Assembly: GCA_036004365.1 (NCBI GenBank)
Contig: DASYRN010000045.1
Span: 7,637 to 71,636, forward strand
From: Candidatus Binatia bacterium
GTDB taxonomy: Bacteria; Desulfobacterota; Binatia; UBA9968
DNA length: 64,000 nt
Direction of reading: 5' to 3'
The notes under the pieces: generated by a model
Told to the model about the DNA's origin: nothing
Seen by the model: only the letters and a program-made list of their open reading frames with translations
Database searches by the model: none
In this document: in pieces, positions 1 through 64,000 of the stretch
Position numbering within the stretch: position 1 is the first letter of the stretch
Layout: every line of letters starts with the position of its first letter
Program-made: the position numbers and the translations under genes

Positions 1-369
1 CGTAGAGATTACGACGAAGCTTGGAAGTTCCTGGAGCAAAAAGATTACAAGCGAGCCATCGATCGCTTCAAGGGCTTTGTGAAGAAGTATCCGAAGAGCG
101 CCTATGCGGACAATGCCCAGTACTGGATCGGCGAATGTCATTACGCCCTGAGAGAGTTTGACCAGGCGATCCTGGAATTCGACGCTGTCCGGCGCAATTA
201 CCCAAAGGGAGATAAAGTGCCGGCTGCGCTCCTTAAGCAGGGATTTGCCTTCGCTGAGCTGGGAGACAAGGTCGATGCCCGTCTGATTCTCCAGGAATTG
301 ATCAATCGATATCCTCAGTCATCGGAAGCGTCCAAAGCCAAGCAGAAACTCAAGTCTCTGGAATCGTAG
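1..369 (+). CDS. ybgF: Tol-Pal system protein YbgF/CpoB, C-terminal part (5' end lies upstream of the window)
   Basis: Frame-1 ORF is open from nt 1. TPR-like tail with conserved ...YWIGECHY...LLKQGFAFAELGDK... typical of the YbgF C-terminus. Confidence 0.6.
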   Translation, partial: RRDYDEAWKFLEQKDYKRAIDRFKGFVKKYPKSAYADNAQYWIGECHYALREFDQAILEFDAVRRNYPKGDKVPAALLKQGFAFAELGDKVDARLILQELINRYPQSSEASKAKQKLKSLES

Positions 370-504
370 CGTAGTCACTGGAATCCCGCACTCTAAAGAC
401 TAACCTTAGCGTTGAATAGCTTTCAGCAGTCAGCCATCCGCAAGACAGATAAGGCCGGAGAACGAAGCTGAATACTGAGTGCTGAAGGTTGTTATCCAAA
501 AATC

Positions 505-1461
505 ATGCAGATTTACCGCCATATCGAGGATCGTGAAGTTTCACTTCGAGATCCCATATTGACGATGGGGAATTTTGACGGCGTTCATCTGGGTCACCAA
601 GCTCTTTTGTCCCGCATCGTTAAGGAAGCCCGAGAGAGGAAGGGCTCGTCTACTGTTCTGACTTTCGAGCCCCATCCCCTGAAGATTCTCGCGCCGAATC
701 GGGCGCCGCGGTTGATTTTGGCGCACAAGGACAAGATGCGCTTGCTCCAATCGCTGGGAATCGATGTCGTCATTATTCAGACGTTCAATTCCGCCTTCGC
801 GAATCTCGAGGCGGAGGAATTTGTCCGACGCTACCTTGTCAATCGGATCAAGGTTCGTAAAATTTGGGTCGGAAAGGATCTGAGGTTTGGCAAAGCGAGA
901 AAGGGCAGAGTGGAGGATTTGATCCGATGGGGAAAAGAGACCGGATTCGAGGTCGGAATCATAGAGCCCATACAGGTTGAAGGTGAGCGGATCAGTAGCA
1001 GCCGCATTAGGGAGCTCCTATTGAAGGGCGAGGTGCATGAGGCCGAAAGATTTCTCGGCCGCTACCATTTCATCTCAGGGAGAGTCGTGCGGGGACACCA
1101 GAGAGGTCGGCAGCTCGGGTTTCCGACTGCGAATATTATGAGCCAGACCGAAGTGCTGCCCGCGGACGGAATCTACGCTACGCTCTTGGAATCCGACGGA
1201 CGCCGTTGGCCGAGCGTCTCTAACATAGGAATCAATCCCACGTTTGGCTCGGGGCCGAGAACCATCGAGAGTTACCTGTTTGAGTTTTCCGGAGATCTCT
1301 ACGGCCAAACCGTGAGGCTGTTCTTTGTGAAGAGGATCCGGGAGGAAAAGAAATTTTCTTCAGCGGAAGTCTTGGTGGAGCAGATGAAGAAGGATGTTGC
1401 GAGCGCGCAGGAGATCCTGAGCCAGCTCCGGCCCCAAGAGGGCGCGGAACTTTCAAGGTAA
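505..1461 (+). CDS. ribF: bifunctional riboflavin kinase / FMN adenylyltransferase
   Basis: N-terminal GNFDGVHLGHQ nucleotidyltransferase motif; C-terminal riboflavin kinase region (GFPTANI, PTFG); 318 aa. Confidence 0.9.
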   Translation: MQIYRHIEDREVSLRDPILTMGNFDGVHLGHQALLSRIVKEARERKGSSTVLTFEPHPLKILAPNRAPRLILAHKDKMRLLQSLGIDVVIIQTFNSAFANLEAEEFVRRYLVNRIKVRKIWVGKDLRFGKARKGRVEDLIRWGKETGFEVGIIEPIQVEGERISSSRIRELLLKGEVHEAERFLGRYHFISGRVVRGHQRGRQLGFPTANIMSQTEVLPADGIYATLLESDGRRWPSVSNIGINPTFGSGPRTIESYLFEFSGDLYGQTVRLFFVKRIREEKKFSSAEVLVEQMKKDVASAQEILSQLRPQEGAELSR

Positions 1462-1472
1462 CCTGAGCGCCC

Positions 1473-2447
1473 ATGCAGGTTGCCGTAACCGAGCAGGAAG
1501 ATGCGGGGACGCGCCTGGACCTGTTTTTGGCGCGTCGCAAGCTGGCTGCACCGGAGTGGAGCCGCTCGGCCATCCAGAAAATGATTCAGGAAGGAGCGAT
1601 CCTGCTTAACGGTCTTCGACCTAAGCCCAGCACGCGTCTTAAACTCAACGATCTCGTCGAAATTCGCGGCCTTCCCGTCAAGAACGCGAGGGTGGTGCCC
1701 GAGCCGATTCCTCTAGATGTTCTCTATGAAGATGCGGATTGCATCGCGGTCAACAAGCCGCCCGGCATCGTTGTCCATCCTGCGGCGGGAAAACAAACCG
1801 GGACTTTGGTGAACGCTCTCCTTTATCACTGTCGCGATCTCAAAGGCATCGGAGGAGAGCGGAGGCCCGGGATCGTCCACCGATTGGACAAGGACACTTC
1901 GGGCGTAATGATTGTCGCGAAGCATGCGCGGGCCTTCCATGGATTGGCCTTGCAGTTCAAGGAAAGGCGCATTCTCAAAGAGTATGTCGCGCTGGTGTGG
2001 GGCAAGGTGAAGCCAGAGAAGGGCCATATCCGTCGTCCGATCGGGCGCCACCGCAGGGACCGGAAAAGGATGTCGAGCCTCTACGCCTTGCCGCGGTTGA
2101 GAGAGGCAACGACAGAGTGGCACGTCGAAGAGCGCTTTCGTGTGGGCTCAGCGGTCGACTCATGGGTTACTTGGTTACGCGTTAAACCCTATACGGGACG
2201 AACCCATCAAATCCGAGTGCATTTATCCGATGAGGGATTCCCGATCGTGGGCGATAGGATTTACGGGCAAAAACAAAAGCGGCTCTCGACCTTGGCGCCT
2301 GCTGAGCTGCTGAACTTTCCGCGTCAGGCGCTCCATGCGGAGAGACTTCGATTTGACCACCCAGTGACGGGGAGACCGGTGGAGATTCGCGCTCCGCTCT
2401 TTTCCGATATGGAAGGTCTTCTACAGCGCTTAAGGAAGCCAGAGTGA
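1473..2447 (+). CDS. rluD: 23S rRNA pseudouridine synthase, RluA family (RluD-like) with S4 domain
   Basis: HRLDKDTSGVMIVAK catalytic motif; S4-like N-terminus; usual position between ribF and rho. Confidence 0.85.
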   Translation: MQVAVTEQEDAGTRLDLFLARRKLAAPEWSRSAIQKMIQEGAILLNGLRPKPSTRLKLNDLVEIRGLPVKNARVVPEPIPLDVLYEDADCIAVNKPPGIVVHPAAGKQTGTLVNALLYHCRDLKGIGGERRPGIVHRLDKDTSGVMIVAKHARAFHGLALQFKERRILKEYVALVWGKVKPEKGHIRRPIGRHRRDRKRMSSLYALPRLREATTEWHVEERFRVGSAVDSWVTWLRVKPYTGRTHQIRVHLSDEGFPIVGDRIYGQKQKRLSTLAPAELLNFPRQALHAERLRFDHPVTGRPVEIRAPLFSDMEGLLQRLRKPE

Positions 2448-2473
2448 TCAATCGAAAAACAAAGCGTGGGGGG

Positions 2474-2505
2474 TTGACAAGAGAACGGGTTTTTTTTAGT
2501 ATAAG
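2474..2505 (+). promoter_or_regulatory. sigma70-like promoter at the start of the rho leader
   Basis: TTGACA (2474-2479), 17-nt spacer, TAGTAT/TATAAG (2497-2505); about 285 nt upstream of the rho ATG. Confidence 0.4.
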
Positions 2506-2787
2506 TAGAGTAATAATCAAGTCAACGTTCTCTAAGACAAAGCCCACGCGCAAGGTAATCACTCCGACCTAAACTTTAATTTGGATTTCGAACGAACGGT
2601 TTCGTCTGTGTCAAGTTCCCTATTACCTTGAGACGCTCCCCGCGAAAAGATCGACCTGCCTGAGGCAGGTAGCTGCCAATTTGTTTGGTAATCCTTGCGT
2701 GGTGTGAGGACGATTGCAGGCGGATCCTGAAGATGAGAATCGGCTTTCAGGAAATTTATTCTGCGGGATGAAAGGAGAGGTATATCA

Positions 2788-4086
2788 ATGGTACGTGGAA
2801 GGACCAAGGCCGAACCAGAGACTGTAGACGAGAACGGGCTCAATCTTAAGTCTCTTAAAGAAAAAAAGATCAGCGAGCTGGCATTGATTGGAAAGAACTT
2901 CAATATCGAGGGCGCAGCCAATATGCGCAAGCAGGAGCTCATCTTCGCCATATTGCAAGCTCAAACGGAGCAGAACGGGTACATTTACGGTGAGGGCGTG
3001 CTGGAGACGCTTCCTGACGGCTTTGGTTTCCTCAGGGCGCCGGACTATAACTATCTGCCCGGCCCCGACGATATTTACGTCTCTCCCAGCCAGATCCGGC
3101 GCTTCAATCTTCGCACGGGCGACATCATCTCAGGACATATCCGCCCTCCCAAAGAGGGCGAGCGTTACTTCGCCCTGCTCAAGGTGGAGTCCATCAATTA
3201 TGAGGATCCGGAAAAGGCGAGGGAAAAGATCCTCTTCGATAACCTCACTCCTCTTTATCCCAACCAACGGTTCCAGTTGGAATACCTGCCCGACGAATAT
3301 ACGACGCGGGTCGTCGATCTTATGACCCCGATCGGAAAAGGGCAAAGGGGGCTCATCGTCGCGGCCCCGCGCACGGGTAAGACCATGATGCTGCAGGCCA
3401 TCGCTAAGGCCGTGGCCCAGAACCATAAAGAGGTTATTTTGATCGTTCTTCTGATCGACGAGCGGCCAGAAGAGGTTACGGACATGCAGCGGTCTGTGGA
3501 TGGAGAGGTGGTGAGCTCCACGTTTGATGAGCCGGCCACGCGCCACGTGCAAGTCGCCGAGATGGTGATCGAGAAAGCCAAACGCTTAGTGGAGCATGGA
3601 AAGGACGTTGTCATCCTTCTCGATAGCATCACCCGGCTCGCACGGGCGTACAACACGGTTGTGCCGCCCAGCGGCAAGATTTTGTCCGGCGGCGTCGATT
3701 CCAATGCGCTTCACAAGCCGAAGAAATTTTTTGGGGCAGCGCGCAATATCGAGGACGGGGGAAGCCTGACGATTATTGCGACGGCGCTTATCGATACGGG
3801 AAGCCGCATGGACGAGGTGATCTTCGAGGAATTTAAAGGGACCGGTAATATGGAGATTCATCTGGACCGTCGGCTGATGGATAAGAGGGTTTTCCCGGCT
3901 ATTGACATCAACAAGTCGGGCACAAGAAAAGAAGAGCTTTTGATACCCAAGGAAGATTTGAATCGGATCTGGATCCTGCGCAAGGTATTGTCTCAACTCA
4001 GTGTGGTTGAGGCTATGGAATTTTTGCTGGATAAGATTCGTGGGACCAAAAACAACAAGGAATTTCTCGAATCCATGAATCAATAA
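2788..4086 (+). CDS. rho: transcription termination factor Rho
   Basis: 432 aa; N-terminal RNA-binding region, Walker A GKT and Rho-typical C-terminus; preceded by a long leader. Confidence 0.95.
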
Positions 4087-4325
4087 ATGCCCCGTTCCCC
4101 CCTTATGACCGCCTTGCACAGGCTGCCGATCTTTGTTACAACCCCTAAATTGCCGAGTTGTTTGTATTGATTTCCAGATGCCCCTATTTTTCTGGCTCTG
4201 CGGGGGTAATCATCCTGGATAGAAAATTTCACACCCTTCCGGATCCCTTTCTAGGGTGCTCAGGTTTACGGGAATAGTTGGGAGTCGATGGAAGGGGAGG
4301 AGACCACAAAGGAGTAAACTTCTTT

Positions 4326-5117
4326 ATGACCGAGATCGCTATGAAGCAGCTCTTGGAAGCGGGCGTCCATTTTGGCCACCAGACGAGCCGCTGGAACCCG
4401 AAGATGAAGCCCTATATTTTCGGCGCGCGCAACGGAATCCATATTATCGACCTGCAGCAGACCGTTGCTATGTTCAAGGACGCCGCTGCCTTCCTTCGCG
4501 ACCTGGCGTCTTCGGGAGGGCATATCCTCTTCGTGGGGACCAAGAAGCAGGCGCAGGAGGCGATCAAGGAGGAGGCGCAAAGGTGCGGCATGTTTTATGT
4601 CCACAACCGTTGGCTAGGAGGAACGCTGACGAATTTTGCAACGATCCGGCAGAGTATTGAGAGGTTGAGAAAAATCGAAGAGATGGAGAATGATCCGAAG
4701 ATTGTCGAGGCCTTGACCAAAAAGGAGCTGCTGGGCCTCAAGCGTGAAAAGGAAAAGCTGGAGCAGTCTCTAGGCGGCATCAAAGGCATGAGGAAACTAC
4801 CCGAAGCGATCTTTGTGGTCGATCCCAAGCAGGAAGAGATCGCGGTTCGGGAGGCCAGGAAGCTCGGGATCCCCGTCGTCGCCGTCGTAGACACGAATTG
4901 TGATCCGGATATGGTCGATTACAAAGTTCCTGGAAATGATGACGCCATCCGGGCGATCCGGCTTTTCTGCGCCGCTTTCGCCGACGCGATTATCGAAGGG
5001 AAGACGATCTACGAGCAGTCCTTGGCCGGCAAGGAGAAGGAGGAGAAGGAATCCTCAGCGGCTCCTCAGGTGCACGAGACGGTCGAAAATTCAGCGGCGG
5101 GAGGGACCGCATTCTGA
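4326..5117 (+). CDS. rpsB: 30S ribosomal protein S2
   Basis: [28 protein letters not shown]2 signature; AGGAG Shine-Dalgarno sequence ~12 nt upstream. The track ORF begins 16 codons earlier at a less likely start. Confidence 0.95.
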
Positions 5118-5726
5118 ATGGAAGTCAGCGCTTCTACAGTCAAAGAGTTGCGCGAGAAGACCGGCGCCGGGATGATGGATTGCAAGAAGGCCCTCGCGGA
5201 GTCCGGCGGCGATGTGGAAAAGGCGATCGATTATCTTCGACGCAAAGGGCTCGCGGCAGCGGCGAAGAAGATGAGCCGCGTAGCCGGAGAGGGGCTCGTG
5301 GGCGCCTATGTGCACCCTGGGGGTAAGATCGGCGTCTTGGTGGAGTTGAATTGCGAAACCGACTTTGTGGCTCGCACAGCGGAATTTCAAAACCTGCTCA
5401 AGGATATTGCGATGCAGATTGCCGCCGCCAACCCACGCTACGTGAAGCCGGAAGACGTCCCTCAAGCGGAACTGGAACGCGAGCGGGAGATCTATCGCCG
5501 ACAGGCGCTTGAATCGGGAAAGCCCGAGGAAGTCTTAGATAAAATCGTAGAAGGAAAGCTGGAGCGTTATTATTCCGAGATTTGCCTGCTGGAGCAAGCT
5601 TTTATCAAAGACCCGGATCGCAAAGTAGGAGATTTCATAAAAGACGCGGTGTTTAAGCTCAAGGAAAATATCCAAGTGCGGCGCTTCGCGCGTTACCATC
5701 TCGGGGAAGGCGTCGAAAAGCCTTAG
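5118..5726 (+). CDS. tsf: elongation factor Ts
   Basis: Start overlaps the rpsB stop; UBA-like N-terminus [20 protein letters not shown]. Confidence 0.95.
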
Positions 5727-5840
5727 GGTGCTTTAGGCCATTGCAAGCGCAAAGTGCAACAGTCAAAATTAAGAACTTTCGATCCTCGTTTTTGCATTTT
5801 TCAATTTGCATTCTTCATTTTGCCTTGACCGCTTCGGTCT

Positions 5841-6566
5841 ATGGGAATGCTCAAGTATAAACGGATCATCCTGAAAGTTACGGGAGAAGTCCTCGCCGGG
5901 GGCGAGAGGTACGGCATCGACAACAATATGCTGAGCTCCTTCGCCCAGGAAATCAAAGAGGTGAAGGAGATGGGGAGCGAGATCGCCCTGGTGATGGGTG
6001 GAGGGAATATCTTTCGCGGCGCGGAGCTGAGCGAGGGAGGGATCGAGCGGGCGACCGCGGATTACATGGGAATGCTGGCCACGGTGATCAACAGCTTGGC
6101 GCTGCAGGATGCGTTGGAGAAAATCGGCGTTCCCACGCGGTGCATGTCTGCGATTGAGATGCGTCAGGTCGCGGAGCCGTATATCCGCCGGCGGGCCACG
6201 CGTCATTTGGAGAAGGGCAGGGTGGTCATTTTTGCCGGAGGCACCGGCAATCCTTATTTCACAACCGACACCACCGCAAGCCTGCGGGCGATGGAAATCG
6301 GAGCCGAGGTGATCCTTAAAGCCACGAAAGTGGAAGGAGTCTATGACGCGGATCCCCTGAAGCACCATAGCGCGAAAAAATACGGTGAGCTGACCTACAT
6401 CGAAGTGCTTAATAAAGAGCTTAAGGTCATGGACTCCACGGCGATCTCTCTTTGCATGGATAATCGGTTGCCCATCGTCGTCTTCAATATTATGGAGAAG
6501 GGGAACATCAAGCGAGTAGTGAGTGGAGAGGAGATCGGGACTCTCGTAAGCGCGGGAAGAAGATGA
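5841..6566 (+). CDS. pyrH: UMP kinase
   Basis: KVTGEVLAG...[12 protein letters not shown] amino-acid-kinase motifs; 241 aa. Confidence 0.95.
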
Positions 6567-7120
6567 ACGAGCCCTTTTTTGCCGATCTGCAAAAAGAGAT
6601 GGAGAAGTCGATCGCGGCCTTTCGCAAGGACCTGGCGAAGATTCGAACCGGCCGCGCTTCGACGGCGCTGCTCGAAGGGGTCATGGTCGATTACTACGGG
6701 ACTTCGACTCCACTCAACCAGTTAGCCAACCTGTCCGCTCCCGAGCCGCGCCTGTTGGTCATCCAGCCCTACGATCGCGGGGCCATCGGCAATATCGAGA
6801 AAGCCATTCTTAAGTCTGACCTCGGCCTGACGCCGAATAACGATGGGAAGGTGATCCGGATTCCCATCCCGGAATTGACCGAGGAGAGGCGCAAAGAGCT
6901 GGCCAAACATGTGAAGAAGATCGCCGAAGAATTTCGCGTATCGGTGCGCAATCATCGAAGGCTTGCGGTCGAGAAACTCAAGGAGATGGAGAAGAAAAAA
7001 GAACTCACCGCGGACGACCTTAAACACAGTCAGGACCGAGTCCAGAAAATGACCGACGAATATATCCTCCGGGTCGATAAGGTGCTCAAGGCGAAAGAAG
7101 ACGAGATCATGGAGGTCTGA
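6563..7120 (+). CDS. frr: ribosome recycling factor
   Basis: 185 aa; 4-nt overlap with pyrH; RRF signature TGRAS...LVIQPYD. Confidence 0.95.
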
Positions 7121-7157
7121 GCGATCCCACCCTCCCTGCAAAAATCCCGCCTGTAAA

Positions 7158-7934
7158 ATGGATCTGAGGGGCCTAGACAAGAGTCGACTGCCCAAGCATG
7201 TCGCCATTATCATGGATGGTAATGGACGCTGGGCCAAACTCAGAGGCAAAAGCCGTATCGAAGGCCATCGGCGAGGCAAGACTTCAGTTCGGGCCGTCGT
7301 AGAGATGAGCCGAAAATTGGGGATTGCTTACCTTTCTCTCTACGCGTTTTCCATTGAGAACTGGATGCGCCCCAAGGCGGAGGTCCACGCGTTGATGACC
7401 CTGCTCGAGCATTACCTTGTGACCGAGCAGGCAAGGATGAACCGGCTGGGAATCCGTCTCCTTTCTATTGGTAACCGAAAGTGGCTTCCGGCTTCCGTGC
7501 TGAGGACCCTCGATAAAACCGTGAGAGCGACCAGCAAGAATAAAAGGATGACCGTCGTCCTAGCGCTGAGTTACAGCGGCCGCGACGATATTGTGAGAAT
7601 GGTCAAGAGAGTAGCCGCAAAAGTCAAAGATGGAAGCTGCACCCTAGAAGAAATCGATGAACGGATGGTCTCCACTCACGTCGAGACTAGATTCATTCCC
7701 GACCCGGACCTCCTCATCCGGACCAGCGGCGAGATGCGAATCAGCAACTTCTTCCTCTGGCAGATCCCTTATACGGAACTTTACGTCACGCCGACCCTGT
7801 GGCCCGATTTTCGAGAGGCGGAATACCTTCAAGCTCTATTGGAATTTCAGAGGCGCCGCAGGAGATTCGGGCGGACCGACGAGCAGCTGACGCCGTCCGC
7901 TTCGGAGGCCGGTGAAGCCCAAGATCATTCCTAG
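7158..7934 (+). CDS. uppS: ditrans,polycis-undecaprenyl-diphosphate synthase
   Basis: HVAIIMDGNGRWA and ...RTSGE.R.SNFLLWQ motifs. Confidence 0.9.
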   Translation: MDLRGLDKSRLPKHVAIIMDGNGRWAKLRGKSRIEGHRRGKTSVRAVVEMSRKLGIAYLSLYAFSIENWMRPKAEVHALMTLLEHYLVTEQARMNRLGIRLLSIGNRKWLPASVLRTLDKTVRATSKNKRMTVVLALSYSGRDDIVRMVKRVAAKVKDGSCTLEEIDERMVSTHVETRFIPDPDLLIRTSGEMRISNFFLWQIPYTELYVTPTLWPDFREAEYLQALLEFQRRRRRFGRTDEQLTPSASEAGEAQDHS

Positions 7935-8718
7935 AACGATCACCGCCCTGATCGGAATCCCCGTCCTGATCGCCATCATCAGCTGGGCGCGCCCGTGGCA
8001 GTTCGCCTTGGTGATTTTTCTCCTCACGCTAAAAGCCCTTCATGAATACTTTTCCCTCGTCTTTCCCGAGGACTGGGGGCACCGGGCGTTTGGCATCATC
8101 CTCGGCGCGCTCGTCTCTTGCGGAATAGTAATTCCTGCCTTCCGTGAAGCGAGTCTTGGGCTGGCGGGCTTGGTTGCCGTCATCTTCGCTGTTTATCTTT
8201 TTTCCGGTCCTAATTTGCGTGGCCGGTATCCGCGCCTCGGATGGACGCTTCTCGGAGCGCTCTACGTCGGTTATCTGATCCCGCATTTCAGCCTTCTCTA
8301 CAATTTACCTTCCGGAAGTGATTGGATTTTCTGGCTTCTTTCGGTCATCATGATCGGGGATAGCGCGGCTTATTTCATCGGCTCTTCGTTCGGGAAGAGG
8401 AAGCTTTCTCCGAGAATCAGTCCAGGTAAAACGGTTGAAGGCGCGTGGGCGTCGATGGCGGCAAGCCTTTGCGCGGGCGTTGTCGCAGGAATGTTTTTGC
8501 TGCCGCATTTGGCATGGCAAGAGTTGCTGTTGCTTGCGCTTGTTCTGAACGTCGTAGGGCAGGCAGGCGACCTCTTCGAGTCCTGGATCAAACGAAGCTT
8601 TTCCGTGAAGGACTCCGGGGCTATTCTTCCCGGCCACGGAGGGTTGCTCGATCGCATCGATAGTCTTATATTCCCGGTTGCTTTAACCACCTATTACATT
8701 AAGCTCTTTCACTCATGA
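7912..8718 (+). CDS. cdsA: phosphatidate cytidylyltransferase
   Basis: Polytopic membrane protein; C-terminal GHGGLLDRIDSL signature; overlaps the uppS 3' end. Confidence 0.85.
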   Translation: MKPKIIPRTITALIGIPVLIAIISWARPWQFALVIFLLTLKALHEYFSLVFPEDWGHRAFGIILGALVSCGIVIPAFREASLGLAGLVAVIFAVYLFSGPNLRGRYPRLGWTLLGALYVGYLIPHFSLLYNLPSGSDWIFWLLSVIMIGDSAAYFIGSSFGKRKLSPRISPGKTVEGAWASMAASLCAGVVAGMFLLPHLAWQELLLLALVLNVVGQAGDLFESWIKRSFSVKDSGAILPGHGGLLDRIDSLIFPVALTTYYIKLFHS

Positions 8719-9869
8719 AGTCCCTTGTCATTCTCGGTTCTACTGGCAGCATCGGGATAAACGCGCTCGATCTGGTGCGTCGTTTCCCTGACAAGTTTAG
8801 AGTGCGAGGCCTCGTCGCCGGCCGGAACCTAAAGCTCCTGGCGGCGCAGGCGCGCGAGTTTTCTCCAGACTGGATAAGTATCCGGGAGCAAGGCGAGGTC
8901 TCGCTCCTGAGTGAGCTTTTGCACAACCGAAAGGTTGAGATCCTATGGGGCGAGCAAGGGGCTATTTCCATTGCTAGGGCCGAGGGCGTTGACGTGGTCT
9001 TGGCGGCTATTGTCGGAGGCGCAGGTTTGGTGCCGACGTTGGAGGCGGTGCGCGCCGGGAAAGAGGTTGCGCTTGCGAATAAAGAAGCTCTGGTCATGGC
9101 GGGGGAAATTTTTGTCGCGGAAGCAAAAAAAAAAGGCGTGAGGCTCTTTCCCGTGGATAGCGAGCACAGCGCAATCTTCCAGTGCCTCCAGGGAAACCGG
9201 CGTGATGAGGTCGATCGAATCATTCTCACAGCCTCCGGCGGCCCTTTTCTCCGCGCTTCGTTGAAGAGTCTCAATCGGGTCAGCGTGAAGCAGGCCCTCA
9301 AACATCCGAATTGGAAAATGGGGCCCAAGATTACGGTCGATTCGGCCACGATGATGAACAAAGGTCTCGAGGTGGTTGAGGCCAGATGGTTATTTGATAT
9401 GATACCCACTCAGGTAGAGGTTGTAATTCATCCCGAGAGCATCATCCATTCCATGGTCCGATACCAGGACGGCTCGATCATCGCGCAATTGGGCATCCCC
9501 GACATGCGCATACCGATCGCCTATGCCCTTTCTTTTCCGCATCGACTCAAGGCGGGACTCAGGTCGCTTGAGTTGACCCGGCTCGGTAAGCTAACTTTTC
9601 TTCCGGTCGAAAAGAGGAGATATCCGGCTCTGGGTTTGGCTTACCGGGCTTTGGCTGTGGGAGGCACGATGCCCGCAGTTCTGAATGCCGCGAACGAGAT
9701 CGCGGTCGGCGCCTTCCTGGACAAACGGATCGGATTCCGGCAGATTCATCGGGTGATCGAGAAGACTATGGAGAGCCACACCACGCTCCGGCCAAAGGAG
9801 GTGGGCGAGATTCTCGAGGTGGATCGCTGGGCGAGGGAGAAAAGCCGGACTCTTGTCGAGAAGATCTAA
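8715..9869 (+). CDS. dxr: 1-deoxy-D-xylulose 5-phosphate reductoisomerase
   Basis: ILGSTGSIG NADPH motif; 384 aa; follows cdsA as in the conserved cluster. Confidence 0.9.
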   Translation: MKSLVILGSTGSIGINALDLVRRFPDKFRVRGLVAGRNLKLLAAQAREFSPDWISIREQGEVSLLSELLHNRKVEILWGEQGAISIARAEGVDVVLAAIVGGAGLVPTLEAVRAGKEVALANKEALVMAGEIFVAEAKKKGVRLFPVDSEHSAIFQCLQGNRRDEVDRIILTASGGPFLRASLKSLNRVSVKQALKHPNWKMGPKITVDSATMMNKGLEVVEARWLFDMIPTQVEVVIHPESIIHSMVRYQDGSIIAQLGIPDMRIPIAYALSFPHRLKAGLRSLELTRLGKLTFLPVEKRRYPALGLAYRALAVGGTMPAVLNAANEIAVGAFLDKRIGFRQIHRVIEKTMESHTTLRPKEVGEILEVDRWAREKSRTLVEKI

Positions 9870-9881
9870 AGGAGAAAGCGA

Positions 9882-10952
9882 ATGTTAACCGTTGCTTATG
9901 CCATCGTTTCAGCCCTTATAGGGTTAGGGGTTTTGATCATTATTCACGAGTTGGGCCACTTCCTTGTGGCCAAAAAGCTCGGCGTGGGGGTTTTAACCTT
10001 TTCAGTCGGCTTTGGCCCCAAGCTCTTAAAGCGAAAGATCGGTGAAACCGAATACGCCTTGAGCGCCTTCCCCCTTGGAGGATACGTCAAAATGATTGGA
10101 GAGGATCCGGAGGAAGAGGTTAGCCAGGCGGATATCGAGCGATCTTTTTCCCACCAGGGAGTCGGAAAGCGCGCGGCGATCGTTGCCGCGGGTCCGCTGT
10201 TTAACCTGCTGCTCGCTGTCGTACTCTTCGGCGCCATCTTCATGTTCTACGGGGTCCCGCTCCTGACAACCCGAATCGCCGGCGTTGAGCCGGGTTCTCC
10301 AGCCGCGAAGGCGGGGATACAAAAGGGTGACCGCGTCGTTGCCGTAGACGGCGACGCGATAAGAGAATGGGAGGAGCTTTCGGCTCGGATCAAGCAAAGT
10401 CAGGGCAAACCTTTACAGCTAACGGTTCAAAGAGCGGATCAGGAGATCACCGTCACGGTTCAGCCGACCATGAGAGAGGGAAAAAACATCTTCGGAGAAA
10501 CAATAGACACCTGGGTCATTGGAATCGCCAGCGAGGTCTCGATGGAAAAAAGCAACCCTTTGTTGGCGATCGGAAATGGATTTTACAAGACCGGAGAATA
10601 TTCGGTTCTCACCCTGCTCGGCCTTGTGAAGATGATCAGAGGGGATGTGTCGCCGAAAAATCTCGGCGGTCCTCTTTTGATCGCCCAGATGGCTGGCCAG
10701 CAGGCGCAAGAGGGGCTGGCAAGTTTTTTATTTTTCGTCGCGATACTGAGTGTCAATCTTGGAGTATTGAATCTCCTGCCGATTCCCGTTCTTGACGGCG
10801 GCCATCTGCTTTTTTTCCTGATCGAGTCGCTCTTGGGCCGGCCGGTTGAGGTAAAACATCGGGAGAGGGCGCAGCAGATCGGAATTTTTGTTCTGATCCT
10901 CATCATGGTTTATGCCTTCTATAACGATATCTCCAGGTTATTCGAAGGATAA
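9882..10952 (+). CDS. rseP: RIP zinc metalloprotease RseP (site-2 protease)
   Basis: HELGHFL near the N-terminus; a PDZ region; C-terminal LDGG; 356 aa. Confidence 0.85.
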   Translation: MLTVAYAIVSALIGLGVLIIIHELGHFLVAKKLGVGVLTFSVGFGPKLLKRKIGETEYALSAFPLGGYVKMIGEDPEEEVSQADIERSFSHQGVGKRAAIVAAGPLFNLLLAVVLFGAIFMFYGVPLLTTRIAGVEPGSPAAKAGIQKGDRVVAVDGDAIREWEELSARIKQSQGKPLQLTVQRADQEITVTVQPTMREGKNIFGETIDTWVIGIASEVSMEKSNPLLAIGNGFYKTGEYSVLTLLGLVKMIRGDVSPKNLGGPLLIAQMAGQQAQEGLASFLFFVAILSVNLGVLNLLPIPVLDGGHLLFFLIESLLGRPVEVKHRERAQQIGIFVLILIMVYAFYNDISRLFEG

Positions 10953-10964
10953 TCTAGTAAGTCA

Positions 10965-11034
10965 GTTTCGAGTTTTGGATGCTTAATTCTTAGTTGTGTT
11001 AATCCTCAGCAACTCAAAACTTAAAACTCAAAAC
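10965..11034. repeat. GTTTCGAG / AACTCAAAAC inverted-repeat hairpin element (family F3)
   Basis: GTTTCGAGTTTTG at 10965-10977 faces AAAACTCAAAAC near 11023-11034; the same core is at 13936-13977 and 40349-40378. Confidence 0.4.
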
Positions 11035-11043
11035 TAGAAATTC

Positions 11044-11778
11044 ATGGCGATTCTCGGCATCGACACTTCCACTGCCATCGCCAGCGTGGCCTTGGTGGAA
11101 ATGGGGAAGGTGGTCTGCGAGGAGATTCAGCAAGCTGGAAGTAAAACTAACGGCACGAGTCATGCCAACCATGCGGAGACTCTGTTGCCGTTAATTGATG
11201 GCATTCTCAAAAAGGCCTCTCTCCCCTTATCGGAGCTTTCCGCTATCGCACTCTCGATCGGTCCGGGATCTTTCACCGGTCTTCGGATCGGGTTGAGCAC
11301 CGTGAAAGGGCTCGCCTACGGCTCGAATATCTCGGTCGTTGGCATCTCCACATTGCTTGCGACGGCGGCGCGGGCAAAGGGCTGGGACGGCTTGGCGTGT
11401 CCTTTCCTCGATGCGCGAAAAAAAGAGGTCTATGCCGCGCTGTTCAGAAAGAAGGGTGAGAGCTTGGAGCGCCTGACCGAAGATCTCGTCGCTCCGCACC
11501 GAAAGATAGTCGAACTCGTTCTGTCCCGCGCCAACCAGGAGCGCTGCCTTTTCATCGGAGATGGGACTAAAACCTATGGTGACGTTCTTACCATGGCTCT
11601 CGGGGAAAAGTGTGTTTTGACCCTGGGCGAAGATTATCCCTCGACCGCTTCAGCAGTAGCCCGCTTGGCGGAAGAAAGATTGCGCGGCGAGCCATCCGAC
11701 CCGGTTGGTCCTTTGAGTCCGCTTTACCTTCGTCCTTCGGAGGCTGAGCTTAAACGGTTGAAGCAGGATGCGCAGTAG
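11044..11778 (+). CDS. tsaB: tRNA threonylcarbamoyladenosine biosynthesis protein TsaB (YeaZ)
   Basis: MAILGIDTSTA...GPGSFTGLRIG inactive Kae1/YgjD paralog signature; 244 aa. Confidence 0.85.
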   Translation: MAILGIDTSTAIASVALVEMGKVVCEEIQQAGSKTNGTSHANHAETLLPLIDGILKKASLPLSELSAIALSIGPGSFTGLRIGLSTVKGLAYGSNISVVGISTLLATAARAKGWDGLACPFLDARKKEVYAALFRKKGESLERLTEDLVAPHRKIVELVLSRANQERCLFIGDGTKTYGDVLTMALGEKCVLTLGEDYPSTASAVARLAEERLRGEPSDPVGPLSPLYLRPSEAELKRLKQDAQ

Positions 11779-11838
11779 CTCGATCGCTCCACTCGGGATT
11801 TGGTCAATTGAAAAAAAATTGTTCTCAGGTCGGTCACG

Positions 11839-11867
11839 TTGACAAAAAAAAGGGCGTAGGATAAGTT
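11839..11867 (+). promoter_or_regulatory. candidate sigma70 promoter for the DUF465-ilvB-ilvN operon
   Basis: TTGACA (11839-11844), 17-nt spacer, weak -10 TAAGTT; about 45 nt upstream of the strong Shine-Dalgarno sequence of the DUF465 gene. Confidence 0.3.
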
Positions 11868-11907
11868 AGCGATTTATGAAATAAAAAAACAAAATGAGGA
11901 GGCTCTC

Positions 11908-12153
11908 ATGGAGCAGCGAGAGGAAGAGCTGATCGTCTCTCTTTTGGACAAGGATGCGGAGCTGAAGAAATATTATGAAGAGCATCAGGAACTAGAGAAA
12001 AAGCTCTCGCTTTATCAGCATAAACCTCATCTGAGCGCGATGGAAGAAGTAGAGAAGAAAAGGCTTCAGAAACTCAAGCTTTTAGGAAAAGACAAAATCA
12101 TGGAAATTTTGGAGAGATACCGGCATGGACGAGCCCAAGGAGAAGCGAAATGA
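11908..12153 (+). CDS. DUF465 (YdcH-like) small coiled-coil protein
   Basis: 81 aa; EEH..LE....HKPH motif of DUF465; GAGGAGG Shine-Dalgarno sequence; 4-nt overlap with the ilvB start. Confidence 0.6.
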   Translation: MEQREEELIVSLLDKDAELKKYYEEHQELEKKLSLYQHKPHLSAMEEVEKKRLQKLKLLGKDKIMEILERYRHGRAQGEAK

Positions 12154-13928
12154 AAAAAACCGGCGCTGAGATATTTGTTGAGTCGCTCAAGCAGGAAGGT
12201 GTCAAAGTCGTCTTCGGCATCCCCGGAGGAGTCGTTTTAAAAATCTTTGATGTGTTGCACCAACAAAAGGACGTTGAAGTTATCCTGACCCGGCATGAAC
12301 AGGGTGCCGCCCATATGGCCGAGGGGTATGCGAAGGCGACAGGAAAGGCAGGAGTCGCGCTGGTGACTTCCGGCCCGGGAATGACCAACATCGTGACCGG
12401 TCTGACCGATGCTTTCATGGATTCAGTGCCTCTGGTTGCTTTTACCGGCCAGGTCTCGACTAGCTTGATCGGCAACGACGCCTTTCAGGAAGCGGACAAC
12501 GTGGGGATCAGCCGTCCCTGTACAAAGCACAACGTCTTGGTCAAAGACGTGAATGATCTGGCGCGCACCATCAAAGAAGCGTTTTACATCGCCACGACCG
12601 GGCGGCCCGGACCGGTGTTGGTCGATATTCCAAAAGATGTCAGCACCGAGAAGGCGGAATTCAAGTATCCGGACAAAGTGAGCCTGCGCGGTTACAATCC
12701 GACCTACGAGGGAAACAGATATCAGATTCGGCAGGCAGCCGAAGAGATCATGAACGCCAAGAAGCCGGTGATCTATGTCGGAGGCGGGGCGCTCTTTTCC
12801 GACGCAGCCGATGAGATCCTGGAATTGGCGGACATGACGCAAATTCCGGTCACGATGACGCTTATGGGCTTGGGAAGCTTTCCGGGAACTCACGCGCTTT
12901 CCATGGGAATGCTAGGCATGCACGGCGGTTACTGGACCAACATGGCGATGCATCAGGCCGATTTGCTCATCGCCGTTGGGGCGCGGTTTGATGACCGCGT
13001 CACCGGGAAGCTGTCCGATTTTTGCCCTGAGGCTAAGGTCATCCATATCGATATCGACCCGACTTCGATCAAGAAGAATGTCTTTACCCACATCCCCATC
13101 GTCGGGGATGTGAAGGCGGTGCTGCGGCAGCTCAATATCGTTCTGCGGTCGTTGGACGGCAATCAGGCTGAGCTCAAGGAAAGGCGGCGCCCCTGGCACA
13201 AGCAGATCGAGGAGTGGAAACGGGCCCACCCGCTGCGCTATCACCAGGACACCAAGATCACCAAGCCGCAGTACGTCATCGAGAAGCTCTACGAGATCAC
13301 CCGACACGATGCGATCGTCGCCACGGACGTCGGCCAACATCAGATGTGGGCCGCGCAGTATTTCAAGGGAACCAAGCCGCGGACCTTTCTCACCTCAGGC
13401 GGTCTGGGGACGATGGGATTCGGCTTCCCGGCCGCGCTCGGCGCGCAGAAGGCATACCCGGACAGGCTGGTGCTCTGCATCACGAGCGAGGGCAGCTTCC
13501 AGATGAATCTTCAGGAGCTGGCCACCGCGCAGGAACATAAGCTTCCGGTCAAGATCGTTTTGCTCAATAACGGATTTCACGGGATGGTGCGCCAATGGCA
13601 GGATCTCTTCTACGAAGGCCGTTATGCCGCCAGCTATCTTGGAAAACTCCCGGACTTCGTCAAGCTCGCCGACGCCTATGGCATCCGCGGCCTGCGCGCG
13701 GAGAAACCTTCCGAGGTCGAGTCGGTCATCCGGGAGGGGCTGAAGCACAAAGGCCCTGTGCTGATGGATTTTCAGGTTGACCCGTACGAAAACTGCTACC
13801 CGATGATCCCGGCGGGTGGCGCCCACCATGAGATGGTTCTCGAAGATCCACCCGAACTCAAGACCGCACGAAAGGGCGGAGTAGCAAAAAAGAAGGTTGA
13901 GGAGGGGGAAGGCGTTCTGCCCGCCTAG
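12150..13928 (+). CDS. ilvB: acetolactate synthase large subunit (biosynthetic, ThDP-dependent)
   Basis: 592 aa; ThDP-binding GDG...NN region; N-terminal IFGIPGG...; the small subunit gene follows. Confidence 0.9.
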   Translation: MKKTGAEIFVESLKQEGVKVVFGIPGGVVLKIFDVLHQQKDVEVILTRHEQGAAHMAEGYAKATGKAGVALVTSGPGMTNIVTGLTDAFMDSVPLVAFTGQVSTSLIGNDAFQEADNVGISRPCTKHNVLVKDVNDLARTIKEAFYIATTGRPGPVLVDIPKDVSTEKAEFKYPDKVSLRGYNPTYEGNRYQIRQAAEEIMNAKKPVIYVGGGALFSDAADEILELADMTQIPVTMTLMGLGSFPGTHALSMGMLGMHGGYWTNMAMHQADLLIAVGARFDDRVTGKLSDFCPEAKVIHIDIDPTSIKKNVFTHIPIVGDVKAVLRQLNIVLRSLDGNQAELKERRRPWHKQIEEWKRAHPLRYHQDTKITKPQYVIEKLYEITRHDAIVATDVGQHQMWAAQYFKGTKPRTFLTSGGLGTMGFGFPAALGAQKAYPDRLVLCITSEGSFQMNLQELATAQEHKLPVKIVLLNNGFHGMVRQWQDLFYEGRYAASYLGKLPDFVKLADAYGIRGLRAEKPSEVESVIREGLKHKGPVLMDFQVDPYENCYPMIPAGGAHHEMVLEDPPELKTARKGGVAKKKVEEGEGVLPA

Positions 13929-13935
13929 ACTACAA

Positions 13936-13977
13936 GTTTCGGGTTCCGAGTCCCGAGTTTCGAGTCAAACCCGAAAC
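13936..13977. repeat. perfect 10-nt inverted repeat hairpin between ilvB and ilvN (family F3)
   Basis: GTTTCGGGTT (13936-13945) pairs with AACCCGAAAC (13968-13977); the loop contains CGAGTTTCGAGTC. Confidence 0.5.
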
Positions 13978-14012
13978 GCGGAGCCAGAAACTCGACACTG
14001 ATCTTTGGTTGC

Positions 14013-14531
14013 ATGGAACATATCATTTCGATTCTCGTTGAGAATAAGTTCGGGGTATTGGCTCGCGTCGCGGGCCTGTTCAGCGCACGGGGCTACAACA
14101 TCGAAAGCCTCTCGGTTGCTCCGACGCTCGATCCGACGACTTCCATGATTACGATCGTGACGCAGGGGGAGGATCGGATCATCGAGCAGATCATCAAGCA
14201 GCTCAACAAGGTCATCGAGGTTCTCAAAGTGACCGACCTTACCGAGACGAGTTTTCTCGACCGCGAGACCGCTCTGATCAAGATCAACACCAAACCGGAG
14301 CACCGCGAGGAGGCGATCCGCATCGCGGAGATCTTTCGGGCGAAAATCGTCGACTCCTCGCCTATGACCTACACGATCGAGGTCACCGGCGACGTGGACA
14401 AGGTGGAGGCGCTCATCAATATGCTGCGCCCGCTCGGGATCAAAGAGCTCGTGCGCACAGGGCGCATCGCGATTGCTCGCGAAGGCGCGAAAGTATCCGT
14501 ACGCCGCGAAGCCCAGGCCGTGAAAGCCTGA
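14013..14531 (+). CDS. ilvN: acetolactate synthase small (regulatory) subunit
   Basis: ACT domain ILVENKFGVLARVAGLFSARGYNIESL; 172 aa. Confidence 0.9.
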   Translation: MEHIISILVENKFGVLARVAGLFSARGYNIESLSVAPTLDPTTSMITIVTQGEDRIIEQIIKQLNKVIEVLKVTDLTETSFLDRETALIKINTKPEHREEAIRIAEIFRAKIVDSSPMTYTIEVTGDVDKVEALINMLRPLGIKELVRTGRIAIAREGAKVSVRREAQAVKA

Positions 14532-14549
14532 AATTTTTTCACCCACTTT

Positions 14550-14592
14550 CCGTTTTCATCTTTCCGTTTTTATCCTTTATCCGTTCTTCTTG
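14550..14592. repeat. pyrimidine-strand copy of the GGATGAA/GGATAAG-type tandem repeat (family F1)
   Basis: TTCATCTTTCCGTTTTTATCCTTTATCCG; an inverted relative of the copy at 15730-15767 sits on the other side of the same gene. Confidence 0.4.
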
Positions 14593-14623
14593 CCTTGCCG
14601 TAAAGAATCGGCATACTGGCGGT

Positions 14624-15727
14624 ATGTTGAAGACTAGGATAAGAATTTTTCTCGCGCTTCTTACCGGACTGGTTCTGAGCAGCGTGCCGGCATCATCCGC
14701 GACGACCCAACCGAATGTTGAAGTTGTCGCCGAGGGATTAGAAACTCCCTGGGCGATCGCCTTCGCGCCCGACAGGCGCATCTTCATCACCGAGCGGCCG
14801 GGACGCATCCGGGTGATCAAAGACGGTAAATTGCAGAAAGAGCCGTGGATGGAGATCGAGATCTACGAGGCTGGTGAGGCGGGGCTTATGGGGCTCGCTC
14901 TGGACCCGCAATTTGAGCGCAATCGGTTTGTCTATGTCGCCTATACCCATCGCGACAGCGCCGGTCGGATGAGAAATCACCTGGCGAGGCTGCGGGAGGA
15001 TCAAGGCAAGGGCGTCATGGATAAGGTCTTAGTCGACGGAGCGAGAGGAGCCAGAAATCACGACGGCGCGCGGGTCAAGTTCGGTCCCGATGGGAAACTT
15101 TACTTGACGATGGGCGATGCCCAGGACGCGGACACAGCACAAAACCTATCTTCCTTGAACGGCAAAATACTCAGGATGAACCCGGACGGGACAATTCCCT
15201 CGGATAATCCCTTCAAAAATTCTCCGGTCTATTCTTATGGCCATAGAAACCCGCAGGGACTCGCCTGGCAGCCTGGGACCGGAAGGCTTTACGCGACCGA
15301 GCACGGTCCGAGCGGCTTTCAGGGATGCTGTCGCGATGAGCTGAATTTTATCGAGCCGGGAAAGAATTACGGTTGGCCGGTCATACGCGGCGACCAAACC
15401 CGCGAGGGGATGGTGCCGCCGATTCTCCACAGCGGAACGAACGAGACATGGGCTCCCTGCGGGGCGACCTTTGTGACGCGCGGGCCGTGGGCTGGATCGC
15501 TTGTATTTACCGGCCTGCGCGGACAGACCCTTTACCGCGTGATCTTGGACAAAGACGATCCGCGCAAAGTCGCCGGATTCGAACGGGACTTTGCACGTGA
15601 GTTCGGACGGCTGCGTGACGTAGTCGAGGGACCGGACGGCGCGCTCTATGTTCTCACCAGCAACCGCGACGGCCGCGGCAGCCCGGCGTCGAACGACGAC
15701 CGCGTGTTGCGGCTCACTCTTAAGTAA
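14624..15727 (+). CDS. PQQ-dependent soluble sugar (glucose/sorbosone) dehydrogenase, secreted
   Basis: Signal peptide; beta-propeller motifs TPWAIAFAPDRRIFITERPGRIRV and GHRNPQGLAW. Confidence 0.8.
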   Translation: MLKTRIRIFLALLTGLVLSSVPASSATTQPNVEVVAEGLETPWAIAFAPDRRIFITERPGRIRVIKDGKLQKEPWMEIEIYEAGEAGLMGLALDPQFERNRFVYVAYTHRDSAGRMRNHLARLREDQGKGVMDKVLVDGARGARNHDGARVKFGPDGKLYLTMGDAQDADTAQNLSSLNGKILRMNPDGTIPSDNPFKNSPVYSYGHRNPQGLAWQPGTGRLYATEHGPSGFQGCCRDELNFIEPGKNYGWPVIRGDQTREGMVPPILHSGTNETWAPCGATFVTRGPWAGSLVFTGLRGQTLYRVILDKDDPRKVAGFERDFAREFGRLRDVVEGPDGALYVLTSNRDGRGSPASNDDRVLRLTLK

Positions 15728-15729
15728 CA

Positions 15730-15767
15730 GGATGAAAGCGGAAATCGGAAAGATGAAATGAAAGGAA
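15730..15767. repeat. purine-strand F1 repeat
   Basis: GGATGAAAGCGGAAATCGGAAAGATGAAATGAAAGG; its reverse complement shares TTCATCTTTCCG with the 14550 copy. Confidence 0.4.
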
Positions 15768-15990
15768 TTGATTGCCTTGCGCCCTATCGACTCGCGCCTA
15801 TTCCATTTTTTGCTTTGCTAAAAAACTCAAAATCGTAGTAAAATTATCTTGTTTTCTCTACCTTTCCACACAATGCCGTGAAAGCCTTCGCAGAGGTTCA
15901 AGAAGAGACAGATAGGTGAAAGCCGCGTGCGACGTTGCGGCCCGAAATCCTACCTGTCATCAGGCGGGAATCGAAGAGGAGAAAATTTCC

Positions 15991-16611
15991 ATGGAAAGTC
16001 AGGATAAGTCTCCGGCAAAGGTCTATCCAGGTGGTTCAGCGGCTGAAAGTTTCGTTAATAGAGTTTTTGAGATCGTTAAGATAACCATCAAGGAAATTCC
16101 TCCGAGTGATCAGATCAAGCATTCTAACCCGGAGCTTCATGCCCGTGTATTGACAAAAGCAGCTGCTTTGAAGGCCGCCGCAGTATCAGGCACCTTGGCG
16201 CTCCCGCCCGGACCTTGGGGGCTTATGACCGTCTTGCCGGATCTGATCGAAATCTGGCGGCTGCAGGCTCGGCTCGTCTCCGATATAGCGGCCGTGTACG
16301 GAGAGAGAGCCAGCCTGACCCACGAAACATTGCTGTACTGCCTGTTTCGCCACGCCGTGGCTCAAGTCATCAGGGATTTGGTTACGCGCGTGGGCGAGAG
16401 AATCGTGGTCCAACGCGCCTCCTGGCGGCTGAGCCAGAGAATTCTACACAGGGTCGGTATGGAAATTACCCGGCGCGTCACCGGCAGGAGCGTCTCGCGT
16501 CTTCTTCCACTGATCGGAGCTTTAGGCGTCGCCGGGTACGCGTATTACGACACCGCGCAGGTCGGACAAACGGCCATCGAGTTTTTCAGCAGAGAAATTG
16601 AGCTTAAATAA
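15991..16611 (+). CDS. EcsC family protein
   Basis: About 206 aa with the EcsC-like architecture; start moved to the ATG after a GAGGAG Shine-Dalgarno sequence (the track uses an upstream GTG). Confidence 0.55.
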   Translation: MESQDKSPAKVYPGGSAAESFVNRVFEIVKITIKEIPPSDQIKHSNPELHARVLTKAAALKAAAVSGTLALPPGPWGLMTVLPDLIEIWRLQARLVSDIAAVYGERASLTHETLLYCLFRHAVAQVIRDLVTRVGERIVVQRASWRLSQRILHRVGMEITRRVTGRSVSRLLPLIGALGVAGYAYYDTAQVGQTAIEFFSREIELK

Positions 16612-16722
16612 CTAAGCACTTATCACAACTAACGAACACGATCACAAATCACGATCCGCCTTTTGCTCTTTCGATTCTATCCTTTATCCTTCATCCTTTA
16701 TTCTTTTTCTTGGAGGTAACCC

Positions 16723-17166
16723 GTGTATTACTTTGCCTACGGCTCGAACATGAACTGGGCGCAGATGAAGCAACGCTGCTCGTCGGCCAGGTTCGTGTCG
16801 GTGGCATGCCTGAAGGACCGCCGCTTTGCAATCACGCGACGATCGCGCCGGCGCCTGTGCGGGACGGCGGATGTCCTTCCTGAACCCGGCAGCGAGGTCT
16901 TGGGAGTCGTCTACGAGATCGATGATTGTGATCTCGGCCTACTCGATGGCTTCGAAGATGGCTACGGCAGAGAAAAGATGTTCGTGGATCCTATCGGCGA
17001 CGGCGGCCGTCGGCTGGAGGCGTGGGTTTATATCGCTGAGAAAGAAACGTATCCCCCGCTTCCCAACGCGCTCTACAAACGGCTCATCGTCGAGGGCGCG
17101 AGGCACTGGAAGCTGCCGGAAGCGTACATCGATATGCTGGAGAAAATCGAGATAGCAATCGAGTAA
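16723..17166 (+). CDS. gamma-glutamylcyclotransferase-like (AIG2/GGCT fold) protein
   Basis: N-terminal YFAYGSNM motif and a downstream catalytic E; 147 aa. Confidence 0.7.
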   Translation: MYYFAYGSNMNWAQMKQRCSSARFVSVACLKDRRFAITRRSRRRLCGTADVLPEPGSEVLGVVYEIDDCDLGLLDGFEDGYGREKMFVDPIGDGGRRLEAWVYIAEKETYPPLPNALYKRLIVEGARHWKLPEAYIDMLEKIEIAIE

Positions 17167-17257
17167 AGAGTAGCGAGTAACGAGGAAAGAGTTTAGAGTA
17201 GGAGTTCAGTCCTGTTTGTTACCTCATTACTCAATACTTGCTCCTTGCCCCTTTTGT

Positions 17258-17893
17258 TCACCTCGTTCCAGATGCGCGCACCGTGATCTGCGAGGCGGAA
17301 AGCGAACCGTCGGCTTGAGTCCCCTGGATCAACACCTCGGCGCCGGGCTTGAGCCATCCCGCGTCCCCGAGCACCCGCTTCACGACGGGGATATCCGGTG
17401 GCACAAGGACCTTGATCTCTCCATCCTTGTACTTGAGGGTCAGCATCCGTCCTTTCACGTCCTGAACCGCCACGTCTTCTACGGTCTCGACGTTGGCGTT
17501 CGTCATCGTCAATCCGCTTTGCGGCGCCGAACTCAGCGGTTTATGGCCTTCTCCGGTGCCACGTTGGTCCTCCGAGAATATATGCAATCGGGTGGCGCGG
17601 AACGTACCGTCAGCTGCTTTCGCCGCGGTGACCTCCACGTACATACCGGGTGTGATCTCAGAAAACTTGATTGGAACTTCACCGCGGATAATCGTCTTAT
17701 CCGCTGTCTTAACTTGGACGTCTCCGTTGGGGGCGGCGACGATCAATTCTTGGCCTTTAACAGACGTGATTTTCCCTGCGACGCTGACTGCGCCTTCCGC
17801 TGGACCGACTTGAGCTCGGAGGAGTGAAACCCCTAGGCTAAGGAAAATGGTCGGAAACAGCCAAAGAAAAATCGAAAGTGCAACTTTCATCAT
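17258..17893 (-). CDS. DUF5666 domain secreted protein
   Basis: Signal peptide MMKVALSIFLWLF...; two DUF5666-like halves; GGAGGG Shine-Dalgarno sequence before MMKV. Confidence 0.6.
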   Translation of the reverse strand: MMKVALSIFLWLFPTIFLSLGVSLLRAQVGPAEGAVSVAGKITSVKGQELIVAAPNGDVQVKTADKTIIRGEVPIKFSEITPGMYVEVTAAKAADGTFRATRLHIFSEDQRGTGEGHKPLSSAPQSGLTMTNANVETVEDVAVQDVKGRMLTLKYKDGEIKVLVPPDIPVVKRVLGDAGWLKPGAEVLIQGTQADGSLSASQITVRASGTR

Positions 17894-17911
17894 GCCCTCC
17901 TTCAAGCAGCC

Positions 17912-17996
17912 TGCCTTATCCTTCATCCTTTATCTCTTATCTTTTTTTGCCACGAACACGTATCACGAACACGTTTTTTTCCGTTTTCCGCTTTCA
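17912..17996. repeat. composite intergenic repeat: F1 - heptad F2 (CACGAAC ACGTAT CACGAAC ACG) - F1
   Basis: CTTATCCTTCATCCTTTATCTCTTATC ... CACGAACACGTATCACGAACACG ... CCGTTTTCCGCTTTCATCTTTCAT, in the divergent promoter region. Confidence 0.5.
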
Positions 17997-18122
17997 TCTT
18001 TCATAATTCCACATTCTCCTTGACCGTTCCTATATGTTAGTCGCCGATCCGGCGCAAGGCATGCTTCCTGCTCCCGGTCTGCCTTGACAGTCGCAGGGTT
18101 TTGGCTTAGACCGGCCCGAAGG

Positions 18123-19178
18123 ATGAAAACGCAAAATCGACCGATCAATCTTTTCGAATTTGAGACCGCCGCCAAGGAGCGCCTACCCAAGGAGGAGTAC
18201 GACTATATCGCCGGGGGTGCGACCGATGAGCTCAGTGTGGAGCGGAATCGCCGCGCCTTTGAGTCGTGGGCTTTGCGCCCGAGGGTGCTGAGGAACGTGA
18301 GCAAGCTTGACCTTTCGACCACGGTGCTGGGCACGAAGGTGAGCCTGCCGGTTCTTATCGCACCCTGCGGCGGGCATAAGAAGGCTCATCCCGAGGGAGA
18401 GTTCGCTACTTACCGGGCGGCGTCTGCAGTGGGGACCATCCTGGCGGTCAGCGCCAATGCAAGCACGAATTTCGAAGAATTAGCGACGGCGGCGGCCGGT
18501 CATCTCTGGATGCAGTTCTATCCTTTTCCGCACCGGGAAATGACCAAAACTTGGCTGCGCCGCGCGAAAGAAGCTGGCTATGAGGCGGTCTGTATGACTC
18601 TGGATTCCCAGTGGCCGCCCAAGCGGGAGCGCAATATCCGAAACAACTATAGAAGAAAGCGCGGAGTCAACTTTCCAACACTCGCTCCTGGGGAGGCCTC
18701 GCCCCAGGGCGGATGCGACCCTGCTGCGACTTGGAAGGATTTAGAGTGGATCAAATCGGAGACCGACCTTCCCGTCGTCGCCAAAGGCATCATGACGGGC
18801 GAGGACGTTGAAATGTGCGCGGAGGTTGGAGCCGACGCCGTCATCGTCTCCAACCACGGCGGCCGGCATCTCGATAACACGTTGGCGACGATCGAGGTTC
18901 TCTCCGAAGCCGTCGTCGCCGCTAAGGGGCGCATGGAGATTCTGCTGGATGGGGGTATTCGACGGGGAGCCGACGTCGTGAAGGCGCTGGCATTAGGGGC
19001 CAAGGCGGTTTTTATAGGCCGTCCGTTCTTCTGGGGTCTCGCCGTGGACGGCGAGCGAGGAGTTGTTCGAGTCTTGGAGATTCTCCGTGAGGAGATCGAG
19101 ATCACCATGGCCAAGTGCGGCAGGCCTACCATTGCGAGCATCGATTCCACTGTGGTGGTCAAGGCGCCGAGGTTGTGA
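18123..19178 (+). CDS. FMN-dependent alpha-hydroxy acid dehydrogenase (L-lactate dehydrogenase / glycolate oxidase family)
   Basis: TIM-barrel FMN motifs: LPVLIAPCG, SNHGGRHLD, and a C-terminal GADAV...GR. Confidence 0.8.
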   Translation: MKTQNRPINLFEFETAAKERLPKEEYDYIAGGATDELSVERNRRAFESWALRPRVLRNVSKLDLSTTVLGTKVSLPVLIAPCGGHKKAHPEGEFATYRAASAVGTILAVSANASTNFEELATAAAGHLWMQFYPFPHREMTKTWLRRAKEAGYEAVCMTLDSQWPPKRERNIRNNYRRKRGVNFPTLAPGEASPQGGCDPAATWKDLEWIKSETDLPVVAKGIMTGEDVEMCAEVGADAVIVSNHGGRHLDNTLATIEVLSEAVVAAKGRMEILLDGGIRRGADVVKALALGAKAVFIGRPFFWGLAVDGERGVVRVLEILREEIEITMAKCGRPTIASIDSTVVVKAPRL

Positions 19179-19258
19179 AAAAAAGGGCGTTCAATTGGGT
19201 CACGTTTTTCATAGGAGGCCCCGTGACGTGCGCGGTAGAAAGCCGCAAGCGAAGAGGG

Positions 19259-19498
19259 ATGAAGAGCGTATCTTATAAAGGCCACGTCATTGAGCTTGTC
19301 TCGCAAAAGCTTCGGTCCGGAAGATGGATTGCTCGCGCGACAGTGATCATCAATGAAGCGAATACCGTCAAAATGATCCCTATCTTCGGTCGCCGTCGAG
19401 CCAGCTTTGATAACCGGCGGGAGGCCGACGCCTATGCTTTGGAGCTGGCGAGGCTGTGGGTGGAGGGGAGAATCTGGGGAGCGAACGGCCACGGATAG
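19259..19498 (+). CDS. hypothetical small protein (79 aa)
   Basis: ORF with a GAAGAGGG Shine-Dalgarno-like sequence; no recognisable motif; 26 nt upstream of the next gene. Confidence 0.35.
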   Translation: MKSVSYKGHVIELVSQKLRSGRWIARATVIINEANTVKMIPIFGRRRASFDNRREADAYALELARLWVEGRIWGANGHG

Positions 19499-19524
19499 TG
19501 GAAGTGAGAAAAAGTAAAAGCTCC

Positions 19525-20058
19525 ATGATTCTTCACACCGCACTTACACAATTATCGGCTAATCAGTTCGTAGCCTTGATCTTGGATAACGAAGTGACGG
19601 TTGGCCATTTTGTTACAACTCCACCGCTACCCTGGACCCGTTTGACCCAGCGCAATGGAATCTACCAGGTCGCCAAAGGATATCCGTCTCTTTTGACGAC
19701 CGAGCAAGCCAAGTTCGAGATGAGAAACTGGGATGAGGTTTCGTTGCAGAGAATCATGGGCACGTTGAAAGAGCTGGATGACTCCGTGGATTATGTGCTC
19801 ATCGGAAACAATGCCGGCCAAGGGCTTCCGCTCGCTCAGAGCCTCCCGCAGAACTTAATCGGCAAGCACGCTGCGATCATCTACGGAGAGAGCCTTCCGG
19901 AAATAAAAGAATACGAGAAAACGGGTTATCGAACCTTCTTTCGGAGGAGCAAGGCTGCTTCCCGTCTGCTCGAGCTGACAAAGAGCGCGCGCCGACCTCT
20001 GGCCCTCTTCTTCATCAACACCATCCAACACAACGAGTTCAACTATCACGACCCGTAG
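19525..20058 (+). CDS. hypothetical protein (177 aa) with a Rossmann-like middle segment
   Basis: YVLIGNNAGQGLP...GKHAAIIYGESLP region suggests a nucleotide-binding fold; family not recognised. Confidence 0.45.
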   Translation: MILHTALTQLSANQFVALILDNEVTVGHFVTTPPLPWTRLTQRNGIYQVAKGYPSLLTTEQAKFEMRNWDEVSLQRIMGTLKELDDSVDYVLIGNNAGQGLPLAQSLPQNLIGKHAAIIYGESLPEIKEYEKTGYRTFFRRSKAASRLLELTKSARRPLALFFINTIQHNEFNYHDP

Positions 20059-20155
20059 TCAGAAAGGATGAGGGCGAAAGGATAAGGGATGAAAGTAAGT
20101 TAAAATCGAAAAGCGTGTCGGTTGTAAAGCTGGGAACGGTAAAGACACGACTAAC

Positions 20156-20794
20156 TCACAGTTTCGGAATCCGCAGGGTCTTACTAATCATGGCCGAACC
20201 GCTCACGAGATAGAGCAAGGAGAACGGGTGCCACTGCAGGGAGCCGATTTCGAAGACACCGAGTGGCAGATCGTCGCCGACGCGATCCATATGGAAGCAG
20301 AAAGCGAGCACAATAACGAGCACTAAACTGGAGGGAATTGGCGTTCCCTCGAAGTACTTTACTTTACCACCAAGGTCGGAAAATTCAGCCGCGGTGATGT
20401 TATACCGCGCTAGGCGGCTGATCCCGCAAACCACAAAGAATAAGAGGATAGGGACGTCTAGGCCACCGCGCATCCCCAATCCATAGGCGAGTGCCGTGGG
20501 TGCCACCCCGAAGCTCACAACATCCGCTAGCGAGTCGAGCTCCCCGCCGAAGCATGAATGCTTGTTGCGCCACCGGGCAACCCTGCCATCGGCCACATCC
20601 AATGCAAGAGCGAGCGGGAACAGCCCGACAGCCAAATAAACGCGCCAGCGGTCGGGCGTCACCAAGTAACTCATGATGGCAAAAATCGCCGCGGTTCCCA
20701 CGGCGCCGTTGCCAAGCGTGAGCAGATCCGCCACGTGATAACTGCGCAGCATGGAGAAGTGGACAGGCTTTTTTGGCGAAATGTCATGGTCCAT
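20156..20794 (-). CDS. pssA: CDP-diacylglycerol--serine O-phosphatidyltransferase (CDP-alcohol phosphatidyltransferase family)
   Basis: DGRVAR...GGELDSLADVVSFGVAP = D-G-x2-A-R...G-x3-D-x3-D motif. Confidence 0.8.
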   Translation of the reverse strand: MDHDISPKKPVHFSMLRSYHVADLLTLGNGAVGTAAIFAIMSYLVTPDRWRVYLAVGLFPLALALDVADGRVARWRNKHSCFGGELDSLADVVSFGVAPTALAYGLGMRGGLDVPILLFFVVCGISRLARYNITAAEFSDLGGKVKYFEGTPIPSSLVLVIVLAFCFHMDRVGDDLPLGVFEIGSLQWHPFSLLYLVSGSAMISKTLRIPKL

Positions 20795-20929
20795 CCAATG
20801 ATCTCCTCTTGGTCTTTTGTGAATCCATAGGACTACGCCAGAGTCGAGAATTCCCGAAGGGTCGAAATGGACGTGCGCCTGTCTTTTGCTAAGCGGTAGC
20901 TAAGAGGCAGGAGAGAGAACGCGAGGGTA

Positions 20930-21190
20930 TTATTTTGATGCCTTCTCGAGTTCGGTTTCACCGGCAATGTAAAATTCACTCTCGCGAAGTTTGATCTGGT
21001 ACAAGGTTCTGCCTTTTCGATAAACATCATCGGACGCATGGGCGGGGAGTTGGCCCACAAACACACCGTCCTTGACCTCTCCCTTTAACGACGGATCATC
21101 CTTCCATCTGACAATGTCTCCTTTTTTAAAGGAAAAGAGAAAAGAAAAGGTCTCGTCAAGCCGCGGGTCGTCGATTTTTATAAAATCCAT
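20930..21190 (-). CDS. hypothetical small protein in an AT-rich spacer
   Basis: ORF MDFIKIDDPRLDETFSFL...; no Shine-Dalgarno sequence; the other frames are also open. Confidence 0.25.
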   Translation of the reverse strand: MDFIKIDDPRLDETFSFLFSFKKGDIVRWKDDPSLKGEVKDGVFVGQLPAHASDDVYRKGRTLYQIKLRESEFYIAGETELEKASK

Positions 21191-21509
21191 AACCGATATT
21201 GTGTGGGGTAAAAATTCCTTTGTCAAAGGGGATTCGCCTAGCAAGAACCGCGGAATCAGCCATTAACGATCGCGCTGAATACGGCTGACATTTGTTGAGA
21301 ATTCTTACGCATTGGCCAGAATTGTCATTTTGGACGATCTTCGTTCCATTTAAACCACTATGAGTGCGATTCTTAACTTCACCCAAAAGACCGCAAATCC
21401 TTTAAAAAACCGCGTCTTGTGTTGCTAAGCTAAAGATTGGCATGGATTGTGCTACATCTTTTCCGCTCTTGTGGGGGGTCGAAAGAGTAAAGCAGACCTC
21501 GAAATTTTA

Positions 21510-22118
21510 ATGGAAACAATCATCGCCTGCAAAACGTGCGGCCTGGTGCAGCGCATGGAGGAAGTCCAGTCGGACATAGCGGCGGAGTGTTGTCGCTGTG
21601 GGTCGATCATCGGCAAGCTCAACGTCAACAGCCTCGCACGCACGGCAGCGTTCTCGCTAGCCGCGCTGATTCTTTACGTACCGGCCAATATCTATCCGAT
21701 TCTCCATATGAATTATTACGGCGTGTATTCCGAAAGCACTGTTTGGGACGGCTGCGTGAAACTCTTTCGGGACGGCCAGTGGCTGGTGGCCGTGATCGTT
21801 TTTCTCGCCAGTATTTTGATTCCACTTTTAAAACTGCTCGGGCTTTTCTATTTGGTCGTCAGCGCGAAATTCAAATCCGCGCGTCAGCAGCAGGAACGGA
21901 CTTGGATTTACAAGACCATCGAAGTGATCGGTCCATGGGCAATGCTCGACGTCTTCCTCCTCGCGGTGCTCGTGGCGTTGGTCAAGCTGCAGCAGATCGC
22001 TACCGTCCTCCCTGGTCGGGGGCTCTTGGCGTTCACCGCCATGGTGGTGTTGACTATTTTGGCTTCGGCCAGTTTTGACCCGAGGTTGATTTGGAACGAA
22101 ACGGATGAAGAGTCATGA
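21510..22118 (+). CDS. PqiA-family (paraquat-inducible protein A) membrane protein, single-repeat form
   Basis: CxxC x12 CxxC zinc-ribbon N-terminus followed by the PqiA-type TM segment YPILHMNYYG; followed by an MCE gene. Confidence 0.75.
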   Translation: METIIACKTCGLVQRMEEVQSDIAAECCRCGSIIGKLNVNSLARTAAFSLAALILYVPANIYPILHMNYYGVYSESTVWDGCVKLFRDGQWLVAVIVFLASILIPLLKLLGLFYLVVSAKFKSARQQQERTWIYKTIEVIGPWAMLDVFLLAVLVALVKLQQIATVLPGRGLLAFTAMVVLTILASASFDPRLIWNETDEES

Positions 22119-23032
22119 GCGATTTGCAAAAAAATGCTGAAACCACCGAAGAGTTGCCCAAGGCAAAGGTCAAGATAAAGAGATGGAACTTTCCCGTCGT
22201 CTGGATTGTTCCCGTGATTGCCGCCATTGTTACAGGCTATCTTGTTTACGATCGCGTGCAGGAGTTTGGTCCGAAGATCACGATCAGGTTCAAGAACGGC
22301 AGCGGCCTTAAGATCGGCCAAACACCAATTAAGTATCGCGGCGTGCAGATTGGCGAAGTGACGGCGGTTGAATTGAGCGACGACCAGCAGAACGTGCTGG
22401 TGAAGGTACGACTGCGCCGCTCGGCGGCTTCCATTGCCCGGGAAGGAGCGGTTTTCTGGATCGTGCGTCCCGAAATGGGACTTTCAAACATCGCTGCCTT
22501 GGGGACGGTCATTACCGGACCGGAGATTGCGGTATTGCCGGGCACTGGCAAGGACCAAGCAGAATTTGTGGGTCTGGAGAGTTCGCCGGTGGTAGTAGAA
22601 GGTAATGAGCTGAAGATCGTTCTGGTCTCCGGCCGTGCCGGGTCATTGATAGCGAGTTCGCCGGTTTACTATCGGGGCGTCGAGGTAGGCACCATCCAAG
22701 ATATTCAGCTCAACAACGACGCCCGCACGGTGAACATCCACGTGTTCATCAAGCAGCGGTATGCGAACCTGGTCCGGAGCAGCTCGAAGTTTTGGAATGT
22801 AAGTGGCGTGGATGTGAGCATCGGCTTGTTCCGCGGCATGGAAATCAATATGGAATCGCTGAGATCGCTGGCGGTCGGGGGAATCGCCTTTGCCACCCCG
22901 AACGATCCAAAAGGCAAGCCGGCGAAGGACGGGATGGTATTTCCCCTTCACGACAAATCGAATAAGGAATGGTTGGAGTGGGCGCCGAAGATACCGATTC
23001 CACGGGAGAAACAGTTAGAGAAGTCGAGATAA
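22115..23032 (+). CDS. MCE-family (MlaD/PqiB-like) protein
   Basis: N-terminal TM anchor then MCE domain IRFKNGSGLKIGQTPIKYRGVQIGEV; overlaps the PqiA stop. Confidence 0.8.
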   Translation: MSDLQKNAETTEELPKAKVKIKRWNFPVVWIVPVIAAIVTGYLVYDRVQEFGPKITIRFKNGSGLKIGQTPIKYRGVQIGEVTAVELSDDQQNVLVKVRLRRSAASIAREGAVFWIVRPEMGLSNIAALGTVITGPEIAVLPGTGKDQAEFVGLESSPVVVEGNELKIVLVSGRAGSLIASSPVYYRGVEVGTIQDIQLNNDARTVNIHVFIKQRYANLVRSSSKFWNVSGVDVSIGLFRGMEINMESLRSLAVGGIAFATPNDPKGKPAKDGMVFPLHDKSNKEWLEWAPKIPIPREKQLEKSR

Positions 23033-23352
23033 GTTCGATTAGCGGCGGATCTGTGTCCAGCCTGATAGGACCTATTTCCCCTTGCGGTAACACAACACGC
23101 ACCGATTTTTTGCAGTCCTAATTCCTTGCACCTGGGTGAATATTACCCTTCTTGACAGCTTGATCTCTCTCAAATATCGTCAAGCTATCATTCTTCAAGA
23201 TTAGTATTCGGTGGTATGAGTGACGGCCGAATTTTTTTTGCTTTAGGACTGCATCGTAGGTGGTCAGTGGAAATTTCCGCGGATAGAAACGGCCGAAAAC
23301 AAAAAATGAGCAGAACAACGGAATCCACATTGAATTAGTTGAGGAGGTAAAA

Positions 23353-23604
23353 ATGCCACTTTTTATGGACATCCACAGGAAAGCAGACGGAATAACGTCC
23401 CAAGCGCTCGCCGAGGCACACCGTAAGGATCTTGCCGTGCAGGGAAAGCACGGCGTCAAGTTCGTCAACTACTGGTACAATGAAGGCGAGGGCGCGATTT
23501 TTTGTTTGTGCGAAGCTCCAAGTAAAGAGGCGGCTGAAGCGGTACATCGCGAGGCTCACGGTGAGTTAGCAGACGAAATCATCGAGGTTAAAGAGGGGTC
23601 GTAG
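23353..23604 (+). CDS. DUF4242 domain protein (SCO4226-like nickel-binding family)
   Basis: MPLFMDIHR...GVKFVNYWYNEGEGAIFCLCEAPS...HREAHGELADEI matches DUF4242; GAGGAGG Shine-Dalgarno sequence. Confidence 0.7.
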   Translation: MPLFMDIHRKADGITSQALAEAHRKDLAVQGKHGVKFVNYWYNEGEGAIFCLCEAPSKEAAEAVHREAHGELADEIIEVKEGS

Positions 23605-23791
23605 CAAGCTGAGGGAGCCATGAAACGATCCGCAGGTTCTTCGATCACCCACAGAAAAGCGGTCAGCCCTTGAAAACATGAATTCTGCTTTGCTGAGGCT
23701 GCGCTGGCACGAGGCCGGTTGATCGAGTATCCGAGCATCCTGAATCGATTCCGGGTTTCCGAAGCCCTTCCCTGTTTCACCGCCGTTCAAC

Positions 23792-24025
23792 ATGACCCTT
23801 TGCAATCACACAACGCTCGAACTGTTACCTGAAAAGAAAAAAAGAGTGCGGTGCCGGCACTGCCACCTGATCCTAGACGGCGAGGAGCTGGGAGATGGCT
23901 ATTGCCCGGAATGTTTTGAGACGTCCGGCAAGAAGCAATATGACTTCGAGGATATGGAACCCGAAAGGGGAGGGGTCGCCCGCTACAGATGCGAAGAGTG
24001 CGGTGCCATCGTTGAAAGCGCGTAG
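23792..24025 (+). CDS. small zinc-ribbon protein (three CxxC pairs)
   Basis: CRHC ... CPEC ... CEEC pairs; no Shine-Dalgarno sequence. Confidence 0.4.
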   Translation: MTLCNHTTLELLPEKKKRVRCRHCHLILDGEELGDGYCPECFETSGKKQYDFEDMEPERGGVARYRCEECGAIVESA

Positions 24026-24133
24026 TAAACTACTTGGCGCTACTGTGCCATTGAGTTTGTCTCGGACAAACTGTGATCAGGAGGACGGGTTCACAGATCA
24101 GTCAGGCAGCAAAAACCGCATGGCGAACAAGGA

Positions 24134-24295
24134 TCAGTAGCTTTCCACCGGTGATTGGGGGCGGATCTCTCCTGTGATCGGATCTTCACCCTCAACAGGT
24201 GGCCCGCCTCGCTTTTTCTCTGCCTTGCGCTGCTGGCGGCGAGCGACCTTTTCTATTTGCTTCTGCCGGCGCGCCATCTCCTTCTGGCGTTTCAT
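24134..24295 (-). CDS. possible small basic K/R/Q/E-rich protein (53 aa)
   Basis: MKRQKEMARRQKQIEKVARRQQRKAEKKRGG...; weak Shine-Dalgarno sequence; may be a composition artefact of the pyrimidine-rich plus strand. Confidence 0.2.
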   Translation of the reverse strand: MKRQKEMARRQKQIEKVARRQQRKAEKKRGGPPVEGEDPITGEIRPQSPVESY

Positions 24296-24382
24296 GTAAG
24301 TTTGATTTCCCATACGGATAGATTAACACATACCAAAGGCAACAGGAACCGCCTCTTCAAAGAAAGCCGCGTTAAAGTATAA

Positions 24383-24409
24383 AGGGGCGTACTGATCTAC
24401 GCCCCTTTT
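24383..24409. terminator. rho-independent terminator hairpin, bidirectional
   Basis: GGGGCGTA-CTGATC-TACGCCCC followed by TTTTT on the plus strand and TTTATACTTT on the minus strand; about 23 nt after the stop of the RRM gene. Confidence 0.6.
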
Positions 24410-24431
24410 TGCTTAGATTCTACAAGATAGG

Positions 24432-24746
24432 CTACCAGCGGTCGCGCCTGCCACCTCCACCGCCACCCCTTCTATCCCCACCGAACCCTGACCGCTTCTC
24501 CTGAGGCCGCGCCTCATTGACAGTGAGATTGCGCCCGTCGAACTCGGTTCCGTTCAGAGCCTGGATCGCTTTCTGGGCCTCCGCGCCGGAGCTCATCTCG
24601 ACAAAACCAAAGCCCTTGGACCGGCCGGTGAATTTGTCGGTGATCACCCGGGCGGATTCGACGGTGCCGTGCGCCGAGAATAGTTCCTCGAGCTGCTTGT
24701 CGGTGGTCGCGTAGGACAATCCACCTACGTAGACTTTATTCGTCAT
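24432..24746 (-). CDS. RRM-type RNA-binding protein with glycine/arginine-rich tail (cold-shock Rbp-like)
   Basis: RNP2 VYVGGL and RNP1 KGFGFVEM motifs; C-terminal GGDRRGGGGGGRRD; AAGGAGGAGA Shine-Dalgarno sequence. Confidence 0.85.
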   Translation of the reverse strand: MTNKVYVGGLSYATTDKQLEELFSAHGTVESARVITDKFTGRSKGFGFVEMSSGAEAQKAIQALNGTEFDGRNLTVNEARPQEKRSGFGGDRRGGGGGGRRDRW

Positions 24747-25306
24747 GTTCTCCTCCTTTAGAAAAATGTTAGTGTCTTTCACCCTGGAATCTGATTACCG
24801 CGGGAGCAGAACATGGGGTTGGAACCCAGCGCTGGCCGGATTATCCTCCAAGGTAATACTTCGCAAGGAAAGACTCCCCCCGAGCCTTAAACTTTTATCT
24901 GTCTCACTTTCAGAAGGCCCCATACTGAAGTGACTTTAGCTTGTCTTGTTTGCCCTCTCGGTGCAACGGAGCCGGGCGCGTCCTTTATCGTGCAGACGAC
25001 GGCTCGACACGAGCCCAAGTCACTATCATTCTAGGGTCGTCCGACGCAAGAGGTAGGCGGCGCGCAAGAAAACGTTGGAACAGAATGCGCAAAGAGGCCA
25101 AGAGCTTTTTGAGCGATATAAAGGGGTGTAGGAAGCCTCCGATAGTGCCTATTAATGTCGTGTTAATGGAAGGGGAGGTTGGGTCCTCCAGGAACCAAGC
25201 ATGCTTTATGAAACGCGATCGTATCCTTTCGATGGTGGTCTCTGGGTCCGACCAGCACCTAAGGCGCATCGACTCCGGAAGAATTATTTTAACCAACCGG
25301 CGACCG

Positions 25307-25320
25307 TTTGAGAATTCTCA
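25307..25320. promoter_or_regulatory. perfect palindrome TTGAGAATTCTCAA (F4 copy 1) inside a ~30-nt conserved element
   Basis: CGACCGTTTGAGAATTCTCAAGAAGGTCAAAA; compare 28626, 30677 and 36154. Confidence 0.4.
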
Positions 25321-25577
25321 AGAAGGTCAAAATGAACAAACGCGTCAAAGATGACGTTTTTGCAATTGCGAGAGTACGAAAATGTGGTTTGAAGCCTGTC
25401 TAGCGGATCTTCTTTTATAAACGCAGTGGATGTCTGTCAAGTAGGAAAAAGGAAAAAAGGGGAGGATTTCCGAAATATCCAAAAAGCCGCGATCGTGGTC
25501 GTGAAATGTGATCAGGCAGCAGGCCGCGTTGGCGGAATAGCAAGGCAACCGATTTAATCGAGGTTTAAAAAAAAAGC

Positions 25578-25605
25578 TTGACAGCCCGCGCGACCGCGAT
25601 ATACC
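25578..25605 (+). promoter_or_regulatory. near-consensus sigma70 promoter producing a leaderless XRE mRNA
   Basis: TTGACA (25578-25583), 16-nt spacer, TATACC; predicted transcription start 1-3 nt before the ATG at 25614. Confidence 0.5.
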
Positions 25606-25613
25606 TAGGTCCC

Positions 25614-25901
25614 ATGACCGGCATGGAACTCATAAAGCTCAGAAAGCGACTGTCTATGACGCAAACCAGTCTCGCCCGCGCCGTCGGAATGAAGAGAAAA
25701 TCGGTCATTCTCATGGAGCGGGGAGAGGAGCCCATCTTAAGGACCACCGAGCTGTCGGTGAGGCTGCTGCTGCTGAAGAAGCAAGCTGCGAGGTTCGTAT
25801 TGCGGATAAAAGGGAGAAGACGCTATAGGCCCCGGCCGCGGCAAAACGGAGCTTCACTGTCAGAAATCTTGTCGCATCTTTCTACAGATAGACGGGAATA
25901 A
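25614..25901 (+). CDS. XRE-family helix-turn-helix transcriptional regulator (leaderless)
   Basis: LRKRLSMTQTSLARAVGMKRKSV HTH_3-type helix; basic C-terminal tail; no Shine-Dalgarno sequence. Confidence 0.6.
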   Translation: MTGMELIKLRKRLSMTQTSLARAVGMKRKSVILMERGEEPILRTTELSVRLLLLKKQAARFVLRIKGRRRYRPRPRQNGASLSEILSHLSTDRRE

Positions 25902-25989
25902 TCCTGACTGGCTTGAGGAGAAAAAAAAGAGACAGGCCATTTTTTCGTTGAAAACGGAAAGCTGACAACGGAAAAAGCTGCCAGCGTTT

Positions 25990-26229
25990 TCATTCCTTTC
26001 GGGCCTTTTCTCCACTTTCCCGTATTCTCTTACCGGCCTCTTTCATTGCCTCGCCGGCTTTTTCCATCGCTTGACCCGTTTGTTCCTTGGCCTTCTCCAT
26101 TGCTTGATCGACAGCCTTGCCCGTTTTTTCCATAGCACCTTTATCGTCTTCGGATTTTGAGCAGGAGCCCAAGGCAAGCGCAGACAGTCCGACGAGCAAT
26201 GCCAGGCACACGTTTTTGATCAGCTTCAT
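25990..26229 (-). CDS. small lipoprotein with AMEKAxE repeats
   Basis: MKLIKNVCLALLVGLSALALGSC lipobox-like signal; repeats KAVDQAMEKAKEQTGQAMEKAGEAMKEAG; GAGGAGGG Shine-Dalgarno sequence. Confidence 0.6.
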   Translation of the reverse strand: MKLIKNVCLALLVGLSALALGSCSKSEDDKGAMEKTGKAVDQAMEKAKEQTGQAMEKAGEAMKEAGKRIRESGEKARKE

Positions 26230-26384
26230 TTGTCGGTTACCCTCCTCGTCCAAGTCTTAGTCTAATCCCTATAATAAAAACTCTTGGCACACAAGAAAGG
26301 TTTCTTGACAATCTGGAAGGTTGCGGAATGGGTTGGTTCTCTTAATGTCACAGGGGTTAAAATCCCGTCGGGATGCCACTGGCA

Positions 26385-26666
26385 TCAGTCGGATGCCTTT
26401 GGTTTCGGCGGCCCCGGATATCGGGTAGCAGCCTGGTTTGAAAAGCCATCTAATGCGGCGAGTTGACGCGCGAGGTCGAAGATGGTGTTCTCGATGGCCA
26501 TCCTGGAGGCCTCAATCTCATCGAGCGTTGATCGCGCTATCCCTACCGCTTCCACGAGCTTTACTCCCTCGGGCCGCCTTGCCAGTATCGTGAGACGGTA
26601 ATCGGCCTGGAAAACGCGCCAGTTGAGATAGACGCTTCGCACCTCAGCCTGTAGGTCTGAGGACAT
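26385..26666 (-). CDS. hypothetical protein; possibly the 3' part of a disrupted gene whose signal-peptide start lies at 26916
   Basis: The 93-aa ORF's frame is open back to 26804 without a start codon. A signal-peptide ORF MSKTSLFTLFFLSLGLGA (26916..26860) sits in a second frame and a read-through ORF (26561..27004) in the third. Confidence 0.3.
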   Translation of the reverse strand: MSSDLQAEVRSVYLNWRVFQADYRLTILARRPEGVKLVEAVGIARSTLDEIEASRMAIENTIFDLARQLAALDGFSNQAATRYPGPPKPKASD

Positions 26667-27091
26667 ATACCGGATCGAAACGGGAGCAGCGGGATCGTCC
26701 TCCAGGACGTAGAAAAGCGCCCGGCCGACGTGGTACTCCCCCCACTTAACTCCGGAGTATCGACACTTCCCACAGCTCGGCGAGAGCCGGATCGACCTGC
26801 ACCTTTACCCTTCGCTCTGGCGGAAGCTGGTAGCGCTGGTCGAAGAGGACCGTTTGGCCTCAGGCGCCAAGCCCGAGCGAAAGGAAAAACAAAGTGAAAA
26901 GGGAGGTCTTGCTCATGAGACGATCTGCAATTTCTTAGCATCTCTCCTAAAAGAGTAAAAGCCCCCGCAAGATAAAGGATGAAGGATAAGGGAAAGATGC
27001 TCATAAGACAGCGGACTTTCGGGGCCGTTCAAAGAATTTTGCTGGTGGCCACATCGAAGCTGTGCTATGTTGGTATGAAATTTTGAGAGCG

Positions 27092-27793
27092 ATGCGAAAG
27101 ACAGGTTTTGCTGCGCGAGATTTTCTCTTCTCGTGCCGATTGATTGTTTTCTGCTTATTTTCTCTATCTTGCTCTATACCCCCGAAGATTCCCACAGTTG
27201 CCGATGAGCGGCTCGAGGCCATGGTTAGAAATGAGGCCTCCGAGATCATAGAAGTGACCCCGGATAAAGAGGAGCTTTCTCGGTATCAGATTTTTCTGTC
27301 AGCCTTTCCCCGGAAGGATATATTAGGAGTGAGTGTCGGGAACCGTCGTATTTATATCAGTTATGAGCTGGTACAACTCGCGTTCAACAGTCCCCGCTAT
27401 CGTTGGCTGCTGAGGCAGACCTTGGCCCACGAGATTGCGCATGAAATAGCGGGGCATGCGAAAGATAGGCGAGTTGTCTCCTACAGTCCTTTTACGTTCG
27501 GCCGCGGCGTGACAGGCGGAGATATCGGCCTTCCGTCGAGCGTGCGATTCCATCATTATTCGGCGGAAAAAGAACTGGAGGCGGATTTAAACGGAATGAA
27601 GTACTGGAGAAAGCTTCAGTGGGACTGCCGGATCTGGGTGCGCATCTTGAGGCAATATTTTCAGATCAACTACACGGGCGATATTTTTCATCCGACAGAC
27701 GAGCGCCTAAGACAAGCATTGAGCGTGTGCCTTCCAGAGTCAGATCCGGAGCGGATCGCTATAGAGAAGAGACTCGAGGCAGTGAGGAGGTAG
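27092..27793 (+). CDS. putative zinc metallopeptidase (HExxH, M48-like), membrane-anchored or lipoprotein
   Basis: LAHEIAHEIAGH HExxH motif; N-terminal hydrophobic LIVFCLFSLSCS. Confidence 0.5.
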   Translation: MRKTGFAARDFLFSCRLIVFCLFSLSCSIPPKIPTVADERLEAMVRNEASEIIEVTPDKEELSRYQIFLSAFPRKDILGVSVGNRRIYISYELVQLAFNSPRYRWLLRQTLAHEIAHEIAGHAKDRRVVSYSPFTFGRGVTGGDIGLPSSVRFHHYSAEKELEADLNGMKYWRKLQWDCRIWVRILRQYFQINYTGDIFHPTDERLRQALSVCLPESDPERIAIEKRLEAVRR

Positions 27794-27825
27794 GCAGGCC
27801 GATCTAAGAAAGGTACAAAGGCCCG

Positions 27826-27926
27826 TGCTCGTGATCGTGAAACGTCATCGTGACTAAAGACAAGGATGAAGTATAAGGGATGGAAGCAGAAAAAGAAGTG
27901 GACGTGATCGCGACTCGTGTGCGTGG
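27826..27926. repeat. composite repeat: heptad F2 - purine F1 - heptad F2
   Basis: CGTGATCGTGAAACGTCATCGTGAC ... GGATGAAGTATAAGGGATGGAAG ... GACGTGATCGCGACTCGTGTGCGTGG, between convergent genes. Confidence 0.45.
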
Positions 27927-27952
27927 AAACTTAGCAGACGCCTTGTGTGAGA

Positions 27953-28348
27953 TTATTGCTCTAAATCGGAAGCTCTCACCCAGCCGACAGCACCCGTCGA
28001 ACTCTTAACCATATACCACAGTCCGCTGCTACCAGCCGCCTTAGCCATTACTGTAAGCGTGTCTCCTCGCTCCAGTTTAGCGACGAGCGGTGAATACTCG
28101 TCCTGGCGGGCGTAGAGATGGACCTCGCTCTGCTTGACCGCGAGGAGAGCGGAGACCGGCGCCTGTGATCCTGCCGGAGCGTTGACGGAGTGTCTGTTTG
28201 CAGCAGGACTCCTCGTGTTTACCCCACGGCGGCTCTCCTTTAGAGCTCCGGTTTGTTTTCCGTATTCGAAGATGGCTTGAGCATCGCTTCTCTCGGCCAT
28301 AACCATGAAGAGCATGGGCACCCAAACCACGGCTAGCACGTGCTTCAT
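27953..28348 (-). CDS. secreted SH3b-domain protein
   Basis: Signal peptide; C-terminal GDTLTVM...GLWYMVKSSTGAVGWVRASDL bacterial SH3 pattern. Confidence 0.6.
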   Translation of the reverse strand: MKHVLAVVWVPMLFMVMAERSDAQAIFEYGKQTGALKESRRGVNTRSPAANRHSVNAPAGSQAPVSALLAVKQSEVHLYARQDEYSPLVAKLERGDTLTVMAKAAGSSGLWYMVKSSTGAVGWVRASDLEQ

Positions 28349-28408
28349 AGCCTCCCAATTATAGTCGCGAGAGAAGGTCGCCGCAATTCAGTGAGCGGCA
28401 CGGACAAG

Positions 28409-28510
28409 AGATGAGGGATGAATGATAAAAGATAACGGATGAAGGATCGAAGCGGAAAGAGGAAAAGAGAAAGAGAAAAAAGACCTGATCGGATTCGTGC
28501 TCGTCATCGT
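28409..28510. repeat. long purine-rich F1 tract plus an F2 unit in a 520-nt divergent control region
   Basis: GAGATGAGGGATGAATGATAAAAGATAACGGATGAAGGATCGAAGCGGAAAGAGGAAAAGAGAAAGAG ... TTCGTGCTCGTCATCGT. Confidence 0.45.
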
Positions 28511-28625
28511 AAAGGAACAGCCTTGACACGTTTTCGGCCTTCGAATAGGTTAGTTTTGGCCAAGTCGTTGATCCTCAAGAGACGTGCACGTGTTCGAGAT
28601 TCGTGTTCGTGTAAACTTGCACGTT

Positions 28626-28639
28626 TTGAGAATTCTCAA
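28626..28639. promoter_or_regulatory. perfect palindrome TTGAGAATTCTCAA (F4 copy 2) flanked by CGTGTTCG / CGTGATCG heptads
   Basis: CGTGTTCGAGATTCGTGTTCGTG...GCACGTTTTGAGAATTCTCAAAGC...CCACGATCGTCTTCGTGGAACGTGATCGTGAAC, upstream of the S1/P1 nuclease gene. Confidence 0.45.
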
Positions 28640-28870
28640 AGCTTCGAAAAGCGCCACGATCGTCTTCGTGGAACGTGATCGTGAACAAGAACTGATGCTG
28701 TTATCACTTTTACGATTGCGCAAGTGCGCAAATGAGAAAATGTCCCAAGGCGCGAGCCTTGAGGTATGAGGACAAAAGGTGAGGATGATTCAGGAGGAAC
28801 GATAGCGGAACAAGGGAAAACGGCGGGGAGAAGAGGCTGGAGAGACCGGATAATTTTTTCTACGAGGAAG

Positions 28871-29686
28871 ATGGCGGCAACAAACCGCACCCGGAGAATT
28901 AAGGGAGTGGTTCGGGTCTGCGGGCTGTTCTTCCTGTACGATCTACTTGCTGTTTCCCCCGGTTTTTCCTGGCATGACAAAGGCCATCGCGTTGTGGCGA
29001 TCATCGCCCAGGCGAATCTCACCCCGGAGGCCAAAAAACGGATTCAGGAGATAGTACCTTCAGGCACCACTCTCGCCGACGCAGCCGTCTGGCCGGACTA
29101 CGAAGGGAGAAAAGTGGGAGATTTGGATCCGCTCCACTACGTCAGTATTTCCGACGGCGCCAACGGCTACGATCAAGCGCGTGACTGTCCGGAGAAAAAC
29201 TGTATGGTTGAAGCACTCAAGTGGTTTTCATCGAACATCGCCGACGAGAATGCCCCGACCGTCATGAGACGAATCGCTCTGCGGTATGTCGCGCATCTGG
29301 TCGGTGACCTGCACCAGCCGCTGCATGCGGGCAGGGCAACGGATCGAGGCGGCACGGATATCACGGTGACGTATAGAAGACAGACGACCAACCTGCACTT
29401 CTTTTGGGATAAAGACTTAGTGGAGATGGAAGAAGGAAACGCAGAGGAGGTAGCTGAGCGGCTTGGGGCGAGCCTTACTGAAGAGGAACGTCTTAAATGG
29501 CGGGCGGGCGACCCGAAACAATGGACTGATGAGTCGCTCGTGCTTGCAAGATCCTATGCGTACCCTATAGGGGGATCCTTTGAGCTTTCTGACGACTACG
29601 TAGAAAGGGCCCGACCGATTGTGCGAGTAAGGCTTGTTCAGGCTGGGATAAGATTAGCATGGTTGCTGAACATGGCTTTCAAATAG
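28871..29686 (+). CDS. secreted S1/P1-family nuclease
   Basis: WHDKGH N-terminus after the signal peptide; HYV..D...; HLVGDLHQPLH zinc-ligand motif; GAGGAAG Shine-Dalgarno sequence. Confidence 0.8.
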   Translation: MAATNRTRRIKGVVRVCGLFFLYDLLAVSPGFSWHDKGHRVVAIIAQANLTPEAKKRIQEIVPSGTTLADAAVWPDYEGRKVGDLDPLHYVSISDGANGYDQARDCPEKNCMVEALKWFSSNIADENAPTVMRRIALRYVAHLVGDLHQPLHAGRATDRGGTDITVTYRRQTTNLHFFWDKDLVEMEEGNAEEVAERLGASLTEEERLKWRAGDPKQWTDESLVLARSYAYPIGGSFELSDDYVERARPIVRVRLVQAGIRLAWLLNMAFK

Positions 29687-29693
29687 GATTGTT

Positions 29694-30071
29694 ATGAAAC
29701 CGCACCTTGTGTCAGGGCTAGGGCTCTTGCTAGGGGTTCTTGCCGCAAAGAGCGCACCCGCCGCGATGTATTGCGGCGACACACTGATAGACAAAGGGAT
29801 GACGAAGCTGGACGTCATCTCAAAGTGTGGCCAGCCTGATTTACGGGAAGTGACCTCGCTAGTTTTCCAGGTAAGGGAGGTCTGGCACTATAACTGCGGC
29901 GAGGGCAGGCTGAACAGGAGCCTTGTCTTTGAGGGCGAGACGCTTGTATCGGTCCAGGAAAGCAAAGTTACGGCAGCGGCCCGGAGAAGTGCAAATAAAA
30001 CGGAACTAATAGCAAGGAAGCACGAGGCAGCGATACGCTTCATTCCCGGCCGGGATCGAGCTCAATGCTGA
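29694..30071 (+). CDS. DUF2845-like small secreted protein
   Basis: Signal peptide then MYCGDTLIDKGMTKLDV..KCGQPD...VW.Y pattern. Confidence 0.5.
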   Translation: MKPHLVSGLGLLLGVLAAKSAPAAMYCGDTLIDKGMTKLDVISKCGQPDLREVTSLVFQVREVWHYNCGEGRLNRSLVFEGETLVSVQESKVTAAARRSANKTELIARKHEAAIRFIPGRDRAQC

Positions 30072-30321
30072 TGAGCTCGTAGCGTTCCGAAGAATACTCT
30101 CCCCGTTGTCTCAGGCTTTCTCGACGTTGGCGGTCGAGCACGGCGTGGTCCTGGTGTATCCGCTGCTGTTGTTCGTCCTGCCTCTGTTCTCGAACCTGGA
30201 GAAGTTCACCGACGGGAGCACCAGCCCCTCGCTCAAGGCTACTACAACCGATAGGAGTCATTAGAAGAGTTACCGCAATCAACTCTATAGAGAGGTTCTT
30301 CGCGTAACCAAACCGAATCAT
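30040..30321 (-). CDS. small Q/R-rich lipoprotein (putative)
   Basis: LLMTPIGCSS lipobox-like signal; convergent 32-nt overlap with the preceding gene lowers confidence. Confidence 0.35.
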   Translation of the reverse strand: MIRFGYAKNLSIELIAVTLLMTPIGCSSLERGAGAPVGELLQVREQRQDEQQQRIHQDHAVLDRQRRESLRQRGEYSSERYELISIELDPGRE

Positions 30322-30676
30322 AATCCTCCTCCTCGAGATTTTGGTGCAAGGGCTTTTGCCCGAGACAGCTGACGCGATGCAAGCGATATACCAAGGGCCA
30401 GAATAATTAAACCGTGGATTGTTAAAGGGATTGGAAGTTCGGCTCTTCTGACACGGTCCCTAATTGTTATGGAAAGGCCTAAATTGTACCGTCAAGTAAC
30501 TTGATCGTTGTCTAAGAGGAATGGGATCCTCGTCTTGATCTTGGATTCTTGAGCCAGGTCACCCGGTCTGCCATGTGTATCTTGGCGATCCAAGAAAGGG
30601 ACGAGGCAAGAGGTGATAGGCGATAGTTTTTAGTCGCTCTCGCAACTATTGTATATTATAACATGGCTCTCGCGTT

Positions 30677-30690
30677 TTGAGAATTCAAAA
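30677..30690. promoter_or_regulatory. degenerate F4 copy 3 (TTGAGAATTCAAAA)
   Basis: CGCGTTTTGAGAATTCAAAAATGTAAAAAC; left half intact, right half mutated. Confidence 0.3.
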
Positions 30691-30746
30691 ATGTAAAAAC
30701 GAGTTAATGATGGAATCTTGCCCTATACGATTGTAACATTGGATAG

Positions 30747-30893
30747 GACCGAATTGCCGGCTTGATGACTTCCTATGGATACGCGAATATTCTCCACGCC
30801 GGTTTCTGCGCCTTGGAGCTTCTTGAATGGGAAGTCGATCAGGTTTTGGGCGTTGGGCCTTTCACGTCCGCCGAATTGCGCGCCGATCGTTAG
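30747..30893 (+). pseudogene. 3' remnant of a YciI-like gene (decayed paralog of 35809..36117)
   Basis: Translates to DRIAGLMTSYGYANILHAGFCALELLEWEVDQVLGVGPFTSAELRADR*; the full gene ends ERIAGSDPYTKAGFCAFELFEWEVHQVLGVGPFTSAELRAHR*. The last ~50 nt are about 94% identical. Confidence 0.55.
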
Positions 30894-30941
30894 CAGTTGG
30901 AGATTCACATCTTCGGCGGAAGATTTGAGAAGGAGGTATCC

Positions 30942-31031
30942 ATGTTGGCCATTCTTCCCCCGCTGATAATGATTCTTCTCGTAGCTCTTATTTTCTATCT
31001 TGCCTGGTGGGACGCTAACAGACGTAAGTAG
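30942..31031 (+). CDS. 29-aa hydrophobic single-TM peptide (MLAILPPLIMILLVALIFYLAWWDANRRK)
   Basis: Strong AAGGAGGT Shine-Dalgarno sequence 6 nt before the ATG; the same context as the hup (HU) gene; not in the >=60-aa ORF track. Confidence 0.45.
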   Translation: MLAILPPLIMILLVALIFYLAWWDANRRK

Positions 31032-31155
31032 AAGTAAAAAGGCGTTGGGACAGCCATTGTGCGTCGGGCAATTCAATCGGAGCTAACGTTGAGGACGCAA
31101 AGCAGCACAAAGTGGCCGAGTTTATCACCGAAGGTAAGACAAGAAAGGAGAATCT

Positions 31156-31605
31156 ATGCCGAGAGTGACTTCGTTGGGTCATGTAGGCCTTTACGTGGGC
31201 GACATTGAGCGTTCCAAGGCATTTTATCGGGATATCCTTGGCCTGAAGGTGAGCGACGAGAGTCCCAACAGGGGCGCAGTATTCATGACGGCCAAAGACC
31301 GGCTGGAAGAGCACCACGAGCTCCTGCTCATGCCGGGCCGAGAGGATGGCAAAGTCGTCCAGCAAGTTTCTTTCCGCTGTGCCAGCCTCGCCGATATCAA
31401 AGACTTTTACCGAGTTTTTTTGCAGAACAAAATCCCCATCAACCGCATCGTAAGCCACGGCAATGCTATAGGGATCTATTTTCAAGATCCCGACGGAAAC
31501 CAGATCGAAGTTTACTGGCCCACCGGCATCGACTGGCCCCAGCCCTTTGGGAAGCCGGTCGACCTGGCCGTAACCGACGAGGAGATCCTTGCGCAGCTGA
31601 CGTAG
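31156..31605 (+). CDS. VOC-family (glyoxalase / extradiol dioxygenase fold) protein
   Basis: HVGLYVGDIERSKAFYRDILGL; AAGGAG Shine-Dalgarno sequence; the antisense ORF 31015..31485 is judged a shadow. Confidence 0.8.
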   Translation: MPRVTSLGHVGLYVGDIERSKAFYRDILGLKVSDESPNRGAVFMTAKDRLEEHHELLLMPGREDGKVVQQVSFRCASLADIKDFYRVFLQNKIPINRIVSHGNAIGIYFQDPDGNQIEVYWPTGIDWPQPFGKPVDLAVTDEEILAQLT

Positions 31606-31636
31606 CCTGTAAGGCGGGCCTTAAAAAGTAAAAGCA

Positions 31637-32164
31637 ATGTCGAAACGACTGATTTTCCTCCCATGGATGTTGTCTCTACTTCTGCTACCGGCCTGCATCC
31701 ATGGCCTAACGATGCACTCCATGGACGGAGAGACCTTAAGCGGAAAGTATCGTTTCGCGCGCGAAGGCAAAGGATTGATCAAGGTCATCCGATCCGATGG
31801 CGAGGTCTTGACGGGCCATTTTGTGACGGTTGGGCCGAAGGCTTTTGTCGAGAGTTTCAAGAAGGCTTTCGGCAGCGGATCTATCGTTGTCTTCGGTCCC
31901 GATGCCTCCGCTTACGGAAATGCCTTCGGAGGCACCTTTGCAAGTGCGCACGGGACTGCAGGGGCTGCCTATGGCGAGACGTTCAATACCGGCTCCGGTC
32001 AATCCACAACCGTGGTGACCGGGCCGCGTTTTTACTGGACGGCATTCCTTCAGGGCAGTGGAGGAACAACGATGGCATGTTTTTTCATCGGCTCCTCGTA
32101 TACGGGTCACGGATTTGGAAGATGTAAGAGCAACATGGGGAAGGAGTATAGTGTAGAGTTTTAA
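31637..32164 (+). CDS. glycine-rich lipoprotein
   Basis: LLLLPAC lipobox; Gly/Ala/Thr-rich mature region. Confidence 0.55.
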   Translation: MSKRLIFLPWMLSLLLLPACIHGLTMHSMDGETLSGKYRFAREGKGLIKVIRSDGEVLTGHFVTVGPKAFVESFKKAFGSGSIVVFGPDASAYGNAFGGTFASAHGTAGAAYGETFNTGSGQSTTVVTGPRFYWTAFLQGSGGTTMACFFIGSSYTGHGFGRCKSNMGKEYSVEF

Positions 32165-32523
32165 GATCTCTAGTCTTTTTTCAGAGGTCAAAATAAATAG
32201 TAGATGAGCGTGCTCGATCCTGCCATTGTCTCACGTTTGCGTGATTGCGACGAAGAAACAGTGGCCTGTCGGCCCGGATATCTGAGCGGTCGGGGACGGA
32301 TACTCCTCCTGCGTTGTCTCTAACCGAATTTCCGGAGAGTTGTTCATAATTGTCATATTGGACGGTTTCGGTCCACTTACCACGAGCCCTTATTCGACTT
32401 GTGAGCGGGAAATCCTTTTTAAAAACCACATATTGTATTGATAGGCCAAAATAAGGGCCTTTGGCATGAATTATGAATCTTATCCACTATATAGGCCCAT
32501 CTATCTTAAGAGAGCGATCCCTT

Positions 32524-33954
32524 ATGCGAGACGTCGCAATAGCAACCGAGGCAGCATCACTTTCCAAGGAATGTCCTGGATGTGGCGCTCTCCTGGAACT
32601 GACTCTCGAGGCGTGCTGGAAATGCGGCGGAAAAGTCGAACCGGATATTCCCACAGCGCCGTACGAAGAGAAACGACCCTTCAAGCCCTATCTAGACAGA
32701 AGCGCCGACCTTGGAAGAGAGGTCTACGAACGGCTTATCCAAGCCTTTTCAGAAGTGAATCCCCGCGAAAGACCCTGGTGTGGCATAGGGGTTAAAGCTG
32801 ACCTTCTCGCGGTATCACCAAGATCCGTGACAGTCGCGGTGATAAAGGAGCTGAGCGGGGTCAAGAAAGGCCTCGTTCATGTCTCGCAGAATTGGCGGGA
32901 ACCTTGGCAGGTAGAAACCGTCGATAGGGAGAAACATCAGATACGAAGCAATCCTTGCGAGCAGGCGGAGCGGGCGATCAGCGCTGTCAAAAGTAGTCTC
33001 AAGTCTTTTCTCAAGGCCAATGAGCAGGCTGTATTCCCGCGCATAAAGTGTTTAATCGTTTTCCCCGATGGATACGACTTTGAAGGGCCAAAGGATTTTT
33101 CCATGCTCGACCACGACGGGGTGATCACGCTGAGTCTACTAAACTTTCGTGATTTACCGGATGCGATATTACGACCGACGGACCACGAAGGACTGGATTC
33201 CCGGCAGTACAGGAAATGGATTGAAGAACTTCTAAGGAGCAACGATGAGTCCACCCTCGGGACATGGCTTGATCCGGCCTTCGATAAGCCGGAGCCGGAG
33301 CCGCCCAAGAGACAGCTCTGGCGGTTACGTTATCCGCGCCGCCGAAAAGTGCCGGCAAAGGAAGAGGAACTCTCTTGGTCAAATAGTCCGCGAAAGAGAT
33401 CGGTCCAGGCGAAATTGAAGGGGACTCGACTCAAATTTACCGTGACGGTTATCACGGGTATGCTCGTTGGAATGGTCGGATGGCAAATGTATAGTGTTGG
33501 GGAACATACCGCGCCGCCTCCACGCGCGGAAACTACCCCTGAAGTCACTCAAGCGGTGCCACCCCAAGATGTCCCGTTGTCAACGGAACTCGAGAAGGAG
33601 GAGATATTGCCTCCGCCGCAGCCAGTAGAATCCCGCGAACCGCAGGCGCCTATAGCGCCGAAAGAGGATCAACCCATCAAAGGCGCGAATAAATCTGAGG
33701 TCACCCGCACTCAGGCTCCTGGCGATTTAGAGCTCAAGCGGCAGAAGGTGGAACTCAAGATCCATGATGCTATTCTCCGTCGCGCGATCACCGGTGTGAC
33801 GGTTTACTTCGCCGGGGACACGGCTTACCTCCGCGGCCAGGTCGAGACCGAAAACCAAAAATCTGCTGCCGAAAAGGCCGCGAGGAGCGTCCCGGGGGTT
33901 AAGGAAATCCGCAATTCAATTGAGGTCAATCCCCCATCCCCTGCGGATGGCTAG
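32524..33954 (+). CDS. zinc-ribbon - NERD (nuclease-related domain) - transmembrane - Pro-rich linker - BON domain protein
   Basis: CPGCG...CWKCGG ribbon; NERD pattern DLLAVSPRSVTVAVIKEL...NP.EQ...I; TM segment LKFTVTVITGMLVGMVGW; C-terminal VYFAGDTAYLRGQVETENQKSAAEKAARSVPGVKEIRNSIEV BON. Confidence 0.7.
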   Translation: MRDVAIATEAASLSKECPGCGALLELTLEACWKCGGKVEPDIPTAPYEEKRPFKPYLDRSADLGREVYERLIQAFSEVNPRERPWCGIGVKADLLAVSPRSVTVAVIKELSGVKKGLVHVSQNWREPWQVETVDREKHQIRSNPCEQAERAISAVKSSLKSFLKANEQAVFPRIKCLIVFPDGYDFEGPKDFSMLDHDGVITLSLLNFRDLPDAILRPTDHEGLDSRQYRKWIEELLRSNDESTLGTWLDPAFDKPEPEPPKRQLWRLRYPRRRKVPAKEEELSWSNSPRKRSVQAKLKGTRLKFTVTVITGMLVGMVGWQMYSVGEHTAPPPRAETTPEVTQAVPPQDVPLSTELEKEEILPPPQPVESREPQAPIAPKEDQPIKGANKSEVTRTQAPGDLELKRQKVELKIHDAILRRAITGVTVYFAGDTAYLRGQVETENQKSAAEKAARSVPGVKEIRNSIEVNPPSPADG

Positions 33955-34030
33955 CCTGATGACGGCCAGATAACACTTCGCTTTTCCTTCAGATCAAAGT
34001 AAAGAGCAGCGAGCGTCCGCTGACTGTCCC

Positions 34031-34486
34031 TCAAGTTTGATTACTAATGAACTGAAATATCTTTGCAGCGGCGTCAGCGCCGGTCGTCGTTGTCGTGTCG
34101 ATTCTTATAGTCGGATTGTTCGGCGGCTCCATTCGATGGAACATGATGTGGAGTGCTTTTTCGGATATATTCGGCTGCCGTTCTCGATTGCGCCGAAGAG
34201 CGACCTCTAAGGGGCAATCAAGAAAAACGGTTACAACTCTCTCCGCTTGTGCCCGCGCTTTGACCTGGCACCGCCATTCCTTTTTGTAAAACGTGGCGTC
34301 AAAAATTAGGAAATCCGTTCTCCTCCGATCGGGCGCCAGCGCATTGAAAAACTTCCGGTAGACCGGCGGTCTTAGCCTGTCGGAACTCAAGATCTGAACG
34401 CTGCCTAATTCAGCGAGGCGCTCGGCCAGCTTTTCTGCTATCGTACTCTTACCCGATCCGGGAATGCCGCAAAAGAGAATAATCAA
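34031..34486 (-). CDS. small P-loop kinase of the AAA_33 / polynucleotide-kinase-like family
   Basis: Walker A GIPGSGKST at residues 7-15; downstream SSDRLR and ALRRNRERQ resemble the T4 Pnk kinase lid (LVKRNSKRG); TTG start; 151 aa. Confidence 0.7.
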   Translation of the reverse strand: MIILFCGIPGSGKSTIAEKLAERLAELGSVQILSSDRLRPPVYRKFFNALAPDRRRTDFLIFDATFYKKEWRCQVKARAQAERVVTVFLDCPLEVALRRNRERQPNISEKALHIMFHRMEPPNNPTIRIDTTTTTGADAAAKIFQFISNQT

Positions 34487-34514
34487 TAAGATATGTTCGT
34501 GACGCCGCGCTGGG

Positions 34515-34772
34515 CTATCGGCGGGGTCGGGCGAGCCTCATCGCTTGCTCAATGGTGGGAATGATCTCGGGGCAACATTGCCTGGCGATTTCGAGAATGA
34601 TGCGCGCTTGGTTCTGGTCACAGGGGATCGTGTAGCCTTTAAAAAATACGCCCTCAAACGAATGATCAATTCGCGTGGCCTTGGCAATGGCCTCATAGGC
34701 GGGAGACTCAACGGGAATTCGACTCCGCAGTCGGTCAAAGTGTGGAGGAGCGACCTTAATGAATATCTCCAT
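34515..34772 (-). CDS. hypothetical 85-aa alpha/beta protein, kinase partner
   Basis: Ends 28 nt upstream of the kinase; no recognised family; conserved-looking cysteines CDQ...QCCPE. Confidence 0.5.
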   Translation of the reverse strand: MEIFIKVAPPHFDRLRSRIPVESPAYEAIAKATRIDHSFEGVFFKGYTIPCDQNQARIILEIARQCCPEIIPTIEQAMRLARPRR

Positions 34773-34894
34773 GGCGCCACCTCACCAAAAATACGTTAGG
34801 ATGCTCAATTCAACCTACCAAATAGGGCCGTTATTTCAATGCGGGTCCGTCAACCTTCACCGGTCGAGTTTCCCAAAACCCGCTCGTCAAGGCA

Positions 34895-35350
34895 TCACAC
34901 TCTAGTAGCAAAACGGATCGCATCGATATTAGGTAAGCAAGAGCGGCATTGGGTGACGTGTGCGACGGCGGCGTCCAAATCCCAGCCGCAGCACCAAGAG
35001 AGATACGCGACCGCGACCGTAGGAGATCGGCCAGCGCCGGCGGAGCAATGGAGATAGACTGTATGGCCAGACTCCATGAGCTCGTTTAGCGCGGACACGC
35101 ACGCCGGGAGCTTGTCTTGCAGATCGACTGGGTCCAAGTCGCGCACTGGGACACGACAAGGGTGAATGCGGCAGATTTGGTAGTGGGTTGCCAGCGAATT
35201 CCAATCCAGGCTAAAGTGCTGCATGTCCTCGTCGGTTTGTAGATTGAGCACAGCCGAAATGGCGGCATCGCGCTTTAATATCTCGATGTCACCAGCGCTT
35301 CCTGGGTAGGAACCGACAAAGAGTTTGGAAAGAATCTGATGGTAATCCAT
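34895..35350 (-). CDS. dual-specificity (VHR-like, CX5R) protein phosphatase
   Basis: HCSAGAGRSPTVAVAYL P-loop with catalytic C and R; general acid D upstream; 151 aa. Confidence 0.8.
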   Translation of the reverse strand: MDYHQILSKLFVGSYPGSAGDIEILKRDAAISAVLNLQTDEDMQHFSLDWNSLATHYQICRIHPCRVPVRDLDPVDLQDKLPACVSALNELMESGHTVYLHCSAGAGRSPTVAVAYLSWCCGWDLDAAVAHVTQCRSCLPNIDAIRFATRV

Positions 35351-35444
35351 AGCTTGGGTAGGTCGTAAGGAGTGAGGCGTAAACAGGAGAACCCCTTGCA
35401 CGTTTTACGTTTCACTAGCCATGACTATCATCCTGACGTTACGG

Positions 35445-35666
35445 TCACGGACTCTCTTTGACGGCGAGAAGTGAGGCCAGCGGGCACAACACTTTGTATT
35501 CGGCTTTGCCTGTTTTTTCTTTCCAGCTGGCGGCGCCTGGAGCTCCGTCAATGAATTCGTAAGCATCCACGCCGAATGTGCTTTTACCGTCAATCAGCAG
35601 GACTTCGTGCCATCCGTCGGCAAGCAGCACATAACGCACTTTCTCTACATTGAGCTTCAGAGCCAT
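35445..35666 (-). CDS. hypothetical 73-aa beta-rich protein, first gene of the phosphatase/kinase operon
   Basis: AAGGAGG Shine-Dalgarno sequence; family not recognised. Confidence 0.55.
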   Translation of the reverse strand: MALKLNVEKVRYVLLADGWHEVLLIDGKSTFGVDAYEFIDGAPGAASWKEKTGKAEYKVLCPLASLLAVKESP

Positions 35667-35808
35667 GTTTTGCCTCCTTTCCTCAGGATCCGAACGTTGC
35701 GTTCGAGGTTCCTTGTCGTGATATTTTATCAGGATTCAAGGCTCGCTCCAGGGGTAGGCCCGCTAAGGGGTAAAGGATGCAATAAACTATAAAAGCTAGG
35801 AGGACAGC

Positions 35809-36117
35809 ATGTGGTATCTGATCCATCGTAAGCCCATACGACCGCGTGAGGAATGGACCGTGAGTCTCGACGAGCATCTTGTCTGGATGAAACAGCAGCA
35901 CGAGGCCGGCCGGATCCTTTTTTCCGGCCCGACCCGGGATCGCACGTTGGGGATTTACGCGATACGCGCCGGCTCCAGGGAAGAAGCCGAGCGGATCGCC
36001 GGCAGCGATCCTTACACGAAGGCCGGTTTCTGCGCTTTCGAGCTTTTTGAGTGGGAGGTGCACCAAGTTTTGGGCGTCGGGCCTTTCACGTCCGCCGAAT
36101 TGCGCGCCCATCGCTAG
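35809..36117 (+). CDS. YciI-like (dimeric alpha/beta barrel) protein
   Basis: 102 aa; YLI..K...R.E... HL.W pattern of the YciI family; AGGAGG Shine-Dalgarno sequence. Confidence 0.75.
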   Translation: MWYLIHRKPIRPREEWTVSLDEHLVWMKQQHEAGRILFSGPTRDRTLGIYAIRAGSREEAERIAGSDPYTKAGFCAFELFEWEVHQVLGVGPFTSAELRAHR

Positions 36118-36153
36118 CGGTCTACAAGGAGCTCAGAAGAGCACTTTCACCGT

Positions 36154-36167
36154 TTGAGAATTCTCAA
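36154..36167. promoter_or_regulatory. perfect palindrome TTGAGAATTCTCAA (F4 copy 4)
   Basis: CACCGTTTGAGAATTCTCAAGAGTCAAAAGG, about 37 nt after the YciI-like stop and between convergent genes. Confidence 0.4.
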
Positions 36168-36200
36168 GAGTCAAAAGGATTTGGGAACAAGAAAAGGACT

Positions 36201-36938
36201 TTAAGAAGGGTTCTTTCTTGTGGGAGGAACGATTCTAGCCTGTTCGATGGCGGGTTTGGCCGCTTCCTTATGAGGGCGAGCTAGCTGGTCTGGAGCGTCG
36301 GTCGTTTTAGGCTGACCTTCTATTGTTTGTCTTAGAATTTCCTCTTGCAGCGAACCTTTATTGTTCCCAGCTACGGGCTTTCCCGTCTCAATGTCGTCAT
36401 TGATGAAAACTGCGGCTGCAAAGACAGTCGTCCAGAGCCCATCTTTATTGCCAACGGCAGACTGAGTGATATTGGTAGTACGGACGATCTTGCCGGACAT
36501 CTTGAAAAGTTGCTCGCGCTCGTCCCAATCCAATTCAGGATCAAATTCAATCCCCAGGGTAGTCGCGAGCATGCTGGCGGCGAGGTCTTCCGCATATTCT
36601 CCCGCTCGTTCATCGGTTTCTCCAAACGAATGATGCTCGGAAAGATAACCGTGCATGGAAGAATCCGCGGGGATCGCCAAGCCGATAGAAGCTGCGATGA
36701 GACGATTTGGCTCGTTGTTACTTTCTCGATCATAAACGGCAAATACAATCTCTCCGGGCCGTAAGAGCTTTAATCCTTCCTCCTTGGAGATAATCTTGCA
36801 GGCTGGGGGATAGATGCTGGAGACGAGAACCAAATTGCAGTGGGCCAAGCCGGCAACCCGCAGCGCCATCTCAAAGGAGGCCAACCGTTCCTTATGAACG
36901 CCGACTCCTTTGGTGAAAAAAACTTTCTTAGGAACCAT
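36201..36938 (-). CDS. pdaD: pyruvoyl-dependent arginine decarboxylase (PdaD) with ~70-aa low-complexity C-terminal extension
   Basis: [42 protein letters not shown] matches the PdaD N-terminus including the self-cleavage serine region. Confidence 0.7.
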
Positions 36939-37076
36939 ATGTGGCTGCATTTTAACATGACGAAAATGAGCTGACAAGAAAATTTCTTATCCTGAGATTA
37001 TTTTTATTGACATTCGCTTGCTCATGATCTAGAGGCTTAACAAGATCACCAAAACAAGTTGGAGGAGGTATCCACG

Positions 37077-37346
37077 ATGACCAAGGCTGACCTCATCAAT
37101 GTAGTGGCCAGGGCGGCAAGGATGAGCAAGAGAGGAGCGGAAGACGCCATCAATGCAACCTTTGATGCTCTGACCAAAGGCATCAAGAAGGACAAACGGT
37201 TTCAGGTGCCGGCGTTCGGCACCTTCTCGGTCAGGGCACGGAAGGCAAGGCCGGGAAGGAATCCTCGGACGGGCGAGGCCATCACTATCAAGGCGAGTCG
37301 AACGGTGGGTTTCAAGCCGGCACCCAGGCTAAAGAAGGGCCTCTAG
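37077..37346 (+). CDS. hup: HU/IHF-family DNA-binding protein
   Basis: MTKADLINVVA...GFGTF.VR.R.AR.GRNP.TGE; GGAGGAGGT Shine-Dalgarno sequence; promoter-like TTGACA at 37011. Confidence 0.85.
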   Translation: MTKADLINVVARAARMSKRGAEDAINATFDALTKGIKKDKRFQVPAFGTFSVRARKARPGRNPRTGEAITIKASRTVGFKPAPRLKKGL

Positions 37347-37376
37347 AAGTCTGAGCTGATCCCGACAGGTTAGTTG

Positions 37377-37670
37377 CTATCCTTGGCGCCTGCGTGCTGA
37401 GCCCGCCATTGCACGGACACGCTTTTCATCGTTGTTACGAGCCTCGGCGCTCGCTTTCAACGACCCTATAAAGGGCTCCAGCACGGCAGTCTCTTTGCGT
37501 CTCCGCCCGGTCCGTCTAAGCCATGAATCTTCCCGGAAAAGTTCGGGGCTATCATAGCCGCGAACCACGGGCTTTTCCGGCACCTTTAGGTCTGGCTTTG
37601 GATCTGGGCAGAGATGCGGGAAGAGTTTTCCTATCGCATTTCTGTACCAGCCAATAAAGACTTCATACAT
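37377..37670 (-). CDS. hypothetical protein; a diverged partial paralog lies at 39935..40123
   Basis: ...KVPEKPVVRGYDSPELFREDSWLRR...; the other locus encodes VYRGYDSPQLFREDTLKRMRWL. Confidence 0.4.
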   Translation of the reverse strand: MYEVFIGWYRNAIGKLFPHLCPDPKPDLKVPEKPVVRGYDSPELFREDSWLRRTGRRRKETAVLEPFIGSLKASAEARNNDEKRVRAMAGSARRRQG

Positions 37671-38225
37671 GGCTCACGCAATCGTTACGATGCAGGCAAG
37701 TTCCAGCGCTAATAGACACCCAATTGCTATGTTGCCTACAATCGTCAATGGCTCTCCCATCCTACTGCAACGAAGCGAACCGGAAATTGTGCATCGATCG
37801 CACCGATGATCTTCGGGAACCGCGTCTTGTGTTTCGCGGTTCGCCGCTTTGACGGTCCGTGGCAAGAATCAAAGCCAAGGCGATGGCTTTCATGCAGCGC
37901 GGCAAGGAGTTAAAAAGACAAGTAATAAATGACAATCCGGTGCCGCTCTGATTGATCAGGTGGTAGGCACGGTCGACATTTGTCGTCACTTGCGAACGCT
38001 TATTGTACAGTCCATCATGCTTCGCGAACCTGAAACGACTGCGAGCGGTGCGGGAGCGGTGGCAGAGGGTCAACTGCCGCGTAGTGGGGAATGCAAAGGC
38101 TCAGTACCCGAGATTCCTTGAATGCGGCGAAGGCGGCCTGGCAGCAGGGGATCTGGGCATCGAAGTGGGTAACTTCGCTTGATCCTTATGACCAAGAGCC
38201 TGATGGGCGGGCGAAAACATTGGGT

Positions 38226-38648
38226 CTACGGCGTGGTCCAAACGATCGTTCCGTCTTTGCCGTAAAATTCCACCCCCGGGGTGTTGTTAGATCGTATTCC
38301 CAGTGCGATGCCCGTCTTTCCGTCCTGGCCGTCCAGTCTCAACGCCGGGTTACGACTAACCCCCATGCCCAAGGTGACACCGGCCTTTCCGTTCTTATCT
38401 CTTATCTCCAGGCCCATGTTCCCATTGGGGATGGCTCCGAGCACGGCGCTCACCGAGCCCGAACTGTCGCGCACGACGAACCTTTCAGCCTCGATGACCT
38501 TACCGACGTTGCCGGGTTCGGCCTGTCCCATGACCACCAATGCGACCGCCCCGAAGAGCGCCAAGGCGCCTATGCGTTTGATCCGCCGGTTTTCCTTTTC
38601 CAGGCGCTCCAGCCGTCTCAGCATCTGATCCATGCTAGGCTCGTTCAT
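38226..38648 (-). CDS. membrane-anchored protein with coiled-coil N-terminus and four DGxxGxxxLG beta repeats
   Basis: LRRLERLEKENRR then TM segment IGALALFGAVALVVMG; repeats VVRDSSGSVSAVLG, LEIRDKNGKAGVTLG, LRLDGQDGKTGIALG, EFYGKDGTIVW. The antisense 244-aa ORF is judged a shadow. Confidence 0.5.
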   Translation of the reverse strand: MNEPSMDQMLRRLERLEKENRRIKRIGALALFGAVALVVMGQAEPGNVGKVIEAERFVVRDSSGSVSAVLGAIPNGNMGLEIRDKNGKAGVTLGMGVSRNPALRLDGQDGKTGIALGIRSNNTPGVEFYGKDGTIVWTTP

Positions 38649-38913
38649 TATTCTCTCCTTTCTTACCGGGTGGTGTTTCAAGCTTACTCCCGTAGCCGCT
38701 TTAAACCAACTGGATTGGCCTCTAACAAAAAGGGCCGGGGCGGCTCTATCCTAACACTCCCGCGATCTCGGGGACAATTTAAAACTTCGGTGATCCTTTT
38801 GTGCGCACTCCTGCTGATTCTCTAGCCTTTGGCCCCTGGTGAATCTGCTTTTTGAGTGCGCTTCGAAAAGCGGCGCTCGACTGGTATAATAGTCATTCGA
38901 GAGGCAGAATTTT

Positions 38914-39543
38914 ATGAAGATGGCACTGTCGCGCGACTTTGGTATTTCCATTTTGATCGCCACGCTTGCTCTCACTGGCTGTTCCACCACTCAGATGATT
39001 GTCAGTGAATGGAGCAATCCCCGCTACGTCTCACCTTCGTTCAAGAGGATCATGGTGGGCGGTGTCGGCGAAGAAACCAGCATCCGGCGTAACTTCGAAG
39101 ACGAGTTCGTCGCTCAGCTCAGGGCAGCCGGCGTCGCGGCGTTGCCGAGCTACCGATATATGCCTGAGGATGAGAAGATTGACGAAAGCAAACTCAAACA
39201 AGCGGCACAAAGGGCCGGCACCGATGGCGCCATCCTCGCCCGTTCGGTAAGCGTCGAACAGAAAACGGAGTATGGCCCGAGCTATTACCCGCTTGCCGGC
39301 TTCGGCATCTTTGGTCGGAACGTCGGCGCCTCATGGTCGGGGCCTTACGGTGCACCAAGCGTCTCCCGCTACAACGTGTATACCTCGGAGACCACTCTGT
39401 ACGACGTCACCAAGAACGAGGTGGTCTGGACCGGCACCATCAAGACCACCGAGCCGGACAATATTAACACCGCGATCAAGGACTATGTCGGAACGGTCAT
39501 AAAAGCGCTCAACGAGAAGAATCTTCTCGGAGTTAAGAAATGA
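38914..39543 (+). CDS. DUF4136-like lipoprotein
   Basis: LALTGCS lipobox; about 209 aa. Confidence 0.6.
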   Translation: MKMALSRDFGISILIATLALTGCSTTQMIVSEWSNPRYVSPSFKRIMVGGVGEETSIRRNFEDEFVAQLRAAGVAALPSYRYMPEDEKIDESKLKQAAQRAGTDGAILARSVSVEQKTEYGPSYYPLAGFGIFGRNVGASWSGPYGAPSVSRYNVYTSETTLYDVTKNEVVWTGTIKTTEPDNINTAIKDYVGTVIKALNEKNLLGVKK

Positions 39544-39571
39544 GGGCCGGGTGGGACGGAAGGAAACAACC

Positions 39572-39883
39572 CTACGGAGCATGACTGAAATCCAGCCCGC
39601 CGATGTGTTGAACGGTATGGCCACAATGACCACGCAGTAACGCAAAGATCTGGCTGCAGAACGAGGTGTCATCAAATAAAAGACATCCCATATATGCGGC
39701 TCGTTCGTATTCAACGATTAAATAGCACCTGTTGGACGGTTGGAGTGTAGACAACATCACATCCTGCAGGATGCCGACCTCGCCTTTTGGGTGTTTGTTT
39801 TCTTCCCCACCTATCCAAGTCCAGGTCGGAGGCCAGTTGGGAAGACCTTGGTGAGACATGAGGGGATGATCTCGCAGCTTCAT
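39572..39883 (-). CDS. conserved hypothetical protein (MKLRDHPLMS...NWPP.W.W motif family)
   Basis: MKLRDHPLMSHQGLPNWPPTWTWIGGEE...; family name not recalled with confidence. Confidence 0.5.
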   Translation of the reverse strand: MKLRDHPLMSHQGLPNWPPTWTWIGGEENKHPKGEVGILQDVMLSTLQPSNRCYLIVEYERAAYMGCLLFDDTSFCSQIFALLRGHCGHTVQHIGGLDFSHAP

Positions 39884-39934
39884 GGTTGGTTCTAAATCTG
39901 TGGTCGATAAATGATTCATTTATCTAGATCTTCG

Positions 39935-40123
39935 TTACGCGGATCCGGGATCGTTGTCATCGTCGGTTGATGGTTTTCTAGAACGGACGTTGAATTGGAT
40001 CTTGGATAGTTCCGAGTCCAGCCACCGCATCCTTTTGAGAGTATCCTCTCGGAAAAGCTGTGGACTGTCGTAGCCGCGGTACACTTCACACCTCTGGGTT
40101 GTGACTCCAGGTAAACGGAAAGC
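39935..40123 (-). pseudogene. start-less remnant paralogous to 37377..37670
   Basis: Open frame AFRLPGVTTQRCEVYRGYDSPQLFREDTLKRMRWLDSELSKIQFNVRSRKPSTDDDNDPGSA* bounded by an upstream stop; about 72% nt identity to 37495-37570. Confidence 0.4.
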
Positions 40124-40348
40124 TTACACAATGAATCCGGCGTAGCTTGTCGGGCAACCCTATCAATGCGCAATGGCTGTGCCAGACCAGAAGATTCGTA
40201 TTATCGAATAGTTGTAAAAGTTCAGCCATGACGAGATGGGTAAAAAGGTAAGAGCTGGGAAGAAATTACGCGATAAGTAAGAGTAGAGACTGCAAATTAT
40301 AGCTGGAGGATTGCTCCTTTGGGCGTTTCCTCTAACGTGGGCTTTTCA

Positions 40349-40378
40349 CGTTTCGACTATTTTCGAAATGTCGAAACG
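40349..40378. repeat. F3 hairpin: CGTTTCGAC - TATTTTCGAAAT - GTCGAAACG
   Basis: Perfect 9-nt inverted repeat; the loop is itself palindromic around TTCGAA; upstream of the LLM gene. Confidence 0.4.
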
Positions 40379-40444
40379 ATGAGCGGCGCTTGTTCGGACA
40401 AGCGATTGACTCATTTGATGCGGCTGTGATAGCGCTCGAAAGCC

Positions 40445-41518
40445 ATGTCAGGCGAAAGTTTCCGTGGCGAGATCGGACTCCACTTTCCGTTGCATGTCCT
40501 TAACCGCTACTCTCTCCCCGAGCTGATCCGCCTTGCGGAACGCGCTGTGGAGGCACTTCGACAGTTCGGCTTCACGCAGATCTGGACCAACGATAATCTA
40601 GAGTATCGAAGCGTTTTGGCGAGCTCCGCTGCACTCGTGGCGCGGGTTCCGGTCAAGCTCGGAACGGCCGTCACCGTTCCCTATTTTCGCAACCCCATCG
40701 ATCTGGCCGCGGCGTTCGTCACTCTCTCCGAACTCACAAACGGGCAGGAAATCTCGCTTGGCCTGGGACCCGGCTCGAGGTCGATCCTGACCCATCAAGT
40801 CGATCGTGTGAAGCCGCTGATCATCATGGCCGAGTTGGCGACGGCTCTGCGGAAGCTCTTCGATGGAAAGGCAATCGGGCGCAATGAAATTCCGAATTTG
40901 GCTTCCTATTTTCACTTGAACGCGGAAAGTTACACTTTGCGCTTCAAGGCCCAGTCGCCGATCCGGCTTTACTATGGTCCAAGCCTGCTCAAGCCCGCGG
41001 TCTTAAATCTAATCGGATGCCACTTCGATGGGGTCATCCTGCAAACTCTGTATAGCGGGGCGGATATGGAGGCTACGCTCTCGAGTCTGAAACGTGCCCG
41101 CGCACAGTCCGCTCTAAGGGAGCCGCTAGCTAAAATCATGCTTATCAACGCGTCCGTTTCTCGCGACGGACGGGCGGCGAGAGAGCACGCCAAGCGCTTC
41201 GTGTCCCACATCATCGCCGGATGGCCGGACGACACCCTCCAAAGGAAAGGCATTGACCCAGCCTCCGTTCAGTCGGTGCGCCGAGCCTACGCTCAGAACC
41301 GCGGAGTGGATTATGCGGCGTCGCTGACTCCGGAGGAAGCGGTGGACCGTCTGGTCGTCGCTGGCACGCCGGAGCAGTGCATCGAACGGATCTCCGAACT
41401 CTTTTCCACCGGCGCGAAGCACGAATTCGGGCAGATCTTTATCGGCGTGCCACTTGGACCCGATGTCGGTGAAGTGATCGATATCTGGGCTAAAGAGATC
41501 CTGCCGGCTCTTTCGTAA
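40445..41518 (+). CDS. LLM-class (luciferase-like) flavin/F420-dependent oxidoreductase
   Basis: 357 aa TIM-barrel LLM pattern. Confidence 0.8.
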   Translation: MSGESFRGEIGLHFPLHVLNRYSLPELIRLAERAVEALRQFGFTQIWTNDNLEYRSVLASSAALVARVPVKLGTAVTVPYFRNPIDLAAAFVTLSELTNGQEISLGLGPGSRSILTHQVDRVKPLIIMAELATALRKLFDGKAIGRNEIPNLASYFHLNAESYTLRFKAQSPIRLYYGPSLLKPAVLNLIGCHFDGVILQTLYSGADMEATLSSLKRARAQSALREPLAKIMLINASVSRDGRAAREHAKRFVSHIIAGWPDDTLQRKGIDPASVQSVRRAYAQNRGVDYAASLTPEEAVDRLVVAGTPEQCIERISELFSTGAKHEFGQIFIGVPLGPDVGEVIDIWAKEILPALS

Positions 41519-41648
41519 TCCGAAAGATGTGGGCGAATTCAGATCTCCGCCTTGCCACACTCAGGCAGATGCGCGGTGAACTGTCTACCCCCGAAACCTG
41601 ACTTCTGAAACGCTGCGCCAAAACGGGAATGTAGAAGACTCGATGCGC

Positions 41649-42311
41649 TCAGTGGCCGGGGCTCTCCAAGACGGCGAGCGCGGCCTGGCAGCAGAGGATG
41701 TCCTGCTCGGCTCGGCTACCGCCGGCTACGCCGATGGCGCCGACGATCGCCGCGCCGTCAACGATCGCAATGCCTCCACCCGCCGGCATGATGCGACCGC
41801 GGTGCGAGATGACGAGGCTGCGAAACCAGGGGCGGCGCGCTTGGGGCGCCAACTCGGCGGTGGCCAGGTGAAAGGCGGCGGCCGTGTAGGCCTTATTGAA
41901 GGCGAGCTCTGCAGTCCTGGGCTCGGCTTGGTCCATCCGTCCGACGGCGATAGGAGTGCCAGCTTCATCTACGACCACGGCCGTCACCGCGATCCCCGCT
42001 CTTTCCGCGTAGGCGTGCGCTCGATGCACCATCTCCCATGCCTTGTCCACCGGAACCGGCCCAACTGCTGCTTTGTTCTTACGGAAGAAGCTGGCATTGA
42101 CCTCGATGGAGGCCTCATGCTCGGCGGGGAGCTTGGAATCGAGGAAGATCGCGTCCACCGGGCAGACGATCTCACACTGCTCGCACTCGATGCACACTTC
42201 GGGATCAACGTAGTGTTGTGGAGCCCCCGGGAGGGTATGAATGCAGGCGACCGGGCAGACGTCGACGCACGCCCCATCATTTGTACACAGCGAGGTGATA
42301 ATGTACGTCAC
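41649..42311 (-). CDS. fusion protein: 7Fe/8Fe-type ferredoxin N-terminus + GlcG/HbpS-like (DUF336) domain
   Basis: CTNDGACVDVCPVAC and CIECEQCEIVCP cluster motifs, then GIAVTAVVVDEAG...GGGIAIVDGAAIVGAIGVAGGSRAEQD DUF336 signature. Confidence 0.7.
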   Translation of the reverse strand: MTYIITSLCTNDGACVDVCPVACIHTLPGAPQHYVDPEVCIECEQCEIVCPVDAIFLDSKLPAEHEASIEVNASFFRKNKAAVGPVPVDKAWEMVHRAHAYAERAGIAVTAVVVDEAGTPIAVGRMDQAEPRTAELAFNKAYTAAAFHLATAELAPQARRPWFRSLVISHRGRIMPAGGGIAIVDGAAIVGAIGVAGGSRAEQDILCCQAALAVLESPGH

Positions 42312-42485
42312 GGAAATCCCTTCTACTAGGTAGCTTCAGAACTCCTCTGAACGTCATGCCAGCCGAGCCCGCGACAGCGGGCGAGAGCCGGAATCCAGGC
42401 AAATATAAGAAGTGCTGGATTTCCGCTTCCGCGGAAATGACGAACCCCGAGGGTCGATTCTTTGGCTGATTTCACACATAGGTGC

Positions 42486-43202
42486 CTATCCATCCGCCCT
42501 CAGCGGCAAATCGGTGCGAATGACGTTCGTCACATGGACGCGGGTCCCATATTTGGGAGTCACTAGCCTCCCGTTAGGGTTGAGAGTACCCAGCCCCGCC
42601 GCCGCGGCGAGCCGCTCGGCATTGGGATCCGGCGCTGCCGTGGCGCGAAAGCCAAGCTCTCTGATCCACGCGCTGAGAACGAAAGTGACGAACAGCCCGT
42701 TCTGCACCGGCACCTGGCCGCCGATGCCCGGGGCCTCTCGCGGGTCATAATCGGCTCGAACCGCACAGATGACGGCGAAGGGATACTGCTCGTCTTTCGA
42801 ATCCAATCTGGCGATACCCACCAGATCGGTGCCCAGGTAGCGGGCCAGCTCCTTGACATGGTTGGACGTGATCTCGGGCGTGTGGATGTCCGCTTTGGTC
42901 GGGAAGACGTTACCCTCGGGCGCACTGCGGATCAGCTCCGTCACCGAATTGGCCAGATCTTCCGGAGGCGTGTTGATGAAAAAATCCCAGTATGGGTCGC
43001 CTGCCCTGAGCCTGGTCGAAGGGTCGTGCTGGGAGCGTGTCTTCGGCCACGGGATTTTTAGCGGGCCCAGTCTGAGGGTCACTAAACGTCCCGCTTGACG
43101 AATCGGTTGGTATTCTCTTTCAGCGGAGCATAGTAGCCGATATCTCCCGCCACCTTTCCCGAGTTCGCCTCGTGCGCCGCGGTGCAACCGGCAACGGTAC
43201 AC
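42486..43202 (-). CDS. truncated paralog of the adjacent RdhA/QueG-like gene (corrinoid-domain part only; start uncertain)
   Basis: HVKELARYLGTDLVGIARLD and AAAGLGTLNPNGRLVTPKYGTRVHVTNVIRTDLPL align to the middle of 43082..44383; no C-terminal Fe-S motifs. The first ~40 codons of the track ORF overlap the neighbour and look non-coding. Confidence 0.45.
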   Translation of the reverse strand: MYRCRLHRGARGELGKGGGRYRLLCSAEREYQPIRQAGRLVTLRLGPLKIPWPKTRSQHDPSTRLRAGDPYWDFFINTPPEDLANSVTELIRSAPEGNVFPTKADIHTPEITSNHVKELARYLGTDLVGIARLDSKDEQYPFAVICAVRADYDPREAPGIGGQVPVQNGLFVTFVLSAWIRELGFRATAAPDPNAERLAAAAGLGTLNPNGRLVTPKYGTRVHVTNVIRTDLPLRADG

Positions 43203-44383
43203 GCGTGCTCTCCGGGCTTGATGCCGGAGTCATACCCAAGCCAGCGCACCCGCTTCTGACTCACCACGCCCCAGAAGCGATCATCGATCGCCTTCAGCGC
43301 GTGCACGAGCGCCGGTCGCGCGGGGATAGGGCAGGTGCGCAGAGCCCAGACCGTAAGGCTGCGCCACCAAACGTTGGGTTTGGTGAACGGGCAAACGGTG
43401 GCGCAGGTCAGGCAGCTCATCCAGTGGTCGTGGGTGTACGGCCGCAGCTTATAGCAGGTCAGCCAGTTGATCTTGTACTTCTCGACGCCGTTGAAGACCA
43501 CCTTATCGCCGAAGGGGATGCTGTTGGTGGGACAGTTGACAGCGCATTTGCGGCAAATCTTGCAGAAGTCCTCGACGCCTATGTCGACGGGTTGGTCCGG
43601 CACCAGCGGGAGGTCGGTCATGATGGGATCGGGCATGTGGATGCGGGCACCGAACTTCTCGTTGATGATGAGTCCGTTTCGGCCCAGTTCGCCCACGCCG
43701 GCGGCCAGCCCGGCGGCCTGAGGGTTCGCCACGCCCCGTAGAGCGGTGTAACCCAGCTCCTTGACGTAGCCCTCCAGGGCCTTGAGGATCATGACACCTT
43801 TCATTTGAGAGACGTGGTAGGCCGCATCGCCGACGTGATGGCGGTGCGCCTGAAGCTTATCGTGGTCCCATGCGGTCGTCGTGACGATGATGTAGGGGAA
43901 CTTCCGCACCAGCTCCTCGGGAGTGCTTTGTTGGTACGCGTCCTCTGCCGTGCCGTCTTGCACGTAGCGGTTGCCAGCGTACATGAAGGATGGATGCGCC
44001 CTGGCGATGGCGACGACGTCAGCGCCCATATAACGGGCGACGGCCTTGATGTGGCGCGTCATCGCCGCGGGATCCGTCACTGGCACCTGCTTCGAGTTGA
44101 CCTTGCCCTTGCTGGCTTGGTTAATCACCGTGGTCAGGAAATGTCTGCGATCGGCGAAATGGTTCGGGGCCGACACCCGGGTAAGTGGATCTTTGGAGAT
44201 CGTGTTGCGGTACCAGTTGAAAAGGGCCTTCCCCAGCTCACCGCGCTGGTTTTTGGGATGCGGCGACTGGTTCATATCGACATTAGCGACAGGCCCCACG
44301 ACACGGGCTGACCGGCCGAGGTTGGGTACGGGCGGGATATCCAAGCCTCTTTGATTAACCTTGTCTAGCGTTGCGTTCCCCAT
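43082..44383 (-). CDS. reductive dehalogenase-like / QueG-family corrinoid [4Fe-4S] protein, cytoplasmic (no Tat signal)
   Basis: Central AAGLAAGVGELGRNGLIINEKFGARIHM...TDLPL region then FCKICRKCAVNCP and CLTCATVCP ferredoxin motifs; 433 aa. Confidence 0.65.
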   Translation of the reverse strand: MGNATLDKVNQRGLDIPPVPNLGRSARVVGPVANVDMNQSPHPKNQRGELGKALFNWYRNTISKDPLTRVSAPNHFADRRHFLTTVINQASKGKVNSKQVPVTDPAAMTRHIKAVARYMGADVVAIARAHPSFMYAGNRYVQDGTAEDAYQQSTPEELVRKFPYIIVTTTAWDHDKLQAHRHHVGDAAYHVSQMKGVMILKALEGYVKELGYTALRGVANPQAAGLAAGVGELGRNGLIINEKFGARIHMPDPIMTDLPLVPDQPVDIGVEDFCKICRKCAVNCPTNSIPFGDKVVFNGVEKYKINWLTCYKLRPYTHDHWMSCLTCATVCPFTKPNVWWRSLTVWALRTCPIPARPALVHALKAIDDRFWGVVSQKRVRWLGYDSGIKPGEHACTVAGCTAAHEANSGKVAGDIGYYAPLKENTNRFVKRDV

Positions 44384-44405
44384 GGCGAATTTTCCCTTCT
44401 TTTAG

Positions 44406-44490
44406 AAAGGATGAAGTATGAAATCGGAAGGATGAAGTGACAATGGCGCATTGACAGATGTTTTTTTATCCCTTAGCCTTCATCCTTTAG
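44406..44490. repeat. F1 purine copy and F1 pyrimidine copy in inverted orientation (potential long hairpin) inside the minus-strand cluster
   Basis: GAAAGGATGAAGTATGAAATCGGAAGGATGAAGTG ... TATCCCTTAGCCTTCATCCTTTAG. Confidence 0.5.
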
Positions 44491-44592
44491 TTCTCCTGTA
44501 TGTTTGCCACGAAAACCGACTCTGATGCAACTCCTTATATGTCATATGTCCCGTGCGCCTAGAGGGAGCCGGCGTCTGACGTGCATCCCATC

Positions 44593-44991
44593 TCAGGCAT
44601 AGGAGGCGAGAGCGGCTTCAGCGCAGCGCTGGTCCTGCTCTTCAGTACCACCCGCTACGGCGATGGCGCCCACAACATTGCCGCCCTCCACGATGGGCAA
44701 TGCGCCTGCACCGGGCATGATTCGACCGTTGCTGGAGACGACCAGGCTTTGAAACCATGTCTGCCCGGCAACTCCCGCCAACTCCTTGGTAGGCTGCTGG
44801 AAACTCGCTGCCGTGTAGGCTTTGTTGAGAGCAATTTCCACCGTAATGGGACGAGCACGGTCCATACGGCCTAGCGCGATCATACGGCCACTGTGGTCAA
44901 CGACCACAGCGGTGACTGCGATATCCAACTGCGTGGCCTCAAGGTGGGCGGTTCGCACCATCTGAATCGCTTTTTCTCCGGGGATAGCCAT
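44593..44991 (-). CDS. GlcG/HbpS-like (DUF336) protein, stand-alone
   Basis: LDIAVTAVVVDHSGRMIALGRMD...GGNVVGAIAVAGGTEEQDQRCAEAAL. Confidence 0.75.
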   Translation of the reverse strand: MAIPGEKAIQMVRTAHLEATQLDIAVTAVVVDHSGRMIALGRMDRARPITVEIALNKAYTAASFQQPTKELAGVAGQTWFQSLVVSSNGRIMPGAGALPIVEGGNVVGAIAVAGGTEEQDQRCAEAALASYA

Positions 44992-45175
44992 CGTCGTTCG
45001 CGGTCCTCCTTGTCGTCGAAGTGGCGCCTAGTGTAACAGGTAATGCTAACCAACAGTCAAGCACTTACAGGCTGTTGAAAGCGCCGCGAGTCAGTGGTTC
45101 CCACAAGAGGGTAAATCCAAGCAAGGAGCGCGTACTAAGGGATGAAGGATGAAATGCCTAATCAGTTCATTGCCT

Positions 45176-46579
45176 TTAAGGTTTATCGTTCGGGACGAGG
45201 AGTCGGGCGAGCTTCCCGGCGTCTTCGAGCCTGTCTAGACTTTCAATCGTATCTTGGAGTTCGTCGATACGGGACGGCGAAAGGACTCGCGAGGCAAGCA
45301 GGCGAAATTTTTCGCTGACCTCGACGCGTGTCATGGGATGCTTATCACTTCCCTTGGCGTGAAGCACTTTGGCCCCGTAGCTCTTCCCGTCTCTCGTCTC
45401 GACCTCTAGAATCACGCCGTGGCGCCCTTCGTCTCCTAGGGCCTCGAGCTCGGTATCTTCAACCACCTCGATCTTTTTCGTCGTATTCAGGACGTCAGCC
45501 CTGTTTATGGATTTCTCCGTCACCTGATCGACGAAGAAGTCCCGGTCGTGGAGCAACACCGCAACACAATAAAGAAGATTCATTTGCGCCGTGGTCAGGC
45601 TGTTCGGCACATAAGGCCAACCGACATGAAGCTTGGTGGCGCGGGTTGTGCGGATGGTGATTTTTTCCGCGTTCTCCGCGCTTACGTCGGGGTGCTCACG
45701 GAGAATTTTCTTGAGCGCATCGATCGAAGTGTGATTGCTGCCGCAGCAAGGATAAGGTTTGAAGCCGACGTTCAGGGCCTCGAACCGTTCGCCAAGATCT
45801 CGCGTCAGGTGGGATAGGTTGGGATTGTCGCAGAAGGTCGAGCAGAAGCCTCCATAAGGCGCTTCGAGAATATCCTCGATTCCGGTAAATCCCTTAGCGG
45901 CGAGCAGTGCTCCGTACACACCTGCCTGTGATGCCCTACCAGGGTGCATGCGCTTTACCATCGAAGCTTGTTGGGCAGCCATAAGGCCCGCGGCCTGAGT
46001 GCCAGCGATTCCCAAGGCGTGGAGTGTCTCTGACGGATCAAGTCCAAGCATTTTTGCCGCCGCGGCTCCAGCAGCGAAGGTTCCTGAGGTGGCCGTAGGG
46101 TGGAAGCCCCGGCGCAACTGGGAAGCGCCCCCTGTCATGGCCACGCGGCAGCCTGCCTCATAACCAGCGATTACAGCCGTAAGGAATCTCTTGCCGTCTG
46201 TCGCGCCGTCGTAGCGTACCAGGGCATCTGCCGCAGGTATCGCTTCGGCGCCCGGGTGGATGACGCCGACGCGGTGAAGATCGTCCATTTCAAAGCTGTG
46301 GATCAAGGTACCATTGGCCAACGGCGCGCTCGTGCTGGGAACCTCTGCGCCATCGCCCCAGAGAAGAGCCCCTTTGCCCGCGCCTAGCTCCTTTGCAAAG
46401 CCTGTGATGATTTTTCCCCAAGGAAGGGTCGAGCCGAAAAGGGCGCATCCGAGAGAATCGAGTAGGCAGAGCTTGACGTGTGAGATGACCTCTCCGGGAA
46501 TATCACTGTACGAAAGCGACGATACAAACTGCGCGAGAGCGCGGGTGGGCGAGGTCTCTGGGCTTTGACTCGTTAACAT
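45176..46579 (-). CDS. MmgE/PrpD-family protein
   Basis: 467 aa; N-terminal ...FVSSLSYSDIPGEVISHVKLCLLDSLGCALFGS pattern of MmgE/PrpD. Confidence 0.85.
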   Translation of the reverse strand: MLTSQSPETSPTRALAQFVSSLSYSDIPGEVISHVKLCLLDSLGCALFGSTLPWGKIITGFAKELGAGKGALLWGDGAEVPSTSAPLANGTLIHSFEMDDLHRVGVIHPGAEAIPAADALVRYDGATDGKRFLTAVIAGYEAGCRVAMTGGASQLRRGFHPTATSGTFAAGAAAAKMLGLDPSETLHALGIAGTQAAGLMAAQQASMVKRMHPGRASQAGVYGALLAAKGFTGIEDILEAPYGGFCSTFCDNPNLSHLTRDLGERFEALNVGFKPYPCCGSNHTSIDALKKILREHPDVSAENAEKITIRTTRATKLHVGWPYVPNSLTTAQMNLLYCVAVLLHDRDFFVDQVTEKSINRADVLNTTKKIEVVEDTELEALGDEGRHGVILEVETRDGKSYGAKVLHAKGSDKHPMTRVEVSEKFRLLASRVLSPSRIDELQDTIESLDRLEDAGKLARLLVPNDKP

Positions 46580-46664
46580 GAGGTTCGATCAACCGGATAG
46601 ATTTTGCCCATCCTCTTATTGTATACGTGGTTCTGTCAAGGCCCAGGAACACGAGGGAGGAAAA

Positions 46665-47735
46665 ATGCGCCTGCAAAAGTGGTCTCTGGTTGGGGTGATC
46701 CTGGCGATCTTCGCTTCTCCCCATCGCAGCTATGCACAGTCGGCCGGAGAGATCCTCAAGCGCTACGAAGGGCTGAGCCCAAAGCAGCGCCAGGAAAAGC
46801 TCGTTGAGGGCGCGCGGAAGGAAGCAGCAGTCGTGATTTACAGTTTTACCGCAGTCGACCAGCTCACGCCATTACTTGAAGAATTCTACAAGAAATACCC
46901 GTTTGTTAAACCAGAGCACTACAGGGCCAACGCCTCAGGCGTTTTTAATAAGTTTATCACCGAGGCGCGCGCCGGCCGGACCCTGGCCGATGTGCTCGAT
47001 ATCTCGGCGGGCGAAGCCTATACCCTACGCCAGATGGGACTCGTCGATCCTTATTCTTCTCCCTTTAGAGAAGGGATTCCAAAAGATTTTCTGGACGAGC
47101 GAGGGTATTGGGCCGCGCATTACCACTTCGTAGTCGCCTTGGGCGCTAATACCAGAGCCATCAGCGCCTCGGAGGCACCGAGAAGCTACGGAGAGCTACT
47201 CAACCCGAAATGGAAAGGGCGCTTCTCGCTGGATCCCGCTGATCAAGATCTTTTTGGTGCGCTGCTGATGTATTGGGGGAAAGAGAAGACGCTTGACTAT
47301 TTTAAAAATCTCGCAAAACTCGAACCCCGGATGGTCACCGGCCACACGCAACAAGCCAATCTCGTTGGGTCGGGCGAGATTCACATGGCTCCGTGGCTTT
47401 ACGGCTATCGTCCGCTTCAATTAAAGGACGAGGGAGCTCCGGTTGAGGTCTTTCTCTTTGATCCTGTTCTCACCAACCCCGCTTATCTTTTGCTGGCGAA
47501 GAATTCTCCTCACGCTCACGCGGCCGCGCTCCTGATCGATTGGGCTCTTTCCGCTGACGGAGGGATGAAGTTTTTTGCCGAGAAATTCGGTCGAACGCCT
47601 ACTCGGCCGGGACTCAAGGAGAGGTTTCCACAACTTCGGGTGGAGAAATACCTCGTCGTCAAACCCGAAGTCGTCGGGCCAAACTTCAAAGAGTTCACCA
47701 AGGTCTATAACGAGATTTTTGCGATTGGTAAGTAG
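46665..47735 (+). CDS. periplasmic solute-binding protein, ABC family 1 (Fe3+/polyamine-type), orphan
   Basis: Signal peptide; SBP_bac_1-like; paralog of 50047..51153; GGAGG Shine-Dalgarno sequence. Confidence 0.7.
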   Translation: MRLQKWSLVGVILAIFASPHRSYAQSAGEILKRYEGLSPKQRQEKLVEGARKEAAVVIYSFTAVDQLTPLLEEFYKKYPFVKPEHYRANASGVFNKFITEARAGRTLADVLDISAGEAYTLRQMGLVDPYSSPFREGIPKDFLDERGYWAAHYHFVVALGANTRAISASEAPRSYGELLNPKWKGRFSLDPADQDLFGALLMYWGKEKTLDYFKNLAKLEPRMVTGHTQQANLVGSGEIHMAPWLYGYRPLQLKDEGAPVEVFLFDPVLTNPAYLLLAKNSPHAHAAALLIDWALSADGGMKFFAEKFGRTPTRPGLKERFPQLRVEKYLVVKPEVVGPNFKEFTKVYNEIFAIGK

Positions 47736-47741
47736 GGAGGT

Positions 47742-48677
47742 TTATTTTTTCCCGCGAAAACGGAACAGTTCGACGAGCTTTCGCCGAACCACCTCCTCGC
47801 CGCCCGGCAGGATGTCAAACTTTGTTGTGTTATCCATCTTTTGCATTATTTTCCGGCCTTCGTCATCTTGATGCATCGAAAGCAAGGTCTCCTGAAGACG
47901 CTTGGCCACCTCCGGATGCAAACCCCTGCGAATAGAAACGAGATGGCGTGGAACCGTCTCCGTTTCGGCCAGGATAGCGATCTCGGCCCTTGCTTTCTCG
48001 TCAAGCGTGGCGTAGTCGTCATCGCTAAACGCACCAGCCATCACCTTCTTTGAGAGAAGGAGGTCAGCGATATTTTTGTGTGTAGAGGCAAAGATGTAGC
48101 CAATCTCCTTAGGAGAAACCTTGGCTTCGAGCCCGGGTTTTTCGGTAAGTCTGAATCCCTTCCTTAGAAGGAAGACCTTTGGCAAAAGATAGGCTGAAGT
48201 AGACCCGGGATCCTCGAAGGCGATGATCTTACCCTGTAGGTCTTCAAGCCGGGCTATGCCGCTCTCTTTGCTCGTGGCAAGGATGCCTCGATATTCGCCC
48301 TTCCCCCCCTTCCAACGCCTGAGCAACAATCTCGCGGACCCTTGCCTGTTGATGAGATAGGTCGGATAGGGGCTTTCCATATAAAAATCAACCCGCTTCT
48401 CCTCAAGCAGCTTTGCGAGTTGTAGCGCTGTCGGAGCCACAACAACCGTTCCTTTGATCTCGGAAGTGGAGGAGAGTTTTCGCGCGACATAACCCACAAA
48501 ATCGCGGAAATGCTCCTCGATCTCCTTCTGATGTATTTGAGAGACGAGTCCTAAAGAGATCGTTTTAACTGTGCCGGTCTCCGGCGCCTGTCCGGCAGCT
48601 TCAAGCTCAGGGGTTAGGAGAGAAACAAGAGCGGCAACGGCAAATATGAGGGAGGCATGATGTGTGTGTCTCTTCAT
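47742..48677 (-). CDS. PhnD/SsuA-like periplasmic substrate-binding protein, orphan
   Basis: Signal peptide; PhnD-like fold pattern. Confidence 0.65.
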   Translation of the reverse strand: MKRHTHHASLIFAVAALVSLLTPELEAAGQAPETGTVKTISLGLVSQIHQKEIEEHFRDFVGYVARKLSSTSEIKGTVVVAPTALQLAKLLEEKRVDFYMESPYPTYLINRQGSARLLLRRWKGGKGEYRGILATSKESGIARLEDLQGKIIAFEDPGSTSAYLLPKVFLLRKGFRLTEKPGLEAKVSPKEIGYIFASTHKNIADLLLSKKVMAGAFSDDDYATLDEKARAEIAILAETETVPRHLVSIRRGLHPEVAKRLQETLLSMHQDDEGRKIMQKMDNTTKFDILPGGEEVVRRKLVELFRFRGKK

Positions 48678-48965
48678 GACGACCTGTCACAGCCGGGAAT
48701 TTGCCGCGGGAGAACCCGAGAGCAATGGCGAACGACAAAGCCCACGCTACGTATATATAAACGAGGCAAACTTGGCAAGAATGAAAACAGATTCGGAAGC
48801 ACCTGGTGTCGCAAATCCTCGCCAAACGCCGAAACGACTCCGGGGAGGCCGGCTGTTTCACACCGGTGTATGAGGTCAGTGGACAGGCACGGAGAGGTTG
48901 TAATATAAGCAGTCTTGTCGTGGCTGCCGGGCGATTGCGGCGACACCAAAATCGGAGGTGAGATC

Positions 48966-50027
48966 ATGTGGTACAAAGCGAAGGCGCTCGATTTATTCGG
49001 AGTGGCGTTGGGATTCGGCTGCTTAGTGATTTTTCCCAAAGACGCTTTCTCTCAGGCCGGCTACTACCAGGGGAAGACCATCACGATTGTTCGGGGCGGG
49101 GAACCGGGGGGCTCAGGGGATATGCAGGCCAGGGCGTTGATACCGTTCCTCAAAAAACATATTCCCGGGAATCCGAATATTATCGTGGAGAACATGCCCG
49201 GCGCCGCCGGGATGAAAGCGGTCAACCATATTTATACGGCGAAGCCCGATGGGCTCACGATCACCGCCGTCGGCTCCGGCCTCGCCGCAGGCCCGATCCT
49301 CGGCTTGCCGGGAGTAAAATACGACATCGATAAGCTGATTTATCTGGGGTCGACGGAGCATGGCGATCCCTATGTCTTTTTAAGCCGGAAAGAAGCCGGT
49401 TTCGACAGTCTGGAAAAGCTGCGTGCTGCGTCGGGGATCAGGCTCGGTGCGCAAACCGTGGGCCACGCGGTTTATATTAGCGGGCGTATCTTCGCGCATC
49501 TTCTGGGTCTCAAGGATCCCAAGGTCGTTGTCGGCTTTGGAGGACCAGAGCTCGACATCGCTTTGGCCCGAGGCGAGGTTGACGCCAGAGCGAACAGCGC
49601 GGATACGGTGGTGCGCAGAAACGCCGATGCGCTGGAAAAAGGTCAGTTCAACATTCACGCCACCATCACGATTCCAAAAGGGAAGTTTCACCCGCGCTTC
49701 GCGAACGTCCCCGATGTGGAGACGCTTGCTAAAAACGACAAAGAGCGCCAACTGGTAAATCTGTTCCGCGCGTTTCTCTATCCGCGTTGGCCTTACGTGC
49801 TGCCGCCAGGCACCCCCGCGGAAATCGTCAAGGTCCTGCGCGAAGGGATGGTCAAGGCCTTTAAGGACCCGGGTTTTCACCAGGAATTTAAAAAACTCAT
49901 GGCGAGCGATCCATCCCCTCTCACCGGAGAAGAGGTGGAGACATCCATTAGAGAGCTGCCGCGCGATCCCGAGGTCATTGGACTATATAAAAAGATGGCC
50001 GAGCATGGACCGCTGCCGCCGCGCTAG
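48966..50027 (+). CDS. Bug/TctC-family tripartite tricarboxylate transporter substrate-binding protein, orphan
   Basis: IVRGGEPGGSGDMQARALIPFLKKHIPGNPNIIVENMPGAAG matches the TctC motif. Confidence 0.75.
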   Translation: MWYKAKALDLFGVALGFGCLVIFPKDAFSQAGYYQGKTITIVRGGEPGGSGDMQARALIPFLKKHIPGNPNIIVENMPGAAGMKAVNHIYTAKPDGLTITAVGSGLAAGPILGLPGVKYDIDKLIYLGSTEHGDPYVFLSRKEAGFDSLEKLRAASGIRLGAQTVGHAVYISGRIFAHLLGLKDPKVVVGFGGPELDIALARGEVDARANSADTVVRRNADALEKGQFNIHATITIPKGKFHPRFANVPDVETLAKNDKERQLVNLFRAFLYPRWPYVLPPGTPAEIVKVLREGMVKAFKDPGFHQEFKKLMASDPSPLTGEEVETSIRELPRDPEVIGLYKKMAEHGPLPPR

Positions 50028-50046
50028 GGTGGGCATTTCCTTTCAT

Positions 50047-51153
50047 CTATCTCCTGCTGATGAAGAGCTGCCGCATTAGAGCTTCCCACTCAGCAAATCT
50101 CTTCTCATACTCTTCGAGAGAGTATTTGGCCTCGAGGTAGGTTTTCTTGAATTTCGTCTCCAACGAGCCGATGTCGCTCCGCGGCGAGTTCAGGCCGCCT
50201 TTCATCGCAACTTGCTGTCCCTCTCTTGAATGGATGTAGTCAAGGAAAAGAAGCGCAGCATGGGGATGGGGAACCTTGTTGAGCAACCCGGACTTGCCGA
50301 CGCTCGCAATCACCGGCTCTAAAGGACGCCACTCGACGGGAGCTCCCTTCTGCCTGGCCGTGGTGATATTGGAGTCGAAGATTGTGGGAGAAAGCGGCAC
50401 CTCGCCAGAGGCCACGAGACCTGCCAGCGCCGCTCCCGACATGTTTTGGACGTTCACCTGCTGTTGGCTCATCTTTTCGAGAAACTCGCGGCCCATCCCC
50501 TCCAGCAGATTTCCCACCCACTGGACCCCCGTAGTCGTGCCGGCAATGGACATTTTTCCCTTCCATTTGGGATCGAGGAGATCTTTCAGGCTCCGAGGCG
50601 CCTCGGCCGGCGGCACGAGCTTGGTGTTGAATCCCAGACTGATATAGATCTCTCGATTCGCCCAATAAACAACGCCGTTTTTTCCTTTCGTCTTCACTTC
50701 GTCGCCATAAAAAGCCATCTCAGGCGAATAGTGTTCTTGGAGCATGTCGTTTTTATGCAACAGCGCCATGTATTCAGGGCTCGTCTCCAAGACGTCGGCG
50801 ATGAGGCGGCCTGAGGCATATTCCTCTGTGACACGCTTGAGCAATTCCTTAGAGTCGCTGCGCCATACCATGACCTTAACGAACGGGTATTTCTTTTCGA
50901 ATGCCTGGGGCAACGCGCTCGCCATCCACGTGTTCGATGTGTAAAACGTCACTTGTCCTTCTTTCTTGGCCCCTTCGATCAAGAGCGGCTCCCTGTCGCG
51001 GCCTTGATAAAGGGCGATCTCGGCAAGCGCTTTGGGCTTACTGGCGGTCGCTGCAAGGCCTGGGGTTGGCAGCGACAGGAACCCGGCCGTCAGCAGAGAG
51101 CCTGCCACTATGAAAAAGCGCGAAGATTGGAAGCGGGCAAACCGGCAAAGCAT
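50047..51153 (-). CDS. periplasmic solute-binding protein, ABC family 1, orphan (paralog of 46665..47735)
   Basis: Signal peptide; shared KKYPFVK...DLLDPKWKG motifs with the paralog. Confidence 0.7.
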   Translation of the reverse strand: MLCRFARFQSSRFFIVAGSLLTAGFLSLPTPGLAATASKPKALAEIALYQGRDREPLLIEGAKKEGQVTFYTSNTWMASALPQAFEKKYPFVKVMVWRSDSKELLKRVTEEYASGRLIADVLETSPEYMALLHKNDMLQEHYSPEMAFYGDEVKTKGKNGVVYWANREIYISLGFNTKLVPPAEAPRSLKDLLDPKWKGKMSIAGTTTGVQWVGNLLEGMGREFLEKMSQQQVNVQNMSGAALAGLVASGEVPLSPTIFDSNITTARQKGAPVEWRPLEPVIASVGKSGLLNKVPHPHAALLFLDYIHSREGQQVAMKGGLNSPRSDIGSLETKFKKTYLEAKYSLEEYEKRFAEWEALMRQLFISRR

Positions 51154-51197
51154 AAGAAAGCATCCTCCCACTATTTTGTACTTTAGAGGCTATGAAT

Positions 51198-51845
51198 CTA
51201 AAATTTCTTCCACGGGTTGATCCCCAACTCTACATGCTTTCGGTATAACATGGCTACATAGATAAAATCGAAAATGAATATGGACACATAAAGAAAGTTC
51301 AGAAGAACCGAGGCGGGAAAGCGAAGAAAAAACAGTATCGACGGCAATAAAGTTCCGAGCATCTTAAATAAGGCTATATAAATCGACTGGCCACTCACGT
51401 CTCTCCGATTCAGCAGCATCGATATAAACAAAACAGACATCATAAGATTTTGCCCGAAGGCTGCGTACTTGCCGTCCCAGTCTTTGAACTCATAGGTTAT
51501 GGCCAGGATGGCGCCAAAACTTAGGATTAGCGTTACAAGGAAAGTAAGATAGAAAAAGCGCGCCGGCAGTATTTGATTCAAGGCCTTCCCTCCGAAGCGG
51601 AGAGTTTGAAAGACGATGATCGTATCAAAGGCAAACCAAGCGATATTGATATAATTCTGAGGAGGCTCGTGCGGGTGCATGAAGGAAAATATAAATTCCC
51701 AGGAGATATTCGCCGATAGAGCCGCTACCGGCATCCCATAAGTCTTGTCCTGGAATCCCACTCGGAGGATCAAGATATAGGCCAAGGTCCAGAAGACTCC
51801 CGATCCGATCTGCAAGCTCAAGCTTATCTCAGGAGGAACCGCCAT
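51198..51845 (-). CDS. polytopic membrane protein of unknown family in a low-GC patch
   Basis: About 6 predicted TM segments; local GC is roughly 40-45% versus ~60% for neighbours. Confidence 0.5.
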   Translation of the reverse strand: MAVPPEISLSLQIGSGVFWTLAYILILRVGFQDKTYGMPVAALSANISWEFIFSFMHPHEPPQNYINIAWFAFDTIIVFQTLRFGGKALNQILPARFFYLTFLVTLILSFGAILAITYEFKDWDGKYAAFGQNLMMSVLFISMLLNRRDVSGQSIYIALFKMLGTLLPSILFFLRFPASVLLNFLYVSIFIFDFIYVAMLYRKHVELGINPWKKF

Positions 51846-52091
51846 AACATACCGCTTTTGCGGATGCTAACTTACTCTCCCCGTTTTTAGCAATGACGGC
51901 CAGCATGAAAGGTAGAGCGTTGGTATCCGTAAGCCGCTTCATCTAAGTCATTTCGACATTTCGGGAATTCTCGAAGCATGGAAGCGTGGCAGAAGCTCCC
52001 GCTGGAATTGAATGTGCGGGCGGCAGCGGCGGGTGTCGTCAACTATGTCGGTGCAAAACGATGGCGAAGATGAGAGAATGCGCCGGGAACG

Positions 52092-53183
52092 ATGCGCATC
52101 GTCGTGCATGTCGATATGGACGCGTTCTACGCCGCCGTGGAGGAGCGGTACAATCCTCAATTGCGCGGCCTTCCTGTGGTCGTAGGAGCCGACCCTAAAG
52201 AAGGAAGAGGACGAGGCGTGGTGACGACGGCCAACTACACGGCGCGCAGGTTCGGCATCCACTCGGCCCTGCCGATCTCACGCGCGTGGCGGCTTGCAGA
52301 AGCCGCTCGGAAGCGAGGCGAGCCCGCAGCGGTCTTCATCCGGACGAACTTCCAGCTGTATGGGGAGGTTTCGGCCCGCATCATGCAGATTCTCGAAAGC
52401 CGGGCCGATTCTTTTGAAGAGGCGAGCATCGATGAGGCCTATCTCGAAATCTCATCGCTTGGGAGCTTTGAGGTCGCAGTAGGGCACATGAGTGCGTTAA
52501 AGACCGAGATCCGGGACAAGGAGGAGCTTAGCTGCTCCGTCGGCATCGGTCCAAACAAGCTTATCGCCAAAATTGCCTCGGGCCACAACAAGCCTGACGG
52601 CCTCACCGTTGTGAGGCCGGAGCAGGTCCAGGAGTTCCTCGATCCTCTCCCTATCCGCGTGATTCCCGGCATCGGGCCCAAGGGCGAGGCCTTCCTCCAC
52701 GAGCAAAAGATTCAGACCGTAAAAGAGCTGCGGGAAATTCCCGGCTCAAAGCTCATGGACTGGTTTGGAAAATGGGGTCATAGTCTTTTTGAAAAGGCTC
52801 GGGGCGTCGATGACTCACCGGTTTCAAACGAGTGGACGAGAAAGTCGGCGGGCGAGCAGGAAACATTCGATCAGGACACCCGAAGCCTTTCTTTTGTTAC
52901 CGAGCGGCTTTATGCGATCGCCGAGCGGGTCATCGGCAAACTCAGGGAAAAAGAGTTCGCCGGTTTCCGCACTGTCACCTTGACGGTGCGCTTTTCCGGT
53001 TTTGAAACTAAGAACCGTTCCCGCAGCTTCAAGAATGGAATCGTGCTCGACAACGATGGAGTGGCGCTCCAACTCCTCAAGCAGGAGACCCTAAAACTCG
53101 TACTTCCTTTTTTCGACTCGCGGGAAAACCCGCGGGGAAAGGCGATCCGGCTCATCGGCCTCCGCCTGGAAAAACTTTTCTGA
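52092..53183 (+). CDS. dinB: DNA polymerase IV (Y-family)
   Basis: HVDMDAFYAAVE...; SIDEAYLE; 363 aa. Confidence 0.9.
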   Translation: MRIVVHVDMDAFYAAVEERYNPQLRGLPVVVGADPKEGRGRGVVTTANYTARRFGIHSALPISRAWRLAEAARKRGEPAAVFIRTNFQLYGEVSARIMQILESRADSFEEASIDEAYLEISSLGSFEVAVGHMSALKTEIRDKEELSCSVGIGPNKLIAKIASGHNKPDGLTVVRPEQVQEFLDPLPIRVIPGIGPKGEAFLHEQKIQTVKELREIPGSKLMDWFGKWGHSLFEKARGVDDSPVSNEWTRKSAGEQETFDQDTRSLSFVTERLYAIAERVIGKLREKEFAGFRTVTLTVRFSGFETKNRSRSFKNGIVLDNDGVALQLLKQETLKLVLPFFDSRENPRGKAIRLIGLRLEKLF

Positions 53184-53429
53184 GATGATCCTCCACGTTT
53201 CATCGATTCAACTTTAGCCGCTGCGATGGATAGTACATTTTAGGCCTTTGCCGGCTAAGAATTGCGGCCCTATCGTCCCACAAGTCTCTTCAAATTTCCT
53301 GAAGAATTAACGGCTTAGTTACCTGCTGGCCGTGGTATATGCCTTGCATAATGGTAAACAGTAAGAGCCCTCGACAGCGACGGAACCAGGTCGAACAGGA
53401 TCACCAACATCGAGAGACGGAAGGCTAAG

Positions 53430-54440
53430 ATGGCAATAGCAGCATTAAGACCATTCATCGGAAGTTTACCGGCATCGGTATCGAAGTGTGATGAAGGAGG
53501 CACCGTGAAAGGAAGAGGAAGATATTTGGCTGTCGTTCATTCAGTCCATCTAAGCTGTCTTGCTTTTGCGAGCTTCTTCGCATTAGTTCCAGTTTTAGCT
53601 TCCCAGGCTCAGATGGATCCGATTCCAACGGAGGAAAACCGCATGCGAGAGCTGGTTGATGACCTAAAAGATCTCATCCAGAAGGCGGACGGAGACGACA
53701 GATCAGAGCCTGGGTTGCTTCGGCAGCTCCGCGACCTCGTGGGCCGTTACGATTGGCCGTGGAGAGTGTTGCTCTTACGCGAGGATTTTCGCGATGGCGA
53801 TTATACTTACGATCCGCCATGGATCGTGAACCACGGGGAGTTCCGGGTCGTGAACGGATCCGGACTTAAAACTGTCTTTCACCCAGTACGCCAAGGCCGT
53901 TATTTAGCGGACACGAAAGGCGAAAATCCCGTGGACGTTTTGGACGAAATTTTTGGCCGCGTGAGAGAACGGGAAGAAAAAGATGATCTTCAGAGAACTT
54001 CACCATCCGCAGCCGAAATCTACACTCAGCTCGATATCAGTAACGCTTTTGCCGTGAAGGTTCAGCTTAAGCTTAGCGGATACCACGACCGGAACAATCG
54101 ACTTGAATTGGGTCCCTATCTGACTGATGAGCGCAACTCGGGATATCGGCTTGCCTATGAGTCTGGAAACGGGCCGTCTATAAGCTTGTTGCGAGTTGCG
54201 CCGGGCAGTTCGGCGGTCATTGAGATATGGGATCGAGGAGTCGACGTGGAAGACGGGAACCCGCACATCATTGAGTGGCGCCGCCGAGCTGACGGTGAAA
54301 TGGTAGTGTTTTTGGATGCCAAAGAAATCATCCGGGCCATGGACCGCGCCCCAATAGATTGGTTTGATGGCTTTAGTATTATCAATAAGGGCGGCGATTA
54401 CGAATTGACGGAAATCTCTATCTTTGGAGCCTACCGGTAA
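53430..54440 (+). CDS. hypothetical secreted protein
   Basis: Internal hydrophobic signal-like stretch CLAFASFFALVPVLASQA; no recognised domain. Confidence 0.45.
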   Translation: MAIAALRPFIGSLPASVSKCDEGGTVKGRGRYLAVVHSVHLSCLAFASFFALVPVLASQAQMDPIPTEENRMRELVDDLKDLIQKADGDDRSEPGLLRQLRDLVGRYDWPWRVLLLREDFRDGDYTYDPPWIVNHGEFRVVNGSGLKTVFHPVRQGRYLADTKGENPVDVLDEIFGRVREREEKDDLQRTSPSAAEIYTQLDISNAFAVKVQLKLSGYHDRNNRLELGPYLTDERNSGYRLAYESGNGPSISLLRVAPGSSAVIEIWDRGVDVEDGNPHIIEWRRRADGEMVVFLDAKEIIRAMDRAPIDWFDGFSIINKGGDYELTEISIFGAYR

Positions 54441-54584
54441 AACAAGTCATTCTACGTCGCTGCTGCGAGATATTCTTTGTTGATACTTCTTCTTTCCAGA
54501 CACTTTTCCTCTCCAGGATTGTAAAGATATTCAGGCTGGACCAAGGCGCACGGCGGACTCTGCTGTCCAGAGTTTTCGATGGTG

Positions 54585-55511
54585 TCAGGAGCGCCAAAGG
54601 TTGCGGAACCGGACAGCCACCACTTGGTCGTAGGGCACCGGGCCGGGCAGCAGGCCGGCGGATTGGGCGAATCGGTTGAGCCCAGCGATGGCCTCTTCGG
54701 AGATGACGGGATCGTAGAAGGGCAAGTCCCGGTCGACGATCGGTGCAATTAGCTCCGCAGCCTCCGGAGGAAAGCGGCGCCGCCCCACCTCTGCGGCCTG
54801 CGCTGGTTCTGCCCGGAGGGCTCGTTGAGTTTTCACGATGGCTCGGACAGCTGCCGCGGCGCGCTCCGGGTCCCGCGCGATCAGCGTCTCAGTCGTGGCG
54901 AGCGCAGCAAACGTGAAGTGGCGGACTTCGGCTGGGTCATCGCCGCGCCGCACATCGAGGAGGATCTTGCCCACACCCCGCCGGACCGCGGCCTCGCTAC
55001 CCATCGCGTTGGCCCAGAAGCCATCGATCTGGCCCGCCTCCAGAGCGCGGGCCGCGAACACGCCAAAGGAGACATCGCGCGCCCGGGAGCCCGGCAGCTC
55101 CACGATCTGCAGCTCTAGGTCCGGATCGATTCCGGCATCGATCAGCATCTGTCGTAGCGCCAGGTCGGGTCCCTCCGCCGCCGTGAGCCGAAGCCCCTTC
55201 AACGCCCGAATGTCGCCGCGCTTTGCGGGGAGATCGGCACGGACGACGAGAAGCCAGGGGGTCCCTTGGGAGAGGGCCACGATCAGCTTCGCCCCTTGCC
55301 AGCGGGGAAACGCCGTCAAGAGGTCATGCACCGAACCGGCGACCATGGCATCTGCGGCGCCGTCCCGCAGCGCTTTAGTCGCCCCAAGCATGGGGAAGAG
55401 TTCCACATGGGCATCCAGACCCTCGGCACTGTAGAAGCCTAGCTCCTCAGCGGCGAGCGCGGGGAAACAGGTATTGCTGACGAGGTCGACCGCTGCGATG
55501 CGCATGTGCAC
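54585..55511 (-). CDS. NMT1/THI5-like (SsuA/TauA-type) substrate-binding-domain protein without signal peptide
   Basis: 308 aa; very GC-rich codon usage (about 68-70%); NMT1-like pattern. Confidence 0.6.
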   Translation of the reverse strand: MHMRIAAVDLVSNTCFPALAAEELGFYSAEGLDAHVELFPMLGATKALRDGAADAMVAGSVHDLLTAFPRWQGAKLIVALSQGTPWLLVVRADLPAKRGDIRALKGLRLTAAEGPDLALRQMLIDAGIDPDLELQIVELPGSRARDVSFGVFAARALEAGQIDGFWANAMGSEAAVRRGVGKILLDVRRGDDPAEVRHFTFAALATTETLIARDPERAAAAVRAIVKTQRALRAEPAQAAEVGRRRFPPEAAELIAPIVDRDLPFYDPVISEEAIAGLNRFAQSAGLLPGPVPYDQVVAVRFRNLWRS

Positions 55512-55547
55512 GGCACCACTACTCCTGAACTTCTTTGTTCGTAAGAT

Positions 55548-55946
55548 TTACCTCGCCGGCGCGTAAAGCTGCAGCAGGTTGCCTTCGGTGTCGAAGAAGT
55601 AAAAACCGCTGGCCCCGCCCCGATCGACCCGCTCCCTGGCATGGAGCTTTACGCCCCACTCCTTTATTTTCTGGGCCGCCAGCTCAAAATCTTCCCGCTC
55701 GATCTCGAAGGCCTGGTGCGTCGCGCCATCCTCTTCAATGGCATTTTTCTTGGCAAGATGCGGCCGCTCAAAAAGAACGATGAGATCGTCACCGGATCTG
55801 AGCTCGGTGCGCGCCAGGATTTTTCCCATGTCGTCCTTTCCGGTTTTGGATACCTTCATTCCAAGGACTTCGGTGTAGAACTTCACTGCCCGGTCCATAT
55901 CATCGACCGGTATCCCCATGTGATGAATTCCTTTGGTTCTGATCAT
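55548..55946 (-). CDS. VOC-family (glyoxalase) protein
   Basis: IHHMGIPVDDMDRAVKFYTEVLGM. Confidence 0.8.
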   Translation of the reverse strand: MIRTKGIHHMGIPVDDMDRAVKFYTEVLGMKVSKTGKDDMGKILARTELRSGDDLIVLFERPHLAKKNAIEEDGATHQAFEIEREDFELAAQKIKEWGVKLHARERVDRGGASGFYFFDTEGNLLQLYAPAR

Positions 55947-56236
55947 CCCTAACCTCCTTTGAGCGCCTTTGGCCGGTCAGCGGATTTCGAGGATAACGCA
56001 TGCGCCGAAATATCTCACGATGCGCATCAGTGTTTTTTTCGTAAGTGCCAGGACTTCCAATGTTAGCTTCTAATAGCCGAGACTGAAGTATCACACGATG
56101 GTTTTGCGATCAACCGTTACGCTCCGTCACAATGTATTTCCGCGGCCTTGAGAATCCAGAGCAGCCGTAACGTAGACTGGTTCTCTTCTCTTAGGTGGTG
56201 GCTAACCATCCAATAGAGTGTATGCAAAAGCCTGCA

Positions 56237-56263
56237 TTACACCTTAATATTTGGCAGTATAAT
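56237..56263 (+). promoter_or_regulatory. candidate promoter with a perfect TATAAT
   Basis: TTACAC ... 15 nt ... TATAAT (56258-56263) in an AT-rich spacer about 105 nt upstream of the gene at 56369. Confidence 0.3.
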
Positions 56264-56368
56264 CTGCAGTTCGCGCCTCTCGAAATCCTCAGATCGCATG
56301 TAACTCGGTATCAAAAAGAAAGATTCAATTCTGGCATGTAATTTGTTTCTCCCCCGGATGGTCCGCCC

Positions 56369-57199
56369 ATGAAGCCTGCTAGACTCACCCTTGTTGGCGT
56401 AACCGGACTTATCCTCCTTTGCGCTACGGTGCTCGCCGGAGCCCAAACTAGGAATAAACAAGCAAAAACTAGCTACGGCAGCTCGCCGCGGCTCGGATCC
56501 TCGGAGAAGACCCTTTTAGAGAAGCGAAAAGAACTCATCGAAAGAAAGAAGGCCTCAAGGGACGGTCTGGGAAATCTCCTCCAGGTCTATGAAAAAAAAT
56601 TGGAGCGCCAGTCCGCCGATTATGAGACGAAGAAGGAATTGTATCAGAGCGACTTGATTTCAAAGGCGGAACTTGAGGAGAGCAGGCGCGCTATGACTCA
56701 TACTCGCCTCGAGATCCAACAAGTCCAGCAATGGATCGCGGAAGATGATGTCGCGCTCTTACTGTCAGAGCTCGCGGCGCAGGGAAAGCTGGAGCGCCTT
56801 CCCTTAGGAGGGTACCATGAAACCGCGACCTTCATTCGCTACAACGGCGCCGCGGATTGGTCGCTCGCCAATACAGGAAAGATCAAAGAGTTCTTCTTGA
56901 AGCGGTTTGGCCGGCCGCTCCCTGTAAGCGCCATGGGCCAGTCCTCGACTCACGACGACATGGGCTTTGATCATCGAGATGCCATTGATGTCGCGGTGCG
57001 TCCAGATAGCGAAGAAGGGCGTGGGCTCATGGCATACTTGCGGAAGGCCGGCATCCCATTCATCGCTTTTCGGAACAAGGTGCGCGGCATGGCCACGGGA
57101 GCGCATATTCACATAGGTAGGCCGTCGCTGAGAATTGCGCAGGTGAAGCAGGGGTTGACGCACCCGGCCTTGCTACAGAAAGCCGGAGACGAGAGCTGA
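56369..57199 (+). CDS. secreted LAS-family (peptidase M15-like) zinc metallopeptidase with coiled-coil N-terminal region
   Basis: Signal peptide; K/E-rich coiled coil; C-terminal H..D (STHDDMGFDH) and H-x-H (GAHIHIG) zinc ligands. Confidence 0.5.
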   Translation: MKPARLTLVGVTGLILLCATVLAGAQTRNKQAKTSYGSSPRLGSSEKTLLEKRKELIERKKASRDGLGNLLQVYEKKLERQSADYETKKELYQSDLISKAELEESRRAMTHTRLEIQQVQQWIAEDDVALLLSELAAQGKLERLPLGGYHETATFIRYNGAADWSLANTGKIKEFFLKRFGRPLPVSAMGQSSTHDDMGFDHRDAIDVAVRPDSEEGRGLMAYLRKAGIPFIAFRNKVRGMATGAHIHIGRPSLRIAQVKQGLTHPALLQKAGDES

Positions 57200-57697
57200 C
57201 CCATTTTCTATAGGCACCCCTTTCATCGGTCGTCTGCGTTCTCTCTCGAGTGATCTGGCAAGCAACAAATCCTCTTGACACGTATCCCGCGCGTTTACTA
57301 TATCCGGTAGTAGCAATAGAGCATATTTTTCTCACGCGAGATCATCACCAATCACGACGTGTAAGACCCTCGGAGGCACGGAAAGGCGTTCTCGTAGTGA
57401 GAAGCATCTGCAGGAAGTTTGCTTGCGTATGACCATGAGCTTGCGCATCCGCTTTAACGAAAACAAGCTCAAACAGAGCCTGTATCAAACGGAAGATGAC
57501 TTTGTCCCTGAGGTTAGCGGCGCGGGCTGGCCGAAGAATACTTGGTTCCAAGAACGTTTACGCCATGTCAGAGAACAGCAACGAAAGAAAATGGGAGAAC
57601 CTGATTTTGTGTATGAATGCCCGTTGGGCACCATTACACTTCGGCACTCGAATGGCGGGGATTAAGAAAGGGGAATAGTATGGCCGATGTCCCGGCT

Positions 57698-58636
57698 TTA
57701 GACCATGGGGAGCACTTCCTGTGCCAACCAGTCCAATCGTTTTAAAGTCTCTGCCGGACCAGGACTCCGGACATCGAAAATAAGGCAATTCACTCCAGCC
57801 TTTTGATAGTCTCTCACGTCGGATGCGACCTGCCCCGCGCTGCCGATGAATCTTCTTCGTCGCCCCGCCTGAGCTTCGACTTCCCGATCAAACAACGAGG
57901 CTTTGAAAGCTACGCGGATTTCGCTCGGATTCCTGCCTGCCGCTTGAGCGTACTCAGCGAGTGTTTCCAACTTTCTTTCAAGATCTGCCGGTTCCAGAGG
58001 TACGGTCGGCACGCCTCCTATGGGATGCCATCCATCCCCTAACTCAGCGGCGCGGCGCAGAGCCCGGTTGCTATGCCCTCCGATCCAAATCGGAATGTGA
58101 GGCTTTTGCGCTGGCTTCGGTAGAAATGCCAAGTCGGAAAACTTGCAATAAGTGCCCTTAAAGGTGGGATTCTCCTTTGTCCAGAGCTCCTTAAAAGCTT
58201 TAATGTATTCGTCCGTAACACGGCCACGATCCTCAAACGGAGGAGCTCCAACAAGCAGGAATTCTTCTTTCATCCATCCGACTCCCAATCCCAGAATCAC
58301 TCGGCCGCCTGAAAGGAAGTCCAGGGTTGAAAGCATCTTGGCGACAACGACAGGAGGGCGATAAGGGGCAATCATGACGCTGGCGACGAAGGAGATGCGC
58401 TGAGTGGCGCTGGCAAGAAACGCCATGACCGTCATTTGATCGAGATGATGACCTTTTCCGGGATACTTCTTGTCTACAGTATAAGGATAAGGGGAAGCGA
58501 TGTTTCTCGGGATGACGATGTGATCAGCGACGGTTACACAGAAAAAATCCAATTCCTCCGCGCGCTTAACGAAATGGATCAGATCTTCGGGTTTTACTCG
58601 GGGGTCGGACACAGCTAGGTGAAGCCCATAGTCCAT
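57698..58636 (-). CDS. LLM-class F420-dependent oxidoreductase
   Basis: 312 aa; ...GGRVILGLGVGW...IWIGG... pattern. Confidence 0.8.
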   Translation of the reverse strand: MDYGLHLAVSDPRVKPEDLIHFVKRAEELDFFCVTVADHIVIPRNIASPYPYTVDKKYPGKGHHLDQMTVMAFLASATQRISFVASVMIAPYRPPVVVAKMLSTLDFLSGGRVILGLGVGWMKEEFLLVGAPPFEDRGRVTDEYIKAFKELWTKENPTFKGTYCKFSDLAFLPKPAQKPHIPIWIGGHSNRALRRAAELGDGWHPIGGVPTVPLEPADLERKLETLAEYAQAAGRNPSEIRVAFKASLFDREVEAQAGRRRRFIGSAGQVASDVRDYQKAGVNCLIFDVRSPGPAETLKRLDWLAQEVLPMV

Positions 58637-58893
58637 CAGAAGCCTGAACCCATCTTTTCCGCAGATCGGTTGGCGGAAGAAGAGAACGTTTTCTTAGTTT
58701 CGCTATTGTCAAAACATGAAAGCTTGGACATGCATATTCCAATCATGCTCCGCGTTGTTGAGAAGCAGATCGAGGAATCCATTCTTCCACGCCCGCCACA
58801 GCTCGGAAGGACAGAGCCGTTAGGGACTATGCCACAGTGCGAAAGCTTTATGTGCGGGGAGAAGCCCAGTTGGAGAGACGCGTTCGCAAGTAC

Positions 58894-59349
58894 TTAAATG
58901 ATTCTGGCACGTCCTTTATCCCGCTGTTTGTACATGCGGACGCTGAGATCGTAGAGACCCGAGGCGCGGAGCTCTTCCTTTTTGCGCTCACGCATGCCCG
59001 TTTGGTACTCGACGCTAAGCAACGATATAGCGCCGGAGGGGACTTGCCTGGAGAGCCTTACGAACCGACCCTCTTTGCGATCGATATACTGACCGATTGC
59101 GCGCAGGGCTTGGGACAGCGTCGACAAATCAGGCGTTCTGGATGGGTCGCTCCGTTTGGCCCGGCCTTGGCGCTCCAGACGCCCTATATCTTCCGGGGTA
59201 TACCGCAGCTCGAGCGGTTCTGGCGATGCCGCAGTCTGAACGAGATAGTCTTTGCCTTCGCTCTTGATGTCGAAGTACTTTAGATTAAGCTCCTCCAGAT
59301 CCTGGCCGATAGCGCGGAGGACTTGAGCGTACCGAGGACTCTCAATCAC
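58894..59349 (-). CDS. hypothetical protein with internal repeat (SQVLRAIGQ / SQALRAIGQ)
   Basis: ORF only; repeat seen by eye. Confidence 0.4.
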   Translation of the reverse strand: MIESPRYAQVLRAIGQDLEELNLKYFDIKSEGKDYLVQTAASPEPLELRYTPEDIGRLERQGRAKRSDPSRTPDLSTLSQALRAIGQYIDRKEGRFVRLSRQVPSGAISLLSVEYQTGMRERKKEELRASGLYDLSVRMYKQRDKGRARII

Positions 59350-59545
59350 AGCAATTTACTCCTATCTCTCCCGCGATAGCACGTCAATAGGGTAAACAGC
59401 CGCGTGGTTTGGTACTCTGAACTAGGCAGCCGGTTCATATGAGTCGCCAGGGCAATAGTCGATGAGGTTCCGCCCGAGTCAATGTTTCTTCTAACTATCT
59501 AGCGTTGTCAGTCTCTTCTGTTATGATTTAATAAAAGAAGGAGTC

Positions 59546-59710
59546 ATGGCAACTGAAAAGCAAAGACGAGCAGCAGGAAAAAACATCAAAAGAGCTGCCC
59601 GGGCAATAAAGCGAAAACAGACTCTTAAGAAACTCCCGAAAAAGACCCGCGTTGCTCTTGGTAAACAAGCAGCGAAGGTCGCCAGGGCGCGCCGACGACG
59701 GGCCCGCTAA
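59546..59710 (+). CDS. 54-aa highly basic protein (MATEKQRRAAGKNIKRAARAIKRKQTLKKL...)
   Basis: AAGGAG Shine-Dalgarno sequence 5 nt before the ATG; K/R content about 45%; not in the >=60-aa track. The antisense track ORF 59528..59782 is judged a shadow. Confidence 0.45.
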   Translation: MATEKQRRAAGKNIKRAARAIKRKQTLKKLPKKTRVALGKQAAKVARARRRRAR

Positions 59711-59732
59711 AGGGTTTTTCTTCCATGCCCGA

Positions 59733-60419
59733 TCATTCTCGCATGAACGCTTGGAGGAGGAAGTGCGTCGGCAAGTAGACACAGACCGGAACGAAGGCTA
59801 ACAACAACGCCAAGTAAAGTCTCGGAGCGATCTTCTGTTGCGGCTGACCACCCAGGCCGAACACCCAATTGATATTCTCGGAAGGTTCGGTGAAGAAAAA
59901 GCAGACGAGCGAAACCGCCCAAAAGAAAATCGTCTGCGCGATCCAGGCACGCCGGTCGTATCCGAGGCGGTAGACGAGCCAAACGAGAAAGAACGGAAGC
60001 ACAAGATGAAATAGGGATAGCCCCCGCAGAAACAGCGGCTTGTCCGACTCGAACATGTACTCGGCAATTCCAATGAAACGGATACCGGTCGTCAACCGTG
60101 CCAAGAAGTCGACAATCCATACCAGCTCCAGTAAGGAGACCGAAATCGCCTGCATGCTGGCCAGCAGTCGGTTTTCCAGCCACAGCGCCAGCAGTCCGAG
60201 GAGCAGTGCCAGGTCGGAAAACCATAGGAAATTGGCGGGACCGTAGTGGCGCCAGTACGTTGGAATCAGAACACAGACAAAAACTGTGTAGAGAAGTTTC
60301 ACCGGGAGGGAAATCCCTCGGCTCGAAAGAAGCCATTGAACGGTTTCCCGCCAATCAACCATTGCGGTTATTCCATGCCGATTCGGGCGAAAGGTCGCCG
60401 GAAAACCGACACCGAACAC
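59733..60419 (-). CDS. polytopic membrane protein, unknown family
   Basis: 6-7 hydrophobic segments; precedes the M48 peptidase on the same strand. Confidence 0.5.
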   Translation of the reverse strand: MFGVGFPATFRPNRHGITAMVDWRETVQWLLSSRGISLPVKLLYTVFVCVLIPTYWRHYGPANFLWFSDLALLLGLLALWLENRLLASMQAISVSLLELVWIVDFLARLTTGIRFIGIAEYMFESDKPLFLRGLSLFHLVLPFFLVWLVYRLGYDRRAWIAQTIFFWAVSLVCFFFTEPSENINWVFGLGGQPQQKIAPRLYLALLLAFVPVCVYLPTHFLLQAFMRE

Positions 60420-60423
60420 TTGC

Positions 60424-61914
60424 TCAGGAAAAGCTCGGCAACTTAAGAATTCTTCCTCGCTCTATTTCTTCATTCAAACCGACCTGATTCAAGATAGCCA
60501 AGTCTTCGGCGGTCATGTCGCGAGGTAAGTCGCGGGGAATTAACGCCTTGAAGGGCGCCGAGCGGGTCACGGGCTGTAAACGAATCCGGACCGGCTGCCG
60601 ATTTAGGATCTCACGATTGTCGATCTCTCCGAATCCGCGCATCGGTTGCAGAAATAGGTTTCTGAAACGATCAAACGCCTGCGGCGCAGTGTAAGCGACG
60701 AACTGGTAGACGCCCCCCCGATACTCTATGAAGTAAGTAAGCAGTCTCACGATCTGCCCGTTCTGAGTTTGAGCGTCTGCGACGGCTGCAAAAGCCGGCA
60801 ACCCGTCGGAGCGGGCCGGGCCGCTCTCAAGAACCCTCAAGCCCGGCTGAGATAGGAATTTCGAAGCCACCGCCCGCGCGGATTTCTCTCCGCTGCCGGT
60901 AAATCCAATCATGGCGCGCTGCTGATTGTCTACCATAATGACCTGCGTGGGCTGGTTGACGACTCTGAAACCTTGGGGCACGGGGAAGCGGAAGCGCAGC
61001 TCTGGGTGATAGAAAACGCTCCGCTCGACAAAGCCTTGCCGCGGATCTTCACCCAGTATGATCCCGTCGATCGCTTTATAGTAGGCTCCGCGATCCGCTT
61101 CTCTGACAGCTGTTTTTGCGCGCCAACCGGCCGCCAGCTCTTTAACGCGCGTCAGTCGGTCGCCGGGGTCAGGATGCGTCGAAAGGAAGTTGGGTAACCC
61201 TTGCCCTTCTTTCTCGGTTATTCGCGAAAGCGCACGAAAGAAGCCCACCACGTCCTCCGCCTGATAGCCGGCCAGCGAACTGTATTCGACACTGAGTCGA
61301 TCAGCATCCAATTCATCTTCACGGCTATAGCGCAGGAAGATCATTTGCGCTGCCATGCTGCCAAGGTTCAGCATCTGTTCCGCAGGCAGCCCCAGGACTT
61401 GCTGGCCGAGAATCGCACCGCCGAGAAGGAGACCTTGACCCAGCTGTTGCTGCCAGGCGCGTCGCGCTGCGTGGCGCGCGGCAATGTGGCCGATCTCGTG
61501 ACCTAACACGGCCGCGAGTTGGTCCTCGCTGTTTAAGTGAGCGAGCAATCCTCGAGTGACGTAGATATAGCCTCCCGGAAGAGCCATGGCATTGACGGTC
61601 GGACTATCGAGTACGCGGAACGTGATCGGTGTATTGCGAATTTCCTGATCCATTTCAGGACGTCGAAGATGGCTTTTTGCCAGTACCCGCTGTCCTACCT
61701 CCTGCACGTACCGTTCCAGTTTTGGATCCTCGTAAATACCAAAGAGTGTCGCAATCTCTTTGTTGGCCTGCTTACCTATCTCAAGCTCCTTTTCCCAGCT
61801 AAAGCCGACAAAGCGTTTCTCTCCTGTCGCCGGGATGATCCCCCTCGTGCAAGCCCAGGCTAGCGCCGCGCTTAAAGGCACGATGAAGAGCCACGCTTTG
61901 AAACGTGACCGCAT
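60424..61914 (-). CDS. M48-family zinc metallopeptidase (BepA/YfgC-like), secreted
   Basis: Signal peptide; HEIGHIAARH HExxH motif; 496 aa. Confidence 0.8.
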   Translation of the reverse strand: MRSRFKAWLFIVPLSAALAWACTRGIIPATGEKRFVGFSWEKELEIGKQANKEIATLFGIYEDPKLERYVQEVGQRVLAKSHLRRPEMDQEIRNTPITFRVLDSPTVNAMALPGGYIYVTRGLLAHLNSEDQLAAVLGHEIGHIAARHAARRAWQQQLGQGLLLGGAILGQQVLGLPAEQMLNLGSMAAQMIFLRYSREDELDADRLSVEYSSLAGYQAEDVVGFFRALSRITEKEGQGLPNFLSTHPDPGDRLTRVKELAAGWRAKTAVREADRGAYYKAIDGIILGEDPRQGFVERSVFYHPELRFRFPVPQGFRVVNQPTQVIMVDNQQRAMIGFTGSGEKSARAVASKFLSQPGLRVLESGPARSDGLPAFAAVADAQTQNGQIVRLLTYFIEYRGGVYQFVAYTAPQAFDRFRNLFLQPMRGFGEIDNREILNRQPVRIRLQPVTRSAPFKALIPRDLPRDMTAEDLAILNQVGLNEEIERGRILKLPSFS

Positions 61915-61939
61915 TACCCCTCCGATCGACAGCCAGAAA

Positions 61940-62677
61940 CTATTTTTCTCGCCATACTCTCAGCCCATCCAGCCTTGTTTCCGCATGTCCCAGGCCGCCT
62001 GTATAGTTGGCGTAGACCCCGATATAGCCTGAGCCGATGCGTTCGAGCCGGAAGGGACCCCCAGGGAGCAGGATAGAGTCCCAGTAAACTTCCGCTTCGT
62101 CATTCTTGACTTCAATAGCCACACGGTGCCAACCGCTCTGCGCCGGTCGGCCCCCGGGTAGCTCAGCAGACTTCCACTGGACCAGGTGGATCGGGAAATT
62201 ATTCGAGTCTTTACCTACGTAGGCGAGGCTTAAGAAAGAATCTTTGGCAAAATGGGTCGCCAGTCGATAGAATCGGTTAGCCGCCGGCTCGACTCTGAAC
62301 GCGATGCCGTTAAGTGGCCCTTTCTCTTCGTTGACGAGCTGGACGTAGAGCCACGCTTCCAGATAGAAATCAGAAATCGCCCGGGTGTTTGCATAGGAGA
62401 GGGCGGCGAACCCGCCGACGCTCTTATTGTCCAAAACGCCGACTCCAGGGTCACCTTCGGGTGACGTGGGATCGATGGCCCCTCTAAGATTGTCGTGATT
62501 GAAGTGAGGATGCGGAACCCATTCGAGCTGGGGCTTTCCCCCTGTAAAACTGTCACTGATTAGCAGTTCACCGGCTCGCTCCATGGCGATAACATGAGAG
62601 GTCGGCGGGAAATTCAAAGCCGCGAGAAGCGGTAAGCCGATTGAAGCAAGTCGCCACACTGAGATCAAGGCTCCCAC
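61940..62677 (-). CDS. secreted hypothetical protein (possibly LamG-like/DUF1080 jelly-roll)
   Basis: Signal peptide; beta-rich composition; family call tentative. Confidence 0.45.
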   Translation of the reverse strand: MGALISVWRLASIGLPLLAALNFPPTSHVIAMERAGELLISDSFTGGKPQLEWVPHPHFNHDNLRGAIDPTSPEGDPGVGVLDNKSVGGFAALSYANTRAISDFYLEAWLYVQLVNEEKGPLNGIAFRVEPAANRFYRLATHFAKDSFLSLAYVGKDSNNFPIHLVQWKSAELPGGRPAQSGWHRVAIEVKNDEAEVYWDSILLPGGPFRLERIGSGYIGVYANYTGGLGHAETRLDGLRVWREK

Positions 62678-62725
62678 TCCGAAAGTCGAAAAGCAAAACT
62701 ATTTGCCGAGACTAGGAAAGTCTTA

Positions 62726-63103
62726 CTAGGATTTCTCTTGCTCCTCTTGAATTAACTTAAGGGTTTTCTTACGTAGTTCAACATCATCCTTCACGCTATT
62801 GAATATCCTGACATAAGCTTCACGGGTGAGCCCTTGATCTTCGACAGCCTTTTCCATTTTCACTGTCGCTTCCCGCTGAATATTCTGCAGTTGTTCCGGG
62901 TCCCGGGCGTTTCGCAGAGAGGGTTCATAGGCTAATCTTATTTTGTCGACTTCTACGTACGCCTTAGCAAACGCTTTGAGATCCTGGTCACTAACATTAG
63001 CCTTCTCCTGTAGCTCTTGCGCTAGGATTAGGGAACTGAATCCTAGTCCAATCAGGCTGACAGCCAGGGATAGCATGAAAGTATTTCTCAATGATTTTTG
63101 CAT
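62726..63103 (-). CDS. DUF4168-like secreted protein
   Basis: Signal peptide; DLKAFAKAYVEVDKIR pattern. Confidence 0.55.
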   Translation of the reverse strand: MQKSLRNTFMLSLAVSLIGLGFSSLILAQELQEKANVSDQDLKAFAKAYVEVDKIRLAYEPSLRNARDPEQLQNIQREATVKMEKAVEDQGLTREAYVRIFNSVKDDVELRKKTLKLIQEEQEKS

Positions 63104-63204
63104 TCTATAACCTCCTCTTGTATGCAGCGGTTGGAACCCATTTGAAGCCAACTGCGCGGCCTTGAATTTTATTTCTCTGTGAGGCGATCTCGTCTTGTTC
63201 GATG

Positions 63205-63639
63205 TTACTCGGAGTCGCCCGGCTGGACGTCCAGAATCTTAACGTCGAATGTCAAGGTTTTCCCCGCTAGAGGATGATTGAGGTCCAAAACTACGCTCTC
63301 CTCTTTGATCTCATGGACACGAAAAGCAACGTCTTCTCCGTGCGGACCGCGAACACGAAGCATGGTCCCGGTTTTCAAACCTTCAGCGGGAATATGCTTT
63401 CTGGGTACTTCCTTGAAACCTTCAGGATCCACAGGCCCGTACGCGTCTTTCGGCCCGAGGCGAATATTCTTCTTCTCGCTTATCCCCATTACCGAAAGCG
63501 CCTTCTCTAAGGCGGGGATAATTTCCTCTTCGCCGTGAGTATAAGTTACGGGCGCCTCTCCTTTGTTCGATTCAATGACTGCGCCGCTTTCATCGGATAG
63601 AGTATACTCGAAACTCACGACAGAGTCCTTTTTGATCAT
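63205..63639 (-). CDS. slyD: FKBP-type peptidyl-prolyl cis-trans isomerase (SlyD-like, with IF insertion)
   Basis: MIKKDSVVSFEYTL...GEEEIIPALEKAL...LAGKTLTFDVKILDV. Confidence 0.85.
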   Translation of the reverse strand: MIKKDSVVSFEYTLSDESGAVIESNKGEAPVTYTHGEEEIIPALEKALSVMGISEKKNIRLGPKDAYGPVDPEGFKEVPRKHIPAEGLKTGTMLRVRGPHGEDVAFRVHEIKEESVVLDLNHPLAGKTLTFDVKILDVQPGDSE

Positions 63640-64000
63640 GTGTTTCTCCTTGGATATTTGCTCAGTGAGCCAATCTGTGGATTGATGAGGACGGCCGTAA
63701 ACAGTTTGGGGGTAGTACTATCTAATCCTCGCTTGAGAAACTTGCTTAAAATTGCGACGCAAATTTAATACCATCCCGTACGTCATTGATTTCATTGGAT
63801 ACCAATGTTTCTGAGTTGGATCTCTGACTGCAATTCCCTACATTTGTTGTTCGGCTTCGACGTTGATCTACTTCCATCTTTCTAGAACGTCACAGTTGAT
63901 CGCCAAACTATCGTGTGATAGTTCGATATCGGCTGTAAATTCCTGGAAGGACCATGAAAAGATTCTCTTTGTCAGAATAATGATCATTGAACGGAGTGTC

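Follow-up and report, generated by a model that had tools for sequence, protein, structure and literature searches.

A conserved four-gene cassette in a Candidatus Binatia genome joins an RdhA-like protein with a core paralog, a ferredoxin-DUF336 fusion and a second DUF336 protein

The window analyzed here, a 64,000-nucleotide stretch of a Candidatus Binatia genome, carries on its minus strand a cluster of genes for a DUF336 protein (GlcG1), an enzyme resembling reductive dehalogenases (RdhA), a paralog of the RdhA core (ORF2) and a ferredoxin-DUF336 fusion (Fd-GlcG). The cluster is genuine and its clustering lies well above chance expectation; almost every one of 29 species-representative genomes, and another 4 long contigs, show the same gene order. 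This partnership of an RdhA-like enzyme, ORF2, ferredoxin and DUF336 is previously undescribed, and no link of DUF336 or GlcG with a reductive dehalogenase was found in the literature searched. The cassette is widespread in uncultured soil bacteria. On balance, we favor its interpretation as a self-contained, laterally spread operon whose genes encode a soluble reductase of several subunits, from the RdhA/QueG superfamily, that works by the mechanism proposed below. The four ORFs were recovered at or near the positions given by the first-pass annotation:

44593..44991, minus strand: GlcG1, stand-alone DUF336/HbpS-like protein, 132 aa (PF03928, E=3.9e-29)
44384..44592, minus strand: GlcG1-RdhA spacer, 209 nt, GC 0.46
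43082..44383, minus strand: RdhA, putative RdhA-superfamily (class III cobalamin) catalytic subunit, 433 aa (TIGR02486, Fer4_7/Fer4_16)
42486..43082, minus strand: ORF2, RdhA-core paralog without Fe-S domain, 198 aa, probable GTG start
42312..42485, minus strand: ORF2 to Fd-GlcG spacer, 174 nt
41649..42311, minus strand: Fd-GlcG, 7Fe ferredoxin-DUF336 fusion, 220 aa (Fer4; PF03928, E=3.3e-28)

The GlcG1-RdhA spacer holds three copies of the repeat element TTCATCCTT and a single weak sigma-70-like match. The spacer ahead of Fd-GlcG, longer here than the 11-134 nt observed in relatives with gene calls, contains a perfect 8-bp hairpin (ATTTCCGC-GGAA-GCGGAAAT, 42419-42438) that occurs once in the window. 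Neither cob/btu genes nor a B12 riboswitch were found within the window.

The four genes are co-inherited in Binatia, Methylomirabilota/Rokubacteria, Chloroflexota and Acidobacteriota with protein identities of 65-95%, and dN/dS values indicated purifying selection on each of them. Cross-phylum identity of 65-90% is unusual among catabolic RdhAs. In informative loci, GlcG1 was located upstream of RdhA in 22 of 24, ORF2 was present in 27 of 28, and Fd-GlcG was found downstream of ORF2 in 26 of 27. Both DUF336 genes are co-conserved with RdhA, which by the refuting condition that the first-pass annotation had set for itself speaks in its favor. A sister clade (45-55% identity) retains RdhA, ORF2 and Fd-DUF336; stand-alone GlcG1 is absent from this clade and from locus L022, so it is not indispensable. 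Beyond the four genes no neighbor recurred across the compared loci, and no regulator, transporter or pathway gene was consistently linked to the cassette across them; nor were cob/cbi/btu genes or B12-dependent enzymes linked to it in the contexts examined. The PrpD and LLM flanks of the window are not conserved beside the cassette in relatives, where LLM genes adjoin it in a minority of loci only and are not orthologous to those of the window, so the earlier argument for a catabolic island from LLM and MmgE/PrpD neighbors fails. Genes for Amidohydro_2 (LigW-type decarboxylase family), LigXa-like Rieske and LigB proteins are linked to the cassette in a subset of loci.

Fd-GlcG combines an FdxA-like 7Fe [3Fe-4S][4Fe-4S] ferredoxin domain (aa 1-~80, to 84; 42072-42311) with a DUF336 domain (aa 89-213; 41673-42047). 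The former matches the pattern C-x(5-7)-C-x3-C-P ... C-x2-C-x2-C-x3-C-P through ligands C9, C15, C19-P, C40, C43, C46 and C50-P, the cysteines being invariant in 121 sequences. It scored 71 bits (9e-19) against the Bacillus schlegelii 7Fe ferredoxin 1bc6 and 72.7 bits against the NCBIfam FdxA equivalog, under the cut-off of 125 as expected for a fusion protein. The outgroup RdhA P0367 (39% identity) is directly followed by a stand-alone 84-aa ferredoxin that is 39% identical to the Fd half. Based upon this unfused ferredoxin of like type in the equivalent position, Fd-GlcG is proposed to be a dedicated electron donor to RdhA.

Among the cassette genes conservation is highest for GlcG1, with orthologs 77-95% identical and a dN/dS of 0.02-0.08; its NCBI record, HEV8341701.1, is designated 'heme-binding protein' and its 90% cluster comprises 1000 members. 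Matches to PF03928 reached 101.7 bits for GlcG1 and 98.7 bits for Fd-GlcG (Pfam gathering threshold 25 bits), and the two DUF336 modules are mutually 45-59% identical. The closest solved structures to GlcG1 are OrfY 2a2l (73.6 bits), NahX 9jth and PduO-C 5cx7, which are also matched by the DUF336 half of Fd-GlcG. DUF336 proteins form octamers or tetramers. DUF336 makes up PduO's C-terminal domain, and HbpS and PduO are reported to bind both heme and cobalamin (PMC4923194, PMC8153426), which documents the connection that was drawn earlier between DUF336 and corrinoid enzymes. His18, the heme ligand of PduOC, is conserved in neither module; it aligns with Ile9 of GlcG1 and, by extrapolation from an alignment that starts at residue 96 (chain residue 22), with approximately Trp92 of Fd-GlcG.

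The 433-aa enzyme is RdhA-like rather than a QueG according to its sequence, in agreement with the first-pass assignment. It scored 147.5 bits against the NCBIfam RDH model TIGR02486, under the cut-off of 160.35, and PF13486 was not detected even at E<=10. A PDB sequence search returned NpRdhA at 110 bits and PceA at 104-116 bits, versus 34-41 bits for QueG chains, and Foldseek with the predicted model gave 2.9e-14, 1.4e-13 and 3e-7 for NpRdhA, PceA and QueG, respectively. The model (pLDDT 85-97 at residues ~90-130 and 84-92 at 200-230; poor outside the core, pLDDT 57.9) contains the nitroreductase-like fold of the RdhA-type corrinoid-binding core, for which binding is predicted. The cassette enzymes form a separate clade of the RdhA superfamily (bootstrap support 60/60). 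RdhA has a unique N-terminal 75 residues and no vestigial core fused in cis; fused degenerate-core forms are present in other clades (P0378, P0384). Neither a Tat RR motif nor a TM segment was found in RdhA (highest 19-residue hydropathy 0.81), and no RdhB-like or small membrane-protein gene is conserved near the cassette in the contexts examined, consistent with the cytoplasmic, non-Tat enzyme initially described. A PDOR domain was not found in RdhA either, the ferredoxin of the cluster being the Fd-DUF336 fusion instead.

RdhA contains eight cysteines for two [4Fe-4S] clusters (C274/277/280/284 and C310/324/327/331), invariant in 121 sequences, as well as an extra invariant motif, C395-x4-C400-x3-H404. 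Its signature active-site motif is Q178-A-H-R-H-x-x-G-D-x-x-Y189-H190-x-S-Q193. By alignment, the column of the catalytic Tyr (PceA Y246, NpRdhA Y426) is an invariant Gln193 in the cassette family, and that of its Arg/Lys partner (PceA R305, NpRdhA K488) is an invariant His249; the canonical Tyr was present in 82 of 101 aligned superfamily sequences and R/K in 82 of 101 (about 81%). The substitution K488Q abolishes NpRdhA activity (PMC7565698). An invariant A-Y189-H190 pair lies one helical turn ahead of the canonical Tyr column, and the column of PceA N272 and QueG D130 is an invariant Arg216. Arg314 aligns with NpRdhA R552 and Tyr189 with NpRdhA S422, both of which are ligands of the substrate hydroxyl in NpRdhA (PMC7565698). 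An organic substrate may be bound, as suggested by the polar residues that are invariant in the pocket (Y189, H190, R216, H249 and R314).

It is possible, though we consider it the less likely case, that the enzyme belongs to the canonical catabolic reductive dehalogenases of organohalides and has DUF336 proteins simply as a kit for B12 delivery and electron supply. NpRdhA and PceA are the top sequence and fold matches, the enzyme is cytoplasmic without Tat signal or RdhB, R314 is the counterpart of NpRdhA R552, a ferredoxin is co-conserved, cobalamin binding has been reported for DUF336 proteins (PMC4923194, PMC8153426), and aromatic-catabolic genes occasionally adjoin the cassette. However, Gln and His replace the catalytic Tyr-Arg/Lys dyad, the RDH HMM score is under its cut-off with PF13486 absent, cross-phylum conservation is unusually high, and catabolic neighbors are not consistent. 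Thus, of the dehalogenase-like enzyme of the first-pass annotation the likeness to RdhA stands, while the dehalogenase label is uncertain given that the canonical proton-donor dyad is absent by alignment.

MMACHC (CblC) and MMADHC (CblD) function in eukaryotic B12 trafficking. A comparable role in corrinoid processing, repair or trafficking, in which the corrinoid or its upper ligand would be the target of RdhA, ORF2 would stand to RdhA as CblD does to CblC, and DUF336 would pass on the cofactor, appears quite improbable for the cassette. A universal substrate would account for the 75-95% cross-phylum identity, the lost substrate-protonating dyad and the absent catabolic and regulatory neighbors; furthermore, the PduO adenosyltransferase, for which cofactor hand-on has been proposed, carries DUF336 as a fusion (PMC4923194). 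Yet no cob/cbi/btu gene or B12-dependent enzyme is linked in the contexts examined, no B12 riboswitch lies within the window, and the invariant polar pocket suggests a bound organic substrate. The likeness to CblC/CblD is a common nitroreductase-like fold only, CblC being without an Fe-S domain.

The reading of the enzyme as a true QueG (tRNA epoxyqueuosine reductase) is rejected by HMM scores and domain content and retains a negligible probability. The superfamily is common to both, P0115 is labelled QueG by one source, and the Tyr-His pair resembles the strictly conserved D-Y-H motif of QueG, with its Tyr above the corrin and its catalytic Asp at St D130 (PMC4646009). The protein scored only 50.2 bits against TIGR00276, whose equivalog cut-off is 200, and QueG structures rank far under RdhAs. 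Neither DUF1730 (PF08331) nor the C-terminal helical-repeat region, which is QueG-specific (PMC4646009), gave a Pfam match in RdhA at E<=10, and the alignment of the family profile with E. coli QueG covers residues 152-301 only (core end and Fe-S part), at 28 bits.

ORF2 is a conserved, selected and translationally coupled paralog of the RdhA core, resembling a subunit more than the truncated paralog first annotated at 42486-43202. That ORF (238 aa) has no internal ATG. Its plausible start is a GTG (43082-43080) whose first G is also the G of the TAG that ends the upstream RdhA gene, yielding 42486-43082 and 198 aa. In the window and the 4 long contigs the RdhA stop and ORF2 start are separated by a 1-nt overlap or a 3-5 nt gap. 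This length agrees with the 187-221 aa assigned to orthologs by gene callers, and P0121 is 198 aa and 99% identical; the matches listed, the best 120 of >1500 database homologs, are 181-221 aa. The predicted structure of ORF2 has the fold of the RdhA cobalamin-binding core, and ORF2 is homologous to its partner RdhA; it appears to have derived by duplication within the cassette RdhA clade. An Fe-S domain and the active-site YH motif were sought in ORF2 and both were absent, suggesting, together with the core fold, a separately encoded counterpart of the NpRdhA vestigial domain, which contains no cobalamin and imitates the interface of the PceA dimer (PMC10463259). We therefore propose ORF2 as a candidate pseudo-dimer partner, a 'vestigial' domain encoded in trans. 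A pseudogene without function, left as a decaying piece of an RdhA duplicated in tandem, as the missing domain and motif and a frameshifted tandem RdhA copy in sister locus L042 might indicate, is exceedingly improbable and is rejected by conservation and selection data, ORF2 being intact, of equal length and with an equal end point in the 27 loci across phyla, represented by its many database homologs, under a dN/dS of 0.09-0.31 comparable to neighbor genes, invariant at 50 residues in an alignment of 55 sequences, and coupled at its start codon to the RdhA stop.

The cassette shares with NpRdhA/BhbA-type enzymes (PDB 4RAS, 6ZY1) solubility, the lack of a Tat signal and RdhB, a nitroreductase-like corrinoid-binding core with two [4Fe-4S] clusters, the R552-equivalent Arg, and a catalytic core accompanied by a cofactor-less duplicate. 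It differs in that the degenerate core is a separate downstream polypeptide rather than a fusion at the N-terminus, Gln/His take the place of Tyr426/Lys488 and a Tyr-His pair lies one turn upstream, the ferredoxin is 7Fe and DUF336-fused, two DUF336 proteins are obligate neighbors, and identity to NpRdhA is ~27%, in a separate clade. The NpRdhA gene cluster has separate ferredoxins, and 'truncated' members depend on ferredoxins with genes of their own (PMC10463259). In Desulfobacterota and Chloroflexota, 'simplified cytosolic' RdhA-like proteins (~395 aa) are similar in length, cytosolic location, lack of a cis vestigial domain, and phyla; they are treated as without any vestigial domain (PMC12219181), whereas, relative to that published description, the cassette supplies one in trans along with DUF336/ferredoxin partners. 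PceA-type enzymes (PDB 4UQU, 8Q4H) share the core fold, Fe-S motifs and a dimeric architecture that an RdhA-ORF2 pair would mimic, while the cassette is without the Tat signal, RdhB anchor, Tyr246/Arg305 dyad and respiratory context. PduO-C, OrfY, NahX, EfgA and HbpS share the PF03928 domain and a recurrent B12-dependent or redox-repair genomic context; in the cassette, DUF336 is instead found with an RdhA-type enzyme as partner and a 7Fe ferredoxin as fusion.

In the favored multi-subunit reductase, RdhA and ORF2 would form a heterodimer with a single active site, mimicking the PceA homodimer or the fused NpRdhA pseudo-dimer. Electrons would pass from a general cellular reductase to the 7Fe ferredoxin domain, through the two [4Fe-4S] clusters and on to a base-off corrinoid, which once reduced would reduce a small substrate sitting above the cobalt, with protonation by the relocated Tyr189-His190 and His249 and not by the canonical Tyr-Lys/Arg dyad. 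The DUF336 modules of GlcG1 and Fd-GlcG may assemble as a hetero-oligomer that tethers the ferredoxin to the enzyme and/or handles or re-reduces the corrinoid. We infer corrinoid binding, complex formation, the substrate and the DUF336 role alike from comparison. Among substrate classes, a (halo)phenolic or other anionic aromatic acid that occurs commonly and naturally in soil is most likely, and reductive dehalogenation, while not established, is the leading candidate for the reaction. An unlikely reading is that the cassette adds a branch to class III cobalamin enzymology, a heteromeric RdhA-like reductase with a remodelled site that is non-dehalogenating or corrinoid-directed, in which DUF336 would serve the corrinoid as a dedicated chaperone or reactivate it by reduction, in connection with a 7Fe ferredoxin. 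If such a branch is real, DUF336 (PduO-C, GlcG, OrfY, NahX) would at last gain a biochemical role.

An ORF listing over positions 36000-50000 of the window, followed by family scans (Pfam, NCBIfam), yielded the four minus-strand ORFs named in the first-pass annotation and confirmed their domains.

Genes of the cassette, in order
44593-44991, minus strand: GlcG1, a stand-alone DUF336/HbpS-like protein of 132 aa (PF03928, E=3.9e-29)
43082-44383, minus strand: RdhA, an RdhA-superfamily (class III cobalamin) enzyme of 433 aa (TIGR02486, 147.5 bits; Fer4_7/Fer4_16 matches)
42486-43082 after start correction, minus strand: ORF2, an RdhA-core paralog of 198 aa, with a GTG start at 43082-43080
41649-42311, minus strand: Fd-GlcG, 220 aa, an FdxA-like 7Fe ferredoxin (aa 1-84) fused to DUF336 (aa 89-213, E=3.3e-28)

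ORF2 had been described as a truncated RdhA paralog extending over 42486-43202. Its relationship to the RdhA core holds, but its extent does not: the ORF 42486-43202 contains no internal Met in the DNA reading, and the start moves to a GTG at 43082 whose first G also closes the TAG stop codon of the 433-aa RdhA gene. The resulting 198 aa equals the gene-caller length for orthologs, including P0121, a 99% identical homologue also of 198 aa. Exact-sequence look-up identified GlcG1 as HEV8341701.1; Fd-GlcG is HEV8341698.1 (database name 'heme-binding protein'), and the ORF2 entry on the same contig as GlcG1's is P0529 (HEV8341699.1, 'hypothetical protein'), in a 90%-identity cluster with P0121.

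RdhA narrowly missed the cut-off of the TIGR02486 'reductive dehalogenase' model (160.35 bits), while its score against the QueG (epoxyqueuosine reductase) model TIGR00276 was 50.2 bits against a cut-off of 200. Among solved structures, sequence search gave 104-116 bits for the catabolic reductive dehalogenase NpRdhA and the respiratory PceA versus 34-41 bits for QueG, and Foldseek ranked the RdhA model in the same order (NpRdhA 3e-14, PceA 1e-13, QueG 3e-7). DUF1730 and PF13486 gave no match in RdhA even at E<=10. Given these HMM scores, the domains that the protein lacks and the order of its fold matches, identification as QueG was rejected, in agreement with the RdhA-like assignment made at first pass; the cytoplasmic, non-Tat location also proposed there is borne out by a sequence containing neither a Tat motif nor a hydrophobic segment. 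All eight Fe-S cysteines of RdhA are invariant. On sequence evidence the redox chain would work like that of an RdhA, in a protein that falls narrowly short of the HMM cut-off and lacks the catalytic dyad.

A search of 1.84 billion representative proteins returned only 64 representatives at E<1e-30, an isolated, tight group. Identity to RdhA falls in steps, from 52-55% (P0361, P0363, P0364) to 39% (P0367) and then to generic RdhAs at 30-35%. A neighbour-joining tree (100 superfamily sequences, 238 columns, 60 bootstraps) recovered the family, the family with its 52-55% relatives, and these with P0367, each in 60/60 bootstraps; the placement of this clade relative to the NpRdhA group received 0/60. 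The protein belongs to a distinct clade of the superfamily.

The four genes recur together. RdhA has >1000 database homologs, and each component of the cassette is represented by >1000 database sequence clusters at 90% identity. The best 120 RdhA clusters all match at 74-90% identity, mostly bear the name 'reductive dehalogenase', and carry source MAG names of Binatia, Acidoferrales, Nitrospirales and Chloroflexota. A scan in which a single genome represented each GTDB species gave 29 loci, all from MAGs, in Binatia/'Deltaproteobacteria', Rokuibacteriota/Methylomirabilota, Chloroflexota and Acidoferrum. The hosts are dominant, uncultured soil lineages (Binatia, Rokubacteria, Chloroflexota, Acidobacteria), to which source names add Nitrospirales and Udaeobacter. 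Window proteins were mapped onto six-frame ORFs of the 29 loci.

Conservation of partner genes beside RdhA (identity to the window over all loci with a match)
GlcG1, upstream of RdhA: 22/24 informative loci, 77-95% identity
ORF2, directly after RdhA: 27/28 informative loci, 52-85% identity
Fd-GlcG, after ORF2: 26/27 informative loci, 57-85% identity

Both DUF336 genes are thus co-conserved with RdhA, in line with the pairing noted at first pass. In L021 a solute-binding-protein gene is inserted, displacing GlcG1; L022 has no GlcG1 within 6 kb, and in L020 the gene order differs. The same four genes are present on four more long contigs for which gene calls were already available, and there the RdhA stop and ORF2 start are joined by a 1-nt overlap or a 3-5 nt gap. 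An overlap of 1 nt or a gap of a few nucleotides is usual for translationally coupled subunits. All-against-all ORF clustering of the 29 loci found no other gene family co-conserved with the cassette in more than about five closely related loci; nor is any regulator, transporter or pathway gene conserved beside it. The cassette forms a unit complete in itself, set in surroundings that vary between loci. Its GC content in the window is 0.606 versus 0.542, with GC3 of 0.75-0.79 for RdhA, ORF2 and Fd-GlcG, 0.64 for GlcG1 and 0.58-0.68 for neighbouring genes; this composition, together with 65-95% identity across phyla, is consistent with lateral spread. No close relatives were found on sequenced plasmids of cultured bacteria, where the best matches were 24-28% identical.

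ORF2 has no detectable Pfam domain. Profile-profile comparison aligned its residues 32-197 with RdhA 76-264 (99.4% probability, 31% identity), its C-terminal end coinciding with the exact start of the RdhA Fe-S domain. The family has >1500 members, and an alignment of 55 sequences is invariant at 50 positions; in relatives the protein is always about 190-200 aa and ends at the same terminal residue. For nine loci compared with the window, Nei-Gojobori dN/dS was 0.09-0.31 for ORF2, similar to RdhA (0.09-0.20) and Fd-GlcG (0.09-0.24); GlcG1 was lower, at 0.02-0.08. A pseudogene was rejected on these values and on conservation in 27/28 loci. The best-scoring stretch of ORF2 in NpRdhA falls in the N-terminal domain (residues 75-215), a vestigial duplicate of the cobalamin-binding core that cannot bind cobalamin and imitates the contact between the two monomers of PceA (PMC10463259; PMC12219181). 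ORF2 lacks the Tyr-His pair of RdhA and carries a 5-residue deletion of the 'AHRHH' segment. Since it retains the clade-specific Gln/His (Q127 aligned with RdhA Q193, H183 with H249), is no more similar to fused N-terminal domains of other RdhAs than to catalytic cores, and is under purifying selection, we read ORF2 as an independent, clade-internal duplicate, now the cofactor-poor partner in a putative heterodimer. Such a two-gene heterodimer would be a third dimer architecture, beside the PceA homodimer and the fused pseudo-dimer of NpRdhA.

Two variable inserts were observed in ORF2 and among its homologs (P0137, P0128), both in low-confidence model regions. The N-terminal 'PSTRLRAG' (window 42999-43022, residues ~21-28) is tandemly repeated in some homologs (in P0137 as PSNRLRAGPSNRLRAGPSTRLRAG) and missing from most; the second, of low complexity, follows residue ~95.

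Active-site residues were mapped by profile alignment to PDB sequences and a 101-sequence MAFFT alignment.

Active-site positions and their equivalents in the RdhA family
PceA Tyr246 / NpRdhA Tyr426, proton donor: Gln193, invariant
PceA Arg305 / NpRdhA Lys488, Tyr partner: His249, invariant, one residue inserted ('HMPDP')
PceA Asn272, active site: Arg216
NpRdhA Arg552, binds the substrate hydroxyl: Arg314, kept
NpRdhA Ser422, binds the substrate hydroxyl: Tyr189, invariant

The Tyr column holds Tyr, and the Arg/Lys column R or K, in 82/101 aligned sequences each. Tyr426 and Lys488 form the catalytic dyad of NpRdhA, in which K488Q is inactive and S422, K488 and R552 are the substrate-hydroxyl ligands (PMC7565698); the Tyr is the one residue common to PceA, NpRdhA and QueG, and in QueG it forms part of a D-Y-H motif (PMC4646009). 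In the RdhA family an invariant Tyr189-His190 pair occurs one helical turn upstream, at the NpRdhA Ser422 position. The distance to the ELGY motif is 18 residues whether counted from Gln193 or from the Tyr of PceA and NpRdhA, which argues against a register error as the cause of the missing Tyr and for a catalytic Tyr that would have been relocated. The sister clade (45-55% identity) keeps 'AHRH..GD..YH' without Gln193, which points to the His-rich loop and Tyr-His pair as the probable functional signature. An invariant C395-x4-C400-x3-H404 in the C-terminal tail (window 43172-43201), outside both Fe-S motifs, is also present in P0367 ('CKIPGCVAKH') but missing from P0361 and P0385; this motif may bind a further metal or make contact with a partner.

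From one end to the other, the N-terminal half of Fd-GlcG can be aligned with 7Fe ferredoxins (1bc6, 9e-19), and its seven ligand cysteines are invariant in 121 sequences. The 39% outgroup P0367 has a stand-alone 84-aa ferredoxin directly 3', 39% identical to the ferredoxin domain of Fd-GlcG, with DUF336 and ORF2 neighbours absent; this unfused downstream gene supports a role of the ferredoxin as dedicated electron donor, with fusion to DUF336 occurring later. P0385, a 32% relative, lies in another context with none of the partner genes. In the sister-clade cassette L042, identities to the window are 51% (RdhA), 47% (ORF2) and 45% (Fd-DUF336), and there is no stand-alone GlcG; the association of RdhA, ORF2 and Fd-DUF336 therefore predates the tight family, and GlcG1 either joined later or is dispensable. 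L042 (4591-8758) carries two tandem RdhA genes, 74% identical to each other, the second of which shifts frame after about residue 316, by pseudogene formation or assembly error.

The relatives nearest to the DUF336 domains are K. pneumoniae OrfY (2a2l), NahX, the PduO C-terminal domain (PduOC), EfgA and HbpS. PduOC is an octamer that binds redox-active heme via His18 of adjacent monomers and is required if propanediol is to be used efficiently; for HbpS and PduO, cobalamin binding is reported as well, and EfgA is a formaldehyde sensor (PMC4923194, PMC8153426). His18 aligns with Ile9 of GlcG1 and, by extrapolation from an alignment that begins at residue 96, with about Trp92 of Fd-GlcG; the ligand is not conserved, and a PduOC-style heme site was therefore rejected for both proteins. 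The two modules are 45-59% identical to each other versus 57-95% to their own orthologs, which fits a predicted hetero-oligomer that would tether the ferredoxin to the enzyme or handle corrinoid. The literature searched contained no paper joining DUF336 or GlcG with reductive dehalogenases.

Alternatively, the system may process corrinoid itself, by analogy with CblC/CblD and PduO. This would account for both the extreme conservation and the lost dyad, but no linked cob/btu gene or B12-dependent enzyme was present in the contexts examined, and neither a B12 riboswitch nor any other Rfam RNA was found in the 64-kb window.

The first-pass annotation had placed the cassette in a catabolic island with LLM oxidoreductases and MmgE/PrpD. 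MmgE/PrpD homologs occurred only in L008 and L009 (32% identity, 3.6 kb distant), and an HMM search, in which the window's own LLM was not included, placed LLM genes beside or near the cassette in 8 of the 32 cassette loci listed (the 29 GTDB loci plus L037-L039); the window LLM aligns only partially with these (26-28% identity) and is not orthologous. With so sparse a distribution and no family common to more than about five of the 29 loci, the catabolic-island argument is unsupported and was rejected. The window LLM (40445-41518, plus strand) is Mer-like and F420-type, convergent with the cassette and 130 nt from its end; its best NCBIfam match, 5,10-methylenetetrahydromethanopterin reductase, scores 127.7 bits, below that model's cut-off. 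Convergent LLM genes of a different lineage abut the cassette in L006, L023 and L038/L039.

Near-identical Amidohydro_2 (PF04909) genes, as a tandem pair, follow the cassette in Binatia and Acidobacteriota loci (L003 7706-10148; L040 13163-15456; L018 12406-13859), and single copies lie near it in L025, L037, L020 and the P0098 contig. This family takes in LigW-type hydroxybenzoate decarboxylases. The link is genuine for a subset alone, six of the searched loci and one further contig, and the window has no such gene; a pathway step that some hosts add downstream may be represented here. Genes for LigXa-like Rieske oxygenases and for LigB adjoin the cassettes of L038 and L042 (in L042 a LigXa-like gene is directly 3' of the cassette). 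TctC-type binding proteins are often nearby, and are very numerous in genomes of these lineages. Retention of Arg314, several invariant Arg/His and the aromatic-type neighbours weakly favours a small anionic (halo)phenolic substrate.

Repeated and structured elements were observed between the genes. The 9-mer TTCATCCTT occurs 10 times in the window (0.83 expected; 0/100 shuffles reach 10), within a longer pyrimidine-rich intergenic element, roughly CCCTTATCC-TTCATCCTT-TATC. Four copies (44407-44415, 44428-44436, 44479-44487, 45145-45153) lie in two intergenic regions, upstream of GlcG1 and RdhA, and the others are at 7433, 16690, 17922, 18119, 26975 and 27862. In this Binatia genome the element could serve as a promoter component or regulator site, or be a repeat present throughout the genome. 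The ORF2/Fd-GlcG spacer (42312-42485) is 174 nt in the window versus 11-134 nt in relatives with gene calls, and contains a perfect 8-bp hairpin, ATTTCCGC-GGAA-GCGGAAAT (42419-42438), followed by a second GC-rich hairpin. No T-run follows the first, and its single occurrence in the window led to its rejection as a repeated element.

The closest known systems are the NpRdhA/BhbA-type catabolic dehalogenases, with which the cassette has in common a soluble redox architecture and a cofactor-less duplicate core. Unlike in those enzymes, the duplicate core is a separate gene, the catalytic residues differ, the ferredoxin is of the 7Fe type fused to DUF336, and there is an obligate DUF336 partner. 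Abundant, sharply bounded and open to experiment, the cassette carries wrong names in databases; those corrected are 'hypothetical protein' (ORF2), 'heme-binding protein' (both DUF336 genes) and the occasional 'QueG'. To our knowledge, the role of DUF336 beside B12 enzymes such as PduO has gone unexplained for two decades, and the cassette is the cleanest genetic handle so far on its function. We know of only two activities for class III cobalamin enzymes, organohalide reduction and epoxyqueuosine reduction, and of very few members studied biochemically. If the cassette encodes a dehalogenase, it would be a large and so far unrecognised sink of the organohalogens that occur naturally in soil, and would deliver protons in a different way; if not, it would represent a third chemistry for the class III cobalamin family.
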